Under the pieces are notes generated by a model. It saw nothing but the letters and a program-made list of their open reading frames with translations. It was not told the DNA's origin and did not search any database. The position numbers were made by a program, and so were the translations under genes. A stretch of 64,000 nucleotides of DNA, taken from assembly GCA_017396825.1 (NCBI GenBank), contig JAFQKR010000001.1:817-64816 (forward strand). The letters are read 5' to 3'. Positions 1 to 64,000 of the stretch are shown here, in pieces; the stretch's first letter is position 1, and each line of letters starts with the position of its first letter. Origin of the DNA: Clostridia bacterium (lineage in GTDB: Bacteria; Bacillota; Clostridia; Oscillospirales; CAG-382).

Positions 1-1
1 T

Positions 2-1702
2 GACGCTTACGTTAAGGTGGATGTTCCCGCTGCATGGGCAACCTGCGCTGATGATGCACCTAAGGCTGCAGCTACCGGCAAAAGAGAAGATCTCGTTGCA
101 TTTGTTAACGATATCGTTAAGCCCGTTGGCGCTATGAGAGGCGACTCTCTCCCTGTTTCCGCATTCCTTAAGCATGCAGACGGTACCTTCCCTCAGGGCT
201 CTTCCGCTTACGAGAAGAGAGGCGTTGCTGTTTCCGTACCTGTATGGAACAACGACAAGTGTATCCAGTGTAACATGTGTTCCTTCGTATGTCCTCACGC
301 TGCTATCCGTCCTTTTGCTCTTACCGCAGACGAAGCGGCCAAGGCTCCCGCAAGCACCAAGTTTACTGCAAAGCCCGTTGTTAAGACTGATTATAAGTTC
401 ACTATGGCAATCTCTCCCCTTGACTGTATGGGTTGTACCCTCTGCGTTAAGGCTTGTAAGGTTGGCGCTCTTGAGATGACCTCCAGAGTATCTCAGCTTG
501 ATCAGCAGGAAGCATTTGATTACGCAGTAGCTAACGTTTCCGAAAAGACCGAGCTTATCAACAACACCGTTAAGGGCAGTCAGTTTAAGCAGCCCCTCCT
601 TGAGTTCTCCGGCTCTTGTGCAGGTTGTGCTGAAACATCTTACGCACGTCTTATCACCCAGCTTTTCGGTGAAAGAATGTATATCTCCAACGCTACCGGC
701 TGTTCTTCCATTTGGGGCGGTTCTGCACCTGCAACTCCTTACACCGTTAATAAGGAAAGCGGTTGCGGTCCTGCATGGGCTAACTCCCTCTTTGAAGATA
801 ACGCTGAACACGGTCTCGGTATGGCTATCGGCCAAAAGACTCTCCGTGCAAGACTTATCGGCTACGTTAAGGAACTCGGCGAAAAAATCGAAGATGCAGA
901 CAAGAAGGCAATCGTTGATGAATACCTTGCAACCGTTGACGACGGTAAGGCTAATACTGCAGCAACTAAGGCTCTCGTAGCTATGCTCGAGGCTTGTGAT
1001 TGTGATTGCGAACTCAAGAATAAGATTCTTGCAGGCAAGGATTACCTCTCTAAGAAGTCCGTTTGGATCTTTGGCGGTGACGGTTGGGCATACGATATCG
1101 GCTTTGGCGGCCTTGATCACGTAATTGCTTCCGGCGAAGACGTAAATATCATGGTATTTGATACCGAAGTTTACTCCAACACCGGCGGTCAGGCTTCTAA
1201 GGCTTCCAACGTTGGTCAGGTTGCACAGTTCGCAGCAGCAGGTAAGGCTATCGGCAAGAAGGATCTTGCAGCTATCGCTATGTCCTACGGCTACGTTTAC
1301 GTTGCACAGATCGCTATGGGTGCTGATATGAACCAGACTCTCAAGGCTATTACTGAGGCTGAAGCATATCCCGGACCTTCTCTCATCATCGGCTACGCTC
1401 CTTGCGAAATGCACGGCATCCAGGGCGGCGGCATGCAGAACTCTCAGCAGGAAATGAAGAAGGCTGTTGACGCAGGCTATTGGCACACCTTCCGTTACGA
1501 TCCTCGTCGTACCGCTGAAGGCGCTAATCCCTTCGTTCTCGACTCTAAGGAGCCCACTATGAGCTATCAGGACTTCATCAAGAACGAAAACCGTTACAAC
1601 ACTCTTACCAGAGCGTTCCCTGAAAGAGCAGCAGTTCTCTTCGCTCAGGCAGAAGAAAACGCAAAAGCTAAGTACGCTAAGCTTAAGAAGTTGGCTGAAT
1701 AA
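2..1702 (+). CDS. nifJ: Pyruvate:ferredoxin (flavodoxin) oxidoreductase, 5'-truncated by the window edge
   Basis: Two ferredoxin motifs (CIQCNMCSFVCP, CMGCTLCVKAC), FSGSCAGC, TPP-binding GGDGWAYDIG and YSNTGGQ. The frame stays open back to position 2. Confidence 0.97.
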   Translation, partial: DAYVKVDVPAAWATCADDAPKAAATGKREDLVAFVNDIVKPVGAMRGDSLPVSAFLKHADGTFPQGSSAYEKRGVAVSVPVWNNDKCIQCNMCSFVCPHAAIRPFALTADEAAKAPASTKFTAKPVVKTDYKFTMAISPLDCMGCTLCVKACKVGALEMTSRVSQLDQQEAFDYAVANVSEKTELINNTVKGSQFKQPLLEFSGSCAGCAETSYARLITQLFGERMYISNATGCSSIWGGSAPATPYTVNKESGCGPAWANSLFEDNAEHGLGMAIGQKTLRARLIGYVKELGEKIEDADKKAIVDEYLATVDDGKANTAATKALVAMLEACDCDCELKNKILAGKDYLSKKSVWIFGGDGWAYDIGFGGLDHVIASGEDVNIMVFDTEVYSNTGGQASKASNVGQVAQFAAAGKAIGKKDLAAIAMSYGYVYVAQIAMGADMNQTLKAITEAEAYPGPSLIIGYAPCEMHGIQGGGMQNSQQEMKKAVDAGYWHTFRYDPRRTAEGANPFVLDSKEPTMSYQDFIKNENRYNTLTRAFPERAAVLFAQAEENAKAKYAKLKKLAE

Positions 1703-1720
1703 TTTAACAGCCCAGTATTT

Positions 1721-1744
1721 GGGGCGGGCTTTGATGCCCGCCCC
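1721..1744 (+). terminator. GC-rich stem-loop after nifJ (possible terminator)
   Basis: GGGGCGGGC-tttgat-GCCCGCCCC, 9-bp stem, only a weak U-tract. Confidence 0.5.
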
Positions 1745-1775
1745 CTTGTAATATAATATTCAGGAGGGTTTTTGA

Positions 1776-2783
1776 ATGCATAATAAAAACAAAATGTATG
1801 AGTTTGAAAAGATAGCTATCATAGCGGTTATCGTTATGTTTGCGCTTATTATTGGGCTTGTGCTTTTTGCTACCAAAGACAGCGGGAGGCCCTCTACTGA
1901 TGCGCCTTCTGTGGGGCAACTTGACGGCTCGGAAGAAGGCTCGGGCGATGGAAACGGCTTGCTTTCGGGGGTGCCGTCTGTAGCACCGGAAAAAGAAATA
2001 GAGTTTGTTTCCGTTGATGTCGATAACACTAAACTTAATGACGGAGCACTTATTCTTGTTAATCAGGACCATAAGTATACAGCAGATATAAGTTCTTCTC
2101 TCGAAAATTTGTACAGCTATAACCAAAAGGAAGGGAACACCACCGATTGGTATGGGCTTGTTAATGTTAAGCAATCCTTGAAAAAAGAGGTGCTTGATGC
2201 GCTTAATGATATGTACCGTGATTTCTATGCGGCATTGGAATCAACCGACGTAACCATAACAAAGACCTTTGTTGATTCTGAAACCCAACAGCAAGAGTAC
2301 GAATCTATTTACGAAAGTGCGGATGTGGGAAAAAAGCCATATTTGCAGGCCGGCGGTTGTAGTGAGCATCAAACAGGTCTGGCTTTCAACTTAAGGGCTC
2401 CCGATGCGTCTCTCAGTTGGTTTAAGGATAACTGTTGGAAGTATGGTTTTGTTGCTAGATACCCTGAAGGTAAGGAAACCGTTACATATGTTAAGGATGA
2501 GCCTAATCATTTCAGATACGTTGGTGTACCTCACGCGCTGTATATGAAATTAAATAAATTAGTCATGGAGGAATATCTCGGTCTCCTTGAGACTAAGACT
2601 TCGACCTCTCGTTTAAAGCTTGACGTTGGTACGGCTGATAAGTATGAAACCTACGCATGCAAGGCGGAAAACGGGGCTACTACTAAAATTATGGTACCCG
2701 CTGAAAACTCTGGTTGGAGTTATATGATCTCAGGTACGAATAACGGATATTTTGTTGTGACTATCTATCAACTTCAAGGTTAA
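1776..2783 (+). CDS. Membrane-anchored VanY-like (peptidase M15B) D,D-carboxypeptidase homolog with degenerate active site
   Basis: N-terminal TM helix; LILVN, SEHQTGLAF, KYGFVARYP and EPNHFRYVG motifs; SD AGGAGG upstream. Confidence 0.85.
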   Translation: MHNKNKMYEFEKIAIIAVIVMFALIIGLVLFATKDSGRPSTDAPSVGQLDGSEEGSGDGNGLLSGVPSVAPEKEIEFVSVDVDNTKLNDGALILVNQDHKYTADISSSLENLYSYNQKEGNTTDWYGLVNVKQSLKKEVLDALNDMYRDFYAALESTDVTITKTFVDSETQQQEYESIYESADVGKKPYLQAGGCSEHQTGLAFNLRAPDASLSWFKDNCWKYGFVARYPEGKETVTYVKDEPNHFRYVGVPHALYMKLNKLVMEEYLGLLETKTSTSRLKLDVGTADKYETYACKAENGATTKIMVPAENSGWSYMISGTNNGYFVVTIYQLQG

Positions 2784-2793
2784 ATAAACCCTT

Positions 2794-2830
2794 AAAAACG
2801 CTTCTGCTTTTGAAGCGTTTTTTTGTTTTT
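2794..2830 (+). terminator. Rho-independent terminator
   Basis: AAAAACGCTTC-loop-GAAGCGTTTTT followed by a long T run. Confidence 0.85.
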
Positions 2831-3158
2831 TTGATAGGGAAGTGTACCGCTCCAGTACTCTACTTACTATATACACAAAATTGCGAAATAACGTACAGTT
2901 GTAACAAAACCATTCAATAAAGCGCGCACCTCGTGCCCGAACAAGTGTTTTGTGATGTTTTTATACCGTGTAGAATTTTTACCTTGCAATTTGTGGTTTA
3001 TGCACAACAAAAAACACCCTTTCTTGTCGAATTCCTCAATCAAAAGGTGTTAAATGTTATGCATTTTAAATATTAATTAATTTTTAGCCATTTTAATCAA
3101 TTATTGCTGTTGGCGAAATATTATGCTTAATAGCCTTGTTTTCTGTGATTGGAGGCAC

Positions 3159-3188
3159 AATAATGCAATTTATATAAATTGCGTTATT
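3159..3188. promoter_or_regulatory. 30-bp near-perfect palindrome, candidate operator for the ABC operon
   Basis: AATAATGCAATTTATATAAATTGCGTTATT: perfect 18-bp core at 3165-3182, one mismatched pair overall. Confidence 0.5.
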
Positions 3189-3306
3189 CCGATTTTGAAT
3201 TTGTAATTTTATTATGGCAAAATCACTATAAGGACTTGTGTGTGCATATGAACTTTTTTAACCTATTATATATATATAAGAGAACTCTACATGTTGTATG
3301 GAGCCC

Positions 3307-3335
3307 TTGACAAATTTCCTTAAGCATGTTATTAT
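3307..3335 (+). promoter_or_regulatory. SigA-type promoter of the ABC operon
   Basis: TTGACA-N17-TATTAT with extended -10 TG. Confidence 0.8.
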
Positions 3336-3406
3336 CAACTGTATATTTTTATAGCAATACGCTCTAAAACTATGCATTGCAAGAACTTTTTCAGGAGGAA
3401 TGTTGA

Positions 3407-6400
3407 ATGGCGCAAGTTTATTCAAAGCCCAAAAGAGCATTTGTGTTGTTTCTCGTAGCCGTTATGCTGTTTACCGGCTTCGGGGCAATGGGCACAACTG
3501 CTTCCGCTGAGTCTAACAAGACAACAGAACTGCCGGATTCCATGATCAGAACAGACCTTACGGACATGAAGACCGAGGCTTCTTCTATCACTTATGCGGA
3601 ATATCTGGCTCTTTACGCTGGTGTAAAGGATGCTACTAAGGATCAGTACATCGTTGATTTGCACAAAAATGTTAACACTGATGAGACTACTGCTTTCTAT
3701 CAGGAAGTTGCCAGCTTCGGTACCGGTGACGCAAAGATGGAAAACGTTCTTGTTTCCAGTGATGACGGTGCTATCACCTTTGATATTGATGTAAAAGTAA
3801 CAGCGTTTTACACTATTGAAATTACCTATAACACAGGTAGCCTTTATATTTACCGTTGCGGTGACGGCAAAGACGAGGGCTGCGGTCATATCGTTATAGA
3901 GGACCATGAAACTCTGCCCATCGAAAACGCTGTTTGCGATAAGTGCGGCAAGAAGATGTCTGTAACCTTCTCAAAGAACTCTGCAATAGAGCGTAAGGTT
4001 CGTATCGATGGTACTATTCCTTATAAGGAAGCTCGTTCCGTTGAACTTCAGCGTACTTGGGAAGATGTTTACATACTCAGAGACGAGGAAGGCGAAAAGA
4101 TAGGTACCTTGCCCTCTACCTCTAAAGATTATTATGATAAGGTAAATAACGACAATCGCTTCTTTGTTACCGATACTAACGGTAACGAGAAGAAGCCCGA
4201 AAAGTATATGTTCTCCGAGTGGGCAACCTCTATGCTTTACGACTCTACCGGTTATGCTTCCGAGCCTCTCAAGTTCTATCTTGAAGCCGGTAAGCACACC
4301 ATCTCTTTTGACGCGATAAGAGAGCCTGTTGTTATTTCTTCCATAAGCCTTAAGTCTTATGAGGCTCCCATTTCTTACGAAGAGTATTTGGCTAAGTATA
4401 ATGAAGCAGGCGCTAAGGATGTTCCCGCAGGCACCGAATTTACCGTGCAGGGCGAATATGCTTACAAGACCTCTGCTAAGACTATTTATCAGACCAGCGA
4501 CAGAGCATCTTATTACTCTGTTCCTCAGGACGTGTCCAAGACCATACTTAACGAGATTGGCGGCGACAAGTGGCAGTACGTTGGTCAGTGGATAGAATGG
4601 AAGGTAACCGCTCCTGCTACGGGTTATTACAAGATCGTTCCCCGTACCATTCAGGATTTCTATTCCGGCGTTTACGTTTCCAGAAAGCTTTATATTGACG
4701 GCGAAACTCCTTTCGCTGAAGCATCTCAGCTTCGCTTCAACTATACCGACAGTTGGCAGACGAAGACTCTTACCGACGGTAATACCGAATTCAAGTTCTA
4801 CCTTACCGAAGGTGAGCACACAATAAGGATGGAAGTTGTTCTTGGTCAAATGGCTGATATACTCAGCAATGTTGAAACTTCCCTTAACAACATTAACTCC
4901 TATTACAGAAAAATACTTATGATTACCGGTCCTGACCCTGATGAATACAGAGACTATGGCTTTGAACGTTCTCTCCCTGATGTTATCAGAGGTCTTAGAA
5001 AAGAAGCAAAGAACCTTACCGATATATCTAACAGTCTTTCTGAGATTATCGGTTACAAGGGCGAACACTCCGTAACACTTGATAAGGTTGCTTATACGGT
5101 AGGTCAGATGGGTGACTATCCCTCCAAGATCGCTTCTCTTATGGACGACCTTAAGACCCAGAGCGGTTCTCTCGGTACTTGGCTTACCCAAACTCAGAAT
5201 CAGCCCCTTAATATTGACTATATTAAGTTTATGGCTCCCGAGTCTAAGAACCCCGAGGCTGAAGCAGGCTTCTTTAAGGAATTCTGGAACGAAATCCTTA
5301 AGTTTATAATGTCCTTCTTCACCGACTATAACTCTATAAGCAGTACTTCCAAGAAGAACGCTGCTGCTAACGCTGACCAGGCACACACTATCGAGGTATG
5401 GGTTACCACCGGCCGTGACCAGGCTTCCATACTCAGAAACCTTGTTGACGATAGCTTTGCTGCTCAGTATCCCGGCATTAACGTAAAGGTTAAGTTGGTT
5501 GCTGCTGGTACGCTCTTGCCCTCTACTTTGGCAGGTACCGGCCCTGACGTATCTCTTGGTAATGCACAGACCGAAGCAATCAACTATGCTATCCGTTCTG
5601 CTGTTATGGCACTCAACGTTAAGACTGATGAAAACGGCAACTACGTTACCGACAACGGCTTTGACTTTGTAAATCTTGACAGATATGCAGATGATCCCGT
5701 GTTCAGCCAGTATCGTGATGCCAACGGTGAATGGACGGTTGATAATTTTGATGAAGTAAAGATGCGTTTTGCTGATCAAGCTATGGTTCCCCTTACTCTT
5801 TACGGTGAAACCTATGGTATCCCCGAAAACATGTCTTTCTACATGATGTTCTACCGCAAGGACATCCTTGCAGAACTTGATCTTGCCGTTCCAAACACTT
5901 GGGATGACTTCTATGACATGATCTACACCCTTCAGTCCAACAATCTGGAGATAGGCTTCCCCTCCGGTGTTACCGGCTCCACAATTTGGATGTATCAGCA
6001 GGGTGAAACCATGTACGACATGGGTAACTATGACGCATATATGGACAAATACGGCGATAAGCTTATTGCTGACGGAAACGTATACTACGACGACGAAGGC
6101 AACCTTATCCCTAAGACCGATGGTATGACCATTAATCTTGACAGCGATATCGCACTCGCTTGCTTTAAGGATGTTTGTCAGCTTTACACCATGTTCGATT
6201 TCCCTGTAACCTACGACTTTGCAAACCGTTTCCGTTCCGGCGAAATGCCTATTGCAATCGCAGATTACACAGCATACAACCAGCTTATCGTATTTGCTCC
6301 CGAAATCAATGGTATGTGGGAGTTCACACCTCTTCCCGGTACTGCTGATGTTAACGGTTACATAAACAATACCTCTGTTGGTACCGTAACTTCTATGATG

Positions 6401-6814
6401 ATGATGCGTTCCGTTGAAGATAGAGGCAACGAATTTGCTGCATACGTATTTATGCAGTGGTGGTCCAACTCCGATTCTCAGAGTAGCTACGGTAATGAAA
6501 TGGAAGCTCTCCTCGGTCCCTCCGCTAAGCAGAATACGGCAAATATCGAGGCTCTCTATTCCATGCCTTGGTCAAAGAGCGAGCACGACCAGTTGGCAGC
6601 TCAGTTCAAGAACGTTACCATTACTCCCGAGTTCCCCGGCGGTTACATAATCGCGCGTTATACTCAGTTCGCTTTCTTGGGCGTTTACAATAACGACGAC
6701 GAACCCGTTGAAAAGCTTCTGTCTTACATTACTACTATTAACGACGAGCTTTCCAGAAAGAGAGAAGAGTTTGGTCTTCCTATTGCGGAAGAATACAAAT
6801 TGGACGACAAATAA
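3407..6814 (+). CDS. Very large (1135 aa) extracellular solute-binding protein with N-terminal CBM-like beta-sandwich domains
   Basis: Sec signal peptide (TASA); repeated LEAGKHTI/LTEGEHTI jelly-roll motifs; C-terminal sugar SBP motifs (GPDV, YGIP, MFYRKDIL, VPNTWDDF); followed by permeases. Confidence 0.88.
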   Translation: MAQVYSKPKRAFVLFLVAVMLFTGFGAMGTTASAESNKTTELPDSMIRTDLTDMKTEASSITYAEYLALYAGVKDATKDQYIVDLHKNVNTDETTAFYQEVASFGTGDAKMENVLVSSDDGAITFDIDVKVTAFYTIEITYNTGSLYIYRCGDGKDEGCGHIVIEDHETLPIENAVCDKCGKKMSVTFSKNSAIERKVRIDGTIPYKEARSVELQRTWEDVYILRDEEGEKIGTLPSTSKDYYDKVNNDNRFFVTDTNGNEKKPEKYMFSEWATSMLYDSTGYASEPLKFYLEAGKHTISFDAIREPVVISSISLKSYEAPISYEEYLAKYNEAGAKDVPAGTEFTVQGEYAYKTSAKTIYQTSDRASYYSVPQDVSKTILNEIGGDKWQYVGQWIEWKVTAPATGYYKIVPRTIQDFYSGVYVSRKLYIDGETPFAEASQLRFNYTDSWQTKTLTDGNTEFKFYLTEGEHTIRMEVVLGQMADILSNVETSLNNINSYYRKILMITGPDPDEYRDYGFERSLPDVIRGLRKEAKNLTDISNSLSEIIGYKGEHSVTLDKVAYTVGQMGDYPSKIASLMDDLKTQSGSLGTWLTQTQNQPLNIDYIKFMAPESKNPEAEAGFFKEFWNEILKFIMSFFTDYNSISSTSKKNAAANADQAHTIEVWVTTGRDQASILRNLVDDSFAAQYPGINVKVKLVAAGTLLPSTLAGTGPDVSLGNAQTEAINYAIRSAVMALNVKTDENGNYVTDNGFDFVNLDRYADDPVFSQYRDANGEWTVDNFDEVKMRFADQAMVPLTLYGETYGIPENMSFYMMFYRKDILAELDLAVPNTWDDFYDMIYTLQSNNLEIGFPSGVTGSTIWMYQQGETMYDMGNYDAYMDKYGDKLIADGNVYYDDEGNLIPKTDGMTINLDSDIALACFKDVCQLYTMFDFPVTYDFANRFRSGEMPIAIADYTAYNQLIVFAPEINGMWEFTPLPGTADVNGYINNTSVGTVTSMMMMRSVEDRGNEFAAYVFMQWWSNSDSQSSYGNEMEALLGPSAKQNTANIEALYSMPWSKSEHDQLAAQFKNVTITPEFPGGYIIARYTQFAFLGVYNNDDEPVEKLLSYITTINDELSRKREEFGLPIAEEYKLDDK

Positions 6815-6852
6815 CGTAAATACTTTTCATTAATAATTCAAGGAGAGATAAT

Positions 6853-7803
6853 ATGGAACAAAAAACCACTGCTTCCAATCAGCCCGAGCTGAGGAAAGAA
6901 AAATCTAAACTTCAGTGGACTTGGATAGAAATGAAAAAGTATAAGGTAGCGTATGCTATGATAGCACCGTTTTTCCTTCTGTTCTTTGTCTTCACTGTTG
7001 TACCTGTTCTTCTTTCGGTTGTACTCAGTTTTACAACCTTTAACCTTTTGGAATTCCCCGATTTTGTTTTCTTTGATAACTACATAAGATTGTTCCTTTC
7101 GGACGATATCTTCCTTTTATCATTGAAAAACACCTTTATATTCGCTTGTATAACAGGCCCCGTTTCTTACCTGCTGTCCTTGTTTATAGCATGGTTTATT
7201 AACGAGCTTAAGCCTAAACTCAGAGCGTTTGTAACCCTTATATTCTACGCACCTTCCATAGCTGGTAACGTTTACCTTATATGGACCCTCTTGTTCTCCG
7301 GCGACCAGTACGGTCTTGTTAACTCTTGGCTTATGAGACTTGGTTTTATCAACTCTCCCGTACTTTGGTTCCAGGATACAGATTACATTTTCCCTCTGGT
7401 TATAGTAGTAGCATTGTGGACCAGCTTGGGTACTTCCTTCCTTACCTTCATCGCAGGCTTCCAGGTTGTTGACAAGTCTCTGTATGAAGCAGGTGCGGTT
7501 GACGGTATTAAGAACCGTTGGCAGGAACTTTGGTACATCACATTGCCCACCATGAAGCCTCAGCTCATGCTCGGTGCAATTCTTGCGATAACCAACTCCT
7601 TCGGTTTTGGTGCGGTTATTACCGCGTTGGTTGGTTTCCCCAGCCCCGACTACTGCGTTCACACTATAATGCACCATCTGCAGGACTACGGCGGATCCCG
7701 TTTTGAAATGGGCTATGCTTCCGCAATAGCAACCCTCTTGTTCTTAATGATGGTAGGCGCAAACGCCGGTGTTACCAAGATGCTTAGAAAGGTAGGTACC
7801 TGA
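6853..7803 (+). CDS. Carbohydrate ABC transporter permease (MalF/UgpA-like)
   Basis: Multiple TM helices; EAA loop LYEAGAVDG; ITLP motif. Confidence 0.93.
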   Translation: MEQKTTASNQPELRKEKSKLQWTWIEMKKYKVAYAMIAPFFLLFFVFTVVPVLLSVVLSFTTFNLLEFPDFVFFDNYIRLFLSDDIFLLSLKNTFIFACITGPVSYLLSLFIAWFINELKPKLRAFVTLIFYAPSIAGNVYLIWTLLFSGDQYGLVNSWLMRLGFINSPVLWFQDTDYIFPLVIVVALWTSLGTSFLTFIAGFQVVDKSLYEAGAVDGIKNRWQELWYITLPTMKPQLMLGAILAITNSFGFGAVITALVGFPSPDYCVHTIMHHLQDYGGSRFEMGYASAIATLLFLMMVGANAGVTKMLRKVGT

Positions 7804-7806
7804 TAA

Positions 7807-8697
7807 GTGATTAAGAAATTACAATAACTCAAGAACAAAAAAGGCGATAAGCCAAAGCGTCTTAACCGCTCTGCCGGTGGTGACGCGGGTATATTCGTAT
7901 TCCTTGCATTGTTCGGCGTGATCATGGTATTCCCGATGGTTTACGCTATATCTCAGTCTCTCAAGCCGTTGGATGAATTGTGGCGTTTCCCGCCTCGTGT
8001 GTTCGTTGAAAATCCTACCGGCAAAAACTATCGCGACCTTTTCCGCATGCTCGGTGACGCGTGGGTTCCTTTCTCCCGTTACATATTCAACACAGTTTTC
8101 ATCTCTGTTATTGGTACTGCAGGCAACGTGCTTTTCTCCTCTTTGGCTGCATATGCACTTGCTAAGATTGCTTTCCCCGGAAGAAAATTCTTCTTCAAGG
8201 TTGTTGTTTACTCCTTGATGTTCAACTCCACTGTTACCGGTATTACAAACTTCATCACCATGTCCGCATTTGGCATGATCGATACCTATTGGGCTATCAT
8301 AGTTCCCGCTTGGTGTACGACCTACGGCTTGTACTTGATGAAGCAGTTCATGGAAACATCAGTTTCCGACCCCGTTTTGGAATCTGCAAGACTTGAAGGT
8401 GCCAGTGAGATGCGCATCTTCTGGACGATTGCGATGCCTATGGTTAAGCCTGCATGGGTAACCCTTATAATATTTGCGTTTAACTCTTTGTGGAACAGTG
8501 GTACAAGCACTTACATCTACAGTGAGCAGCTTAAGACCTTTAACTACGCAATAAGCCAGGTTGTTTCTGCGGGTATTGCAAGAGCAGGTGCTTCTGCAGC
8601 ATCCACTGTTGTTACAATGATAGTTCCTATCATCGTATTCATTATTACACAGAGTAACGTTATCCAGACGATGTCTACATCCGGTATGAAAGATTAA
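7807..8697 (+). CDS. Carbohydrate ABC transporter permease (MalG/UgpE-like), with an in-frame TAA at 7825-7827 after the likely GTG start
   Basis: EAA loop VLESARLEGASE; SLAAYALAK. GTG 7807 follows AGGTAGGT. The in-frame RLNRSAGGD segment lies upstream of the TTG 7909 used by the ORF track. Confidence 0.85.
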
Positions 8698-8707
8698 GGA
8701 GGCCAAC

Positions 8708-10903
8708 ATGAAAAAACGATTAATACAATTCGCGCTCATGTCGTTTTGCATCTGTTTGCTTCTCGGCACCATCGGCGCCAGCGCCATCACTCCCTATACT
8801 ACCTACACTTATGATGTAAACGGGGAAATGGTAGAAAGCCCCGCCGCTTACGAGCCTAATAAGGTTATAAACGCTAACACCGTTTTGGCGGGTCTTAACA
8901 GCGGTGAAAATGAAAACGCAAGTTCTCGTTATTCCGCATCCGATGCTACTTTCTCCGGTATCAAGGACTTTTGTACCGATGAAGAAGGTTACATCTACAT
9001 TTCCGATTCCGGTAACAACGCAATAAAGGTTTTGGATAAGAATTACAACCTCGACCTTGTTATTAAGACCTTCATTAACGACGACGGCGTTTCTGATTCT
9101 CTTTCCAAACCCAGCGGCATTTTCGTTACCGATACTGAAATCTACGTTGCCGACACAGGTAACTCCAGAGTTGTTATATTCGACAAACGTGGTAATCTCA
9201 GTTGCATCGTTCCCGAACCTTCCAGCGACGTTTTTCCTGAAAACAGCGTATATACTCCTATCGCTGTTGCAGCTGATAAAGCAGGCCGTATCTACGTTGT
9301 TTCTTCAACAACTAACTACGGTGTAATCTCTCTTAACAGAGACGGTTCCTTTAATAACTTTATCGGTCCTCAGAAGGTTTCTTACAATGCTTTTGACCTC
9401 CTTTGGCGTTCCTTTATGTCTGATGCACAGAAGGCGAAAGCAGCAAAACTTGTTCCTACTGAGTATAATAACCTCACCATCGATAAAGAAGGTATACTTT
9501 ATGTAACCACTTCTTCTATTGATGCGGCTAAACAGCAAAGCGCTATAGAATCCCGTTCCAAGTCTCCTGACTACGCACCCGTTAAGAAGCTTAATCCCAA
9601 CGGTAGTGACGTTATGAGCAGAAACGGTTTCTATCCTCCCTCCGGCGAGGTTAAGGTTAACTCAATGCTTACTTCTGAAATTAAGATCTCCGGTGCTTCT
9701 ACCATAGTTGACGTTGCCCTTGGGCCGTCCGGTATGTGGAGCATCATCGACCAGAAGCGTAGCCGTATATTCACCTATGACTCTAACGGTAACCTCTTGT
9801 TTGCCTTTGGTGACATCGGTGAACAGATAGGTCAGGTTGCTGAAGGTTCTCTTACAGCCATTGATTATCAGGGCACCAACCTTCTCGTTCTTGATAAATC
9901 TACTGATACGATTACTGTATACAGAAGAACCCAGTATGGCGATCTTGTTGCAGAAGCACTTCAGAACACCATTGATAATAACTATGAAAAGGCTGTTGAC
10001 TACTACAAACTTATACTTCAGTTTAACGGTAACTACGACAGCGCGTACATCGGTATTGCACAGAGCCTCTATCGCTCCGGCGACTACGAAGGCTCCATGA
10101 AGTATTGTAAGGTTGCTTACGATACCGAGAACTATTCCATTGCATTTGCAGCGCTTCGTAAGGGCTGGATTGAAAAGTACGTTTATCTCATTCCCGTTGT
10201 TCTTGTTGCTTTCTTCTGGTTGCTCAGTAGATTCCTTAAGTACGCTGCAAAGGTTAATAAAGCGGGTATCAAATTTAAGGCCAAGCGTACTTTGAAAGAA
10301 GAGCTTCTTTACGCTTTCCATATTCTTACCCATCCTTTCGATGGTTTCTGGGATCTTAAGCATGAAAAGCGCGGCTCTATTAAGGGCGCAACCGTTCTTC
10401 TTGTTATAACCGTTGTAACCTTTGTATACCAGGCTATGGGTCAGGGTTATCTCTATAACCCTTACTACAAGGGCGTAAACTTTGTACTTACCATATCCTC
10501 TGTTGTACTTCCCGTTGCACTTTGGGTTATTGCAAACTGGGCGCTTACCACCTTGTTTGAAGGCGAAGGCAGTCTTAAGGACGTGTATATTACCACTTGT
10601 TATTCACTCCTTCCGCTTCCTCTCCTCATAATTCCTTCTGTTTTGTTCTCCAATGTGACCGTGCTTGACGAAATGGCACTTGTAAATCTTCTCAGCACCT
10701 TTGCATTTGTTTGGACTGGTATGCTTCTCTTCTTCGGTACCATGGTTATTCACGATTACGGTATCGGTAAGAACGTAATAACAATTGTTGGTACCATTGT
10801 TGGTATGGCATTCATTATGTTTATAGGCATACTTTTCTCCAGCCTTGTTCAGAAGATATTCTCGTTCGGCTACAACATTTACGTTGAGCTGTCACTAAGA
10901 TAG
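8708..10903 (+). CDS. NHL-repeat beta-propeller + TPR + C-terminal YIP1-like multi-TM protein
   Basis: Signal peptide; IYISDSGNNAI and IYVADTGNSRV repeats; TPR-like AYIGIAQSLY; HPFDGFWDLKHEKRGS followed by about 5 TM helices. Confidence 0.8.
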   Translation: MKKRLIQFALMSFCICLLLGTIGASAITPYTTYTYDVNGEMVESPAAYEPNKVINANTVLAGLNSGENENASSRYSASDATFSGIKDFCTDEEGYIYISDSGNNAIKVLDKNYNLDLVIKTFINDDGVSDSLSKPSGIFVTDTEIYVADTGNSRVVIFDKRGNLSCIVPEPSSDVFPENSVYTPIAVAADKAGRIYVVSSTTNYGVISLNRDGSFNNFIGPQKVSYNAFDLLWRSFMSDAQKAKAAKLVPTEYNNLTIDKEGILYVTTSSIDAAKQQSAIESRSKSPDYAPVKKLNPNGSDVMSRNGFYPPSGEVKVNSMLTSEIKISGASTIVDVALGPSGMWSIIDQKRSRIFTYDSNGNLLFAFGDIGEQIGQVAEGSLTAIDYQGTNLLVLDKSTDTITVYRRTQYGDLVAEALQNTIDNNYEKAVDYYKLILQFNGNYDSAYIGIAQSLYRSGDYEGSMKYCKVAYDTENYSIAFAALRKGWIEKYVYLIPVVLVAFFWLLSRFLKYAAKVNKAGIKFKAKRTLKEELLYAFHILTHPFDGFWDLKHEKRGSIKGATVLLVITVVTFVYQAMGQGYLYNPYYKGVNFVLTISSVVLPVALWVIANWALTTLFEGEGSLKDVYITTCYSLLPLPLLIIPSVLFSNVTVLDEMALVNLLSTFAFVWTGMLLFFGTMVIHDYGIGKNVITIVGTIVGMAFIMFIGILFSSLVQKIFSFGYNIYVELSLR

Positions 10904-10920
10904 AAAGGGGGCAACTAAAT

Positions 10921-13809
10921 ATGAAAACTAAATTATTTCGCTTTGCTTCCTTTTTGATTGCAATGCTTCTTTGCGTTCCTTTCCTTTGTTCTGTTTCCGC
11001 TCTTGCAGCTGATGACGAGGAGGAAGTTAATAAGTGGGACGTACTTCAAGCAAAATACACCGACACTCCCTTCAATAGTGTTGAAGACCGTATTTATGCA
11101 GAAGGTCCTGACGCTACCGAGGATTCTGAAAAGAAGGGTTATATCCGTTCTATGTTCCAGATCCTTATTAGCGATGACGGTTATGCTATATATGCCGATG
11201 CAAGCACCGGTGAGATTGTGTGCTTAAAGCTTGCTAAGGATAGTGACGGTAAGTTTTATCCTCATCCTTCCTATGCGGATAAGCCCATCCTTACCCTTAA
11301 TGGTGAAGAGGCTTATATAATGGCATACACCGGTTATTGGTCCACTAACCCTTATACAATTGGTGGTATCAATGCAAACGCTAAGATTAAGGCAGAGCTT
11401 TATTCTCAGGTTAACATAGAGTTTACCGAGAACAATCAGGCTGCTACTTATTACAGCTTTATCGAAGCAGCATTGCTTAACCAGATTAAGGTTAGCAATA
11501 TTAAGAATGGCGCAAGAGTAGAGTACACCATCGGTCAGGAAGCTGTTAAGTACCTCGTACCTCGCTTTATAACCACCGAAAAGTATAACGCTCTTTATGA
11601 AGAGGTTGTAGCAGGCTTGCTTGAAGAATACGCAGGTAACGAAAGCTATGCAAACTTCTACGCAGAAAAGTTTGCACAAGGTTACAAGGAAATAACCAGT
11701 TACTCCACTTCTGATGCAGACTATATTAAGGATTCTATTGACCAGTTTGGCAGTTGTACTCAGTTGAACTCTAAAACCGGTAAGAAGAACACCTTACTTA
11801 TAGAAGAGTACCTTAAAAAGTACACTGACTACTCTTATGAACAGCTTGATGCTGACCACGATGAAACCGGCTACGTTGCAACCGATAAGGACCCCGCAGT
11901 TTTCAAAATGGCGATAGAATACACTGTTGACGATCAGGGCCTTGTTGTTCGTTGCGTTGCAGGTAACATTCGTTTCGACTCCGGCGTTTATAAGCTTTCT
12001 AACGTTTACTTGCTTCCTTATGCAGGTGCAGGTAATACTAATAACGAAGGCTACGCCCTCTATCCCGATGGATCCGGTTCAATAATCGACTTTGCCGGCA
12101 CCAAGGGCAAGACCTTTATTACAACCACCACTGCTTACGGTCAGGACTATTCTTATTCCACCATTTCCGGCGCTAATAATGAAGTAGCAAGACTTCCCGT
12201 ATTCGGTATGGTTGAAAAGGAAACAAAGGCTGACGGCTCTGCTTCTACCCGCGGTTATCTCGCTTACGTTGAAGAGGGTGAGTCTCTTGCGAACATAACT
12301 CTTAAGGCTTCCGGTGCTACCCACCTTTACCTTCAGACTTATACCGCATTTAACCCTCGTCCTAAGGACACTTACAGCTTGAGCGGCGGTATATCCACCG
12401 GTGCAGATGCAATGTGGACTGTTGAATCCAAGAGAAAGTATACTAAGAATTATAAGCTTAGAATATTCATTCTTGAGGAAGGCAACTCTTCTTATTCTGC
12501 AATGGCAGAAATGCTTCGAGACTACCTTATCTCTAAGGGAACTATTAAGGATCCTGCAAAGGTAGCTGAAGAGCACAAGGATGGCAATAAGGATATTCCT
12601 CTTGTTCTTGAGACCCTTGGAGCAATCAAGTCTTCTAAGCGTGTGCTTGGCGTACCTGTTTCTACAATGAAGGCCCTTACCTCCTTCAGTGACATTCAGA
12701 CTTCTATTGTTGATAAACTTAAGAAGCCCGCTAAAGAGGATATTGACCCTATCGAGAACATCGTTGTTAAGCTTAACGGTTGGCTTGATGGCGGTTTGAC
12801 CTATGACGTTCCTACCGGTGTTGAGATCGAAGACGCTTTGGGCGGCGCAAGCGGATTCAAGAAGCTTATCGCATACTGCAAAGAGAACGGCATCGAACTT
12901 TATCCCGACTTTGACTTTACTTATTCCCGTAAAGACTCCATGTTCGACGATTTCGATCCCGACGAGGATCTTGCACGCACTATTGATGACAGAAAAGCGT
13001 ACAAGAAGGAATACTATCCTATCTTCCAATCTTATGATTATAGCGGTCTTGGTGTAATCTCTGCTAACAGAATGATGAGACTTTACGATAAGACCTATGC
13101 GGATTATAAGAAATACGACGTTGGCGCTATTTCCGTTTCCACTCTCGGTCAGTATCTTAACTCCGACTTTAACCCTGATAATCCTCTTAATAGAGAAGAT
13201 GCTAAGGTTCTTATCGACAGACTTCTCGGTAAGGTCAGCGAAGAAAACGGTGATGTTATGCTTTCCGGCGGTAACATCTTCTCCGTTAAGTATGCAGACT
13301 ATATACTTGATATGCCTCTTGAGGACTCCAAGTTTAAGTATGCAACCGCTTCCATACCTTTTGTAAGCATGGTTCTTCACGGTTCCGTTGAATACGCAGG
13401 TACAGCACTCAACCTTTCCGGTGACTTCCAGAACGCAGTTCTTAAGTACATCGAAAACGGTGCTATTCCTTATTTCGTAGTAGCGGTTCAAAACACCTCT
13501 GAGCTTAAGAATGACCCTGATTATTCCAAGTACTATTCCGTAAGATACAGCATTTGGCAGCAGGATATTTACGACACCTATAACCGCATGAACTCGGCTC
13601 TCAGTGACGTAAGATTCGAGACCATTGCTTCTCACGAGTTTATAGACTCCGGCAATTCCGTTGCAAAGGTTATTTACAGCAACGGCGTATCCTTCGTTAT
13701 CAATCACCTTGATAAGGCTTACACTTATTATGACAACGGCGAGGTTCACACCGTTGCGGCTAAGAGCTTCATCAAGTTTGATGCTGAAGGTAATATAGTA
13801 AAGATTTAG
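10921..13809 (+). CDS. Large secreted DUF5696-like protein
   Basis: Signal peptide; PDGSGSII, LPVFGM and IPFVSMVLHGSVEY motifs; position between the YIP1 protein and the second permease pair. Confidence 0.72.
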   Translation: MKTKLFRFASFLIAMLLCVPFLCSVSALAADDEEEVNKWDVLQAKYTDTPFNSVEDRIYAEGPDATEDSEKKGYIRSMFQILISDDGYAIYADASTGEIVCLKLAKDSDGKFYPHPSYADKPILTLNGEEAYIMAYTGYWSTNPYTIGGINANAKIKAELYSQVNIEFTENNQAATYYSFIEAALLNQIKVSNIKNGARVEYTIGQEAVKYLVPRFITTEKYNALYEEVVAGLLEEYAGNESYANFYAEKFAQGYKEITSYSTSDADYIKDSIDQFGSCTQLNSKTGKKNTLLIEEYLKKYTDYSYEQLDADHDETGYVATDKDPAVFKMAIEYTVDDQGLVVRCVAGNIRFDSGVYKLSNVYLLPYAGAGNTNNEGYALYPDGSGSIIDFAGTKGKTFITTTTAYGQDYSYSTISGANNEVARLPVFGMVEKETKADGSASTRGYLAYVEEGESLANITLKASGATHLYLQTYTAFNPRPKDTYSLSGGISTGADAMWTVESKRKYTKNYKLRIFILEEGNSSYSAMAEMLRDYLISKGTIKDPAKVAEEHKDGNKDIPLVLETLGAIKSSKRVLGVPVSTMKALTSFSDIQTSIVDKLKKPAKEDIDPIENIVVKLNGWLDGGLTYDVPTGVEIEDALGGASGFKKLIAYCKENGIELYPDFDFTYSRKDSMFDDFDPDEDLARTIDDRKAYKKEYYPIFQSYDYSGLGVISANRMMRLYDKTYADYKKYDVGAISVSTLGQYLNSDFNPDNPLNREDAKVLIDRLLGKVSEENGDVMLSGGNIFSVKYADYILDMPLEDSKFKYATASIPFVSMVLHGSVEYAGTALNLSGDFQNAVLKYIENGAIPYFVVAVQNTSELKNDPDYSKYYSVRYSIWQQDIYDTYNRMNSALSDVRFETIASHEFIDSGNSVAKVIYSNGVSFVINHLDKAYTYYDNGEVHTVAAKSFIKFDAEGNIVKI

Positions 13810-13827
13810 GGGAGGGAGTAAAGAAAA

Positions 13828-14796
13828 ATGACAGGTAACAATTCAGTCCCCGCCGTAAAGAAAAGAAAAGCAAAATCTCTTGATAAGAAAAAGGCTAAAA
13901 TGGGTTACGTCTTTGTCCTTCCGTTTATACTGGGCTTTTTCGTAATCTATCTTCCCATGATCGTTGAATCTATAAGAATCAGTTTCAGCGAGATTAAGCC
14001 TAACCTTACAGGCGTTGGCAGTTCTATACTGTACGAAAACGTTGGCTTTAAGAACTATTCTTATGCGTTGTTTGAGGATACAGAGTTTGTTAAGACTCTT
14101 ATCACTAATCTTAAAGATTTGGTTCTTGATGTTCCTGCAATCGTAATATTCTCTCTGTTCCTTGCAATTATTCTTAATCAGAAGATGCACGGCAGAGCAA
14201 TATTCAGAGCAATATTCTTTATTCCCGTTATCGTTTCTACCGGTATTATCGAGTACATCGATATGAAAAACGTTTTGTCCGAGACCATGGGCAGCACCTC
14301 CATTGGCGGTGATGGCGGTCAGGCAGCGCAGACCGGTACTGAAATTCTTAACACGATGGACGTTCAAAAGTTCTTCGCAAGTATGCAGGTTGGTCAAGGC
14401 CTTGTTGAGTACGTAACCGGTCTTGTTAATGATGTTTATGATATAGTTAACAGATCCGGCGTTCAGATGCTCATATTCCTCGCAGGTTTGCAGTCCATCT
14501 CTCCTGCCATTTACGAATCTGCTTACATGGAAGGCGCTACTTCTTGGGAAACCTTCTGGAAGATTACCTTCCCCATGATAAGCCCCATGATACTCGTAAA
14601 CGCAATATACACGATAATCGACGCATTTACTACCGAAACTAACGGCGTTATGACTCGTATTTCTTATGTAAATGATAACTCCAGCATGCCTCATGCAATG
14701 GCGATGTCGTGGATATACTTCCTCGTTGTTATACTGATAATTGCGCTTGTTGCAGGTATTATCTCAGCATACGTATTTTATCAGCGCAGAGACTAA
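13828..14796 (+). CDS. Carbohydrate ABC transporter permease (MalF-like)
   Basis: FRAIFFIP; LAGLQSISPAIYESAYMEGA; KITFP. Confidence 0.93.
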   Translation: MTGNNSVPAVKKRKAKSLDKKKAKMGYVFVLPFILGFFVIYLPMIVESIRISFSEIKPNLTGVGSSILYENVGFKNYSYALFEDTEFVKTLITNLKDLVLDVPAIVIFSLFLAIILNQKMHGRAIFRAIFFIPVIVSTGIIEYIDMKNVLSETMGSTSIGGDGGQAAQTGTEILNTMDVQKFFASMQVGQGLVEYVTGLVNDVYDIVNRSGVQMLIFLAGLQSISPAIYESAYMEGATSWETFWKITFPMISPMILVNAIYTIIDAFTTETNGVMTRISYVNDNSSMPHAMAMSWIYFLVVILIIALVAGIISAYVFYQRRD

Positions 14797-14814
14797 GAAA
14801 GGAGGCATTGATTT

Positions 14815-15831
14815 ATGGATTCTTTTGAAAGACCTACATTTGGCAAACAAAAAATTCAATTTGATGACAGTGCTTCCAAGTGGACACGTTTTAGGTATAA
14901 ATACCTGACTCTGTTTGCTTTAAAAAAGGTGGTTTGGGCGTTCTTTAGATACGCATTCCTTATTGGTATATCTTACGTAATACTTTTCCCGTACTACTCT
15001 AAGATATCAACCTCCTTTATGTCCGGTGAGGACTTGGTTGACGTTACAGTTAAGCTTGTTCCTAAGTATCCTACTCTTGATACTTACAGAATAATTTTTA
15101 ACGAAACGGAGTTTTGGGCGGCACTTAAAAACACGGCTATACTGTCCTTGTTCTGTGCTGTTATCCAAATGATCGTCTGCTCTCTTGTTGGTTACGGTCT
15201 TTCCAAGTTTAAGTTCAAAGGTCAAACGCTTTTGTTTGCCTGTGTTATACTTACCTTGGTTATCCCCCACAAGACTTTGCAGTCCACTATGAAGCTCTTC
15301 TTCCAAGACTTCAACATTTGGGGCCTTATTCCTATCGGCAACCTTATCAATCCTTCGACCCACTGGCCCATGGCAATGCTTTCCATAGGCGCGATAGGTT
15401 ACAGAAACGGTCTTTACATATTCATGATGCGTCAGTTCTTTAAGGGCGTTCCCGATGAACTTGAAGAGGCAGCGTATGTTGACGGTGCAGGCGTTATGAA
15501 GACCTTCTGGAAGATCATAGTACCTATGTCCGTTCCTATGATGGTAACAGTATTTATCTTCTCCTTCTCTTGGCAGTGGACTGATAAATTCTACACCAAG
15601 ATGCTTTACAACCCCAAGGAATTCGTATTCTTCCAGAACATCGTTGATAAGCTTCCTCAGGCAGAGTCCGTTGAAAAGCTTATGACCGAGTATTCTTCCG
15701 TTGAAACACAGTACCTTGCGGCTATGCAGAACGCTATCGGTCTTTTGGTTCTTATTCCTCTTATCATTGTATTCCTCTTCGGTCAGAAGAAGCTTATACA
15801 AGGTATCGAAAGAACCGGTGTTACCGGCTAA
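14815..15831 (+). CDS. Carbohydrate ABC transporter permease (MalG-like)
   Basis: MRQFFKGVPDELEEAAYVDGAG; C-terminal IQGIERTG. Confidence 0.93.
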   Translation: MDSFERPTFGKQKIQFDDSASKWTRFRYKYLTLFALKKVVWAFFRYAFLIGISYVILFPYYSKISTSFMSGEDLVDVTVKLVPKYPTLDTYRIIFNETEFWAALKNTAILSLFCAVIQMIVCSLVGYGLSKFKFKGQTLLFACVILTLVIPHKTLQSTMKLFFQDFNIWGLIPIGNLINPSTHWPMAMLSIGAIGYRNGLYIFMMRQFFKGVPDELEEAAYVDGAGVMKTFWKIIVPMSVPMMVTVFIFSFSWQWTDKFYTKMLYNPKEFVFFQNIVDKLPQAESVEKLMTEYSSVETQYLAAMQNAIGLLVLIPLIIVFLFGQKKLIQGIERTGVTG

Positions 15832-15851
15832 TATCAGTACACCCGATATAA

Positions 15852-15881
15852 AAAAGTGCTTGGCGATCGCCAAGCACTTTT
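15852..15881. terminator. Bidirectional terminator between convergent operons
   Basis: Perfect 30-bp palindrome AAAAGTGCTTGGCGATCGCCAAGCACTTTT with A/T tracts on both sides. Confidence 0.85.
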
Positions 15882-15889
15882 CTTTATTT

Positions 15890-16147
15890 TCAGTTGTTTT
15901 TTGAAGGTAGCTCCGTAAGTCTTACCAGTATCGCGTCGTCACCAATTCGCTCAATACAGTGCCACGGAATATATAAAGTATTTTTGTTTCCGAACATAGA
16001 AAAAAACGATGAGCTGTTTTGCATTATAAGCCTTAATATTCTGCCGCTTTGGGTATCAAATTCCAAGTCGCTTACAAAGCCCAGTTGTTTTCCGTTGCAA
16101 ACGTTTATTACGGCCTTTTCTTTTAACTTGCAAAATGTACTAACCAT
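15890..16147 (-). CDS. YlmC/YmxH family sporulation protein (PRC barrel)
   Basis: LKEKAVINVCNGKQLGFVSDLEFD...IPWHCIERIGDDAILV. Confidence 0.9.
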   Translation of the reverse strand: MVSTFCKLKEKAVINVCNGKQLGFVSDLEFDTQSGRILRLIMQNSSSFFSMFGNKNTLYIPWHCIERIGDDAILVRLTELPSKNN

Positions 16148-16151
16148 AGCA

Positions 16152-17627
16152 TTAAAGCAAAATGCAGATGAGACCGCCGCTGCCTTCGTTTATTATCCTT
16201 TGCAGCGTTTCCGAAAGTTTTGCACGTGCGTCCTCGGGCATATGTTCAAGCTTTGTTGTAAGTCCTTCCTCCACAAGCTCGTATAAGGTCTTACCGAACA
16301 TATTTGTCTCCCACAGCTTTGCCGGATCTTCCTCAAACTCTTTAAGCATAAACTTTACAAGCTCTTCTGATTGGGTCTCACTGCCTACTATGGGGCTTAC
16401 TTCTGTCTTTATGTCAGCCTTTATCATGTGTATGGAAGGCGCTGAAGCCTTTAGTTTCACTCCGTAACCACCGGGCTGTTTTACTATTTCCGGTTCTTCA
16501 AGAGTAAGATCCTCTTTATCGGGAGTAACTATGCCGTATCCGGTGGAATTAACGCTTTCAAGGGCGTCTTTAATTTTATCGTAGTTTTTCTTGACCGACG
16601 CCAGTTCTGTTATTGTACGGGCAAGACTGCGCTCGTCGTGAATATCAAAACCGCCTGTCTCGCCCAGTATTGAATAAAAGACATGGTTGGGAACGGTTAT
16701 GGCAATTTTTCCGCATCCATCGCCCAAAGATAGAGAAAGTGTTTCTGCCGTTATAATTCCATCTTCACCTTCCGGTGCAGAAAATGCATTCTTTACGTCT
16801 CCGATAAGCTTAACGTTACCTGCCGTCTGTCTGACATATCCGTTTATTCTTTTTCTAAGCGGATGGTCGCTTTCCAAAACCTCAGCCCATTCGGGAGTAT
16901 ATACCTTCAGCTCTTTGACCGGGAAACGATACAATACAGCTTTAAGTATGTCCTTTATTTCGCTTTCGCCTATTTCAATGCAGTTCAGGGGTAAAACGGT
17001 AGCTTTGTAATTTTTTTCCATTTCCTTCGCTAAATCCAAGGTGTATTGACTGCGAGGGTTAGCCGAGTTAAGAACTATGACAAAGGGCTTGCCCAATTGA
17101 TTAAGTTCCGATGCAACACGTTTTTCTGCTGCAATGTAATTCTCACGGGGGATTTCGCTTATACTGCCGTCAGTGGTAACCATAATGCCGATTGTCGCGT
17201 GTTCGGTTATTACCTTGCGTGTACCTGTTTCTGCGGCTTCTTCAAACGGCACGCTTTCCTTCGCCCAAGGAGTCATAACCATCCTCGGTGCCCCGTTTTC
17301 AGTGTGTCCCAATGCTCCGTCTACCAAATATCCTACACAGTCGACCATTTTAACGTTAAAGGAAACGTTGTCATCTAGTTGAACCTTTACCGCTTCCTCG
17401 GGTATGAATTTTGGTTCCGTAGTCATTACCGTTCTTCCGGAGGCAGACTGGGGCATTTCGTCTCTTGCTCTTTCCTTAACGTTACCGTTGTCGATATTTG
17501 GCAACACCAAATGCTCCATCACTTGCTTAAGTAAGGTCGATTTTCCCGTCCTTACGGGCCCTACTACCCCTATGTAGATGTCTCCGCCCGTTCGTTCCGC
17601 TATATCTTTATAGATACTGTTTTCCAT
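16152..17627 (-). CDS. spoIVA: Stage IV sporulation protein A
   Basis: IYKDIAERTGGDIYIGVVGPVRTGKST, TTEPKFIP, C-terminal INEGSGGLICILL; ATG 17627 preceded by GGAGG. Confidence 0.98.
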   Translation of the reverse strand: MENSIYKDIAERTGGDIYIGVVGPVRTGKSTLLKQVMEHLVLPNIDNGNVKERARDEMPQSASGRTVMTTEPKFIPEEAVKVQLDDNVSFNVKMVDCVGYLVDGALGHTENGAPRMVMTPWAKESVPFEEAAETGTRKVITEHATIGIMVTTDGSISEIPRENYIAAEKRVASELNQLGKPFVIVLNSANPRSQYTLDLAKEMEKNYKATVLPLNCIEIGESEIKDILKAVLYRFPVKELKVYTPEWAEVLESDHPLRKRINGYVRQTAGNVKLIGDVKNAFSAPEGEDGIITAETLSLSLGDGCGKIAITVPNHVFYSILGETGGFDIHDERSLARTITELASVKKNYDKIKDALESVNSTGYGIVTPDKEDLTLEEPEIVKQPGGYGVKLKASAPSIHMIKADIKTEVSPIVGSETQSEELVKFMLKEFEEDPAKLWETNMFGKTLYELVEEGLTTKLEHMPEDARAKLSETLQRIINEGSGGLICILL

Positions 17628-17656
17628 AAAACCCTCCACTGGTGCTTTTTTATTCT

Positions 17657-17685
17657 ATCCTATGCCATAATCACTTTGAATATGA
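17657..17685 (-). promoter_or_regulatory. SigE-type promoter of spoIVA
   Basis: Minus strand TCATATT-N14-CATAGGAT matches the SigE consensus; spoIVA is SigE-dependent in B. subtilis. Confidence 0.7.
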
Positions 17686-17767
17686 CGGTTTAAACGGAAA
17701 AACGGGTAGTGGCTTTGAACTTTAATAAAAAATCAGGTCTTCCAAACCCGGAAAACCTGATACTTTA

Positions 17768-18823
17768 TTATTTGTTGTTGCTTTGGAAACTGTTATGCGC
17801 GTTAAGGACCGAGCTTTGGGGTAAGAGACAGTTGTTGTAAATTCTCAAAAAATTACCAAGGTCCTTGTGCGGAGCGGTGGTGTCAATGCTCAAAGAGTAA
17901 TAAAGCTTTTGCTTTGCACCTCCTATAACTGTAATATTTCCGCAGTTGATCCTTGAATTACTTATTACCGCAACGTACGCTTCTGCCTTTTCTACAAAGG
18001 ATTTTGCCGTTTCCTCGCTATGGATGGTAACGGTGTAGCTGATAAGGGGCAGTAAGGTCGAAGGGTCTTTAAAGGAAATTTTAACTCCATCAAAGTTTCG
18101 TTCTTCGGGGGTTACCGTAAAGCTCTCGGTAGGGAAAGCGGCTCTTAGGATTTTGCTTATCTCGATAGCTTTACCAAGCCCTGCATAATTTACAGCGTGA
18201 TGACCAAAGGTATCGGTAACGCTGCTTTTGTAAACAAAGCTACCTTTATCTACGGTTCCCACAATGGCAGCGTCACAGGCGTAATATTTGCCTTTGGGAT
18301 TATAGTATGTCTTCCCAATGTCCAACTCGCCCTCTGTGAAGTTTTCTTTAGCGTAAGCGCCAATTTTGTTTTCAGCGTTAAGAAAGTCCATTGGAGTTCC
18401 GTTAACGGTAAAGGTGCAAAGAGTAGCGGCTATAACAAGCAGCGCGGAAAGGGAAGTAAATACCGCGCGTGATTTTTTGCCCTTCTCGGCTTTTGTCAAA
18501 AGGTAGCAGGCGAGGGATGTAAGGGCGGAAATCAGTAATGCCCAAAAGGCAATATTCAAAGCGTAGCCCCCAAAAACCTCGGGATATTTCAAAGGGACGT
18601 CTTTCGCAAAGCAAAAGAAGTAGGTCAACGCGAAAAACATAACAGGTGGGTAATAATATTTCTTGCATATTAGAGTAGGGATGGCGGTAAATAAAACTAT
18701 AAAGGGAAGTGTGGTTAAAAATCCGTTGGTCGGAATAAATAAAGCAGAGCCTATACTGGCACAGATAACACCGAATATAACGGAGCCATTGTTGGTTTTT
18801 AAAAGGTTGTAAAGTTTACGCAT
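17768..18823 (-). CDS. Hypothetical membrane protein (about 5 N-terminal TM helices plus a soluble C-terminal domain)
   Basis: 351-aa ORF with hydrophobic N-terminal half; 13 nt downstream of the RNHCP gene. Confidence 0.75.
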   Translation of the reverse strand: MRKLYNLLKTNNGSVIFGVICASIGSALFIPTNGFLTTLPFIVLFTAIPTLICKKYYYPPVMFFALTYFFCFAKDVPLKYPEVFGGYALNIAFWALLISALTSLACYLLTKAEKGKKSRAVFTSLSALLVIAATLCTFTVNGTPMDFLNAENKIGAYAKENFTEGELDIGKTYYNPKGKYYACDAAIVGTVDKGSFVYKSSVTDTFGHHAVNYAGLGKAIEISKILRAAFPTESFTVTPEERNFDGVKISFKDPSTLLPLISYTVTIHSEETAKSFVEKAEAYVAVISNSRINCGNITVIGGAKQKLYYSLSIDTTAPHKDLGNFLRIYNNCLLPQSSVLNAHNSFQSNNK

Positions 18824-18836
18824 GGTGGAAGCCTTT

Positions 18837-19160
18837 CTAACGCTTGGGAATGTTGAAGGGGTTTGTATATTTTATAAGCAGTCCAACGTCGTCATCTGCG
18901 GCGCAACGATTGTTGCCAACCTTTCCGCACGCAGAACACTTGTGGGTGATTATATATCCTTGTTTGGAATGGGGGGTAACAGCTATCGGATACATTATCC
19001 CCATACATTCACAGGCTCTGTCTCCCGGGTTTACGTCAACGTGCAGAGATGCAAGACAAAAGGGGCAGTGGTTGCGTGAACTGTAACCCAGTGGAGGCAC
19101 CTGCTTGCCGCAGGCTTTGCAAATAAATGCGTTGTCATTTTTTGTAAAAACCTTAGCCAT
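18837..19160 (-). CDS. RNHCP domain zinc-binding protein
   Basis: FICKACG...SRNHCPFCLASLHVDVNPGDRACEC...HKCSACG. Confidence 0.9.
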   Translation of the reverse strand: MAKVFTKNDNAFICKACGKQVPPLGYSSRNHCPFCLASLHVDVNPGDRACECMGIMYPIAVTPHSKQGYIITHKCSACGKVGNNRCAADDDVGLLIKYTNPFNIPKR

Positions 19161-19291
19161 AGACCTATCCTTCTGAAAAAATAAAAAAACGGTTGATTTT
19201 TTTCACATATAGTTTATAATAGAAGTGTATTTTATATTATAATACTTTGTCGGTACTTTTTCAAGTGCCAATTGAAAGGAGTGTATGGGTT

Positions 19292-20326
19292 TTGGCTAAA
19301 AAAGAAAAGCAAGCTGCTTCCTGCTCCCGTTTGGGTACGGTAGGCGGTCAGGCGCTTATAGAAGGCGTAATGATGAAATCCAAAAATAGAATTGCAATGG
19401 CGGTTCGCCGTTACGATAACGGGCAAATAACAGCTCGCGCTAAGGATTACGTTGGTGTAAGGCAAAAGCATAAATGGCTTAATATACCGATACTTCGCGG
19501 TGTTATTAACTTTATAGAAATGCTTCTCATGTCCTTCTCCACTCTTACGGAGTCAACCGAGATGTTGGGGATAGAGGAAGAGGCAGAGCCCGGTAAGTTT
19601 GAAAAGTGGCTTAATAAGGTTTTCGGCAAATCCCTTATGGCTGTAATATCCTTTATCGCTGTTATTATCGGCGTTGGTATTGCCATAGCCTTGTTTTTCT
19701 GGTTGCCTTTGTTTATAGTGGGCGGTCTTCAGAACTGGCTCGGTTTTAATGACATAGTGAGAAGCGTTCTTGAAGGTGTTATCAAAATCGCCATCTTCAT
19801 TTCGTATATCTCGCTTACTTCTTTACTTAAAGACATCCGCCGTACATATCAGTATCACGGTGCAGAGCATAAAAGTATTTTCTGCTATGAAAAGGGTCTT
19901 GACCTTACGGTAGAGAATGTTAAAAAGCAAAGACGTTATCATCCACGCTGCGGCACTTCCTTTATATTTGTGGTGCTTTTTATTTCCATACTCGGTACCG
20001 CTATACTCTATTCTGCCGTTGATTTTGGTGATAACACTTTGTTGCGCATGAGCTCAAAGTTTTTGTTGTTGCCTATTCTTGTAGGTGTCAGCTTTGAGTT
20101 TATTATGTTCGCAGGTAAGCATGATAACGCTTTTACCCGTATCCTTTCCGCGCCCGGTTTGTGGATGCAGCGCATCACTACAAGAGAGCCTGACGATGAC
20201 ATTATAGAGGTAGCCATTGTATCTCTAAAGACCGCGCTTATTGAGGAGTTTCCTGATTTTGAGGTTCCTTTTGACGAGGGCTATGATATCCACGGAAAAA
20301 TCAAAACGGATGGAGAAAGCAAATGA
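19292..20326 (+). CDS. DUF1385 (YqhQ-like) membrane protein
   Basis: GGQALIEGVMM, YHGAEHK, HPRCGTSF, LWMQRITTREP; TTG 19292 after AAAGGAG; typical neighbour of prmC. Confidence 0.9.
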   Translation: MAKKEKQAASCSRLGTVGGQALIEGVMMKSKNRIAMAVRRYDNGQITARAKDYVGVRQKHKWLNIPILRGVINFIEMLLMSFSTLTESTEMLGIEEEAEPGKFEKWLNKVFGKSLMAVISFIAVIIGVGIAIALFFWLPLFIVGGLQNWLGFNDIVRSVLEGVIKIAIFISYISLTSLLKDIRRTYQYHGAEHKSIFCYEKGLDLTVENVKKQRRYHPRCGTSFIFVVLFISILGTAILYSAVDFGDNTLLRMSSKFLLLPILVGVSFEFIMFAGKHDNAFTRILSAPGLWMQRITTREPDDDIIEVAIVSLKTALIEEFPDFEVPFDEGYDIHGKIKTDGESK

Positions 20327-21171
20327 CCTTAAGAGAGTGCAGGGACGAAACAAGAGATATACTTACTCCCGTTTTGGGGGAGGAGGCAGGTACGGTTACA
20401 GATATTCTGTTGGCGTATTATATGAATACTGACCGTGGCAAGCTTCTTGCAATGCTTGATGTGGAGGCGCCGAACGGCGTACCTTATTTATTGGCAGAGG
20501 CAATAAATAAGTTGGGTGCAGGCGTGCCCGTTCAGTATATACTGGGCAGTTGTTGGTTTTACGGGCTTGAGGTTAAGGTAGGCCCCGGTTGTTTTATACC
20601 GAGGAGTGATACCGAGATCCTCGTTAAGGTGGCGGTTGAGCTGCTTAAAAACGGCGGTACGTTCGTTGAGCTTTGTGCTGGCAGCGGTTGCATCTCCATG
20701 GCGATAGCAGAAAACGTAAAAGGTGTAAAGGGGGCGGCGGCGGAGCTTTCCTTGAAAGCCTTACCGTACACCGAGGCAAACCTTGAAAGATACCCTAACA
20801 TCAAAGTTAAGAGGGCGGACGTTCTTGATCCGGATGATCTTTCTGCACTGTACGAGGAGTGGGGAGAGGGCTTTGACCTTTTGGTGTGTAACCCTCCTTA
20901 TATTCCAACGGCAGACATAGCCGGTCTTGACGTTCAGGTTCAGTACGAGCCTGAAACTGCCTTGGACGGCGGTGAAAACGGTCTTAAATATTACAGATAT
21001 ATAATCGCCAACGCAGATCTTATCATGAAAGAAAAACACCGCATATTGTTTGAGGTGGGCATCGGACAAGCGCCTCTCGTTGCGGAAATGCTTAAGGTCA
21101 TGGGCTACGCTGTTGCAGTGTTTAAAGACTACGGCGGTATAGAGCGTGTAGTTTTAGGCGAAAAATATTGA
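20323..21171 (+). CDS. prmC: Release factor glutamine methyltransferase
   Basis: PVQYILG, IPRSDTEILV, ELCAGSGCI, NPPY, EPETALDGG. Confidence 0.95.
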   Translation: MTLRECRDETRDILTPVLGEEAGTVTDILLAYYMNTDRGKLLAMLDVEAPNGVPYLLAEAINKLGAGVPVQYILGSCWFYGLEVKVGPGCFIPRSDTEILVKVAVELLKNGGTFVELCAGSGCISMAIAENVKGVKGAAAELSLKALPYTEANLERYPNIKVKRADVLDPDDLSALYEEWGEGFDLLVCNPPYIPTADIAGLDVQVQYEPETALDGGENGLKYYRYIIANADLIMKEKHRILFEVGIGQAPLVAEMLKVMGYAVAVFKDYGGIERVVLGEKY

Positions 21172-21196
21172 CAAGCGATAAAAAATGTACTATTAT
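21168..21196 (+). promoter_or_regulatory. SigA-type promoter
   Basis: TTGACA-N17-TATTAT overlapping the prmC stop codon. Confidence 0.7.
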
Positions 21197-21254
21197 ACTA
21201 TAATAGGTATAATGGTACTTTTTTTACTTATTATTTATAGCAAGGTAAAGGTGG

Positions 21255-22046
21255 ATGGCGGTGTATAGCCCTATAAGCTCTAAAAATAACGAAAAGATAA
21301 AAACGGTTCGCAAGCTATTCGATAAAAAGTACAGGTTGCAATTCGGCCTTTTCGTATTAGAAGGGCACAAACTTGTTTACGATTATATAAGGTCTGGCTC
21401 CAATCCCGTTCAGATTTTTGTTACAGAAGAGGCCTTGGAAAAATACGGATATATTGTTGATAGTGCAGGCTGTCACGAGGTATACGTTTTATCAAGGGAA
21501 TTGTATCTGCATATCAGCAGCGAAAGCGCACCACAGGGGATTCTTGCCGTTTGCAGGATTCCGGAAAAGAATGGTGATTTTTGTTCTGGTAAAGCAGTAA
21601 TTCTTGAGTCTGTCAGAGACGCGGGTAACTTGGGTACCGTTATCCGTACTGCAGTTGCTTTTGGGATAGATAATATAGTTCTTTCTTCCGATTGCGCCGA
21701 TATATATAACCCTAAAACTCTTAGAGCCGCAATGGGTGGTGTGTTCTTTGGGAATGTTTTGGTTGTAGATGACCTCTGTGCTTTTGTTGAGGACATCCGA
21801 AAAAAAGGACGCAGGGTGTTTGCCGCTATGCCCGCCGGTGATGCAGTTGACGTGCGTGATGTTGATATACGCAGTGACGATTGCATGGTAATAGGCAACG
21901 AGGGTAACGGCATAAGTGCCTCTCTTGCTGCCCTTTGTACTTGCAACGTTACCATCCCAATGAGGGGAGACACCGAAAGCCTAAACGCATCTGCCGCCGC
22001 TTCCATTTTGATGTGGGAGCTTGTTCGCGGAGGTAACGGACAATGA
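21255..22046 (+). CDS. TrmH/SpoU family RNA methyltransferase
   Basis: DAGNLGTVIRTA, IGNEGNG, IPMRGDTESLNAS SPOUT motifs. Confidence 0.93.
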   Translation: MAVYSPISSKNNEKIKTVRKLFDKKYRLQFGLFVLEGHKLVYDYIRSGSNPVQIFVTEEALEKYGYIVDSAGCHEVYVLSRELYLHISSESAPQGILAVCRIPEKNGDFCSGKAVILESVRDAGNLGTVIRTAVAFGIDNIVLSSDCADIYNPKTLRAAMGGVFFGNVLVVDDLCAFVEDIRKKGRRVFAAMPAGDAVDVRDVDIRSDDCMVIGNEGNGISASLAALCTCNVTIPMRGDTESLNASAAASILMWELVRGGNGQ

Positions 22047-23224
22047 AAGAAGGCAACGATATAAGGCTTCAAAAATATATATGGCTTTGTTTAAAATGCG
22101 GTGTTGACAGCGTATATCCCTTTCGTATATATAGTAGCTTTGGAGATATAGATAAGGCTTATGCTGCTGAGAATTACGAAGGGCTTATGCTTCCCGACGG
22201 CATTCTTGGCGATCTCCTTGACAAACGTCTCAACCAAGCCTTTGAAATATTAAAACGCTGCAGGGCTTTGGGGATAAGGATTATTTGTATAGACGATTCT
22301 GATTATCCGGTTAAGCTAAAAAAGATAAAAGACCCACCTCTTGTGCTTTATTGCAAGGGAAGGCTTATAAACATGGACACAAGTCTGTGTGTAGGAATGG
22401 TTGGTACCAGAAAGGTTACCGATTACGGCGAGAAGACTGCGGAGTATCTTGCAGGCGGTGTCGCCTCAAGCGGAGCTGTGGTTATTAGCGGTCTTGCAAA
22501 GGGGATAGACGGTATCTGCCATAGGGCATCCCTTGGAGCAGGTGGTTTTACTGTTGGTGTTATAGGTAACTCTATCGATACCATATATCCCAAGGAGAAT
22601 GCGTCGCTTTTCAATAAGGTATACAAATACGGTCTGGTAATAAGCGAATACTGGCCTGGTTGTAAAACAGGTAAACAGTCTTTTCCCAGGCGCAACCGTA
22701 TAATAGCCGGTCTTTCGGATATAGTTGTAGTGGTTGAGGCTCCCGCAGGCAGCGGTGCTCTTATAACTGCTTCTCATGCTATTAAGTCAGGTAAGCCCGT
22801 GTGCGTTCCGCCTATGCCGTTGACTGAGGAAAACGCAGGCACGGCTTCATTGTTGCGCGGCGGGGCCAGACTTATTACCGGTGTCGAGGATTTGCTTAAC
22901 GAATACGAGTCGGTTTTACCGCATAAGATAGCGCCGGATATTCCTTTGCCCAGTTTAAGCAGTAAGGATGACCGACTGTATGAGGGGGAAAAGGGTATAG
23001 GTGAAAGCGAAAAAGAACTGGCATATAATTTCTTGTTGGACGAGTTGGAAAAAAACGGCCCCGAAACTCTGGAGCAAGCCGCTAGAGCAACTACACGCTT
23101 TTCTTTAAGGGAGCTTATGCTTGCGGCAACATCTTTGGAGCTTGACGGCTTTATCGTAAAGACCGTGGGCGGCCGTTATGACAGCGTTCCGGTAGATATA
23201 AAAATCACTCATAAGGAGCAATAG
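22043..23224 (+). CDS. dprA: DNA-processing protein DprA
   Basis: DPPLVLY, VGTR, SGLAKGID, FPRRNRIIAGLS, SGALITA; upstream of topA. Confidence 0.95.
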   Translation: MKEGNDIRLQKYIWLCLKCGVDSVYPFRIYSSFGDIDKAYAAENYEGLMLPDGILGDLLDKRLNQAFEILKRCRALGIRIICIDDSDYPVKLKKIKDPPLVLYCKGRLINMDTSLCVGMVGTRKVTDYGEKTAEYLAGGVASSGAVVISGLAKGIDGICHRASLGAGGFTVGVIGNSIDTIYPKENASLFNKVYKYGLVISEYWPGCKTGKQSFPRRNRIIAGLSDIVVVVEAPAGSGALITASHAIKSGKPVCVPPMPLTEENAGTASLLRGGARLITGVEDLLNEYESVLPHKIAPDIPLPSLSSKDDRLYEGEKGIGESEKELAYNFLLDELEKNGPETLEQAARATTRFSLRELMLAATSLELDGFIVKTVGGRYDSVPVDIKITHKEQ

Positions 23225-25447
23225 ATGAACACACTTATAATAGTTGAGTCCCCGTTTAAGGTACCCACAATAAAAAGCTTTTTGGGTAAGGGGTATAAGG
23301 TTACCGCTTGTAAAGGTCATATACGCGACCTGCCTAAAAGCAAGTTGGGCGTAGATATAGAAAATGATTTTGCACCGCAATATATAAATATTCGCGGTAG
23401 AGGCGATCTTATAAAGGAACTTAAAAAGGAAGCCAAGGGGGCAGATAGAATTTTCCTTGCAACGGACCCTGATAGAGAGGGCGAGGCTATCGCTTGGCAT
23501 CTTTCCAAGGTTCTAGGTGCAGAAGACGGTAAGATCAAGCGTATATCCTTTAATGAGGTTACAAAAACCGCCCTTAAAGAGGCAGTATCCAATCCCAGAG
23601 AGATTGATATGCATCTCGTTGATTCACAACAAGCAAGAAGAATTCTTGACCGACTTGTTGGTTATAAGATAAGCCCATTCCTTTGGAAGAAAATAAAAAG
23701 CGGCCTTTCCGCAGGGAGAGTGCAGTCTGTGGCTACACGTATAGTGGTAGACCGCGAAAAGGAGATAAGAGACTTTGTTGCTAAGGAGTATTGGACAATA
23801 GCCGCAAAGCTCAAGGCTGAGGATGATACCGTAGTTGCCAAGTATTTTGGCGAAGGTGACGGGAAGAGAGAGCTTACTTCAGAGGCGGAATCCAACGCTA
23901 TACTCAAGGACTGCGAAGGCGGCGTTTTCGAGGTGGTTTCGGTAAAACGCGCGGTAAAACGCAGAAAGCCCCTTCCTCCCTTCATAACCTCTACTCTTCA
24001 GCAAGAAGCTAACCGCCGTCTTAACTTCCAAACCAGACGCACCATGATGGTGGCTCAAGAACTTTACGAAGGTGTAAACCTCGGTGAATCAGGTATGCAC
24101 GGTCTCATAACTTATATGAGAACCGACTCCTTGCGTGTGTCAGACGATGCCCGTGCCGCAGCGAAGGAATGTATCGTTGCCAGATACGGCGAAAGGTTTT
24201 ATCCTAAAACACCTAACGTATATAAAGCGAAGAAGAACTCTCAGGATGCACACGAGGCAATACGTCCTACCGATCCGTCGCTTTCTCCCGATATGGTAAA
24301 GGGGAAACTCAGCAACGATCAGTACAAACTTTACAAACTTATATGGGAGCGTTTTATTGCCAGCCAGATGTGTGCTGCAGAGATAGACACCGTTACCTAT
24401 GAGATGGTTTGTGCCGGTCACGTGTTCAGAGTAGGAGGATCTTCCGTTAAGTTTGCGGGCTATATGTCGGTGTATGACGATAGAATAGACGATGGTGATA
24501 ATGAAGACTGCCTTAATACGCTGTCCTTGCCTGATTTGCGCGAGGGCCAAAAACTTGACCTTATTAAAATGCTTAAAGAACAGCATTTCACACAGCCTCC
24601 ACCACGCTACACCGAGGGTATGCTTACCAAGGTGCTTGAAGAGAGAGGAATAGGCAGACCTTCTACCTTCCTTCCTACTATAACAACAATAATAAGTCGT
24701 GGTTACGTAAAGCGCAACGGAAAGGTTCTTGTGCCCACCGAGGTTGGTGAGGTTACTACTCAGCTTATGCTTGATACCTTCCCATCTATTATCGACTATA
24801 ACTATACTGCTGAAATGGAAGAGGATCTTGAAAAGATATGTAGCGGTGAAAGACCTTACGAAAGCGTTCTTAAGGAATTTTATGATGTGTTTGAAAAGCA
24901 GCTCACAGCCGCTCAGGATACCTTGGCAGAGGGAAGAATCAAGATAGCTCCCGTTGAAACTGATATAATATGCGAAAAATGCGGCTGTAAAATGGTAGAA
25001 CGCGTAGGTAAGTTCGGTAAGTTTGCAGGCTGTCCCAACTATCCTACCTGCAAGAACACCAAGCCTTTAGACGGTAAGGCCCCTGCTGCTGAATCTACCG
25101 CTCCCACCGACAAAACTTGTCCAAAGTGTGGAAAGCCCATGGTGATAAAGAGAGGTGCTTACGGCTCCTTTTATGCTTGTGAGGACTATCCTACCTGCAA
25201 GAGCACTATGCCTATTGTCAAGGAACTTGGAGTGGGTTGTCCCAAATGCGGTAAAAAGATAGTAATAAAGACAACAAAAACAAAGAAGACCTTTTATTCC
25301 TGCGAGGACTATCCTAATTGCGATTTTTCCAGTTGGGATGTTCCTCAGGAAAGAAAATGTCCCAATTGCGGCAGTTTAGTTCTTAAAAAGAAGAACAAGG
25401 AGCTTTACGAATGCTTTGCTAAATGCGGATGGAGTGAAGGTAAATGA
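23225..25447 (+). CDS. topA: DNA topoisomerase I
   Basis: IVESP, ATDPDREGEAI, SAGRVQS, ITYMRTDS, GIGRPST; C-terminal zinc ribbons. Confidence 0.98.
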   Translation: MNTLIIVESPFKVPTIKSFLGKGYKVTACKGHIRDLPKSKLGVDIENDFAPQYINIRGRGDLIKELKKEAKGADRIFLATDPDREGEAIAWHLSKVLGAEDGKIKRISFNEVTKTALKEAVSNPREIDMHLVDSQQARRILDRLVGYKISPFLWKKIKSGLSAGRVQSVATRIVVDREKEIRDFVAKEYWTIAAKLKAEDDTVVAKYFGEGDGKRELTSEAESNAILKDCEGGVFEVVSVKRAVKRRKPLPPFITSTLQQEANRRLNFQTRRTMMVAQELYEGVNLGESGMHGLITYMRTDSLRVSDDARAAAKECIVARYGERFYPKTPNVYKAKKNSQDAHEAIRPTDPSLSPDMVKGKLSNDQYKLYKLIWERFIASQMCAAEIDTVTYEMVCAGHVFRVGGSSVKFAGYMSVYDDRIDDGDNEDCLNTLSLPDLREGQKLDLIKMLKEQHFTQPPPRYTEGMLTKVLEERGIGRPSTFLPTITTIISRGYVKRNGKVLVPTEVGEVTTQLMLDTFPSIIDYNYTAEMEEDLEKICSGERPYESVLKEFYDVFEKQLTAAQDTLAEGRIKIAPVETDIICEKCGCKMVERVGKFGKFAGCPNYPTCKNTKPLDGKAPAAESTAPTDKTCPKCGKPMVIKRGAYGSFYACEDYPTCKSTMPIVKELGVGCPKCGKKIVIKTTKTKKTFYSCEDYPNCDFSSWDVPQERKCPNCGSLVLKKKNKELYECFAKCGWSEGK

Positions 25448-26460
25448 GAATAGCCGTTGACGTTATGAGCGGTGACAACCCGCCTGAGGAACTTATAAAG
25501 GGCGCGCTTTCCGCCGCCAATGATTTTGGTGTTGAGGTTCTGTTGATCGGTGCGTCCGAGGTCGTTGATAAGTACGCTGACGAGGACAAAGGAATATATG
25601 TCAAGCATGCAAATACCGTGGTTACAATGGAAGACAGCGCCTTGTCTGCCATAAAGGAAAAGGACGACTCTTCCGTGGCGGTTGGTGCTATGCTTTTGAA
25701 GAATAACGAGGCAGACGCTTTGGTAAGTGCAGGTAATACCGGTGCTCTTATATCGGCGGCTTCAATACGTGTTCGCCGCGTTAAGGGGATACGCAGAGCG
25801 GCGATAGGCACCGTAGTGCCCCTGGATAAGCCGTTTATAATTGTAGATGCAGGTGCTAACCCCGAGGTGTTACCTGAAAACCTTTTGCAGTTTGCTCACA
25901 TGGGTGCGTTGTATGCAGAGCGTGTTTTGGGCATCAAGTCTCCTCGCGTGGGGCTTCTTTCCAACGGCACGGAGGAGATAAAGGGTACTCCTATAACCAA
26001 AGAAACCTATGGTTACTTAAAAGAAAGCGATCTTAATTTTGTTGGAAACGTGGAGTCGAGGGATTTACCCGCAGGAATATGCGACGTTCTCGTTTGCGAC
26101 GGCTTTACGGGTAATATAACTCTTAAGCTTATAGAGGGCATGGGTAAGTTCATGTCCCGTACCATAAACAGCTTGTTCCGCCACAGCATATGGACGAAGA
26201 TAGCGTATCTTGCTTGCAAGAAGGAAATCAAAAAGCTTCGTAAACGTCTTGATGCCGGAGAATACGGCGGCGCTCCTATTTTGGGTATATCAAAGCCGGT
26301 TATAAAAGCCCATGGGAACTCCGATGCAAAGAGTATGTATAATGCAATAAGGCAGGCAAAGCAGTTTGCAGAAAGCGGTATAATACAGGAATTTGAAAAC
26401 AGATTCAGGAGAAATACGGCAAATGAGTCAAAAGACGTTAACAGCCCCTCTGCCGATTGA
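25444..26460 (+). CDS. plsX: Phosphate acyltransferase
   Basis: IAVDVMSGDN, SAGNTGA, DAGAN, CDGFTGN, KAHG. Confidence 0.96.
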   Translation: MRIAVDVMSGDNPPEELIKGALSAANDFGVEVLLIGASEVVDKYADEDKGIYVKHANTVVTMEDSALSAIKEKDDSSVAVGAMLLKNNEADALVSAGNTGALISAASIRVRRVKGIRRAAIGTVVPLDKPFIIVDAGANPEVLPENLLQFAHMGALYAERVLGIKSPRVGLLSNGTEEIKGTPITKETYGYLKESDLNFVGNVESRDLPAGICDVLVCDGFTGNITLKLIEGMGKFMSRTINSLFRHSIWTKIAYLACKKEIKKLRKRLDAGEYGGAPILGISKPVIKAHGNSDAKSMYNAIRQAKQFAESGIIQEFENRFRRNTANESKDVNSPSAD

Positions 26461-27145
26461 GGAGCTAGAAAATAAAATCGGATATACATATAAGAATAAA
26501 GAGCTGTTGTTGACCGCAATGACTCATTCGTCATACTGTAACGAAAACAGAAGGGATGACGTTGTTATTGAGGATAACGAGAGGCTTGAGTTTTTGGGTG
26601 ACAGTGTTCTTTCCGTGATAGTAAGCGACTACATTTTCAGACTTTACGGGGAGCTTAACGAGGGTGATCTTACCAGAACAAGGGCCGCCTCTGTGTGCGA
26701 AAACGCGCTTCATGATCTTGCGATGGAGATTGACCTTGGTAGTTATATGCGTTTCGGTCATGGTGAGGCAGCCACCAGAGGCAGACTTCGCAAAAGCATA
26801 CTTGCCGATGCCTTCGAGGCGTTGCTTGCATCTATGTATCTTGACAGCGGTCTTGATAAGGTTAGAGAGTTTTTGTTGCCAAGAATAAAACATATAGTGG
26901 ATAAGGCGGCACATGGATGGGATACCGATTACAAGTCCAGATTGCAAAAACTGGTTCAGCAAACTCCCGAGGAGGTACTTGAATATCGCTCTGCGGGAGA
27001 GGAAGGCCCCCCGCATGACCGTATTTTCCGTTTCGAGGTTTATCTCAACAGCAATCTGCTTGGTGTGGGTGTTGGCAGGTCCAAGCGTGAGGCGGAGCAG
27101 CAGGCGGCTAAGCAGGCACTTGCATTCTTCGGAGAAGAAAACTAA
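26423..27145 (+). CDS. rnc: Ribonuclease III
   Basis: NERLEFLGDSVL, ADAFEAL, dsRBD DYKSRLQ...SKREAEQQAA; ATG 26423 after AGGAG. Confidence 0.97.
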   Translation: MSQKTLTAPLPIEELENKIGYTYKNKELLLTAMTHSSYCNENRRDDVVIEDNERLEFLGDSVLSVIVSDYIFRLYGELNEGDLTRTRAASVCENALHDLAMEIDLGSYMRFGHGEAATRGRLRKSILADAFEALLASMYLDSGLDKVREFLLPRIKHIVDKAAHGWDTDYKSRLQKLVQQTPEEVLEYRSAGEEGPPHDRIFRFEVYLNSNLLGVGVGRSKREAEQQAAKQALAFFGEEN

Positions 27146-28168
27146 ATGACAAGACATAAAAATATACCGTTCTTTATACCTCATAGCGGTTGTAAAAATA
27201 ATTGTGTGTTTTGTTCCCAAACCAAAATAACCGGATTTTCATTGCCTAAAGAGGATATAGTCAGCGAAGCTCTAAGACTCAAGGCAACCGTAGACGAGGC
27301 GTTGGAGTATATGAACGGCGCCGAGGCACAGATAGGCTTTTTCGGCGGTAGCTTTACCGGTATAGAAAGGGAACGTATGCTCCTTCTTCTTGATACTGCC
27401 TACGGTTACGTAAAAAAAGGTGCTGTAAAGGGCATCAGGCTTTCCACCAGACCCGATTATATAAGTAACGAGATACTTGATATTTTGGAAAGCTACGGTG
27501 TAACCGACATAGAACTCGGTCTGCAAAGCACAGATGAGGAGGTTCTTAAAGTCTCAGGCAGAGGCCACGGGAGAGAAGTGTGCTTTGAAAGCGCGGCTCT
27601 TATTGTAGACCATGGCTTCGGCTTTGGCGGTCAGATGATGATCGGTCTTCCATGCTCTGACAGAGAAAAGGAATTAAGAACAGCCCGTGATATCGTAAGC
27701 ATGGGTGCAACCTCCGCAAGGATATATCCAACCGTAGTATTTAAGGGAACTCCCTTGTATGATATGGCGGTGGATGGAAGATATACTCCCATAACCAATG
27801 AAACGGCGGCAGATGTTGCGGCGGCATGCCTAAGAATATTTAGGGAGGCCAACGTGGAAATACTGCGTATAGGTCTTCACGCCTCGGACGAGCTTAAAAA
27901 TGCTCCTTTCGGGGCAAACCACCCTGCAATGGGTGAACTGGTGTATTCACGTATTGCTTACGAGGATATACGTGAGCAGTTAGCAGGTAAGGAAACAAAG
28001 GGTAAGATGTTAAAAATATGCGTGCCCTCAAACCGTGTTTCAGCCGTAGTGGGACAAAAAGGCTGTAATAAGCAAAAGCTTATAGAAGAGTACGGGTTTA
28101 AAAAAGTAAAGATATATAAAAGCCTTACCCAAGAGGATGTGGGCTTAAGTATAGAAGCAGAGGATTGA
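27146..28168 (+). CDS. Elp3-like radical SAM protein
   Basis: CKNNCVFC, FFGGSFT, STRPD, ELGLQS; usual position between rnc and smc in Clostridia. Confidence 0.88.
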   Translation: MTRHKNIPFFIPHSGCKNNCVFCSQTKITGFSLPKEDIVSEALRLKATVDEALEYMNGAEAQIGFFGGSFTGIERERMLLLLDTAYGYVKKGAVKGIRLSTRPDYISNEILDILESYGVTDIELGLQSTDEEVLKVSGRGHGREVCFESAALIVDHGFGFGGQMMIGLPCSDREKELRTARDIVSMGATSARIYPTVVFKGTPLYDMAVDGRYTPITNETAADVAAACLRIFREANVEILRIGLHASDELKNAPFGANHPAMGELVYSRIAYEDIREQLAGKETKGKMLKICVPSNRVSAVVGQKGCNKQKLIEEYGFKKVKIYKSLTQEDVGLSIEAED

Positions 28169-28172
28169 TATT

Positions 28173-31100
28173 TTGAAGCTTAAAGGGCTGGAAATGCAGG
28201 GGTTCAAGTCGTTCCCCGATAAAACACTTATATATTTTGATAATGGGATAACCGCAGTTGTCGGTCCTAACGGAAGCGGCAAGTCCAATATTTCCGACGC
28301 CGTTCGTTGGGTTTTGGGCGAAATGTCTTTAAAAAGCCTTCGCGGCAGCAGAATGGAAGATGTTATTTTCGCAGGCTCGGACAAGCGTACTGCGGCAAAT
28401 TGCGCCATAGTTTCTCTTTATTTGGATAAAGACGATGGCAGCGGTGAAGAAACTATTGTTACCCGTAAATATTACAGAAGCGGAGAAAGTGAGTATTATC
28501 TTGACAAAAAACAAGTGCGCTTAAAGGATGTTTACGAGGCGTTTTACGATACGGGTATAGGCAGAGAAGGCTATTCCGTAATCGGTCAGGGTAAAATAGC
28601 AGAGGTTCTTTCTCAAAAAGGAGATGAAAGACGCAGTATTTTCGAGGAAGCCGCAGGTATTTCTAAGTTTAGATATAAAAAACAGGAGTCTGAGCGTAAG
28701 CTTGCCGCTACCGAAGATAACCTTCTTCGTGTTCAGGATATAATGGGTGAGGTAGGCTCCCGTCTTGCGCCTTTGGAAAAGGAAGCAGAAAACGCAAAGA
28801 AGTACTTAGCGCTAAGTGAAGAAAAAAAGGGGCTGGAGATAAGTCTTTGGCTCGATAAGATAGACAGCATCAGGGCAGAACTTTCTCAAAGCGATAAGCT
28901 TTTGGCAGGTGCTGCAGAATCCCTTTCAGCAGCAGAGGATAAGATAAAGGAGCTGGAATCAAGGTCAGACGATCTTTATCTCAACAGCAACGAAATGAGC
29001 AAGGATATTTCTCTTGCGGAAAGAGAAATAAGCGGCATAGGCCTTAAAATAAGCGAGGCGGAGGGTAAAAAGGCGCTTAAGTCCAACGACATTAATCACT
29101 TTGAAAGCCTTATCTCCGAAAGCAAGGCAGAGATAGCCAATACCGAGTCTGAAAAGAAAAGACTTGAGGAGAGTATTGAAGCGGCAGACGAGGATATTGC
29201 TACCGCTGAGACGGCGGTGGCAAACGCAAAGGCCGAGTTTGAGACCAAGGGCAGGGAATACGCAGAACTGCGTAACGTTTATGACTCTAAGACTGTTGAA
29301 AGAAGCGAGCTTCAAAGCAGTTATACCGCGGCGCTTGAAAAGCGTTCCGCGCTTTCCGTTGAACACGCCGCCCTTAAAGTTAATCTTGAAAATGTGCGCC
29401 ATAACGCAGAAACCAGCGCGGAAGAAATATATGGCTTTGAAAGCAGGATAGCTTCACTTGCCGAAAAACTCGATAAAATCAGAGCCGAGCTTGAGAAGGC
29501 GAACGGCGCTCTTGCCGAAGCAGAAGAAAAACACAAAAGCAAAGCAGAAGCTCTTGCTACAGAAGAAAAGCAACTTGAAAATAAAAAGGCGGCAGGGGTA
29601 GAAATATCCTTGGCAATAGCCTCATACAAGCAGCAAAAGGAAAACCTTTTAAGAATGGAAGCGTTGCTTGAAGGGTACTCCGACAGCGTAAAGAACGTAA
29701 TAGGCGCGGCAAAGGATGGTAAAATCCTTTGCAAAAGCAAAACCGCTGTCCTCCACGGTACGGTGTCCTCTGTTATTTCAACTGATGAAAAATACGTCGT
29801 TGCGTTGGAGACTGCCTTAGGTGCGGCGGTACAGCATGTTATCGTTGATGATGAGGAGGATGCAAAGGCCTGCATACGTTACCTTAAGGAAACCGGTGGC
29901 GGTAGAGCAAGCTTTCTTCCCATCAGCACTGTAAGGGGACCGCGTGCCAATGATAACGCCATAAAGGATTGCGGCGGCTACATCGGCATAGGCTGCGACC
30001 TTTGCAAGTATGATGTAAAATACAAGGATATTTTTACAAAGCTTTTGGGCGAGACGGTGGTTGCTTCTGATATTGACAGCGCCGCAGTTATCGCAAAAAG
30101 ATGCGGTTACAGGCTCCGCGTGGTAACTCTTGACGGTCAGGTTATCCATCAGGGCGGTAGTTTTACCGGCGGTTCCGCCGCAAAGCGTGTTGGCATACTT
30201 ACTCGTAGCATTGATATTGAGAGACTTACGGGTATAATTGCCAAGCGAGAAGAGGACCTTGCAAGAAACACCGAGTCCCAAAAAAAAATACAAATGCGTA
30301 TAGATTCTCTTAGGGCTGATTGGGACAACACCGAAATGGCTGTAACCATTACAAAAAGCAAGCGCGACAGTCTAACTAACGCCGCAAGCATGGAAAAGGT
30401 TCGTTTGGAGGACGAGCAACGCAGATACAACCAGTTCGTAGACACAAACGGCAATATTGCTAAGCAGTTGGCTGAGCTTACGGTTAAGTCTGAAGAAGCC
30501 GAAACAAGGCTTAAGGTTGCAGAGGAGGAGGCTGAAAAGCTTTCTTCAGCCCTTGCCTTGGCAGTTCGTTCTGCCGAAAACGCAGAAAAAGCATCTTCCT
30601 CTGCGTATGAAGAGCTTAGCAAGTCTCGTCTTGCGGTAGTTGAAAAAGAAAACGCTCTTGCCCGCACAAAGGAAAAACGCCTGTCTATTACCGAGCGTTG
30701 CAAAAATATGGAAGCGCGCAAAAGAGAATGCGAGCTGTCCGTACAGAATGCTTTGATGCAGATAGAACAGCGCCGCAAGGAGATTGAGGCGTTAAACGCA
30801 GAGGAAGCAGAATACGATAAGGAAAAGGCTGTTATAGGTGAGCGTATAGCAAAGCTTATTGCAGGTAAAGAAGAAAACGATAAACAAAGTATAGAACTTC
30901 GTCAGGCGATAAGAGAGGCAAACTCTGCAAAGGAGGATGCATTCCGCCATCATACAGCCCTTCAGTCAAGAGGAACTACTCTTGCAGCCGAGTATGAGGA
31001 ATATTCCAACAAGCTGTGGGAAGAGTACGAGCTTACCTATTCGACAGCGTTGCAGTTCCGTCTTCCTGAGGAGAATATGAAAAAGGCAAGCACACGCCTA

Positions 31101-31742
31101 AATTCTCTTAAGGGGCAGATAAGGGCTATGGGCAGTATCAACGTAAACGCCGTGGAGGAGTTTAAGGAAACTAAGGAAAGGTATGACTTTTTAAGTTCTC
31201 AAGTGGCTGATCTTAACGAGTCCAGGAAGAGCCTTGACAACGCTATTGCAAAGCTTGAGGCTAATATGAAGACTGCCTTTACCGATACATTTGCCCAGAT
31301 AAACACCGCCTTCGGCGAAGTGTTCGGTGAGCTTTTCGGAGGCGGTACGGCAAAGTGTATACTTGAAGACGAGGCAAATCCTCTTACCTGCGGTATCGAT
31401 ATCGTAATAAGACCTCCCGGAAAGAGTGTAAAGAATATAAACCTGCTTTCCGGTGGTGAACAAAGTTTTGCCGCAGTGGCGCTTTACCTGGCGCTTCAAA
31501 GGATAAACCCTGCTCCCTTCTGCATATTCGACGAAATAGAGTCTGCTCTGGACGATGTAAACGTAACCCGTCTTGCCAACTATCTCAAGAGCAACGTTGA
31601 TGCTACGCAGTTCATAATGATAACCCACAGGCGCGGCACTATGGAAAAGGCAGACGTTATTTACGGTATAACCATGAAGGAAAAGGGCGTTTCAGACTAT
31701 ATCAAATTAGACATAAGGGCTTTGGAGCAAAACATAACATAA
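28173..31742 (+). CDS. smc: Chromosome segregation protein SMC
   Basis: GFKSF, GPNGSGKSN, hinge GRASFLP, LSGGE, DEIESALD. Confidence 0.98.
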   Translation: MKLKGLEMQGFKSFPDKTLIYFDNGITAVVGPNGSGKSNISDAVRWVLGEMSLKSLRGSRMEDVIFAGSDKRTAANCAIVSLYLDKDDGSGEETIVTRKYYRSGESEYYLDKKQVRLKDVYEAFYDTGIGREGYSVIGQGKIAEVLSQKGDERRSIFEEAAGISKFRYKKQESERKLAATEDNLLRVQDIMGEVGSRLAPLEKEAENAKKYLALSEEKKGLEISLWLDKIDSIRAELSQSDKLLAGAAESLSAAEDKIKELESRSDDLYLNSNEMSKDISLAEREISGIGLKISEAEGKKALKSNDINHFESLISESKAEIANTESEKKRLEESIEAADEDIATAETAVANAKAEFETKGREYAELRNVYDSKTVERSELQSSYTAALEKRSALSVEHAALKVNLENVRHNAETSAEEIYGFESRIASLAEKLDKIRAELEKANGALAEAEEKHKSKAEALATEEKQLENKKAAGVEISLAIASYKQQKENLLRMEALLEGYSDSVKNVIGAAKDGKILCKSKTAVLHGTVSSVISTDEKYVVALETALGAAVQHVIVDDEEDAKACIRYLKETGGGRASFLPISTVRGPRANDNAIKDCGGYIGIGCDLCKYDVKYKDIFTKLLGETVVASDIDSAAVIAKRCGYRLRVVTLDGQVIHQGGSFTGGSAAKRVGILTRSIDIERLTGIIAKREEDLARNTESQKKIQMRIDSLRADWDNTEMAVTITKSKRDSLTNAASMEKVRLEDEQRRYNQFVDTNGNIAKQLAELTVKSEEAETRLKVAEEEAEKLSSALALAVRSAENAEKASSSAYEELSKSRLAVVEKENALARTKEKRLSITERCKNMEARKRECELSVQNALMQIEQRRKEIEALNAEEAEYDKEKAVIGERIAKLIAGKEENDKQSIELRQAIREANSAKEDAFRHHTALQSRGTTLAAEYEEYSNKLWEEYELTYSTALQFRLPEENMKKASTRLNSLKGQIRAMGSINVNAVEEFKETKERYDFLSSQVADLNESRKSLDNAIAKLEANMKTAFTDTFAQINTAFGEVFGELFGGGTAKCILEDEANPLTCGIDIVIRPPGKSVKNINLLSGGEQSFAAVALYLALQRINPAPFCIFDEIESALDDVNVTRLANYLKSNVDATQFIMITHRRGTMEKADVIYGITMKEKGVSDYIKLDIRALEQNIT

Positions 31743-31752
31743 GGAGTAAAAT

Positions 31753-32685
31753 ATGGGTTTTTTTGATAAATTAAAAAACGGTCTTAAAAAAACCAAGGAT
31801 GCTTTGGTGGGGAAGATAGACAACCTGTTTTCTTCCACTGAAAAGATCGACGATGACTTTTACGATGAGCTTATGGACGTTCTCATTACATCCGACGTGG
31901 GTGTTCCCACTGCGGATTTCGTTACCGAAACCTTGAAGGCGGAGATAAAGTCCAATAAGATAAAAACAACAACCGAGGCAAGGGAACTGCTTATAAGGAT
32001 ATTGTCCGATATCGTAGGAAACGGCGGCGAGCTTAATATTTCCACCGGCCCTTCTGTTGTTCTTGTTATCGGCGTAAACGGCGTCGGTAAAACTACGTCT
32101 ATCGGCAAAATCGCTCTCGACCTCAAGAGAAGGGGCAAAAAGGTTATGTTGGCCGCCGCCGATACCTTCCGAGCCGCTGCTATAGAGCAGCTTGAAGTTT
32201 GGGCACAGAGAGACGGCGTTCCGATAATTAAGCAGAACGAGGGCGCTGATCCTGCAGCAGTGGTGTTTGACGCTATAAACGCTGCTAAGAGACAGCAATG
32301 TGATGTTTTGATCGTTGATACAGCGGGCAGACTCCACAACAAGAAGAATCTTATAGACGAGCTTGCAAAGATAAACAGAGTCATCGACAGAGAACTTTCC
32401 GGCTGTTCAAAGGAAACTCTCTTGGTTCTTGATGCTGTAACGGGTCAGAACGCTTTGGTTCAAGCTAAGGAGTTTTCTAAGATAACCGACATTACGGGTA
32501 TAGTTCTTACTAAGCTTGACGGCACGGCAAAGGGCGGTATAGTCCTTGCTATTAAGCGTGAGCTTGATATTCCTGTAAAGTATATAGGTGTAGGTGAGGG
32601 TGCTGAGGACCTACAGCCCTTCAGTGGCGAAGACTTTGTAAAGGCGATGTTTGATAATGAAAACGATAGTACTGGCAACCAATAA
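31753..32685 (+). CDS. ftsY: SRP receptor FtsY
   Basis: GVNGVGKTT, DTFRAAA, DTAGR, TKLDGTAKGG. Confidence 0.98.
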   Translation: MGFFDKLKNGLKKTKDALVGKIDNLFSSTEKIDDDFYDELMDVLITSDVGVPTADFVTETLKAEIKSNKIKTTTEARELLIRILSDIVGNGGELNISTGPSVVLVIGVNGVGKTTSIGKIALDLKRRGKKVMLAAADTFRAAAIEQLEVWAQRDGVPIIKQNEGADPAAVVFDAINAAKRQQCDVLIVDTAGRLHNKKNLIDELAKINRVIDRELSGCSKETLLVLDAVTGQNALVQAKEFSKITDITGIVLTKLDGTAKGGIVLAIKRELDIPVKYIGVGEGAEDLQPFSGEDFVKAMFDNENDSTGNQ

Positions 32686-33286
32686 CGCCTCCAAGGTAAA
32701 GGAGCTTAACGCCATACTTGCCACCAATGGCAACAGTGGTTTTAAAGTGCTAAGCCTTAAGGATTGCGGTTTTAATAGCGACATAGAAGAAAACGCCGAC
32801 ACCTTTGAGGGCAACGCATACATTAAGGCGAGAACGGTTGCCGAATTTACAGGGCTTGCTGTTGTTGCCGATGACAGCGGTCTGGAGGTGGACGCTTTGA
32901 ACGGCGCCCCCGGCGTATTTTCCGCAAGGTACGCAGGAGAGGGTGCAACCTCCGGGCAGCTTATAGAAAAGCTTCTCACAGAAATGAAGGGCGTGTCTAT
33001 GGAGGAAAGAACGGCGCGGTTTACTACGGTTATGTGTGCAGTATTACCCACGGGCAAGGTCTTAACGGCACGTGGAGAATGTCACGGAATTATAACCGAG
33101 ACTCCTATGGGAGATGGCGGCTTCGGCTACGACCCCGTGTTTTATTACCCTCCGGCAAACAAAACTTTTGCTGAGCTTACGGCAGAAGAAAAAAACGGCA
33201 TAAGTCATAGGGCTATTGCCGTAAAGAAACTCATAAATACTCTCGGCTCCTTAGAGGATGCCGATTTTGAACCAAAAATGCAGTAA
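32657..33286 (+). CDS. rdgB: Non-canonical purine NTP pyrophosphatase (RdgB/HAM1)
   Basis: LATNN..K, ADDSGL, APGVFSARY, GFGYDP, SHR. Confidence 0.95.
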   Translation: MKTIVLATNNASKVKELNAILATNGNSGFKVLSLKDCGFNSDIEENADTFEGNAYIKARTVAEFTGLAVVADDSGLEVDALNGAPGVFSARYAGEGATSGQLIEKLLTEMKGVSMEERTARFTTVMCAVLPTGKVLTARGECHGIITETPMGDGGFGYDPVFYYPPANKTFAELTAEEKNGISHRAIAVKKLINTLGSLEDADFEPKMQ

Positions 33287-33327
33287 ACGTTTAGATATCA
33301 GTCGCCGTACGGAAGGGGGACTTGTAA

Positions 33328-34191
33328 ATGGCAGAGCTAAAAGCGCTGTGGAGCAGGTTTGTGGATATGTTTAAATCGGTTGAGTTTTCACCGATAAACG
33401 ATACTATAGACATTTTGCTTGTAACTGTAATAATATATTTCATATTCAAGTTTTTAAGGGACAGGCGTGCCGGCAAGCTTGCGGCGGGCGTTGTGCTTTT
33501 TCTCGTTTTGCTTGTGATAAGTGATATGTTCGAGATGCGCGCTTTAAACTTTTTGCTTCAGTCTGTAACGCAGGCGGGTCTTGTTGCTTTGCTTATAGTT
33601 TTCCAACCTGAGCTTAGAAGTGCTTTGGAAAAAATGGGTACCGGCTCTATAAAGAACATTAAAGCCATGTTTACCACAACCGATATGAAAAAGTACATGG
33701 GCGGTATTACCGAGGTATGCAAGGCGGCAGAAAGCCTTTCTGCTACAAAAACAGGCGCACTTATAGTTTTTGAGCGTGAAACAAAGATGGGCGATATCGT
33801 AAAAAGCGGTACTGTTATAGATGCTGAGATCAATTCCATGATGATAGGCAACATCTTTTTCAATAAGGCGCCTATGCACGACGGTGCTTTGATAGTACGC
33901 GAAAATAGGCTGTATGCGGCAGGCTGCTTCCTTCCTCTTTCCCAAAATCCCGACATAATGAAAGAACTTGGAACACGTCATCGCGCCGCTATTGGTGTTA
34001 CCGAGGTAAGCGATGCCGTGGTTGTAGTGGTTTCCGAAGAGACGGGTGTTATTTCCGTTGCGGTTGACGGTAAGCTTAAGCGCGGTTTTTCCGCCGCTAC
34101 TCTTGAAAGCTTGCTGATAGAGTATCTGTTTACCGAAGACAAGGGCCAAAAAATGGCAAACAAGGAGGATAACGATGGCAAAAAAGAATAA
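33328..34191 (+). CDS. cdaA: Diadenylate cyclase CdaA/DacA
   Basis: 3 TM helices, FQPELR, HDGA, GTRHRAA. Confidence 0.96.
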   Translation: MAELKALWSRFVDMFKSVEFSPINDTIDILLVTVIIYFIFKFLRDRRAGKLAAGVVLFLVLLVISDMFEMRALNFLLQSVTQAGLVALLIVFQPELRSALEKMGTGSIKNIKAMFTTTDMKKYMGGITEVCKAAESLSATKTGALIVFERETKMGDIVKSGTVIDAEINSMMIGNIFFNKAPMHDGALIVRENRLYAAGCFLPLSQNPDIMKELGTRHRAAIGVTEVSDAVVVVVSEETGVISVAVDGKLKRGFSAATLESLLIEYLFTEDKGQKMANKEDNDGKKE

Positions 34192-35572
34192 TCCTCAAAA
34201 TAAATTGGAATTTAAGAACAGTGACAACAAATCAAAGTTTAAAAACTTTTGGTCTGAAATAGGCTGGAGCGGTGTAGGATATCTAGCCGTTGCACTTGCC
34301 TGCGCCTTAACTCTTTGGTTTTACGTAGCGGATTATGACACCGTTGTTGAAAAGACCTTTTATAATATTCCCGTTGAGCTCTTGCCTCCTACGAAAGAGG
34401 ATATCGTTGTGGAATCCGGCGAGGGAAAACTTGTGAACGTAACTGTTTACGGCAGAAAAGCAGATGTTAACGAGATAAAGCCTGAAGACATCAACGCCTA
34501 CGTTGACGTAAGAAACGCTCCCGGTGACGGTGAAATTAACGCAGAAATAACGGTTGAACTTCCCGATGGTATAAACCTTGTGGAAAAAAACGCTTTGTCG
34601 GTTACCCACGTTGTAGTGGGGCTTGCAATACCAACCGTTAAGGAATTGCCCATAAACGTTCAGATAGTTTCCGGTAGCTGGGATGATATGTACGAGCCCG
34701 TTCCCGAATGTATCACCTGCAGTAAGGTGGATATTATAGGTTCTTCTTCTGTAATTGAGCGTGTTGAAAGTGCAGTTGTAAACGTAGACGTTGGCGAGCT
34801 TGAGCACCCAAAGCTTATATTGGGTAAAAAAATAGAGCTTATAGATAAGAACGGGGAAAACATACCTTTGTCTTATATTAAGGTTGCCGATCCTAACGGA
34901 AACGAGCTATCCAACGGTAAGGTAGACGTATATGTGCAAATGTATATGGAAAAGGAACTTCCCGTTGTAGTTGAGTTTACTGGAGGCATATTCAGTGCTG
35001 ACGATGCAAGCATAAGCATGTTTCCGGAAACCGTAAAGGTTAGAGGCGGCATTGAAAAGATTAAAAAACTTGAAAACGTTGCAATTGAAATTGATGAGAC
35101 AAAGATAGAAGGCAATTACAGTGAAATTATAGAACTTCCTGATTACGGTGAAAACGTCCAGTATCTTACCGAAGATACCGGAGTTGAGGTGAATATTCAG
35201 TTGAAGGACGTACAATCTTACAAGCTTTCCGTGCTCTCTGAGGATATAAAGGCGTTTAACCTTCCCGAAGGTTTTACAGCCAACTTCTCCTATCCGGCAA
35301 ACGAAGACGGTAATGTTCCAAAGAATGCAGTTATCATGATACGGGGATATAGAGATTCCATAATCGATATTTACCGTGCTCCTATGGAAAAGGTAGAGGT
35401 TTCCGTTGATTTTTCTGATTTCGTTAATACCGAGAATGGAATTAAGGAAGGTGACACCTTCTACGGTATAGAAGCCACCATAACCTTTAAGGATATTGAC
35501 GGTGTATTTACCACCGATAAAATCGTTGTAAACGCTGAGATAGTTGCGGCACCTGAGGAACCTGCTAGTTAG
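34175..35572 (+). CDS. cdaR: CdaR/YbbR-like regulator
   Basis: Single TM (LWFYV) followed by beta-rich YbbR-like repeats; overlaps cdaA. Confidence 0.8.
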   Translation: MAKKNNPQNKLEFKNSDNKSKFKNFWSEIGWSGVGYLAVALACALTLWFYVADYDTVVEKTFYNIPVELLPPTKEDIVVESGEGKLVNVTVYGRKADVNEIKPEDINAYVDVRNAPGDGEINAEITVELPDGINLVEKNALSVTHVVVGLAIPTVKELPINVQIVSGSWDDMYEPVPECITCSKVDIIGSSSVIERVESAVVNVDVGELEHPKLILGKKIELIDKNGENIPLSYIKVADPNGNELSNGKVDVYVQMYMEKELPVVVEFTGGIFSADDASISMFPETVKVRGGIEKIKKLENVAIEIDETKIEGNYSEIIELPDYGENVQYLTEDTGVEVNIQLKDVQSYKLSVLSEDIKAFNLPEGFTANFSYPANEDGNVPKNAVIMIRGYRDSIIDIYRAPMEKVEVSVDFSDFVNTENGIKEGDTFYGIEATITFKDIDGVFTTDKIVVNAEIVAAPEEPAS

Positions 35573-35611
35573 TGAATAGATAAATAATTGACGATTGGAT
35601 GATATAAATAA

Positions 35612-37703
35612 GTGGAAAATAATTGGACGGTAAGAGAATATAACGAATGTGACGTAACGAATATAGTAGAGGCTACGGGGCTGTTGCCTCTCACCGCCCG
35701 TGTCTTGTGCGGCAGGGGATACAATACTCCGGAAAAGGTTCGTAACTTTTTATCCTTTAACGCTTCGTGCGACTATGATCCGTTCCTTATGAAGGATATG
35801 GATAAGGCTGTTGAGCGAATAAACAAGGCTATAGAGAACAAAGAAAGAGTGTGTATATACGGAGACTATGACGTAGATGGCGTAACCTCTACAACGGTTT
35901 TATATACCTATCTTTCCGAAAGAGGGGTCCCTTGCACGTATTTTATCCCCGGAAGATTAGAGGACGGCTACGGGCTTAATAAACGAGCCATTGAAAGCCT
36001 TAAGGAAACTGTTGATCTCATAATAACCGTTGATACGGGTATAACTGCTGTAGAGGAAACAGATTTTGCAAATTCTATTGGCATTGATATGGTTATTACT
36101 GATCACCATAGTTGTAGGGAGATATTGCCATCTGCTTGCGCTGTTGTTAATCCCCACAGAGAAGACTGTACTTATCCCTTTAAGCAACTTGCAGGGGTAG
36201 GAGTGGTGTATAAGTTGTTGTCTGCTTTGGATGGCGGAGCAGAGGGGATATTGAAGCGTTTCGGTGACATTATAGCCATTGGTACTATAGCAGACGTTAT
36301 GCCTATAATAGATGAGAATAGGTATATCACCTCTAACGGAATAGCAAACCTTCAGAAAACAAGCAACCTGGGGCTCAGAGCTCTTATGGAATGTTGCGGT
36401 ATGTTTGGGAAAGATGGCGATGCCAAGAAGATAAATTCTGCGGGCGTGGGGTTTGTTTTGGCGCCTCGTATTAATGCCGCAGGCCGTATTCGTAACGCAA
36501 AAAGTGCAGTGGAACTGTTACTTTCAAAGGATTATGCTACCGCTGTAAGGCTTGCTGAGGAACTTTGTGATATTAATAAAGAGCGTCAGGCTACCGAACT
36601 TGATATTTATGAGCAAGCGATTAAGCAGATTGACGGTATAAAGGATAACGGAGTTTACGTTCTCGGCTCGGACGGTTGGCATCAGGGCGTTATAGGTGTG
36701 GTTGCATCCAGAGTAACCGAGCGTTATTCCCGTCCGTCGATACTGTTCAGTTTCGACGGAGATGTGGGCAAGGGGAAGCGGCAGAAGCATAAAGGGCTTT
36801 TCTATGTTAGATGCCCTTAGTGCGTGCTCTGATATATTAACCGAATATGGCGGCCACGAGTTGGCTGCCGGCCTTACCATAAGGCGTGATATGTTGGAGG
36901 AGTTTTCCGAAAGGATAAACCGTTATGCTTCCGAAAAACTTTGCGGCGAGGAAGTAATCCAGCCTATCGAAGCAGACGCTACCGTTACAGCGGCGGATAT
37001 AAATTTAAGACAAGCGGAGGAGCTTTACGCCTTGGAGCCCTTTGGTCTCCAAAATTCGGTTCCGTTGTTTCTTTTGCGCGGTGCTGTTATAGTTGACGTT
37101 CATCCTCTTTCGGGAGGCAAGCATATAAAATTGCGTATACGCCACAGCAGCTCAGATAAGATCTTTAATGCAGTGTATTTTGGCATGCGTTACAGTGAGT
37201 TTCAGTTTCGCGTGGGAGACTCCTGTGATATCATGTTTACTTTGGAGGCAAATGAATATCGCGGTGTTTGCGAAGCAAAAATGTTTGTTAAGAAAATGCG
37301 GTACAGTGCTGATATAAAAGGCGAAGCTGAACTTCAGGCGGTGTATTACAATGCTGCAACCACTCATGGTAATAGGGACGATCTCCCTCTTTCTGCTGTT
37401 CCCAACTTGTTGCAGTTCAGAACCCTTTTCAGGGTTTTAAAACGCGAGTTGGGTGATGAAAAAAAACGCCTCTCTCTCAGTTATTTGCAAAGACAGGTTA
37501 GAGATAACGGCAGTGATGGTGATATTACCCTTTGTGCCATGCATATAATATTTGACGTTCTTTTAGAGTTTAAACTTGCCGAATGTAGTTTCATTTCGGG
37601 CGGTGACGTGGTGGAGGTTAAGCTTTTGCCTTTTACGGGGAAAGTAAATTTGGATAAGTCGTCACTGTTGATAAGAATCAAAGAAAACCACAGACTTTAT
37701 TAA
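35612..37703 (+). CDS. recJ: ssDNA exonuclease RecJ, split by a +1 frameshift near 36772-36777
   Basis: YGDYDVDG, ITDHH and PRINAAGR in ORF 35612-36820; GSGRS and GGHELAAG continue in ORF 36762-37703. Confidence 0.93.
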
Positions 37704-37723
37704 AGGTTAAGGGGGGCATCTGC

Positions 37724-39922
37724 TTGATTAACAATATACAAGAGCTTATGGACCTTATTAAGGACAAGAATTATATAAATGCAGAAAAGGTTATGCAGGC
37801 ATACGAGTTTGCGGCTGCTCTGCACGAGGGACAGAAGCGTAAATCGGGCGAGCCTTACATTGTTCATCCGCTTTCCGTAGCAGAGATAGTTCTTGAGTTG
37901 CAGCTTGATACGGATTCAGTGTGTGCGGCACTTCTCCACGACACGGTGGAGGATTGCTCCGACAAGATGGACAACATCCTTTTAAAGATAAAAAAACAGT
38001 TTGGCGCAGATGTTGCCGAGATAGTAGATGGCATTACTAAACTTATACACATAAACTTTGAGAACAAGGAGCAGGAAAATGTTGAAAACCTGCGTAAGAT
38101 GTTCCTTGCCATGTCAAAGGACCTTCGTGTTATATTCGTTAAGCTGGCGGATCGCTTACACAATATCCGTACGCTTAGTTTCAAAAGCGAGGAAAAGCAG
38201 CGCTCCATAGCCTTGGAGACGATGCACGTTTATGCGCCAATTGCCCATAGGCTTGGTATCCAAAAGATCAAGCACGAGCTTGAAAACCTTTCTCTTCAGT
38301 ATCTCGACCCTGTAGGCTACGATGAAGTTAAGCGCGATATTGAAAGACGTTATGGCGAGAATAAAGACTTCCTTGAGATGGCCCAGAGAATGGTTGAAGA
38401 AAACCTGAGGAGCTATAACATCAAATACCATTTGGTTGGCAGAGTGAAGTCAATATTCAGCATCTATAAAAAGATGTTTAATCAGGGGAAGACCTTTGAT
38501 GAGATATACGATTTTTACGCTATGCGTATAATAGTTGATTCTGAGCTGGACTGCTATGCGGCGCTTGGTACCATACATGAGCAATTCAAGAGCATCCCCA
38601 ACAGATTTAAGGACTATATTTCTAACCCCAAGCCTAACATGTACCGTTCTTTGCATACGACTGTTATGGGACACGAGGGTATTCCCTTTGAGGTACAGAT
38701 CAGAACGTGGGAGATGCACAACGTTGCGGAATACGGTCTCGCCGCTCATTGGAAATACAAAACAGGTGAGCAGGTTCAAAGTGATATAGACGATAAGTTG
38801 TACTGGATACGCACCCTTGTTGAAACAGAAAGAGGGCTTAATGATGCGGATGAGCTTATAGGCCCCCTCAAGATAGATCTTTTCGAGGACGAGATATTCG
38901 TGTTTACGCCTAAGGGTGACGTTGTGAATCTTCCTTGCAACAGTACTCCTATCGATTTTGCTTACGCCATACACTCGGCGGTAGGCAATAAGATGGTTGG
39001 CGCAAAGATCAACGGCAATATAGTTCCCATAGACTGCAAACTTCAAACGGGTCAGATAGTAGAGGTGCTTACGTCTTCTGCGTCCCGTGGGCCCAGCCGA
39101 GATTGGCTTAAGATAGTACGCACCAGTGAGGCGCGAAACAAGATACGTCAGTACTATAAAAAAGAGAGACGCACAGAGAATATATCCATAGGCGTTATGG
39201 AGGTTGAAAGGGAGCTTAAACGTTACGGCAGAAGCTTTACCGAGGCTCAAAAGACGGAGATAGTTACCAATATCGCAACTCGCCTTGGCCTTAACGACGC
39301 AGATGACCTTTACAATAATATTGGTTACGGCGGTCTTTCCATAACAAAAATAAGCATGAAGCTCAGGGATGAGTTCGACCGTGTAGTGAACCCGGACAGC
39401 ATCCAAAAGCCCGTTGTAACTGAGCTTCCTAAGCCTACAAAGCTGTATTCGGATTCTCAAAGCGTAATAATTGACGGCGTTGAGAATTGTGAGGTTAAAT
39501 ACGCTAAATGCTGCAACCCCATTCCCGGTGATACCATAATCGGCTTCATTACTAAGGGACATGGCGTTTCTATTCATAAATTCGAATGTCCCAACGCCGT
39601 AAGCGGCATGAACGACCCCGTGAATTCGGGCAGATGGATAGTTGCGGCTTGGAACGATAAGGCTGTATCTCCCGAAAAGCATACGGGTAACTACGATGCT
39701 ACAATTACTGTTTTTGCCGTTTTCAAGCAAAGTCTTTTGGCGGATATAACACTTGCGCTTACGGATATGAACGTGGCGGTAAGCTCCATCAGTATCCACC
39801 GCAAAGGTGATAATTGCTCTGTAGACGCATCTCTCAAGTGTAGCAACATTGAGCATTTGAGATCGATTATGGCAGGCCTTAAAAGGCTTAAAAACGTTAC
39901 AGATGTAGTAAGAGGTGGCTAA
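37724..39922 (+). CDS. relA: Bifunctional (p)ppGpp synthetase/hydrolase Rel
   Basis: HDTVED hydrolase motif, RFKDY, YRSLHTT, TGS DFAYAIHS, ACT-like C-terminus. Confidence 0.97.
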   Translation: MINNIQELMDLIKDKNYINAEKVMQAYEFAAALHEGQKRKSGEPYIVHPLSVAEIVLELQLDTDSVCAALLHDTVEDCSDKMDNILLKIKKQFGADVAEIVDGITKLIHINFENKEQENVENLRKMFLAMSKDLRVIFVKLADRLHNIRTLSFKSEEKQRSIALETMHVYAPIAHRLGIQKIKHELENLSLQYLDPVGYDEVKRDIERRYGENKDFLEMAQRMVEENLRSYNIKYHLVGRVKSIFSIYKKMFNQGKTFDEIYDFYAMRIIVDSELDCYAALGTIHEQFKSIPNRFKDYISNPKPNMYRSLHTTVMGHEGIPFEVQIRTWEMHNVAEYGLAAHWKYKTGEQVQSDIDDKLYWIRTLVETERGLNDADELIGPLKIDLFEDEIFVFTPKGDVVNLPCNSTPIDFAYAIHSAVGNKMVGAKINGNIVPIDCKLQTGQIVEVLTSSASRGPSRDWLKIVRTSEARNKIRQYYKKERRTENISIGVMEVERELKRYGRSFTEAQKTEIVTNIATRLGLNDADDLYNNIGYGGLSITKISMKLRDEFDRVVNPDSIQKPVVTELPKPTKLYSDSQSVIIDGVENCEVKYAKCCNPIPGDTIIGFITKGHGVSIHKFECPNAVSGMNDPVNSGRWIVAAWNDKAVSPEKHTGNYDATITVFAVFKQSLLADITLALTDMNVAVSSISIHRKGDNCSVDASLKCSNIEHLRSIMAGLKRLKNVTDVVRGG

Positions 39923-40368
39923 TGAGAGCAGTAATACAGCGCGTTAACGCGGCAAGCGTTTCAGTTGACGGTCGCCTTGTGTCCTCTGTAGGCAAGGGGC
40001 TCTTGGTCTTACTTGGCATTAATCGTGAGGATACGGAAGCCGAGGCTAAAAAACTTGCGGCCAAAATAGCGGGACTGCGCATATTCTGTGATGACAGAGA
40101 TAAGATGTTCTTTTCTGTTAAGGATGTAGGCGGTCAGATATTGCTTATATCAAATTTTACATTGTATGGCAGTGTTCGCCACGGCTACAGACCTGAGTTT
40201 ATACGATCTGCGGGTGCGGCTGCGGCAAGGCCTTTATATGATTTTATGCTTAAGGAGCTTGACAATTACGTTCCTACGAAGGGCGGCGTGTTTGGCGGGG
40301 ACATGAAGGTCTGCGCCGATAACGATGGCCCCGTTACCATAATAATTGATACGGATGAACTAAAGTAA
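39922..40368 (+). CDS. dtd: D-aminoacyl-tRNA deacylase
   Basis: MRAVIQRV, LRIF, SNFTL, NDGPVT. Confidence 0.95.
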   Translation: MRAVIQRVNAASVSVDGRLVSSVGKGLLVLLGINREDTEAEAKKLAAKIAGLRIFCDDRDKMFFSVKDVGGQILLISNFTLYGSVRHGYRPEFIRSAGAAAARPLYDFMLKELDNYVPTKGGVFGGDMKVCADNDGPVTIIIDTDELK

Positions 40369-41879
40369 TGGTATTAAATATTACAAACAACACATCATAT
40401 CTAAACGATTATCATTTTCAAACCCTTTGTATGCTTTATTATCCGGGTGAAAAATTCCCCCCCGGTCTCAAGGAAGCGGATAATAAAGCGGAGTTCTTTT
40501 TGGAAGAGCGTACCGTTGATGGGATACCTCACATATATTCCAAGGTTGTCTTGTACGCAGGCGCGAAAAGGCAAGATGCTGAATGTTGCCTTTCTGCCGG
40601 AAGTTTTTCATTTGAAGCAGATATGGCGTTTGCGGCTCAGGCCTCAGTTGGGTGCGCTTTTTTGGAGGCAGGGAAGGCCCTTTTTGGGTTCACGCCTCCG
40701 TGGGGATATTTAACGGGTCTTCGTCCTGTTAAAAGGGCAAGGTATTACCTTGACAAGGGCTTTGATAAGGAGGCAGTAAGGCGTCTCTTTGAGGAGGACC
40801 ATCGTGTTTCTCCCGAAAAAACAAGCCTCAGCCTTTCCATAGCAGAAACAGAAGCGAAAATGCTAAGGCCATATACAGCAAAGGACTGTTGCTTGTATAT
40901 AGCCATACCTTTTTGCCCTACGAGATGTGAGTATTGTTCTTTCGTTTCTTACAGTAACGATAAACTTTTTAAAACCATTCCCGATTATCTGGATAGGCTT
41001 GACGGGGACTTGGCACGTACAGCGAAGATAATAAAGCAAACGGGCTTTAATCTTAGGTCTATCTATATTGGTGGCGGCACTCCGTCCGTTCTTAACGAAA
41101 TCCAAATTGCTCGTATAATGGATAGGCTTCATTCTGATTTTGACCTTAGCGGCGTGAGAGAGTTTTCCTTTGAGTCCGGACGTCCCGATACTACTACTAA
41201 GGCAAAACTTGCCCTTGTTAAGAGTTACGGTGTGGATAGGGTAAGCATAAATCCGCAAACCACCGACGATGAGGTGCTTAAGCGTATTGGGCGTGCCCAT
41301 AGCGCAGCTCAGTTTTTTAAAGCTGCGGACGAGGCTATGTCTCTTGGCTTTAAATCTGTTAACGCCGACCTAATAGCAGGTCTTCCGGGTGATAACTTCG
41401 ATGGCTTCAATAAGAGCCTTGAGGATGTTATTTCCACCGGCTTTAATAACATTACAGTACATACCTTGTCTGTCAAGAACGCTGCCCCCATGCGCTTTGA
41501 CGAAAGCGGTATATACGATGCAGCAGGCGTTAATGCGAGAAAATGTGTTTCATACGCTTGTGAGAGACTTGCCGAGGCAGGGCTTTACCCCTATTATCTG
41601 TATAGGCAAAAGAACACCATAGGAAACGCCGAGAATGTTGGATACGCTGTTCCCGGAACGGAATGTGATTATAACGTCCTTATGATGGAGGAAACCAATA
41701 CGGTGTTCGCTTGCGGAGCTTCTGCCATAACTAAGCTTGTTGCGGCAGACGGCGGTAAAATAGACCGTATAGCATTCCCAAAATACCCCTTTGAATATCT
41801 CGCCGCACCAAAAGGTATAGGCGAGAGCCGAATTTTGGACTTTTTTAAGGAGGATAAGGATGGAGAGATATTACTCTGA
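40368..41879 (+). CDS. hemZ: HemZ-like radical SAM protein
   Basis: PWGYLTGLRP, CPTRCEYC, GGGTPS, PYYLYRQKN; conserved rel-dtd-hemZ context. Confidence 0.9.
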   Translation: MVLNITNNTSYLNDYHFQTLCMLYYPGEKFPPGLKEADNKAEFFLEERTVDGIPHIYSKVVLYAGAKRQDAECCLSAGSFSFEADMAFAAQASVGCAFLEAGKALFGFTPPWGYLTGLRPVKRARYYLDKGFDKEAVRRLFEEDHRVSPEKTSLSLSIAETEAKMLRPYTAKDCCLYIAIPFCPTRCEYCSFVSYSNDKLFKTIPDYLDRLDGDLARTAKIIKQTGFNLRSIYIGGGTPSVLNEIQIARIMDRLHSDFDLSGVREFSFESGRPDTTTKAKLALVKSYGVDRVSINPQTTDDEVLKRIGRAHSAAQFFKAADEAMSLGFKSVNADLIAGLPGDNFDGFNKSLEDVISTGFNNITVHTLSVKNAAPMRFDESGIYDAAGVNARKCVSYACERLAEAGLYPYYLYRQKNTIGNAENVGYAVPGTECDYNVLMMEETNTVFACGASAITKLVAADGGKIDRIAFPKYPFEYLAAPKGIGESRILDFFKEDKDGEILL

Positions 41880-42732
41880 TATAAAAAAGGCCTTTGCCGA
41901 GGACGAAGCCGCATACGAGGCGGCTGTTCTTGAGGCGGCAAATAGAATAATAGAAAAGAAAACTGTAAAGATGGTTTTTGTATGCGGTGCTTCCTGTGCA
42001 GGGAAAACTCCCACTACGGAAAGACTGTCTCATTACCTTAACGAGCGCGGAATAAAGACCGAGCTCATTTCTCTCGACGATTTTTATCGTCATCCGGAGG
42101 ATGCTATTTATAATGCAGACGGCACCCCTGATTATGAAAGCCCTCAAAGTCTGGATCTTGATTTGCTTCACGGGTGCTTTACCGCCTTGTGCGACGGTAA
42201 AAGCGCCTGGATGCCAAGGTTTATCTTTGCCGAGAAAAAAAGAAGCGATACCTATGTAAGGATGAGCCTTGAGGACGACGAATTGTGTATCGTCGAAGGC
42301 CTTCATTCCCTTAATCCGGAAATATGTGGCAGTTACATTGATCCAAGCAAAACGTTTAAGATTTATCTTGATGCAAACACCGAAAAGGACGACGAGCCCA
42401 GACTTGTTCGCAGAATAGTAAGGGACTATTATAAAAGATGTTCCACTGCCGAGAACACTCTTTCCATGTGGCAAAACGTAGAAGAGGGAAGCCGTAAATA
42501 TATATATCCCTACAAGGATACCGCAGACGTTAGCATAAATACGTATATCAATTACGAGCGTTACGTTATGCGTGATGACGCCTTGCGTATGCTTGATGAG
42601 GTTCCCATGGACAGCCCTTACCGTAAAAAAGCCGAGGAGATAATGGACGACCTTCGTCCCTTGCCATCTCTTCCCAAGAGCGAGATAACTCCTCAATCTT
42701 TTATGAGAGAATTTATAACTCAAAGGACGTAG
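41860..42732 (+). CDS. Uridine/nucleoside kinase family P-loop protein
   Basis: GASCAGKT, ISLDDFY, VEGLHSLN, RRIVRD. Confidence 0.88.
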   Translation: MERYYSDIKKAFAEDEAAYEAAVLEAANRIIEKKTVKMVFVCGASCAGKTPTTERLSHYLNERGIKTELISLDDFYRHPEDAIYNADGTPDYESPQSLDLDLLHGCFTALCDGKSAWMPRFIFAEKKRSDTYVRMSLEDDELCIVEGLHSLNPEICGSYIDPSKTFKIYLDANTEKDDEPRLVRRIVRDYYKRCSTAENTLSMWQNVEEGSRKYIYPYKDTADVSINTYINYERYVMRDDALRMLDEVPMDSPYRKKAEEIMDDLRPLPSLPKSEITPQSFMREFITQRT

Positions 42733-42733
42733 T

Positions 42734-44419
42734 ATGCCGATAAAAAGAAGTGAAAAAAGTTTTCTTGTTGAAGCGTCAATAATTTCAATATCAAACTTCA
42801 CGGTAAAGATCATAGGTGTGCTTTTCAGCATACCTATGAGCAATTTGTTGCAGGACAATATGGGCATATTCAATGCCGCGTATAACGTTTATGCAATGCT
42901 TTATATGATATCAACTGCAGGGCTTCCGGTTGCAACCTCTCGCATGGTTGCGGCGGCTGCCAAACGCGGCAGAAGGTATGAAACACAGCGTATATATAAG
43001 CTTTGTCTTCTTATGTTCGGCATAATAGGCTTTGTATGCGCCGCTTTTATGTTCGCCTTTGCAGGGAGAATAGCCTCGTTTACAGAACACGGTGACAGCG
43101 TTTATGCCATGCGTGTAATTGCACCGTCTTTGTTTACTATCTGCATAGTTTCCGCAGTAAGAGGGTATTTACAAGGGCTTAGGAATATGGTCCCTACTGC
43201 AGTTTCACAGTTTATAGAGGCGTTTTTTAAGCTTACCGTTGGTTTTGGTATGGCATATTGGTCCAATCAACGCGGCGATGCGCCTGCTGTTCAGGCGGCG
43301 TGGGCAATGTCGGGCATTACCATAGGTATAATCTTGGGAATGATCTACCTTTTGGTTTATAAACGTTTCTTCCACAAAAACGATGTGGAGCTTTTGGATG
43401 AAAGCAGTGATTGTAATAAAGAGATTACTAAAAAATTGCTTAAGATAGCCATACCGGTTACAATAACCAGCTCGGCCTTGTATCTTTCTCATTTTGCAGA
43501 TACCTTGGTTATAAAAAAAGCGCTGATAAGCTCTGGCTTTTCCGATGCTGTGGCAACTTCCATGTTCAGTGCGTACACAACCTTGTCCACTAAACTTGCA
43601 GACCTTTTGCCGTCTACGTTGGTCTTTCCCATCGCAATAAGTATCCTACCCGCTGTTTCCGGTGCTCTTGCGGTCAAAAATATGCAGGGAGTTAGGGATT
43701 ATGTAAAGTCTTCGCTTAGAATAAGCGGTCTTATCGCTTTGCCCTGCGGAGCCATACTTTTCGTGCTGTCCAGACCGCTTATTGCCCTCTTATACGGTAG
43801 CGGTTGGGGCAAGGAAATAATAATAAACGGTTCTGTGGTTATGCCCATTGACCTTGCATCCAACGCTCTTTCGATATTGGCTGTCGGCATATTGTTTATT
43901 TCGTTGGTTTCAACTACCAACGCATTATTGCAAGCTATAGGAAAAACCTGGCTGCCCATGGTGTCGGTTCTTTGCGGTTCGATTTTGCTTTTGATTTCCG
44001 ATGTTGTTTTAATACGTAACAACACCGTGAATATTTACGGCGCACCCATAAGCACAGTTTTGTGTTATATAGTAGCGTACTGTCTTAATACTTATTTTCT
44101 TAAAAAAAGCGGCATGGACGGAGTTTCTCCTTTGGGTCTGTTTATAAAACCTTTATTTGCAGCTTTGCTTAGCGGCGGCGCTAGTTTTGGTGTCTACAGC
44201 CTTATGAGGCTGATCGTGACCGGAGATGGGCGCTTGGATAATCTTTTGTTGCTTGCCGTATCCGGAATTGCAGGGGTTGTTGTTTACGCCATTGTACTTC
44301 TTGCAATAAAGGGCATTACAGATACAGAGGTAAGACTCTTGCCTTTCGGCAACCGTATAGCCGCGGTTTTAATAAAATTCAGGTTGCTAAGAGCTTTGGA
44401 GGATAAAAATGACAAATAA
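42734..44419 (+). CDS. SpoVB/YabM/MurJ-like polysaccharide flippase
   Basis: STAGLPVA, RGYLQG, PTAVSQFIE, many TM helices; upstream of mazG as in the B. subtilis yabM-yabN pair. Confidence 0.9.
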   Translation: MPIKRSEKSFLVEASIISISNFTVKIIGVLFSIPMSNLLQDNMGIFNAAYNVYAMLYMISTAGLPVATSRMVAAAAKRGRRYETQRIYKLCLLMFGIIGFVCAAFMFAFAGRIASFTEHGDSVYAMRVIAPSLFTICIVSAVRGYLQGLRNMVPTAVSQFIEAFFKLTVGFGMAYWSNQRGDAPAVQAAWAMSGITIGIILGMIYLLVYKRFFHKNDVELLDESSDCNKEITKKLLKIAIPVTITSSALYLSHFADTLVIKKALISSGFSDAVATSMFSAYTTLSTKLADLLPSTLVFPIAISILPAVSGALAVKNMQGVRDYVKSSLRISGLIALPCGAILFVLSRPLIALLYGSGWGKEIIINGSVVMPIDLASNALSILAVGILFISLVSTTNALLQAIGKTWLPMVSVLCGSILLLISDVVLIRNNTVNIYGAPISTVLCYIVAYCLNTYFLKKSGMDGVSPLGLFIKPLFAALLSGGASFGVYSLMRLIVTGDGRLDNLLLLAVSGIAGVVVYAIVLLAIKGITDTEVRLLPFGNRIAAVLIKFRLLRALEDKNDK

Positions 44420-45233
44420 TGAATTTGACAGCGCAGTTGAAGAGCTAAAATCGAAAACGAAATATTCTTTTTCGGACCTTTGCTTGATAGTTGAGGTGTT
44501 AAGACACGAAAGAGGCTGTCCTTGGGATAGAGAGCAAACCCATAAAAGTATAAGGAAAAATATGCTTGAGGAAGCGTACGAGGCGGCAGAGGCAATAGAT
44601 CTTGAGGACAAGGATCTGCTTTGCGAGGAGCTTGGCGACGTTATGCTTCAAACTGTTTTACATGCAAGCATTTCTGCTTCCGAGGGCGGATTCGATGTTA
44701 ATGATGTGTGTACGGGTATATGCTCTAAGCTTATAATAAGGCATCCGCATGTTTTTGGGGACGTTACCGTCAGCGGAACGGGTGAGGTGCTTAAGAACTG
44801 GGAAAACATAAAGCAGGCGACCAAGGGTGTAAAAACTGCGACTGCAAGCATTGAAGGGATTTCTAAGGCTCTTCCTGCCTTGGTTAGAGCGCAAAAAATT
44901 GGTCAAAAGGCAGCTAAACAGCGTTTTGATTTTGCTTCTGCAGAGGATGCGCTTGCAAAGGCTGAAGAGGAAATACGCGAGCTTAGAGAGGCGCTTGCCG
45001 TAAGGGATGCTGAAAATATCGAGGAAGAGGCCGGGGATCTGCTCTTGGCAGTTGTAAACACCGCAAGGCTTGCAGGTGTTGATGCTGAAGAAGCACTTCA
45101 TAAAGCAAATGAAAAATTTGTCAAAAGATTTGCCATAGTTGAAAGAGCAGCTAATGATGAGGGTGTTTCTCTTTCCGAAAAGACCGAAGAAGAGATGCTT
45201 TCCCTGTGGAATAAGGCAAAAAACACACGTTAA
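44409..45233 (+). CDS. mazG: Nucleoside triphosphate pyrophosphohydrolase MazG
   Basis: GCPWDREQTH, EELGD, RHPHVFG, EEAGDLL. Confidence 0.96.
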   Translation: MTNNEFDSAVEELKSKTKYSFSDLCLIVEVLRHERGCPWDREQTHKSIRKNMLEEAYEAAEAIDLEDKDLLCEELGDVMLQTVLHASISASEGGFDVNDVCTGICSKLIIRHPHVFGDVTVSGTGEVLKNWENIKQATKGVKTATASIEGISKALPALVRAQKIGQKAAKQRFDFASAEDALAKAEEEIRELREALAVRDAENIEEEAGDLLLAVVNTARLAGVDAEEALHKANEKFVKRFAIVERAANDEGVSLSEKTEEEMLSLWNKAKNTR

Positions 45234-45267
45234 TAAAACAAAAAATGCAGTTTTTGCAAAAAAACAC

Positions 45268-45296
45268 TTGAATTACATCTTTTTAGATGATATAAT
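45268..45296 (+). promoter_or_regulatory. SigA-type promoter of hup
   Basis: TTGAAT-N17-TATAAT with extended TG. Confidence 0.75.
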
Positions 45297-45326
45297 CACT
45301 ATATAACATAATTTGGAGGATGTATA

Positions 45327-45602
45327 ATGAACAAGTCTACACTTATTGAAACAGTTTCCAAGAGCGCAGACATAAAAAAAGGTGCGGCAGAAGCAGCAGT
45401 TAATGCGGTTTTTGCGGCTATTCAGGCAGCACTTTCCGAAGGCAATGAAGTAAAGATTGCAGGCTTTGGCTCCTTTAAGGTTAAGGAAAGAAAAGAGAGA
45501 ACCGGTCGTAACCCCAGAACCAAAGAGGAAATAGTAGTTCCTGCTTCTAAGACCCCTGCTTTTTCTCCTGCAAAGGCTCTTAAGGACGCAGTTAACAAGT
45601 AA
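45327..45602 (+). CDS. hup: Histone-like protein HU
   Basis: MNKSTLI, GFGSF, RTGRNPRT, PAFSPAKALKDAV. Confidence 0.97.
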   Translation: MNKSTLIETVSKSADIKKGAAEAAVNAVFAAIQAALSEGNEVKIAGFGSFKVKERKERTGRNPRTKEEIVVPASKTPAFSPAKALKDAVNK

Positions 45603-45632
45603 ACCGTTTTTTGATCTATGGAGGTGTCCGCC

Positions 45633-45875
45633 TTGCGTCTTGATAAGTTCTTAAAAGTATCGCGTATAATTAAAAGGCGTACTGTTGCCAACGAGGCTTG
45701 TGACAGTTCTTACGTGTCCGTTAACGGCGCTCCCGCAAAGGCATCTCGTATACTAAAGGTTGGGGATGTAGTGGAGGTTGCCTTCGGTACTCGTACCCTT
45801 AAGTTTCGTGTTCTGGCTTTGACAGAGCACGTTGCTAAGGCAGACGCTTCTTCAATGTATGAGGTAATATCATAA
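45633..45875 (+). CDS. yabO: S4-domain RNA-binding protein YabO/RqcP
   Basis: (M)RLDKFLKVSRIIKRRTVANEAC; TTG 45633 after GGAGGTG. Confidence 0.93.
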   Translation: MRLDKFLKVSRIIKRRTVANEACDSSYVSVNGAPAKASRILKVGDVVEVAFGTRTLKFRVLALTEHVAKADASSMYEVIS

Positions 45876-45898
45876 TTTTGCTTTTGCCTGCATATCCT
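45870..45898 (+). promoter_or_regulatory. SigE-type promoter of yabP-yabQ
   Basis: TCATAAT-N14-CATATCCT, same spacing as the spoIVA promoter; yabP is SigE-dependent in B. subtilis. Confidence 0.6.
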
Positions 45899-45927
45899 TT
45901 AACGTATTATTATTAAGGGGTGTTTGT

Positions 45928-46194
45928 ATGGCAGAAAATAAAAACAATACGTCTGCCCATCTTACCGGAAGGTCTTTTTTGGCGCTCACGGGTATTGATG
46001 AGGTTTTAAGTTTTGATGACGGCATGGTAAGCCTTGATTGCGGCGGCACCGTTCTTGCGGTTAGCGGCAGTGAGCTTTCCATAGTTAAGTTGTCTCTGGA
46101 AAGCGGAGAGGTAAGCCTTTCGGGGCGTATAGATGCAATAGTATATACAGATGAACAGCCTAAAAGGGGCTTGTTTTCTAAATTGTTCGGCTGA
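45928..46194 (+). CDS. yabP: Sporulation protein YabP
   Basis: LTGIDEVLSFDD...LSIVKLSLESGEVSLSGRIDAIVY...GLFSKLF. Confidence 0.9.
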   Translation: MAENKNNTSAHLTGRSFLALTGIDEVLSFDDGMVSLDCGGTVLAVSGSELSIVKLSLESGEVSLSGRIDAIVYTDEQPKRGLFSKLFG

Positions 46195-46195
46195 T

Positions 46196-46633
46196 ATGTG
46201 GTTGCTTCTTTTTCAAGATAGAGGAACTGCTTTTTTAGCGTCTTTGGCCGTTGGTTGCATCATTGGCTTGATCTATGATGTTTTCCGCCTTGTTAGGGTG
46301 GTGTATAGCGGAGGCCGAATTAAGCTGTTTTTTGAAGACGTTTTGTTTTGTGTTATGTCGGCGTTGGTTTTTACGGTTTTTATGTTCAACGTAAACATGG
46401 GTGTTATTAGGATGTTTACCGCTGTTGGGGTGCTCATGGGCTTTTTTGCTTATAGGTTTTCGGTGGGGATGTTTACCGTCCCAGCTGCAAGATGGCTTAA
46501 AGGTCTTTTAACTCCTCCGGTTAAACGCGCAATAAAGCGCTGTTCACATGTCGTTTCGGTCTTTATGGCTAGACGCATAACTTTTGCTGAAGTTAAAAGC
46601 GTCAAAAGATTTCCAAGCAAAGTTTTTAGGTAA
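46196..46633 (+). CDS. yabQ: Spore cortex protein YabQ
   Basis: GLIYDVFRLVR, FFEDVLF, NMGVIR; follows yabP. Confidence 0.85.
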   Translation: MWLLLFQDRGTAFLASLAVGCIIGLIYDVFRLVRVVYSGGRIKLFFEDVLFCVMSALVFTVFMFNVNMGVIRMFTAVGVLMGFFAYRFSVGMFTVPAARWLKGLLTPPVKRAIKRCSHVVSVFMARRITFAEVKSVKRFPSKVFR

Positions 46634-46651
46634 AGCGTAAGGAGGTTTATT

Positions 46652-46927
46652 ATGGTGAGAAAAAAGAATACCGTTATCCGTGTCACCGTATATTGTTTGC
46701 TCATAGTGTTTCTTATCGCCATAGTGAATCTGCAGATAAGCATGAATGAGCTTGAAGATACCATTCAAAGCCAAAAAGAAGAGATAGTAAAATTGGAAGA
46801 TGATATAGCCGAGTACGAGATGCTTTTGAACGAGGAAAAGGACGATGCGTATTACGAACGCCGCGCAAGGCTTTTGAATTACCATTTTCGTGATGAAATA
46901 GTTTTTTATAACGACTACGCACAATAA
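46652..46927 (+). CDS. divIC: Septum formation initiator DivIC/FtsB-like
   Basis: TM plus coiled coil, ERRARLLNY..DEIVF; yabP-yabQ-divIC synteny. Confidence 0.82.
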   Translation: MVRKKNTVIRVTVYCLLIVFLIAIVNLQISMNELEDTIQSQKEEIVKLEDDIAEYEMLLNEEKDDAYYERRARLLNYHFRDEIVFYNDYAQ

Positions 46928-46933
46928 ACAAAC

Positions 46934-46957
46934 TATGCTCCCTTTAAAGGGGGCATA
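46934..46957 (+). terminator. Stem-loop after divIC
   Basis: TATGCTCCCT-TTAA-AGGGGGCATA followed by TTCTTT. Confidence 0.55.
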
Positions 46958-46974
46958 TTCTTTATGGAGGAAAT

Positions 46975-47805
46975 ATGAGGGTAATTACAGCAAAGGAAAT
47001 AGAGAATACTGTTTGTGATCTGTTTAAAAAAGCGGCAATAAAGTTACCGCCCGACGTTTACAAGTCGATGAAAAAAGCCCGTAGGGAGGAAGAAAATCTC
47101 CGCGCCTCATCCGTGCTTTGCAAACTTTGTGACAACGCTTGTGTTGCCGAAAAAAGTGGGGTTCCGATTTGTCAGGATACGGGTCTTGCTTTTGTGTTTG
47201 CAGAAATAGGGCAGGACGTTCATATAGAGGGCGATTTCGAAAAGGCTGTAAACCGCGGAGTTAAGCGCGCCTATGTCGGAGGAAAACTCAGGCTTTCCGT
47301 TGCCGATCCTCTTACCCGTAAAAACACCGGCACTAATACTCCTGCGATAATCTATACAAGCCTTGTAAAGGGTGACAAATTAAAGATCACGGCCATGCCT
47401 AAGGGCTTTGGCAGTGAAAATATGAGCGCCCTTAAAATGTTTAACCCCACCGCTAGTACTGAAGACATAAAGGCGTTTGTTACGGATACAGTTCTTAAGG
47501 CGGGCGCTAATCCGTGCCCGCCTATTATCGTTGGCGTTGGTATAGGCGGCAGCTTCGACTATTGTGCTTATCTTGCTAAAAAAGCCCTCATCAGACCCGT
47601 TGGTAAATACAATAAAACGCATAAGGTTCTTGAGGCGGAATTGCTTGAACAAATAAACCAAACCGGTATAGGTCCTCAGGGGTTTGGAGGTAAAACTACC
47701 TGCCTTTGGGTGGCTGTAGAGTCAGCGCCCACCCATATTGCCGGCCTTCCCGTTGCTGTTAATATCTCTTGTCATGCAACAAGGCACGCTGATGCTGTTT
47801 TGTGA
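46975..47805 (+). CDS. Class I fumarate hydratase/L-tartrate dehydratase alpha subunit
   Basis: [37 protein letters not shown]. Confidence 0.93.
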
Positions 47806-47842
47806 GTTTTACACAAAATAGGGCGGTGTTATCAAAAAACTC

Positions 47843-47871
47843 TTGACATTTTTGCCACGACCTGCTAAAAT
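47843..47871 (+). promoter_or_regulatory. SigA-type promoter of hpf
   Basis: TTGACA-N17-TAAAAT with extended TG. Confidence 0.8.
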
Positions 47872-47877
47872 ACAAGT

Positions 47878-47959
47878 GTCAAAAGCAATAGTTTTTGGCT
47901 AATCTATCAGAAGGGAGTGTACCGCCGCGGTACGACTCCGCGGCAGTGCTACGACGGTA
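47878..47959 (+). promoter_or_regulatory. Structured 5' leader of hpf
   Basis: 5' hairpin at 47878-47899; SD-like AAGGGAG 42 nt upstream of the ATG; alternative GC-rich pairings in 47914-47959. Confidence 0.55.
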
Positions 47960-48481
47960 ATGAAAATTGCTATCATCACCCGTAAATTTGAGGCAACTGA
48001 GGATGTAAAGGCACGTATTGAGAAAAAACTTGCCAAGTTGGACAAGTTCTTCCCTAAGGAGACGGAAGCTAAGGTTACTCTTAAAGAGGAAGGCGGCAAG
48101 GTGCGTGTTGAGGTAACGATATGGCAGGGCGGTGCGATATTCCGCGCTGAGGAAACGGATAAGGAGGTATATAACGCAATAGACCGAGTAGAGGACGTGC
48201 TGGAAAGACAAATACGCAAAAACCGCACGAGACTTGCCAAAAAGATGCACTTTGCAAAGGACACCTTTGCAGATATCGGTGTTGACGAGGCAGAGGATGA
48301 ACTTGAGATTTCTAAGGTTAAAAAGTTTGAAATTTTGCCTATGACTGTTGAAGAGGCTGTTATGCAAATGAACCTTCTTTCTCACGAGTTTTATATGTTC
48401 CGCAACTCTGATACCGGTGCTATAAACGTTGTATATAAACGCAAGGGCGGCTCTTACGGCGTGATTGAGCCTACTGAGTAA
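47960..48481 (+). CDS. hpf: Ribosome hibernation promoting factor (long HPF/RaiA)
   Basis: KLAKLDKFF, YNAID...LERQIRKNRTRL, PMTVEEAVMQMNLLSHEFY, VVYKRKGGSYG. Confidence 0.96.
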   Translation: MKIAIITRKFEATEDVKARIEKKLAKLDKFFPKETEAKVTLKEEGGKVRVEVTIWQGGAIFRAEETDKEVYNAIDRVEDVLERQIRKNRTRLAKKMHFAKDTFADIGVDEAEDELEISKVKKFEILPMTVEEAVMQMNLLSHEFYMFRNSDTGAINVVYKRKGGSYGVIEPTE

Positions 48482-48518
48482 TCCTTTGATAATATATTCG
48501 TAATTTCAGTTTGTAAAT

Positions 48519-48553
48519 GCCCCAACGGTTAATTCCGTTGGGGCTCCTTGTTT
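48519..48553 (+). terminator. Terminator after hpf
   Basis: GCCCCAACGG-TTAATT-CCGTTGGGGC, 10-bp stem. Confidence 0.7.
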
Positions 48554-48635
48554 AGTACACAAAATTTCAACGGTGTGTTTAATTATAGTTAACATATGTG
48601 TAGTATCTTTACATAAAACGTTTTGAGGAGGCTTT

Positions 48636-49760
48636 ATGGTTTTTGTTGTCAGTTGTCTTTTCGGTATGGAGAAATTTGTTGCCGATGATATAGATGCTTT
48701 AGGTTATAAGAGACTTGAGACAATAGATGGGCGTGTTGTGTTTGAAGCGCCTGAGGAAGCGGTTGCCAGAGGTAACGTTAATTTTCGTTACGCCGAACGG
48801 CTTTTTATACGCCTCGCCGAGTTTGACGCTCCGGATTTTGATACGCTCTTCGAGGGTGTTAAGGCGATAGATTGGCAGAACTATATAGGCAGACTTGATG
48901 CTTTTCCCGTAAAAGGTCATGCAATAAAATCCAAGCTTTTTTCCATTCCGGACTGTCAGCGCATAGTCAAAAAGGCGGTAGTGGAAAAGCTCAAACTTAG
49001 CTACAAGGAAACGTTTTTTAAAGAAACGGGCGCAACGGTGCAGATAGAGTTTTTTATCCTGAAGGATAAGGCTTCTATCATGATAGATACTTCGGGCGTG
49101 GGCCTGCATAAGCGCGGCTATCGGCCCGTTTCCAACGCAGCGCCGTTGAGAGAAACTCTTGCAGCAGCCCTTGTCACCATGTCAAGACCGCGTGAAGGCG
49201 TTATTATCGTTGACCCTCTTTGCGGAAGCGGCACAATACCCATAGAGGCGGCGTTGCTTTGTACTAATACCGCACCCGGGCTTAAACGTTCCTTTGCCGG
49301 TGAAAGCCTTCCTTTCTTGGATAACTCTATATGGAAGCACGCAAGGGAAGAAGCGTTGTCTAAAATAAAAAAGTGGGACAGCGGAATATACGGCTTTGAT
49401 ATTGACCCCGATTGCGTTGAACTTAGTAAGCAAAACGCAAAAAGAGCCGGTGTAGAGGATTTGGTAAAATTTGCGGTTGGCGACGTGCGTTCTTTCCATT
49501 CTCCTATAGAAGGGGCAAGGGGAACCATTGTTACTAATCCTCCTTATGGTGAGCGTATGGGCGAAAGGGCGGAGGTGGAAAAACTGTATAATGATATGGG
49601 GGTTGCCTTTTCAAGAAACGTTCCTAACTGGCAAGTATATGTTATCAACAGCAACGAAACTTTTCCACGATGCTTTGGCAGGCGACCCGATAAGGCCCGC
49701 AAGCTTTACAACGGTATGTTGCCTTGCACTTTTTATCAATATTTTAAAAAGAAGGGGTAA
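48636..49760 (+). CDS. THUMP-domain rRNA methyltransferase (RlmL/YpsC-like)
   Basis: LHKRGYR, APLRETLAAA, DPLCGSGTIPIEAA, TNPPYGER. Confidence 0.93.
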   Translation: MVFVVSCLFGMEKFVADDIDALGYKRLETIDGRVVFEAPEEAVARGNVNFRYAERLFIRLAEFDAPDFDTLFEGVKAIDWQNYIGRLDAFPVKGHAIKSKLFSIPDCQRIVKKAVVEKLKLSYKETFFKETGATVQIEFFILKDKASIMIDTSGVGLHKRGYRPVSNAAPLRETLAAALVTMSRPREGVIIVDPLCGSGTIPIEAALLCTNTAPGLKRSFAGESLPFLDNSIWKHAREEALSKIKKWDSGIYGFDIDPDCVELSKQNAKRAGVEDLVKFAVGDVRSFHSPIEGARGTIVTNPPYGERMGERAEVEKLYNDMGVAFSRNVPNWQVYVINSNETFPRCFGRRPDKARKLYNGMLPCTFYQYFKKKG

Positions 49761-49809
49761 ACATCGGCAAAGCACGTCAAATACCGTGGTAATTTTACAT
49801 CAAAAGACC

Positions 49810-49838
49810 TTGATTTTTTTGGCAAAATGTGCTAAAAT
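49810..49838 (+). promoter_or_regulatory. SigA-type promoter of groESL
   Basis: TTGATT-N17-TAAAAT with extended TG. Confidence 0.7.
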
Positions 49839-49863
49839 ATCTTTTTGAAAAGTATAAATATAA

Positions 49864-50163
<300 letters not shown>

Positions 50164-50169
50164 TCTTAG

Positions 50170-51819
<1,650 letters not shown>

Positions 51820-51835
51820 TAAATAGCGCTTGTTT

Positions 51836-51869
51836 AAAGCGGTGTCGGTTATGATCGGCACCGCTTTTT
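51836..51869 (+). terminator. Rho-independent terminator of groESL
   Basis: AAAGCGGTGTCG...CGGCACCGCTTTTT. Confidence 0.85.
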
Positions 51870-51881
51870 GTATTAAAAAAC

Positions 51882-51910
51882 TTGACAAAAACAAAATAAA
51901 CGAATATACT
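51882..51910 (+). promoter_or_regulatory. SigA-type promoter of the corA leader
   Basis: TTGACA-N17-TATACT. Confidence 0.8.
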
Positions 51911-51943
51911 GTTTTTATAAAACTTATAAAGGAGTGGCACAGT

Positions 51944-52015
51944 ATGGACAGTAGCGGCGCGCGATTATCCCGTTTATTAATACTTAATTACATACCACCT
52001 GTGCGGCCTTTTTAG
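51944..52015 (+). CDS. Putative 23-aa leader peptide (uORF) MDSSGARLSRLLILNYIPPVRPF
   Basis: SD AAAGGAG 9 nt upstream of ATG 51944; lies inside the ~165-nt leader between the promoter and corA. Confidence 0.6.
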   Translation: MDSSGARLSRLLILNYIPPVRPF

Positions 52016-52081
52016 TTATGTAGGTTTTTGTGCCTTTGCGGGGGGTGTGCTTTTGTGCATTTTTTGCGGAGGTGTTTTTTT

Positions 52082-53020
52082 ATGCTTAGGTTTTATAAAA
52101 ACTTTGGCGGCAGAGCCGTTGAAATTGAAGACTATACCGAAAACTGTTGGGTGCGTATGATAGCCCCCACCGAGGAAGAACTGCTTTGGGCTTGCTCAAA
52201 GCTGCACATTCCGGAGACCTTCTTGCGATCATCGCTGGACGAAGAGGAACGAAGCCGTATAGACGAGGAGGACGATTGCACTCTCATCATCGTTGACACT
52301 CCCACAGCAGAGAAAAACGGCACTGAAATTGAATACTCAACCATTCCTTTCGGCATTATAGTAACTCCGTCAGGCGTGGTAACAGTGTGTCTCAAAGAAA
52401 CTGCGCTGCCGGCTCAGATATTAGATGGTACCGTAAAGAACATAAAAACATCAAAGATTAGACGTTTTGTTCTTCAAATTCTCTTCCAAAATGCAACGTT
52501 GTTTTTGTACTATCTACGGCGAACCGAAAGGGAAATATCCAATACCGAAAAAAGCTTGCGTAATGATATGAGGAATAAGGAGCTTATCAGACTCTTACAT
52601 CTTGACAAAGGGCTTGTTTATTTCTCAACAGGCTTAAAGGGCGACCAGGCAGTGCTTGAAAAGCTTGCCCGTATGCGTTTTATCAGCGCTTATCCCGAGG
52701 ATGCCGAACTATTGGAGGACGTTATAGTAGAAAACCGTCAGGCAATGGAAATGTGTACAATATACAGAGATATCCTTTCGGGCACCATGAACGGGTATTC
52801 CAGCGTTATCTCAAATAATCTTAATACGGTCATGAAACTGCTTGCAGCTGTGACGATAATCTTGACCGTGCCACAGCTTGTGTTTTCTCTGTGGGGGATA
52901 AACGTTCCCGTGCCTTTTGAAGGCAACGAGTGGGGTTTTTTGGCCGTATTGGGGATAGGCACGGTGCTTACTGTCGGCGCCTTTGTGCTTGCCCTTTCCA
53001 GAAATTGGTTTAAAAAATAA
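52082..53020 (+). CDS. corA: CorA-family divalent cation transporter (GIN variant)
   Basis: LDEEERSRI, LVYFSTGL, ISNNLNTVMKLL, WGINVPVP, two C-terminal TM helices; ATG 52082 after GGAGGTG. Confidence 0.93.
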   Translation: MLRFYKNFGGRAVEIEDYTENCWVRMIAPTEEELLWACSKLHIPETFLRSSLDEEERSRIDEEDDCTLIIVDTPTAEKNGTEIEYSTIPFGIIVTPSGVVTVCLKETALPAQILDGTVKNIKTSKIRRFVLQILFQNATLFLYYLRRTEREISNTEKSLRNDMRNKELIRLLHLDKGLVYFSTGLKGDQAVLEKLARMRFISAYPEDAELLEDVIVENRQAMEMCTIYRDILSGTMNGYSSVISNNLNTVMKLLAAVTIILTVPQLVFSLWGINVPVPFEGNEWGFLAVLGIGTVLTVGAFVLALSRNWFKK

Positions 53021-53031
53021 ATATAAAAGAA

Positions 53032-53066
53032 AAACGAGGGTGCCGGGTGGCCCCTCGTTTGTTTTT
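53032..53066. terminator. Bidirectional terminator between corA and the recombinase/ssp 3' end
   Basis: AAACGAGGG...CCCTCGTTT with A-rich left flank and T-rich right flank. Confidence 0.75.
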
Positions 53067-53185
53067 CAAAACGCGCTCTTTGCTTCCCATAATACAAAGC
53101 GTATTGCTTCGTATATTCCATCAAAGTTTAAAGCAATTGCAACGTTTCGGTAAATCTCGCGGAACTTATCCTTGAAACCTACCAC

Positions 53186-53224
53186 TTATTTCATAGAATT
53201 TTCGGCGTTCTGGATCATCTTCTT
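53186..53224 (-). pseudogene. Probable 3' fragment of a split alpha/beta-type SASP (ssp) gene, fused in frame to the recombinase
   Basis: Encodes KKMIQNAENSMK*, which matches the clostridial SASP C-terminus (GGxMVKKMIxxxExxM) as recalled from family knowledge. Confidence 0.6.
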
Positions 53225-54856
53225 CAACGTGTGACCCGTACGACCTCTTAATTTCCGGAGCCATTTTTCCGTGCTTTCACCTGTAAATATCTTAATTTCA
53301 AGCTTTGCAAGGTCCTCTCCTTCCATTGTTACAATAATGTTATCAATGTACTGTGCCACAAACTCATTAGTAATCATACCCGTGCTTGCGTCTCTGATCG
53401 CCGCTTCCAAACGAGCCCTTACTTCACGCATATGCTTCTGATATTCTTCTCTGGTGAAAAGCTGTTCTTCAAGCTCGGCAAGAGTTCTTTTTGCTGCATC
53501 GATTTCTCGATCACAATTATCAGTCATTGATTTGAAATTAGCATTTGTAATAGAATCGGTTGCAACAAGCTCAAGCAGCTTGTTTTTCTTTTGTTCGCCA
53601 AGCTCGATGATTCGTCTTTGCTCTGCAATCTGCATTGATGTTTCATCGTCGTTTTCCAATGACTTAAACATGTCGGTATAGGTTTCAAGCAACGCTTCAA
53701 CGTCTACCTTGGTTTCGCTGAATGCTTCAAACAAGATGGGTTTGATTTCATCTTCGTATATGGGGAAAGAGGGGCAAGCGTCAGCGCCGTTGTTGATCTT
53801 TTTTGAGCATACCCATTTGGAATTAACGGTTCCATCTTTGCTCTTGGATTCTCTGCGATAGTAAGCAGCACCACAATGAGAACAGAACAGTTTTCCGGTA
53901 AGCAGGTTAGCATGATTACAAATGCCTTGGCGATTCTTTACGTCTTCGCTTCTGCGGCGTAATATCTCGTTGGCCTTATCCCATAATTCTTCAGATACAA
54001 GAGCAGGAACAATTTCGCCGGTTTCATCCTTAAACATTACCCATTCTTCAGGAGGCAAAAATTTTTGCTTCTTAGTGAACATATCAACGATACGCACTTT
54101 ATTACCTACGTAATAACCTTTGTATTTAGGGTTGGAGATAATCCCTGACATAGTGTTATGTGCTATTTTGTTGCCATTATAGTTGCGATAGCCTTGTTCA
54201 TAGAATAATGCTTCAAGCTGCTTCATGCTGTATTTGCCGGTTGCGTAAAGCCGAAACAAGTCGCGTACCATAGGGGCTTGGCTCTCGTCTATAACAAGGC
54301 GTTTTTCGTCCTTTGTGTAACCAAAGATGCGGCTATTACCAAGCACTACATTTGATTTAATTGCTTGCTGATGGCCGAATTTTACACGCGAGGAAAGCTT
54401 TCTAAGCTCGTCTTGGGCGATTGAAGACATAATAGTTAAACGTAGCTCTGCATCTTCATCAAGGGTATTTATGTTATCGTTCTGAAAGAATACGCCGACG
54501 CCCCAACTGAGAAGCTCTCTTGTGTATTGCAATGAGTCCAAAGTGTTACGGGCAAAACGTGAGATTTCTTTTGTGATGATAAGATCAAACATATCATCCT
54601 TAGCGTCAGAAATCATTTCATTAAAGCGTTTTCTTTTCTTTGTGGAAATGCCGGAAAGACCTTCATCAATGTAACCTGAAACAAAAGTCCACGCCTTGTT
54701 TTTCTTAATAAAATTCTCGTAATAAGATATCTGATTATCGAGTGAGTTAAGTTGTTCATCCGTGTCCGAAGAAACGCGGGCATAATAAGTAACCCTCAGA
54801 GGGATGTCGTATATTGTTTTTGCTCGCATCATTGTGCGAATGCTTAATATATCCAT
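53186..54856 (-). CDS. Large serine recombinase (SpoIVCA/TnpX-like)
   Basis: Catalytic YARVSS, DEGLSG, KEISRFARN, recombinase domain NPKYKG, zinc ribbon CSHC...C...C, coiled coil. Confidence 0.96.
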   Translation of the reverse strand: MDILSIRTMMRAKTIYDIPLRVTYYARVSSDTDEQLNSLDNQISYYENFIKKNKAWTFVSGYIDEGLSGISTKKRKRFNEMISDAKDDMFDLIITKEISRFARNTLDSLQYTRELLSWGVGVFFQNDNINTLDEDAELRLTIMSSIAQDELRKLSSRVKFGHQQAIKSNVVLGNSRIFGYTKDEKRLVIDESQAPMVRDLFRLYATGKYSMKQLEALFYEQGYRNYNGNKIAHNTMSGIISNPKYKGYYVGNKVRIVDMFTKKQKFLPPEEWVMFKDETGEIVPALVSEELWDKANEILRRRSEDVKNRQGICNHANLLTGKLFCSHCGAAYYRRESKSKDGTVNSKWVCSKKINNGADACPSFPIYEDEIKPILFEAFSETKVDVEALLETYTDMFKSLENDDETSMQIAEQRRIIELGEQKKNKLLELVATDSITNANFKSMTDNCDREIDAAKRTLAELEEQLFTREEYQKHMREVRARLEAAIRDASTGMITNEFVAQYIDNIIVTMEGEDLAKLEIKIFTGESTEKWLRKLRGRTGHTLKKMIQNAENSMK

Positions 54857-54972
54857 AATTCCAACCTTTTCTAAAAAGTTCGTTATATCATTATCTATAT
54901 CAATGATTATATAGAAAACGACTCAAAAACGCAATAGTAAGGTCGAACTTTGTAAAATATTTCCTCGTTGTA

Positions 54973-55152
54973 TTATAGGGCAGTTCTGTTATGAGAAAGC
55001 TTTGATTTTCTCATTGCGATTTTTTCAGTCATTTTCTTGTATTCTTTTTCAGAAATCGTACCATGTTCAAAAAGATAACGATTAAAATAATTTAACCAAA
55101 TATCCTCTGAAAGACGTTTTTCGCTATTTTCGTCGAACAAAGCTTTCTTCAT
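54973..55152 (-). CDS. Small (59 aa) protein upstream of the recombinase, candidate directionality factor
   Basis: ATG 55152 after GAGGTG; WLNYFNRYLFEHGTISEKEYKKM (SHOCT-like G.I...EY pattern). Confidence 0.7.
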   Translation of the reverse strand: MKKALFDENSEKRLSEDIWLNYFNRYLFEHGTISEKEYKKMTEKIAMRKSKLSHNRTAL

Positions 55153-55459
55153 TGCCCCCACCTCTTTTCGATGGAAATTCTCGTCTATGCTTTCAAATTA
55201 ACAAAGAAAACACATCAATAAAAAATATGGTGCTTATAATCAAATTTCCGGTTTACACTTAAAAATCTTCAAATTTGATTTTTGCCCCATATAAAACCAT
55301 GTATTCAAATTTTGCTTGTGTTTACGTTTCAGCATACCGTTATTTCGCGTTTTTAAAGACGCATTTATACTTGTTAAGAAATGAAGATGATTAATAATGT
55401 GTTGCGAAAAAAACGATCAAATAATAGCGCGGTTATTGTTAAAATGCGTAGTTTTTCTG

Positions 55460-55488
55460 TTGACATTTAATGATTTATAGTATAAAAT
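55460..55488 (+). promoter_or_regulatory. SigA-type promoter of the pilus operon
   Basis: TTGACA-N17-TAAAAT. Confidence 0.75.
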
Positions 55489-55578
55489 GATAAATTAGAA
55501 TAGGTATGCTTTCATGGCGCGGTGTGACTGTGTGTACCATTATTCATCATAATGCTTATTTTAAGGGCAGGTTAAATT

Positions 55579-56100
55579 ATGACGGAAAAAGATCTGAAAA
55601 AGTTAAGCAGGATAGAACTTTTGGAGATGCTTATCGAACAAACTGAGGAAAATCAAGAGTTAACGGCGCACATACGAGTGCTTCAGCAAAAACTTGACGA
55701 TAGGCGAATAATGATAGATGAGTCAGGCTCCATTGCTGAAGCGAGCCTTAAACTTAACGGCATTTTTGATGCGGCACAGGCGGCGGCAGACGAGTATTTG
55801 GAAAACGTGCGTCGTAACAGCGCTCGTCAGGAAAATCTTGTGGAAAAGGCAGAGGCTCTGGCAAGAGAAAAGGTGACCCAGATGATAGCCGAGGCTGATG
55901 AGCGTTGTCGCAGGATGGAGGATGAAACCGCCAGAAAATGCGATGCTATGACGATGAAGGCAAGACGAGAGGCTGATTCGTATTGGGCACAAGTATCCTC
56001 AAAGCTTAACGCCTATCTTAAACAGCATAGTGACTTAAAAAATCTTTTGACAAGGGATTTCCCTGCGGTAGGTAGCAGTAATTATTCTATGGATGATTGA
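55579..56100 (+). CDS. Cytoplasmic coiled-coil protein with DivIVA-like character
   Basis: LKKLSRIELLEMLIEQ, SIAEASL...AAQAAADEY, then a long A/E/R-rich coil; first gene of the pilus operon. Confidence 0.75.
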   Translation: MTEKDLKKLSRIELLEMLIEQTEENQELTAHIRVLQQKLDDRRIMIDESGSIAEASLKLNGIFDAAQAAADEYLENVRRNSARQENLVEKAEALAREKVTQMIAEADERCRRMEDETARKCDAMTMKARREADSYWAQVSSKLNAYLKQHSDLKNLLTRDFPAVGSSNYSMDD

Positions 56101-56102
56101 CA

Positions 56103-56687
56103 ATGAAAAAAAAACAAATAAAGGATATTCCGTCGATCCAAACCATGGAGGCGGAGCTTAAGCGTGTAAAGCATCGTAAAAGATATATCCGTGTTATACA
56201 AAGCACCTTATATACGCTTATAACCGTTGCCGCAGTGGCAGCGCTGGTGGCTACCTTATGGATGCCGGTGCTTCAGATACATGGAAACTCCATGTCGCCT
56301 ACCATGAATGACGGGAACATTCTTGTTTCCGTAAAAGGTGGCGGTTATGAAAGCGGTGATATAATTGCTTTCTATTATAACAATAAAATATTAGTGAAAA
56401 GAGTAATAGCACTCCCCGGTGATTGGGTGGATATGGACGAAAACGGCAATGTGTTCGTAAACAGCACCTTGCTTGACGAGCCGTATCTTGCCGAAAAGGC
56501 TTATGGGGATTGCGACCTTGAGTTCCCTTATCAAGTGCCTGCGGCGAAGCTTTTCGTGATGGGCGACCAACGAAGTGTTTCCGTTGATTCCCGCAATAGT
56601 GGCATAGGTTGTATTGCAGACGACCAAATAGTGGGAAAAATAGTCTTTAGAGTGTGGCCGTTATCGGATATAGGTGCGGTCGATTAA
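56103..56687 (+). CDS. lepB: Signal peptidase I (pilus-associated, S26 family)
   Basis: GNSMSPT (catalytic Ser), LVKRVIALPGD (catalytic Lys), FVMGD.R..S.DSR. Confidence 0.92.
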   Translation: MKKKQIKDIPSIQTMEAELKRVKHRKRYIRVIQSTLYTLITVAAVAALVATLWMPVLQIHGNSMSPTMNDGNILVSVKGGGYESGDIIAFYYNNKILVKRVIALPGDWVDMDENGNVFVNSTLLDEPYLAEKAYGDCDLEFPYQVPAAKLFVMGDQRSVSVDSRNSGIGCIADDQIVGKIVFRVWPLSDIGAVD

Positions 56688-56703
56688 AGGAAAACAAAGA
56701 ATT

Positions 56704-59700
56704 ATGAAGAAAAATGTGCTGCGACAAGCGGCAAGATACAGCAAAGCACACAATAGAATAAAACGCTGGCATCGTGTCGTAGCAGGTTTTTCGGCGGTGG
56801 TGGTATTCATTACTACCTATGCGCTTATCCTACCGGCACTTACCAAGGAGCGAGTTACGTACTGCGGTATGGAGGAGCATACCCACGGCGCGGAGTGTTA
56901 TTACACGCCCACCAAGGCTCTTACTTGCACCGCTTCTTCACACAGCCATAGCGAGGAGTGTATGGATGAGGATGGCAATTCGATTTGCGGTTATGCTAAC
57001 TTCTTGATACACAGCCATAACAAGCAATGCTATGACGAGAGGGGCTTACTGATTTGCCGTTTAGCTGAGATAGAACTTCACAGTCACGACGAGGCTTGCT
57101 ACTCTTTGGCAAGCGGAGAGATAAGCGATGAAGTTTCCTCTGAAATTAGCGAGGAAAAAACGCTCCACTGCGATAAGAGTGTATACACCTTACATACCCA
57201 TGGCGAAGGCTGTAAGGGCGAAAACGGAGACCTCCTTTGCGGAAAGACTGAGATTGTTGAACATATACACAGCGACGTTTGCTTTACCGCGTTAAGTGAT
57301 GCGGAGGCAGTACTTATCTGCTCACATAAGGAGCATAAGCACGACGAGGGCTGTTATGTGGATAAAACAGGGGATGTAGAAGAACCGGAGGATTGGGAGG
57401 CAAGCTTGCCCAAAACCCTTACAGGAGTGTGGCAGACAGATGTAGTGGAAGTAGCAAAAAGCCAGATAGGTTATTACGAGAGTTCTGTAAACACTGTTAC
57501 GGATAAAGATGGCAACACCAGAGGCTACACACGTTACGGCGCTTGGTATGGTTCTTCCTATGGTGTTTGGGATGCGACCTTTGCTTCTTTCTGTCTGTAC
57601 TACGCAGGGGTAAAGAAGGAGTACTTCAGTTTTGACTCCGACAGTGAACGCTGGATGGAGCATTTAGAAAAATCCGGCTATTATAAAAAGGCATCAGACT
57701 GTGCGCCTAAAGAGGGGTATCTTGTCTTTTTCAGGAACGGCTCGGGCAGTAGCGCGGTTTATACCGTAGGAATAGTTGCCGCAGTATTGATGGACGAGGA
57801 CGGTAACAATACAGGCGTAAAGGTTATCGCAGGTGACCTTGGCAACCGCGTACAGTATGCTGAATACGCTTTTACGGACGAAACTATAGTGGGCTACGGC
57901 ACACTTGATAAAGCATATGAGGAATATAAAAACAGCACTCCAAGAGAGCATACGTATACCGATGGCGAGGTTACAGTAAAGGCTACCTACTATCCTGCCG
58001 CAGGCATACCCCAAGGTGCGGAATTAGTAGTTAAGCCCATAGGTGATACACTTTCCGAGTATGACGATTGCTACAAGCAGGCTAAAGAACGGCTTGATGC
58101 GGCAAACGGACAGGTAAAGACCACAGATATAAAGGATTTCAAGCTTTACGATATACATTTCAACCTTGATGGTGAGGAAATACAGCCCATAGATACGGTA
58201 TATATAAGCGTTAGTTTTGCCGCCGAAGAGCACACCGAGGATACCGAGGTAACGGTGCTCCATTATACGGACGATAAGACTGAGGTTCCAAGAGTGCAGG
58301 AATACGAGGTGAAGGACGGTAAGTTAAAGGCTGACTTCCAAACGGACAGCTTTTCGCTGTTTGCTATAGTTACCTCCGAAAGCACGGTTAACTCTATAAT
58401 AACAGCAAACAAATTCAATGTAACTACATCAGGCGGGTGGTGGAATCAGACCATAAATCTTCCCACGGCCAATTGTGCCATTGTTTACGGCGGCTATGCT
58501 CTTACGGTTGACGAAAACGGTATCCTAAAGACCGTTGCAGTTCACACTCAGGAAAGTGGTGCAATAACTGTAGAAGAAAGTGCCGTGAGATGGCGGTTTG
58601 AAAGTACAAACTATATAAGAACTACTGTAAACGGTACAAATTATTACTTAATGGTTTCAGGTACCACACTTACCCTTACCTCTAATTCGGGGCAGCGCAG
58701 CTCCTTCACTCCCACCGCAACCAGTAACAACGTTACCTTGGCAAACAGCAATAGGTACATAAACCTTTCTGAATCGGGTGCGTCGATGGGCAACAGCGCT
58801 GCTCTCAGTCTTTACACAGTGCCCACGGGTGAGTTTACCGTAAACTTCGACGGCCGTATCGGTTATCCTCAGTACTATGGCAGTTCAAACTATAAGTTCA
58901 GAGGTTCTGAGAATAGGGGGGTGACCACGACAAACGGCGGCTACGTTACCCTGCCTGCAACTATGACCTTGCCGGGTAACTACCCAATGAAACTGAACGG
59001 CTGGTATGACATAATCAATATGGTCTACTACGACAGCTCCATGCTGGGTAAGCAGATAAAGGTCACCAACAACACTATTTTCTATCCCGAGTGGATAGCT
59101 GAAACCTACGATATAGGTCAGAACGCGGACGTGGTGGAGAATCAGCCCGATACCAGCGACTTTATTACCACCACCGTCTTTGACTATAACGAGCTATTCA
59201 ATACCCATAGCTCATATTATTCCACCACGGACAGCAAGTGGCACTTTGATCCCGATAGCGAGCTTGGATTTATCTTCTTCGACTACTTGACCGAGGGTAA
59301 TATCGGCAACATAACGGGTAAGAACGTTGAGGTGGACGGTATAACCGTAAACGAGGAGAAGACCGCAGGCACCCGTGGCGCAAGTACGAACTTCCCGGGG
59401 ACTATCACACCGGGTATATCCAACGAAACCAGACTTAACGCCCTATTCGGGGAAGATCCCGTGGCAGGCAGAATATCCTTGGGAGAGGGCGACTGGCTTT
59501 ACAGCTTCGACCCTGAGATAGGCTTCTATTATTACAACAGCGCTAAAAATGCCGCATCCTATAACCAAAGCGACCAGCGCTTTTACGTTTACGACTATAC
59601 AGTAAACATAGACAGTCAAAATAGCTTGAACGACTTTTTGCCCTTCAACTACGGCAAAACAACTTATAAGGAAAAGGACAACGAGGCAAACTACTGGTTT

Positions 59701-61799
59701 GGTATGAAGAGCGAAATAACCTTCTACCTTCCCGAGGACAGCGGCAGCCCCTATAACATTGCGGCAGACGGTAAAACCGATATGCAGCTTCGCTTCTCGG
59801 GTGACGACGACGTTTGGATATTTATCGACGGCGAGCTTGTTCTTGACCTTGGCGGCGTGCACGACGTGGTTTACGGCGAGGTAAACTTCGCTACGGGCAA
59901 GGTTAAAACGGGTCAGGCAATAGACGCAAACCATATAGCGGATAATACCGCGGACAGCTACGCAGGTATGCCGGGCGTTTCGGGCACGGCGGGTGTTACC
60001 ACTACCGATCTGCCTACGGTGCTTGAAGGCGGTACGGAGCATACCATAACCGTTTATTATCTGGAGCGTGGCTCTTCTCTTTCGAACTGCGCTATCTACT
60101 TCAACCTTTCTCCTTCCTATTCGCTGGAGATAACGAAGCATGACCAGGATAGCCGTTCACCCTTGGCAGGGGCCCAGTTCCAGATTTTCGATGACGAAGC
60201 CTGCACCCAGCCTTCTCTGCTTTACATAATGCAGGAGGACGGCACTCTTGAGGATGCACAGGGTGTTACCTTCACCACCGACGAGAACGGTATTGCAAAA
60301 TGCTGGGGTATGCTGCTTGGCAAATCCTACTACATAAAAGAGGTAAAACCGCCGCCGGGCTATACAGATATGTCCTACTACACAATAAGGATAAACCTTT
60401 CCGAAAGGGGCGAGGTTACTTATGTAGCATTGGACAGCAACGGCGGTCAATGGATATATGCTGATGCTTATATTTTCGCCTCGGACGAGGTACACCGTAT
60501 AGAAATAGATATATACAACGACGACATTGATAATTTGTTTGTCGGCGGCGAGGAAAAGCTGTATGTAGAAAAGGTCTGGGCAGAGGGTAGTGAAAGCATC
60601 CCCGACAGCATAGACGTAAGGCTTTACGCCAACGGCGTTGCCACCGACCGTATTATGACCCTTGACGAGGCAAATAACTGGCAGGGTATTTTCTACTCCC
60701 TTAAGGGAACGGACGACGAGGGTAACGAGATAGTCTACACCGTCAGGGAGGATAATCCACCCGCAGGCTTTGGCGACAGCTACAGCCGGGTAACGGGAAC
60801 GGAAACCTTGCCCGGAGAGGTTATACCTGCTCATTGGGAGCAGAAGGTCTATCTGGAGGACGGTGCTATTTACCGCTTCACCCTGCCCGATTATTACGGC
60901 TGGGCAATAAAGGGTATTTCAGGATCCGAGTCGATAGAGCCTGCAATAGCCGCGGACGGAAAAAATGATCAGCTATGGAAGGCGATAGCGGTAAACGGCG
61001 GCTTCCTGCTGCAAAACGTGGCTTACAATGACCGTTATCTGGGCGTAGGTCAAAACGTTGTGGGTACGACGGACACTACGGGTGCCCATGCCGTTATGAA
61101 CCTAGTCAACGGCTATCTTGTTTCCAATCAGGGGAGATACGTTCAAAAGGGCGCAAAGACCACGATAAACGGAAGCGGCTGGGGCTTTTACGGCGTAGGC
61201 ACGCAGGCAGAAGCCACGGGCGTTGTTGCCAACAAGTGGGTAGAGGAAACAGATACCTCTGTAACCGAGGAGATTGATGGCTGGCGTATTACCAACACTC
61301 CTTGGGACGAAACGACCTCCATACCCGTGGAAAAGCTGTGGGACGCCACGGTTTCCGAGGGACACAAGGAGGCGGTCGTCGTAAACCTATACCTGGTTAC
61401 CACGGGACAAACGGATACCGTTACTTATATATCAAGCCTGACGCTTAGCGCAGAAAATGGCTACAAGGGTAGCTTTGACTCTCTGGCTTATCCGGAAGAG
61501 GGAAGCTATTACTGCATCAGGGAAGTGACGGATAAATACGCGCCCACATACAGTGGCGAAATCGTCACCATCTTCACCGACAACGCCTACCACGACGCGG
61601 TCCGTGTTGAGATAGACAGCCGGGTAAGGGCGTAACCGTAAACATTACCAACTCGCTCCTTATATTGTTGCCCGAAACGGGTGGCAAGGGCGTCCTAACG
61701 TATACCATCGCAGGGACACTGCTTATGATAGCAGGTGCCGCCGCGTTGTATAAAAAACAAAAAAGCAGAGGGGAGGCTATAAACCAAACCAATGCGTAA
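56704..61799 (+). CDS. Large pilus tip adhesin (Cys/His repeats, degenerate CHAP, fibro-slime/PA14-like, SpaA and CnaB domains); its LPETG anchor is out of frame after about 61611-61632
   Basis: FSGDDDVWIFIDGELVLDLGGVH; PLAGAQFQI...YYIKEVKPPPGY; VEKVW and VEKLW CnaB starts; LPETGG-TM-basic tail in another frame at 61668-61799. Confidence 0.85.
56863..57357 (+). repeat. Seven C-x(4-7)-H-x-H-x3-C protein repeats
   Basis: CGMEEHTHGAEC, CTASSHSHSEEC, CGYANFLIHSHNKQC, CRLAEIELHSHDEAC, CDKSVYTLHTHGEGC, CGKTEIVEHIHSDVC, CSHKEHKHDEGC. Confidence 0.9.
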
Positions 61800-61858
61800 T
61801 TACTCCTTGCAAAAGAATAAAAAAATATAAAGAAACGAAAAACGAAAGGAACAAAAGC

Positions 61859-63442
61859 ATGAAACTAACCAGAAAAATCACAGGCGTTATCCTTCTCGCG
61901 CTCGCTATGCTTATCAGTATGGCTACAGCAGCCTTCGCTACCGACATCACCATCGAGGGTGGTGTGGAAGGCTCTGAATACGCAGCATACCAGCTCCTCG
62001 GCGCTACCGACGGCGGCGATGGCAAGTATGCCTACACCCTTAACGATAAGTACACCGCGATCCTTCAGTCCGTAACAGGCAAGACCGAGCAGGCGGATAT
62101 TGTTGCTTATATCGAAGCTCTTACCACTGCAGAAGCTATTCAGAACTTTGCTAACAGCGTTTACGAAGCAATCGTTGACGGCGGCATCGTTGCTGATGCA
62201 ACCACCGCTAACGACGTTTTTGCAAACGTTTCTCAGGGCTACTATCTTATAGCTGAAACCAAACTTGGTAACGACCAGGACACCTTCTCTCTCGTTATGC
62301 TTGACACCGCGGGTCAAGAAAACGTTACCGTTAGCACCAAGGAAGGCAAGCCTACCGTAGAAAAGAAGATAGAGGAAAAGAATGACAGCACAGGCGTATC
62401 CTCTTGGGGCGACCACGCTGACTACGACATCGGTGACAGCATCAACTATCGCATCACCGGTACCGTTTCCAGCAAGTACGCTGAATATAAGAGCTACTAC
62501 TACAGCTTTGTTGATACCATGGACGCAGGTCTTACCTACAACGGCGATGCAAAGGTTTACGTAGTAAACGGTGACAGCAAGGTTGAAGTTACCGAGCAGT
62601 TCGTTATCACCGCTGATACTGCGACAAACAGCTTTACCGTAACCTCCAACCTCAAAGAGCTTACGGGCGTTACAGTTAACGCTTCTACCGAAATAGTTGT
62701 TGAATACAGCGCAACCCTTAACGAAAACGCACTTCACGGCACCCCCGGCAACGAAAACAACGTTTACCTTGAATACGAAAACAGCCCTTACCACGAGGCT
62801 GACGGTGACAATAACCCCACCACCCCCAACAAGCCCGGTGAAGACACTCCCGAAGACGACACCGACGGTCCCAGCTCTACCCCTAAGGACGTAAATATAG
62901 TGTTCACCTTCAAGGCTGCCGTTAACAAGACCGACAAGGACGGGGCCGCTCTTGCAGGTGCAGGCTTTACACTTTATAAGGAAATCTACACCCCCGCAAG
63001 CGAAGGCGTTGAAGAAAACTACGCTTGGGTTAAAGTAGGCACCGAGATCACCGGTGTTACCACCTTTAACTTCCTCGGCCTTGACGCAGGTAAGTATAAG
63101 CTTGAAGAAACTACCGTTCCCGCAGGCTACAACAAGTGCAACGATATAGTATTTGAGGTTGTTTCCTCCTATGACAAAACCGTTGACCCTCCTGTGCTTA
63201 CAGGCATTTCTGTTAAGAACAGCGACGGCGAGGTTGTTTCTGATGATGAAGGCGAAGCTTCCTTTGCAGTTGTACTTGCAGAGGGCGCAGTTTCCACCGA
63301 CGTGGTAAACCTTACAGGTTCCGAGCTTCCCGGCACCGGTGGTATCGGTACTACCATATTCTACGTTCTCGGCGGTATCCTTCTCGTTGTTGGCGTAGTT
63401 GCTCTCGTTGCTAAGAAGCGTATGAGCGGTTCTGACAACTAA
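61859..63442 (+). CDS. Backbone (major) pilin, SpaA/isopeptide-domain family
   Basis: Signal peptide (AFA); pilin-lysine region STKEGKPTVEKKI; DTMDAGLTY; E-box YKLEETTVPAGYN; LPGTGGIGT-TM-KKR. Confidence 0.93.
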   Translation: MKLTRKITGVILLALAMLISMATAAFATDITIEGGVEGSEYAAYQLLGATDGGDGKYAYTLNDKYTAILQSVTGKTEQADIVAYIEALTTAEAIQNFANSVYEAIVDGGIVADATTANDVFANVSQGYYLIAETKLGNDQDTFSLVMLDTAGQENVTVSTKEGKPTVEKKIEEKNDSTGVSSWGDHADYDIGDSINYRITGTVSSKYAEYKSYYYSFVDTMDAGLTYNGDAKVYVVNGDSKVEVTEQFVITADTATNSFTVTSNLKELTGVTVNASTEIVVEYSATLNENALHGTPGNENNVYLEYENSPYHEADGDNNPTTPNKPGEDTPEDDTDGPSSTPKDVNIVFTFKAAVNKTDKDGAALAGAGFTLYKEIYTPASEGVEENYAWVKVGTEITGVTTFNFLGLDAGKYKLEETTVPAGYNKCNDIVFEVVSSYDKTVDPPVLTGISVKNSDGEVVSDDEGEASFAVVLAEGAVSTDVVNLTGSELPGTGGIGTTIFYVLGGILLVVGVVALVAKKRMSGSDN

Positions 63443-63479
63443 TAGTATTCCGAAAAATAACGATTAAGCACTAAAACCG

Positions 63480-63513
63480 CTTCTGTATCCCGACATCAGT
63501 CGGGATACAGAAG
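63480..63513 (+). other. 15-bp perfect stem-loop between the pilin and sortase genes
   Basis: CTTCTGTATCCCGAC-ATCA-GTCGGGATACAGAAG, no U-tract, abuts the sortase SD. Confidence 0.8.
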
Positions 63514-63528
63514 TAAGGAGACACCAAG

Positions 63529-64000
63529 ATGAAAAAGCATTTTACAACCTTACTTTTAATAACCGTCGTTCTTCTTGGTGCGTCCTTGCTTCTGTATCCT
63601 ACGGTAAGCGATTATTGGAACTCTCTGCGTCAATCTCGCGCCATAGCAAGCTATGTTGATGATATTAACAACATGGACGAGGAAAAGTATCAAAAAATAC
63701 TGAAGGATGCGGAGGAATATAACAAAAGGTTGGCGGCAACCCCTCACTCGCTTATACTTGATAAGGAGCAAAGGGAAGATTACAACAAACAGCTTGATGT
63801 GTCGGGCAACGGTATAATGGGGTATATAGATATCCCCGATATCTCCTGCCACCTACCCATATATCACGGCGTAGGCGACGACGTTTTGCAGGTTGCCGTG
63901 GGCCACATGGACGGCTCTTCTCTTCCCATAGGCGGCAAAAGTACTCATGCTGTGCTGTCAGGGCATAGGGGGCTTCCCTCTGCCAAGTTGTTTACCGACC
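63529..64000 (+). CDS. srtC: Class C (pilin-specific) sortase, 3'-truncated by the window edge
   Basis: Not in the ORF track; translated manually: LLLYP, GYIDIP, LPIYHG, GHMDGSSLPIGG, HAVLSGHRGLPSAKLFTD. Confidence 0.95.
   Translation, partial: MKKHFTTLLLITVVLLGASLLLYPTVSDYWNSLRQSRAIASYVDDINNMDEEKYQKILKDAEEYNKRLAATPHSLILDKEQREDYNKQLDVSGNGIMGYIDIPDISCHLPIYHGVGDDVLQVAVGHMDGSSLPIGGKSTHAVLSGHRGLPSAKLFTD

What the first reader, a model, noticed from the sequence alone, without database searches (positions are those of the whole stretch)
53186..54856. Serine recombinase ending in a spore-protein C-terminus: an element that appears to split an ssp (SASP) gene
Seen: the intact recombinase ends ...RTGHTL-KKMIQNAENSMK*; minus-strand DNA at the junction is ACG GGT CAC ACG TTG AAG AAG ATG ATC. 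No ssp 5' half was found in 54857-55578. Known: alpha/beta SASPs end in GGxMVKKMIxxxExxM and are SigG-dependent forespore proteins, and large serine recombinases excise elements from sporulation genes (sigK skin, spsM/SPbeta, spoVFB), all mother-cell genes. Inference: the att junction lies at about 53213-53236. The last 12 codons and the stop come from the host ssp, so the integrase C-terminus would differ between integrated and excised states, and recombination would rebuild ssp. Because ssp acts in the forespore, the rearrangement would be heritable, unlike skin-type excision. I do not know a description of an ssp-intervening element; the literature should be checked.
Basis: partly seen in the sequence, partly recalled or inferred. 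Interest (0 to 1): 0.9.

Follow-up and report, generated by a model that had tools for sequence, protein, structure and literature searches.

The report
Mobile element splitting a spore-protein gene
An 11.4-kb mobile element carrying a serine recombinase sits inside this bacterium's only gene for the main spore DNA-protecting protein, and relatives of the element occupy the same gene in many gut Clostridia, which would make it the first such element I could find in a gene that works inside the future spore.

Summary

- **Recombinase tail.** The 556-aa large serine recombinase (LSR, 53186..54856, minus strand) ends in 12 residues identical to the C-terminus of the intact 61-aa alpha/beta SASP of a congener.
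- **Missing 5' half.** It lies 11,424 bp away, on the same strand, just beyond the window end. It is the only SASP-family hit in the genome.
- **Empty site.** Three congeners have an intact ssp convergent with corA.
- **Crossover.** It falls in an AAGA core (53221-53224). The two element ends are inverted-repeat arms centred on its first two bases, AA.
- **attP inside the LSR gene.** Integration therefore swaps C-termini. The LSR gains 11-12 SASP codons, and the SASP gains a conserved 32-residue LSR tail.
- **Spread.** 119 of the 120 closest database homologues and 76 of 80 genome loci carry SASP tails. One homologue carries the native tail, at the length predicted for the excised form.
- **Core and cargo.** A 59-aa ORF plus the LSR is the conserved core. 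Here the cargo is a sortase-pilus operon.
- **Related recombinases.** Related LSR lineages split spoIVA and sigG.

Excision during sporulation is not shown. Seven literature searches found no description of an ssp-splitting element. I rate it a new variant of a known kind.

The parts
52028..53020 (+). corA (host flank), convergent with ssp
   Evidence: Pfam CorA, E 5e-48. The same corA-ssp neighbourhood holds an intact ssp in G001, G002 and G009.
53031..53060 (.). G+C-rich hairpin between corA and the ssp 3' end; likely shared terminator
   Evidence: Read directly (ACGAGGG ... CCCTCGT followed by a T run). The terminator scan did not list it, so this rests on my reading alone.
53186..53224 (-). 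ssp 3' fragment: 12 codons KKMIQNAENSMK plus stop, now the C-terminus of the recombinase
   Evidence: Identical to the C-terminus of the intact ssp of G006. The DNA matches G006 attB.
53221..53224 (-). attR crossover core AAGA; the central dinucleotide AA is at 53223-53224
   Evidence: These are the only bases shared by attL, attR and attB at the junction. The attP arms are symmetric around AA at register 0.
53225..53254 (-). Left arm of attP, lying inside the LSR coding sequence (encodes ..GRTGHTL)
   Evidence: 15 of 30 bases match the reverse complement of the right arm in G000, and 18-22 of 30 in three other elements. Shuffles give a mean of about 10.6 and a maximum of 17.
53186..54856 (-). 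Large serine recombinase, integrated form, 556 aa
   Evidence: Pfam Resolvase + Recombinase + Zn_ribbon_recom. PHROG 95 integrase, E 1e-108.
54973..55152 (-). orf62 (59 aa from its ATG): conserved small ORF upstream of the LSR; recombination directionality factor (RDF) candidate
   Evidence: tblastn hits in 63 of 83 locus records, always just upstream of the LSR. Invariant W19 L20 Y22 N24. No Pfam, NCBIfam or PHROG family.
55579..56100 (+). 173-aa coiled-coil-like ORF (cargo, function unknown)
   Evidence: No family at the thresholds used. Not found in the other elements.
56097..56687 (+). S26 signal peptidase (cargo)
   Evidence: Pfam Peptidase_S26, E 1e-32.
56674..61635 (+). 1653-aa surface protein with PA14, SpaA and Cna_B domains (pilus tip or adhesin-like cargo)
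61859..63442 (+). 527-aa pilin backbone subunit (cargo)
   Evidence: Pfam GramPos_pilinBB, E 1e-23, and SpaA. The LPGTG sorting signal is seen.
63529..64000 (+). Sortase gene (cargo), cut by the window end. It runs to window-equivalent 64353. Beyond the window lie a 17-bp-stem hairpin (64369-64407), the 32-residue LSR tail fused to the ssp 5' half (ORF 64547-64795, minus strand) and the attL core (64645-64648).
   Evidence: Pfam Sortase, E 3e-23. Hairpin. ssp 5' half. Coordinates converted from L022.

Best explanation
This is an 11,424-bp site-specific integrative element of a large, horizontally spreading family. [quoted passage not shown]

Shown:
- The element integrated by LSR-type attP x attB recombination at an AA dinucleotide in the codons for V-K-K, 11-12 codons before the ssp stop.
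- ssp is split into a 5' part (50 codons, with promoter and ribosome-binding site intact) and a 3' stub, in direct orientation.
- attP lies inside the recombinase ORF, so integration exchanges C-termini. The LSR loses a conserved tail of about 32 residues and gains the SASP end. The SASP 5' part gains that tail and becomes an 82-aa protein.
- The conserved core is a 59-aa ORF plus the LSR. Everything else is exchangeable cargo: here a sortase-pilus operon, elsewhere defence-like genes, Rhs-type genes or mobilisation genes.

Inferred:
- The LSR, together with an RDF (best candidate the 59-aa ORF), can excise the element precisely. That would rebuild both the 61-codon ssp and the full-length LSR gene.
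- The element is first of all a mobile element that uses a gene silent during growth as a conserved landing site.
- Excision need not be tied to development.
For: **Split gene.**
- The only PF00269 hit in the genome is the 5' part (profile 1-52 of 59), on the same strand.
- Residues 1-50 plus the LSR's last 11 residues equal the intact G006 SASP.

**Empty site.**
- Intact ssp lies next to corA in G001, G002 and G009.

**Core and arms.**
- AAGA is the only shared junction sequence.
- The arms match at register 0 around AA in 4 of 4 elements with both ends in hand.

**attP inside the ORF.**
- Seven attL tails have the same length, no stops, and conserved P, R, R, R, GH and Y positions at only about 25-35% identity (my estimate from the printed alignment). 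G000 against G012 has 10 synonymous and 8 non-synonymous codon differences.
- P0061 (577 aa) carries that tail contiguous with an LSR 91% identical to the window's LSR.

**Family and mobility.**
- 119 of the 120 closest proteins bear SASP tails, in 48 distinct 12-mers, while their LSR bodies stay at least 85% identical.
- 76 of 80 loci from different species representatives bear SASP tails.
- All 14 SASP-tailed and both antisense-ssp-tailed sequences sit in one clade with support 1.00.
- Contigs from other studies bridge the same attL and attR.
- Rep_trans plus an FtsK-like gene, or a Viral_Rep gene, are found in two other elements.

**Core.**
- orf62 is found in 63 of 83 records; none of the G000 cargo genes is found in any.
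Against: - Excision was not observed. No contig in four runs skips the element, although contigs cannot show rare forms.
- No relaxase, replication or conjugation gene was found in the G000 element itself, so this copy may not be able to move on its own.
- orf62 has no known family.
- A purely 'safe harbour' view leaves two things unexplained. All four carriers examined (two of them 100% complete) have no other alpha/beta SASP gene. Related LSR lineages sit in spoIVA and sigG, whose loss should block sporulation.
Confidence: 0.55

Rival explanations
1. Programmed forespore switch. The element is a sporulation-gene intervening element of the skin/SPbeta kind, but acting in the forespore. A forespore sigma factor drives the RDF (orf62). 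The LSR excises the element, and ssp is rebuilt just when SigG expresses it. The non-replicating circle stays trapped in the non-dividing spore. The restored full-length LSR re-integrates it at germination, so the element stays heritable.
For: - The target is a forespore gene and the carriers' only alpha/beta SASP gene.
- The genome keeps Spo0A, SpoIVA and the SASP-specific GPR protease with open frames.
- Related LSR lineages split spoIVA with the same layout (G019) and end in SigG-type C-termini.
- 20 of 57 elements have G[AT]AT[AT]-N18-GAAAATA about 55 nt upstream of orf62. The reverse-complement control has 0 and shuffles give 0.2. The motif resembles the hosts' own ssp promoters, G[TC]ATA-N17-CA[TCA]AATA.
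- The C-terminal swap gives the LSR two state-specific forms.
- Every sporulation-gene intervening element discussed in the papers I read excises during sporulation (abstracts or passages of PMC4191935, PMC5595907, PMC5025042, PMC10747680).
Against: - The motif is absent upstream of orf62 in G000's own element and in 36 other loci.
- The 20 positive loci are related to each other.
- Reading the motif as a SigG/SigF type rests partly on a consensus I recalled.
- No excised form was seen in four runs. Only 1 of the 120 closest proteins is in the excised form.
- I found no precedent for a forespore rearrangement.
- Some hosts of this group may not sporulate. Passages of bioRxiv 10.1101/2022.02.25.481979 call Flavonifractor plautii and Oscillibacter valericigenes non-spore-forming.
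Confidence: 0.3
2. Dead insertion. The element is an immobile remnant, and ssp is permanently altered. The host either makes do with the 82-aa fusion protein or no longer depends on spores.
For: - No mobility genes were found in the G000 element.
- No excision was seen.
- The fusion keeps the SASP family region up to profile position 52 of 59, with its promoter and ribosome-binding site.
Against: - The LSR and orf62 frames are intact.
- The ssp stub is still identical to a congener's ssp end.
- Near-identical LSRs sit on 48 different host tails, which implies recent and repeated integration.
- An excised-form LSR exists (P0061).
Confidence: 0.12
3. Assembly artefact. The junctions are chimeric joins in a metagenome-assembled genome.
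For: - The genome is a 99-contig draft, 86.9% complete.
- A relative's short contig shows an odd layout (G012).
Against: - Both junctions lie on one 68-kb contig.
- Contigs from other runs and studies bridge attR (X3) and attL (X1, X2).
- The same architecture recurs in 76 of 80 independent genome records, including a cultured isolate.
Confidence: 0.02

Closest known systems
skin (sigK), SPbeta (spsM), vfbin (spoVFB), gin (gerE) and yin (yabG) sporulation-gene intervening elements
   Same: An LSR-bearing element sits inside the coding sequence of a sporulation gene, in direct orientation, so precise excision restores the frame. The recombinase lies at the element's edge next to the 3' gene fragment. 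Cargo is not conserved between elements, as the gin paper and the Galperin survey report for their elements (passages of PMC5595907 and bioRxiv 10.1101/2022.02.25.481979).
   Different: All of those targets are mother-cell genes, and excision happens in a terminal cell (PMC4191935 passages; PMC10747680 introduction). Here the target is a forespore gene, which is in the germ line. Here attP also lies inside the LSR ORF, so both proteins swap C-termini. Excision is not shown here.
skinCd CD1231/CD1234 of Clostridioides difficile
   Same: It offers a model in which the LSR is made constitutively and a small RDF under a compartment-specific sigma factor decides where excision happens (abstract of PMC5025042). 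A small conserved ORF beside the LSR is present here too.
   Different: orf62 is untested and belongs to no known family. I did not compare it with CD1234. The promoter-like motif here resembles forespore promoters, not mother-cell ones, and it is missing in G000.
Integrative mobilizable or conjugative elements with serine integrases in Bacillota
   Same: Site-specific insertion into the 3' end of a conserved gene, variable cargo, and spread across genera. Two family members carry Rep_trans plus an FtsK-like gene, or a Rep-type gene.
   Different: The G000 copy has no recognisable mobilisation gene. The target is a sporulation gene, and the insertion does not supply a look-alike replacement for the gene's end.
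Integrases whose attP lies within their own gene (Mx8 intP/intX; SSV1 int).
   Same: Integration changes the integrase's own C-terminus or splits its gene, giving different proteins in the integrated and free states.
   Different: Those are tyrosine recombinases. Here it is a large serine recombinase, and the exchange is reciprocal with a host protein.
Active lysogeny (Listeria comK prophage as a reversible switch). Named in PMC10747680 as 'phage-RS'; the details are recalled.
   Same: It is a precedent for reversible excision without loss of the element, which restores a host gene when needed.
   Different: It is not linked to sporulation, and nothing of the kind is shown here.

Membership tests
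Large serine recombinases (serine integrases) | N-terminal resolvase catalytic domain, recombinase domain, zinc-ribbon domain with an embedded coiled coil | tested here: met
   PF00239, PF07508 and PF13408 all score above their cut-offs. PHROG 95 integrase, E 1e-108. Y25, S29 and three Cys are invariant across 52 relatives.
Large serine recombinases (serine integrases) | Short att sites with imperfect inverted-repeat arms around a 2-bp crossover | tested here: met
   The shared core is AAGA. The arms match 15-22 of 30 at register 0 around AA in 4 of 4 elements; shuffles reach at most 17. A variant inserted the other way round has TT at the centre in LSR orientation (L096).
Alpha/beta-type SASP (PF00269) | Full-length match to the family profile | tested here: not met
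   The 5' part matches profile positions 1-52 of 59 (83.9 bits). Intact congener genes match 1-59. The gene is split, and the missing end is the LSR's tail.
Sporulation-gene intervening elements | Element inside the coding sequence of a sporulation-specific gene, with the halves in direct orientation and the frame restored by precise excision | tested here: met
Sporulation-gene intervening elements | Excision during sporulation, restricted to one compartment | not testable with these tools
   Only assembled contigs were available for four runs, and no excised form was seen.
Sporulation-gene intervening elements | Target is a mother-cell gene, so that excision is confined to a terminal cell | tested here: not met
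   The target is ssp. Its forespore (SigG) expression is established knowledge for Bacillus (SPbeta review passage on sspC, PMC8270828). The hosts' ssp promoters show G[TC]ATA-N17-CA[TCA]AATA.
Sporulation-gene intervening elements | RDF under a sporulation sigma factor | tested here: inconclusive
   The conserved orf62 is a candidate. A forespore-like motif occurs in 20 of 57 elements but not in G000.
Integrative mobilizable elements | Integrase plus relaxase or oriT, or a coupling protein | tested here: not met
   None was found in the G000 element. They are present in L142 (FtsK-like + Rep_trans) and L124 (Viral_Rep).
Prophage | Structural, packaging or lysis genes | tested here: not met
   None was found among the ORFs scanned in G000, NK3B98, L124, L142 and G036. 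Some more distant LSR relatives lie in predicted viral contigs.

The most novel reading that the evidence does not exclude
A family of elements performs a programmed and reversible DNA rearrangement in the germ-line compartment of sporulation. A forespore-expressed RDF makes the recombinase cut the element out of ssp (and, in related lineages, out of sigG), so the gene is whole when it is needed. The circle is kept in the non-dividing spore. The recombinase, which regains its native C-terminus only in the excised state, puts the element back at germination. The reciprocal swap of C-termini would then be a built-in marker of state that biases the direction of the reaction.
Probability: 0.3. Interest if true: 0.92.

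Novelty: new variant of a known kind. Interest (0 to 1): 0.78.

Why it matters
**Where it differs from what is known.**
- All gene-intervening elements named in the sporulation papers I read (sigK, spsM, spoVFB, gerE, yabG) sit in mother-cell genes.
- That fits the view that such rearrangements are tolerated only in a terminal cell.
- An element family that occupies ssp breaks the pattern, and related lineages appear to occupy sigG.
- ssp is the sole gene here for the protein that coats and protects spore DNA.

**What follows either way.**
- If spores of many gut Clostridia are made with an altered SASP, that bears on spore resistance and transmission.
- If instead the germ-line compartment carries out a reversible excision, that would be a new kind of developmental DNA rearrangement.

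**Practical points.**
- The family is large. 565 stretches encoding a relative of the recombinase were found among species-representative genomes, and 76 of the best 80 loci carry SASP tails.
- It moves adhesin, defence-like and Rhs-type cargo between gut species.
- It offers serine integrases with a defined 2-bp crossover and a conserved natural target.
- One carrier is a cultured isolate, so the question can be tested at the bench.

Tried and rejected
**Reads.** All runs offered were Logan contigs. I laid four runs from four studies on the 16-kb locus.
- No joint skipping the element appeared among the 15 joints listed (one more was not shown), and no circle junction appeared.
- Contigs drop rare variants, so this says nothing about excision.
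- Raised depth over ssp and groEL comes from other organisms' copies.

**Complex and fold.**
- Complex prediction for LSR residues 300-556 with orf62 was not available.
- Structure prediction for the excised-form LSR P0061 was switched off.
- So neither the RDF guess nor the fold of the native tail could be tested.

**orf62.** There was no family in Pfam, NCBIfam or PHROGs. The Atlas gave only unnamed clusters scoring below 0.9. An orf62 profile found no homologue upstream of the spoIVA-type LSRs.

**Promoters.**
- A sigma-70 scan gave about as many sites as shuffles.
- Aligning the orf62 upstream regions was uninformative.
- A k-mer and regex search then gave the motif in 20 of 57 loci, which G000 lacks.

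**Considered and rejected.**
- Inversion switch: both halves are on one strand.
- Prophage: no phage genes were found.
- A 'Bacteriophage sp.' record (MT837325.1) turned out to be a chromosomal fragment with an integrated element.
- I could not explain the second broken ssp in G006. No recombinase lies within 5 kb of it.

**Literature.** Seven searches (plus look-ups in six papers) found no ssp-, sigG- or spoIVA-intervening element.
- Only Creative Commons PMC papers and bioRxiv are covered.
- Supplements were closed. The supplementary tables of PMC4191935, PMC5595907 and the Galperin preprint may list more targets than I could see.

- The look-up of encoding contigs was not called because it was closed, so the contig of P0061 was not seen.
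- (treekit) returned no answer. I rebuilt the tree with mafft and FastTree.
Full report
**1. The observation**

The ORF at 53186..54856 (minus strand) encodes a 556-aa protein ending ...GRTGHTLKKMIQNAENSMK. Pfam finds the three domains of a large serine recombinase (LSR): Resolvase, Recombinase and Zn_ribbon_recom. corA (52028..53020, plus strand) converges on it, with a G+C-rich hairpin between the two genes.

**2. The missing half of ssp**

- A search of the whole genome with the SASP family PF00269 gave one hit only (1.63 Mb, 99 contigs, 86.9% complete). It lies at C4:65456-65608 on the minus strand and covers profile positions 1-52 of 59. That is window-equivalent 64640-64792, just past the window end.
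- The ORF there has 82 codons. Fifty SASP codons, preceded by a ribosome-binding site, are followed by 32 unrelated codons.
- The intact SASP of congener G006 has 61 residues. Its residues 1-50 equal the 5' part here, and its last 11 residues equal the end of the recombinase.
- Among 41 genomes searched (relatives plus G000), 34 have an ssp match. Sixteen of the loci printed hold an intact gene. G000, G012, G036 and G037 hold a 5' part with the same kind of foreign tail.
- In G001, G002 and G009 the intact ssp is convergent with corA. That is the empty site.
- G036 and G037 (both 100% complete), G012 and G000 have no other PF00269 hit.
- G000 keeps Spo0A, SpoIVA and the GPR protease as open frames.

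**3. The junctions**

- Aligning attL, attR and the G006 attB shows that only AAGA is common to all three at the junction. In window coordinates this is 53221-53224 at attR, and window-equivalent 64645-64648 at attL. The element is 11,424 bp long.
- I took the 30 bases left of the core at attR and the 30 bases right of it at attL. The left arm matches the reverse complement of the right arm at register 0 around the first two bases (AA).
  - The matches are 15 of 30 in G000, 18 in isolate NK3B98, 19 in L124 and 22 in L142.
  - Shuffles give a mean best of about 10.6 and never more than 17.
- This is the layout of a serine-integrase attP with a 2-bp crossover.
- One locus (L096) and two cluster representatives (P0133, P0134) have the element the other way round in the same ssp site. 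There the LSR runs into the antisense of the ssp 5' part and ends ..LTI. The centre reads TT in LSR orientation. I recall that in this enzyme family the central dinucleotide alone sets the orientation, which would fit this finding.

**4. attP lies inside the recombinase gene**

- The left arm encodes ..GRTGHTL of the LSR. The right arm opens the 32-codon tail now fused to ssp. Both junctions are in the ssp frame, so in the excised circle the LSR frame would run on into that tail.
- The seven tails in hand come from G000, G012, G036, G037, NK3B98, L124 and L142.
  - They have the same length (one is a residue longer) and no stops.
  - They share conserved P, R, R, R, GH and Y positions although they are otherwise diverged.
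  - G000 and G012 differ by 10 synonymous and 8 non-synonymous codons beyond the arm.
- The predicted length of the excised-form protein is 544 + 33 = 577 residues. Among the 120 closest database proteins, one (P0061, from a 7.3-kb contig) has 577 residues and ends in such a tail. It is 91% identical to the window's LSR in the A2 alignment.
- Further native-type tails occur in more distant cluster representatives and in predicted viral contigs.
- Integration therefore swaps C-termini reciprocally between the recombinase and the SASP.

**5. A large and mobile family**

- Of the 120 closest proteins (85-99% identity), 119 end in a SASP-type tail. These tails form 48 distinct C-terminal 12-mers. 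Such similar recombinases on such different host gene ends point to repeated recent integration into different hosts.
- In one genome per species, 565 stretches encode a relative. The best 80 loci (66-92% identity) come from gut metagenome-assembled genomes labelled Oscillospiraceae, Acutalibacteraceae, Faecousia, Flemingiibacterium and Flavonifractor, among others. One comes from a cultured isolate, Clostridiales bacterium NK3B98.
- Of those 80 loci, 76 have a SASP tail, one is cut by its contig end, and three differ (L096, L098, L101). I did not resolve L098 and L101.
- The 5' half lies within the 10-kb flank in NK3B98, L124 and L142, which gives elements of about 8 to 11.5 kb. In G036 the element is about 24 kb.
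- Logan contigs of runs from other studies bridge the same attR (X3) and attL (X1, X2).

**6. Core and cargo**

- A small ORF just upstream of the LSR has tblastn hits in 63 of 83 records. It is 59 aa from its ATG and lies at 54973..55152 on the minus strand. None of the G000 cargo genes has a hit at the threshold used.
- Its 36-member alignment has invariant W, L, Y and N positions. It has no known family.
- The G000 cargo is an S26 signal peptidase, a 1653-aa PA14/SpaA/Cna_B protein, a pilin backbone subunit and a sortase. Together these look like a sortase-dependent pilus operon.
- Other elements carry different cargo:
  - RelB, JetD_C and DUF6063 in NK3B98.
  - An HTH regulator and a Viral_Rep protein in L124.
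  - An FtsK-like protein and a Rep_trans protein in L142.
  - Rhs-repeat and PT-HINT proteins, a Fic protein and a tyrosine recombinase in G036.

**7. Is excision tied to sporulation?**

It is not shown. The evidence in favour is as follows.

- In a tree of 80 sequences (first 470 residues, FastTree), all 14 SASP-tailed and both antisense-tailed sequences fall in one clade of 28 with support 1.00.
  - I kept only proteins of 500-700 aa starting with M, from the 150 representatives, plus G000 and five close homologues.
  - Three sequences ending in a sigma-factor tail fall in a different clade with support 0.92.
- Those tails (..GISQAQVSRLEK..) match the ends of the SigG orthologues of relatives, not their SigF-like proteins.
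- Two representatives and three relatives' genomes have the LSR fused in frame to a complete SpoIVA_C domain (E 1e-33).
  - In G019 the SpoIVA ATPase part lies about 18 kb away on the same strand.
  - The fused copy is that genome's only SpoIVA_C.
- So related LSR lineages split genes without which, by established knowledge, spores are not made.
- In 20 of 57 elements the motif G[AT]AT[AT]-N18-GAAAATA lies about 55 nt upstream of orf62. The reverse-complement control has 0 and shuffles give 0.2. The motif resembles the hosts' own ssp promoters.

The evidence against is as follows.

- G000's own element lacks that motif, as do 36 other loci.
- The 20 positive loci are related to each other.
- No excised form was seen in the contigs.
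- Some members of this bacterial group are described as non-spore-forming.

**8. Comparison with what is known**

The papers I read name sigK, spsM, spoVFB, gerE and yabG as interrupted genes, and the passages I read present these as mother-cell genes. The sources were:

- passages of PMC4191935, PMC5595907, PMC10747680 and bioRxiv 10.1101/2022.02.25.481979;
- the abstract of PMC5025042;
- passages of PMC8270828 and PMC12904643.

Searches combining SASP, ssp, spoIVA, sigG, forespore, serine recombinase, intervening element and integration site found no description of an ssp-splitting element.

**9. Verdict**

- The structural reading is about as firm as sequence analysis can make it. My confidence is at least 0.95 that an LSR element splits ssp as described.
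- For function I give 0.55 to a mobile element that uses ssp as a landing site without obligatory developmental timing.
- I give 0.30 to a programmed forespore switch with re-integration.
- I give 0.12 to a dead insertion and 0.02 to an artefact.
- It is a new variant of a known kind. Interest 0.78.

Noticed in passing
G019:C23:12358-31533 (locus L042 covers the LSR end); also L041 (G025) and L043 (G017): A spoIVA-intervening element. An LSR 43-44% identical to the window's is fused in frame to the genome's only SpoIVA_C domain. In G019 the SpoIVA ATPase part lies about 18 kb away on the same strand. I found no description of this in the searches made.
   Followed up: partly
Proteins P0153, P0158, P0176; SigG loci L143-L151: Three LSR cluster representatives end in a SigG-type C-terminus (..GISQAQVSRLEK..). 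This suggests elements in the 3' end of sigG, another forespore gene. Their genomic contexts were not seen.
   Followed up: partly
L150 (G025:C10:20558-24043) and L151 (G001:C42:3146-6634): In two relatives sigG is broken in mid-gene. The 3' part starts at ..PMI(I/L)GE.. after unrelated sequence. In G025 the 5' part (profile positions 2-96) lies on another contig (C15:14532-14816). The cause is unknown.
   Followed up: partly
L060 (G006:C66), about 5465-5617, minus strand: G006 has a second ssp copy besides its intact one. It is broken a few codons earlier (..GGQM then AKKHYSHTNK and a stop). Its neighbours are a DUF3990 gene and other genes, and no recombinase lies within 5 kb. This may be a different element or strain heterogeneity.
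   Followed up: partly
L003 (G012:C32:1-2202): In congener G012 the ssp 5' part with its element tail lies downstream of corA in the same direction, not convergent as in G000. The contig ends 460 bases further on. This could be a local inversion or an assembly join.
   Followed up: no
L096 11600-11800; proteins P0133, P0134: The same ssp site is occupied in the opposite orientation. The LSR reads into the antisense of ssp and ends ..LTI, with TT instead of AA at the centre in LSR orientation.
   Followed up: yes
Loci L071, L076, L078, L080, L083, L084, L087, L092, L093, L095, L097, L100-L106, L109 and others, about 55 nt upstream of the orf62 homologue: A promoter-like motif G[AT]AT[AT]-N18-GAAAATA occurs in 20 of 57 elements. 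It resembles the hosts' ssp promoters and is absent in G000's element.
   Followed up: partly
window 56097-64000: The cargo is a complete-looking sortase-dependent pilus operon (signal peptidase, 1653-aa tip-like protein, pilin, sortase). It is followed, beyond the window, by a 17-bp-stem hairpin.
   Followed up: partly
L115 (isolate NK3B98) 1012-9857; L061/L023 (G036): The cargo of other family members looks like defence or competition genes. NK3B98 has RelB, JetD_C, DUF6063 and a 1453-aa ORF. G036 has Rhs-repeat and PT-HINT proteins and a Fic protein.
   Followed up: partly
L172 (MT837325.1): A GenBank record labelled 'Bacteriophage sp.' (7.1 kb, human faeces) is a bacterial chromosomal fragment. 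It carries an integrated family member (LSR with a SASP tail and an orf62 homologue) next to a deaminase gene.
   Followed up: yes
window 49879-51819: groES and groEL lie upstream of corA. The groEL-corA-ssp order is shared with congeners.
   Followed up: no
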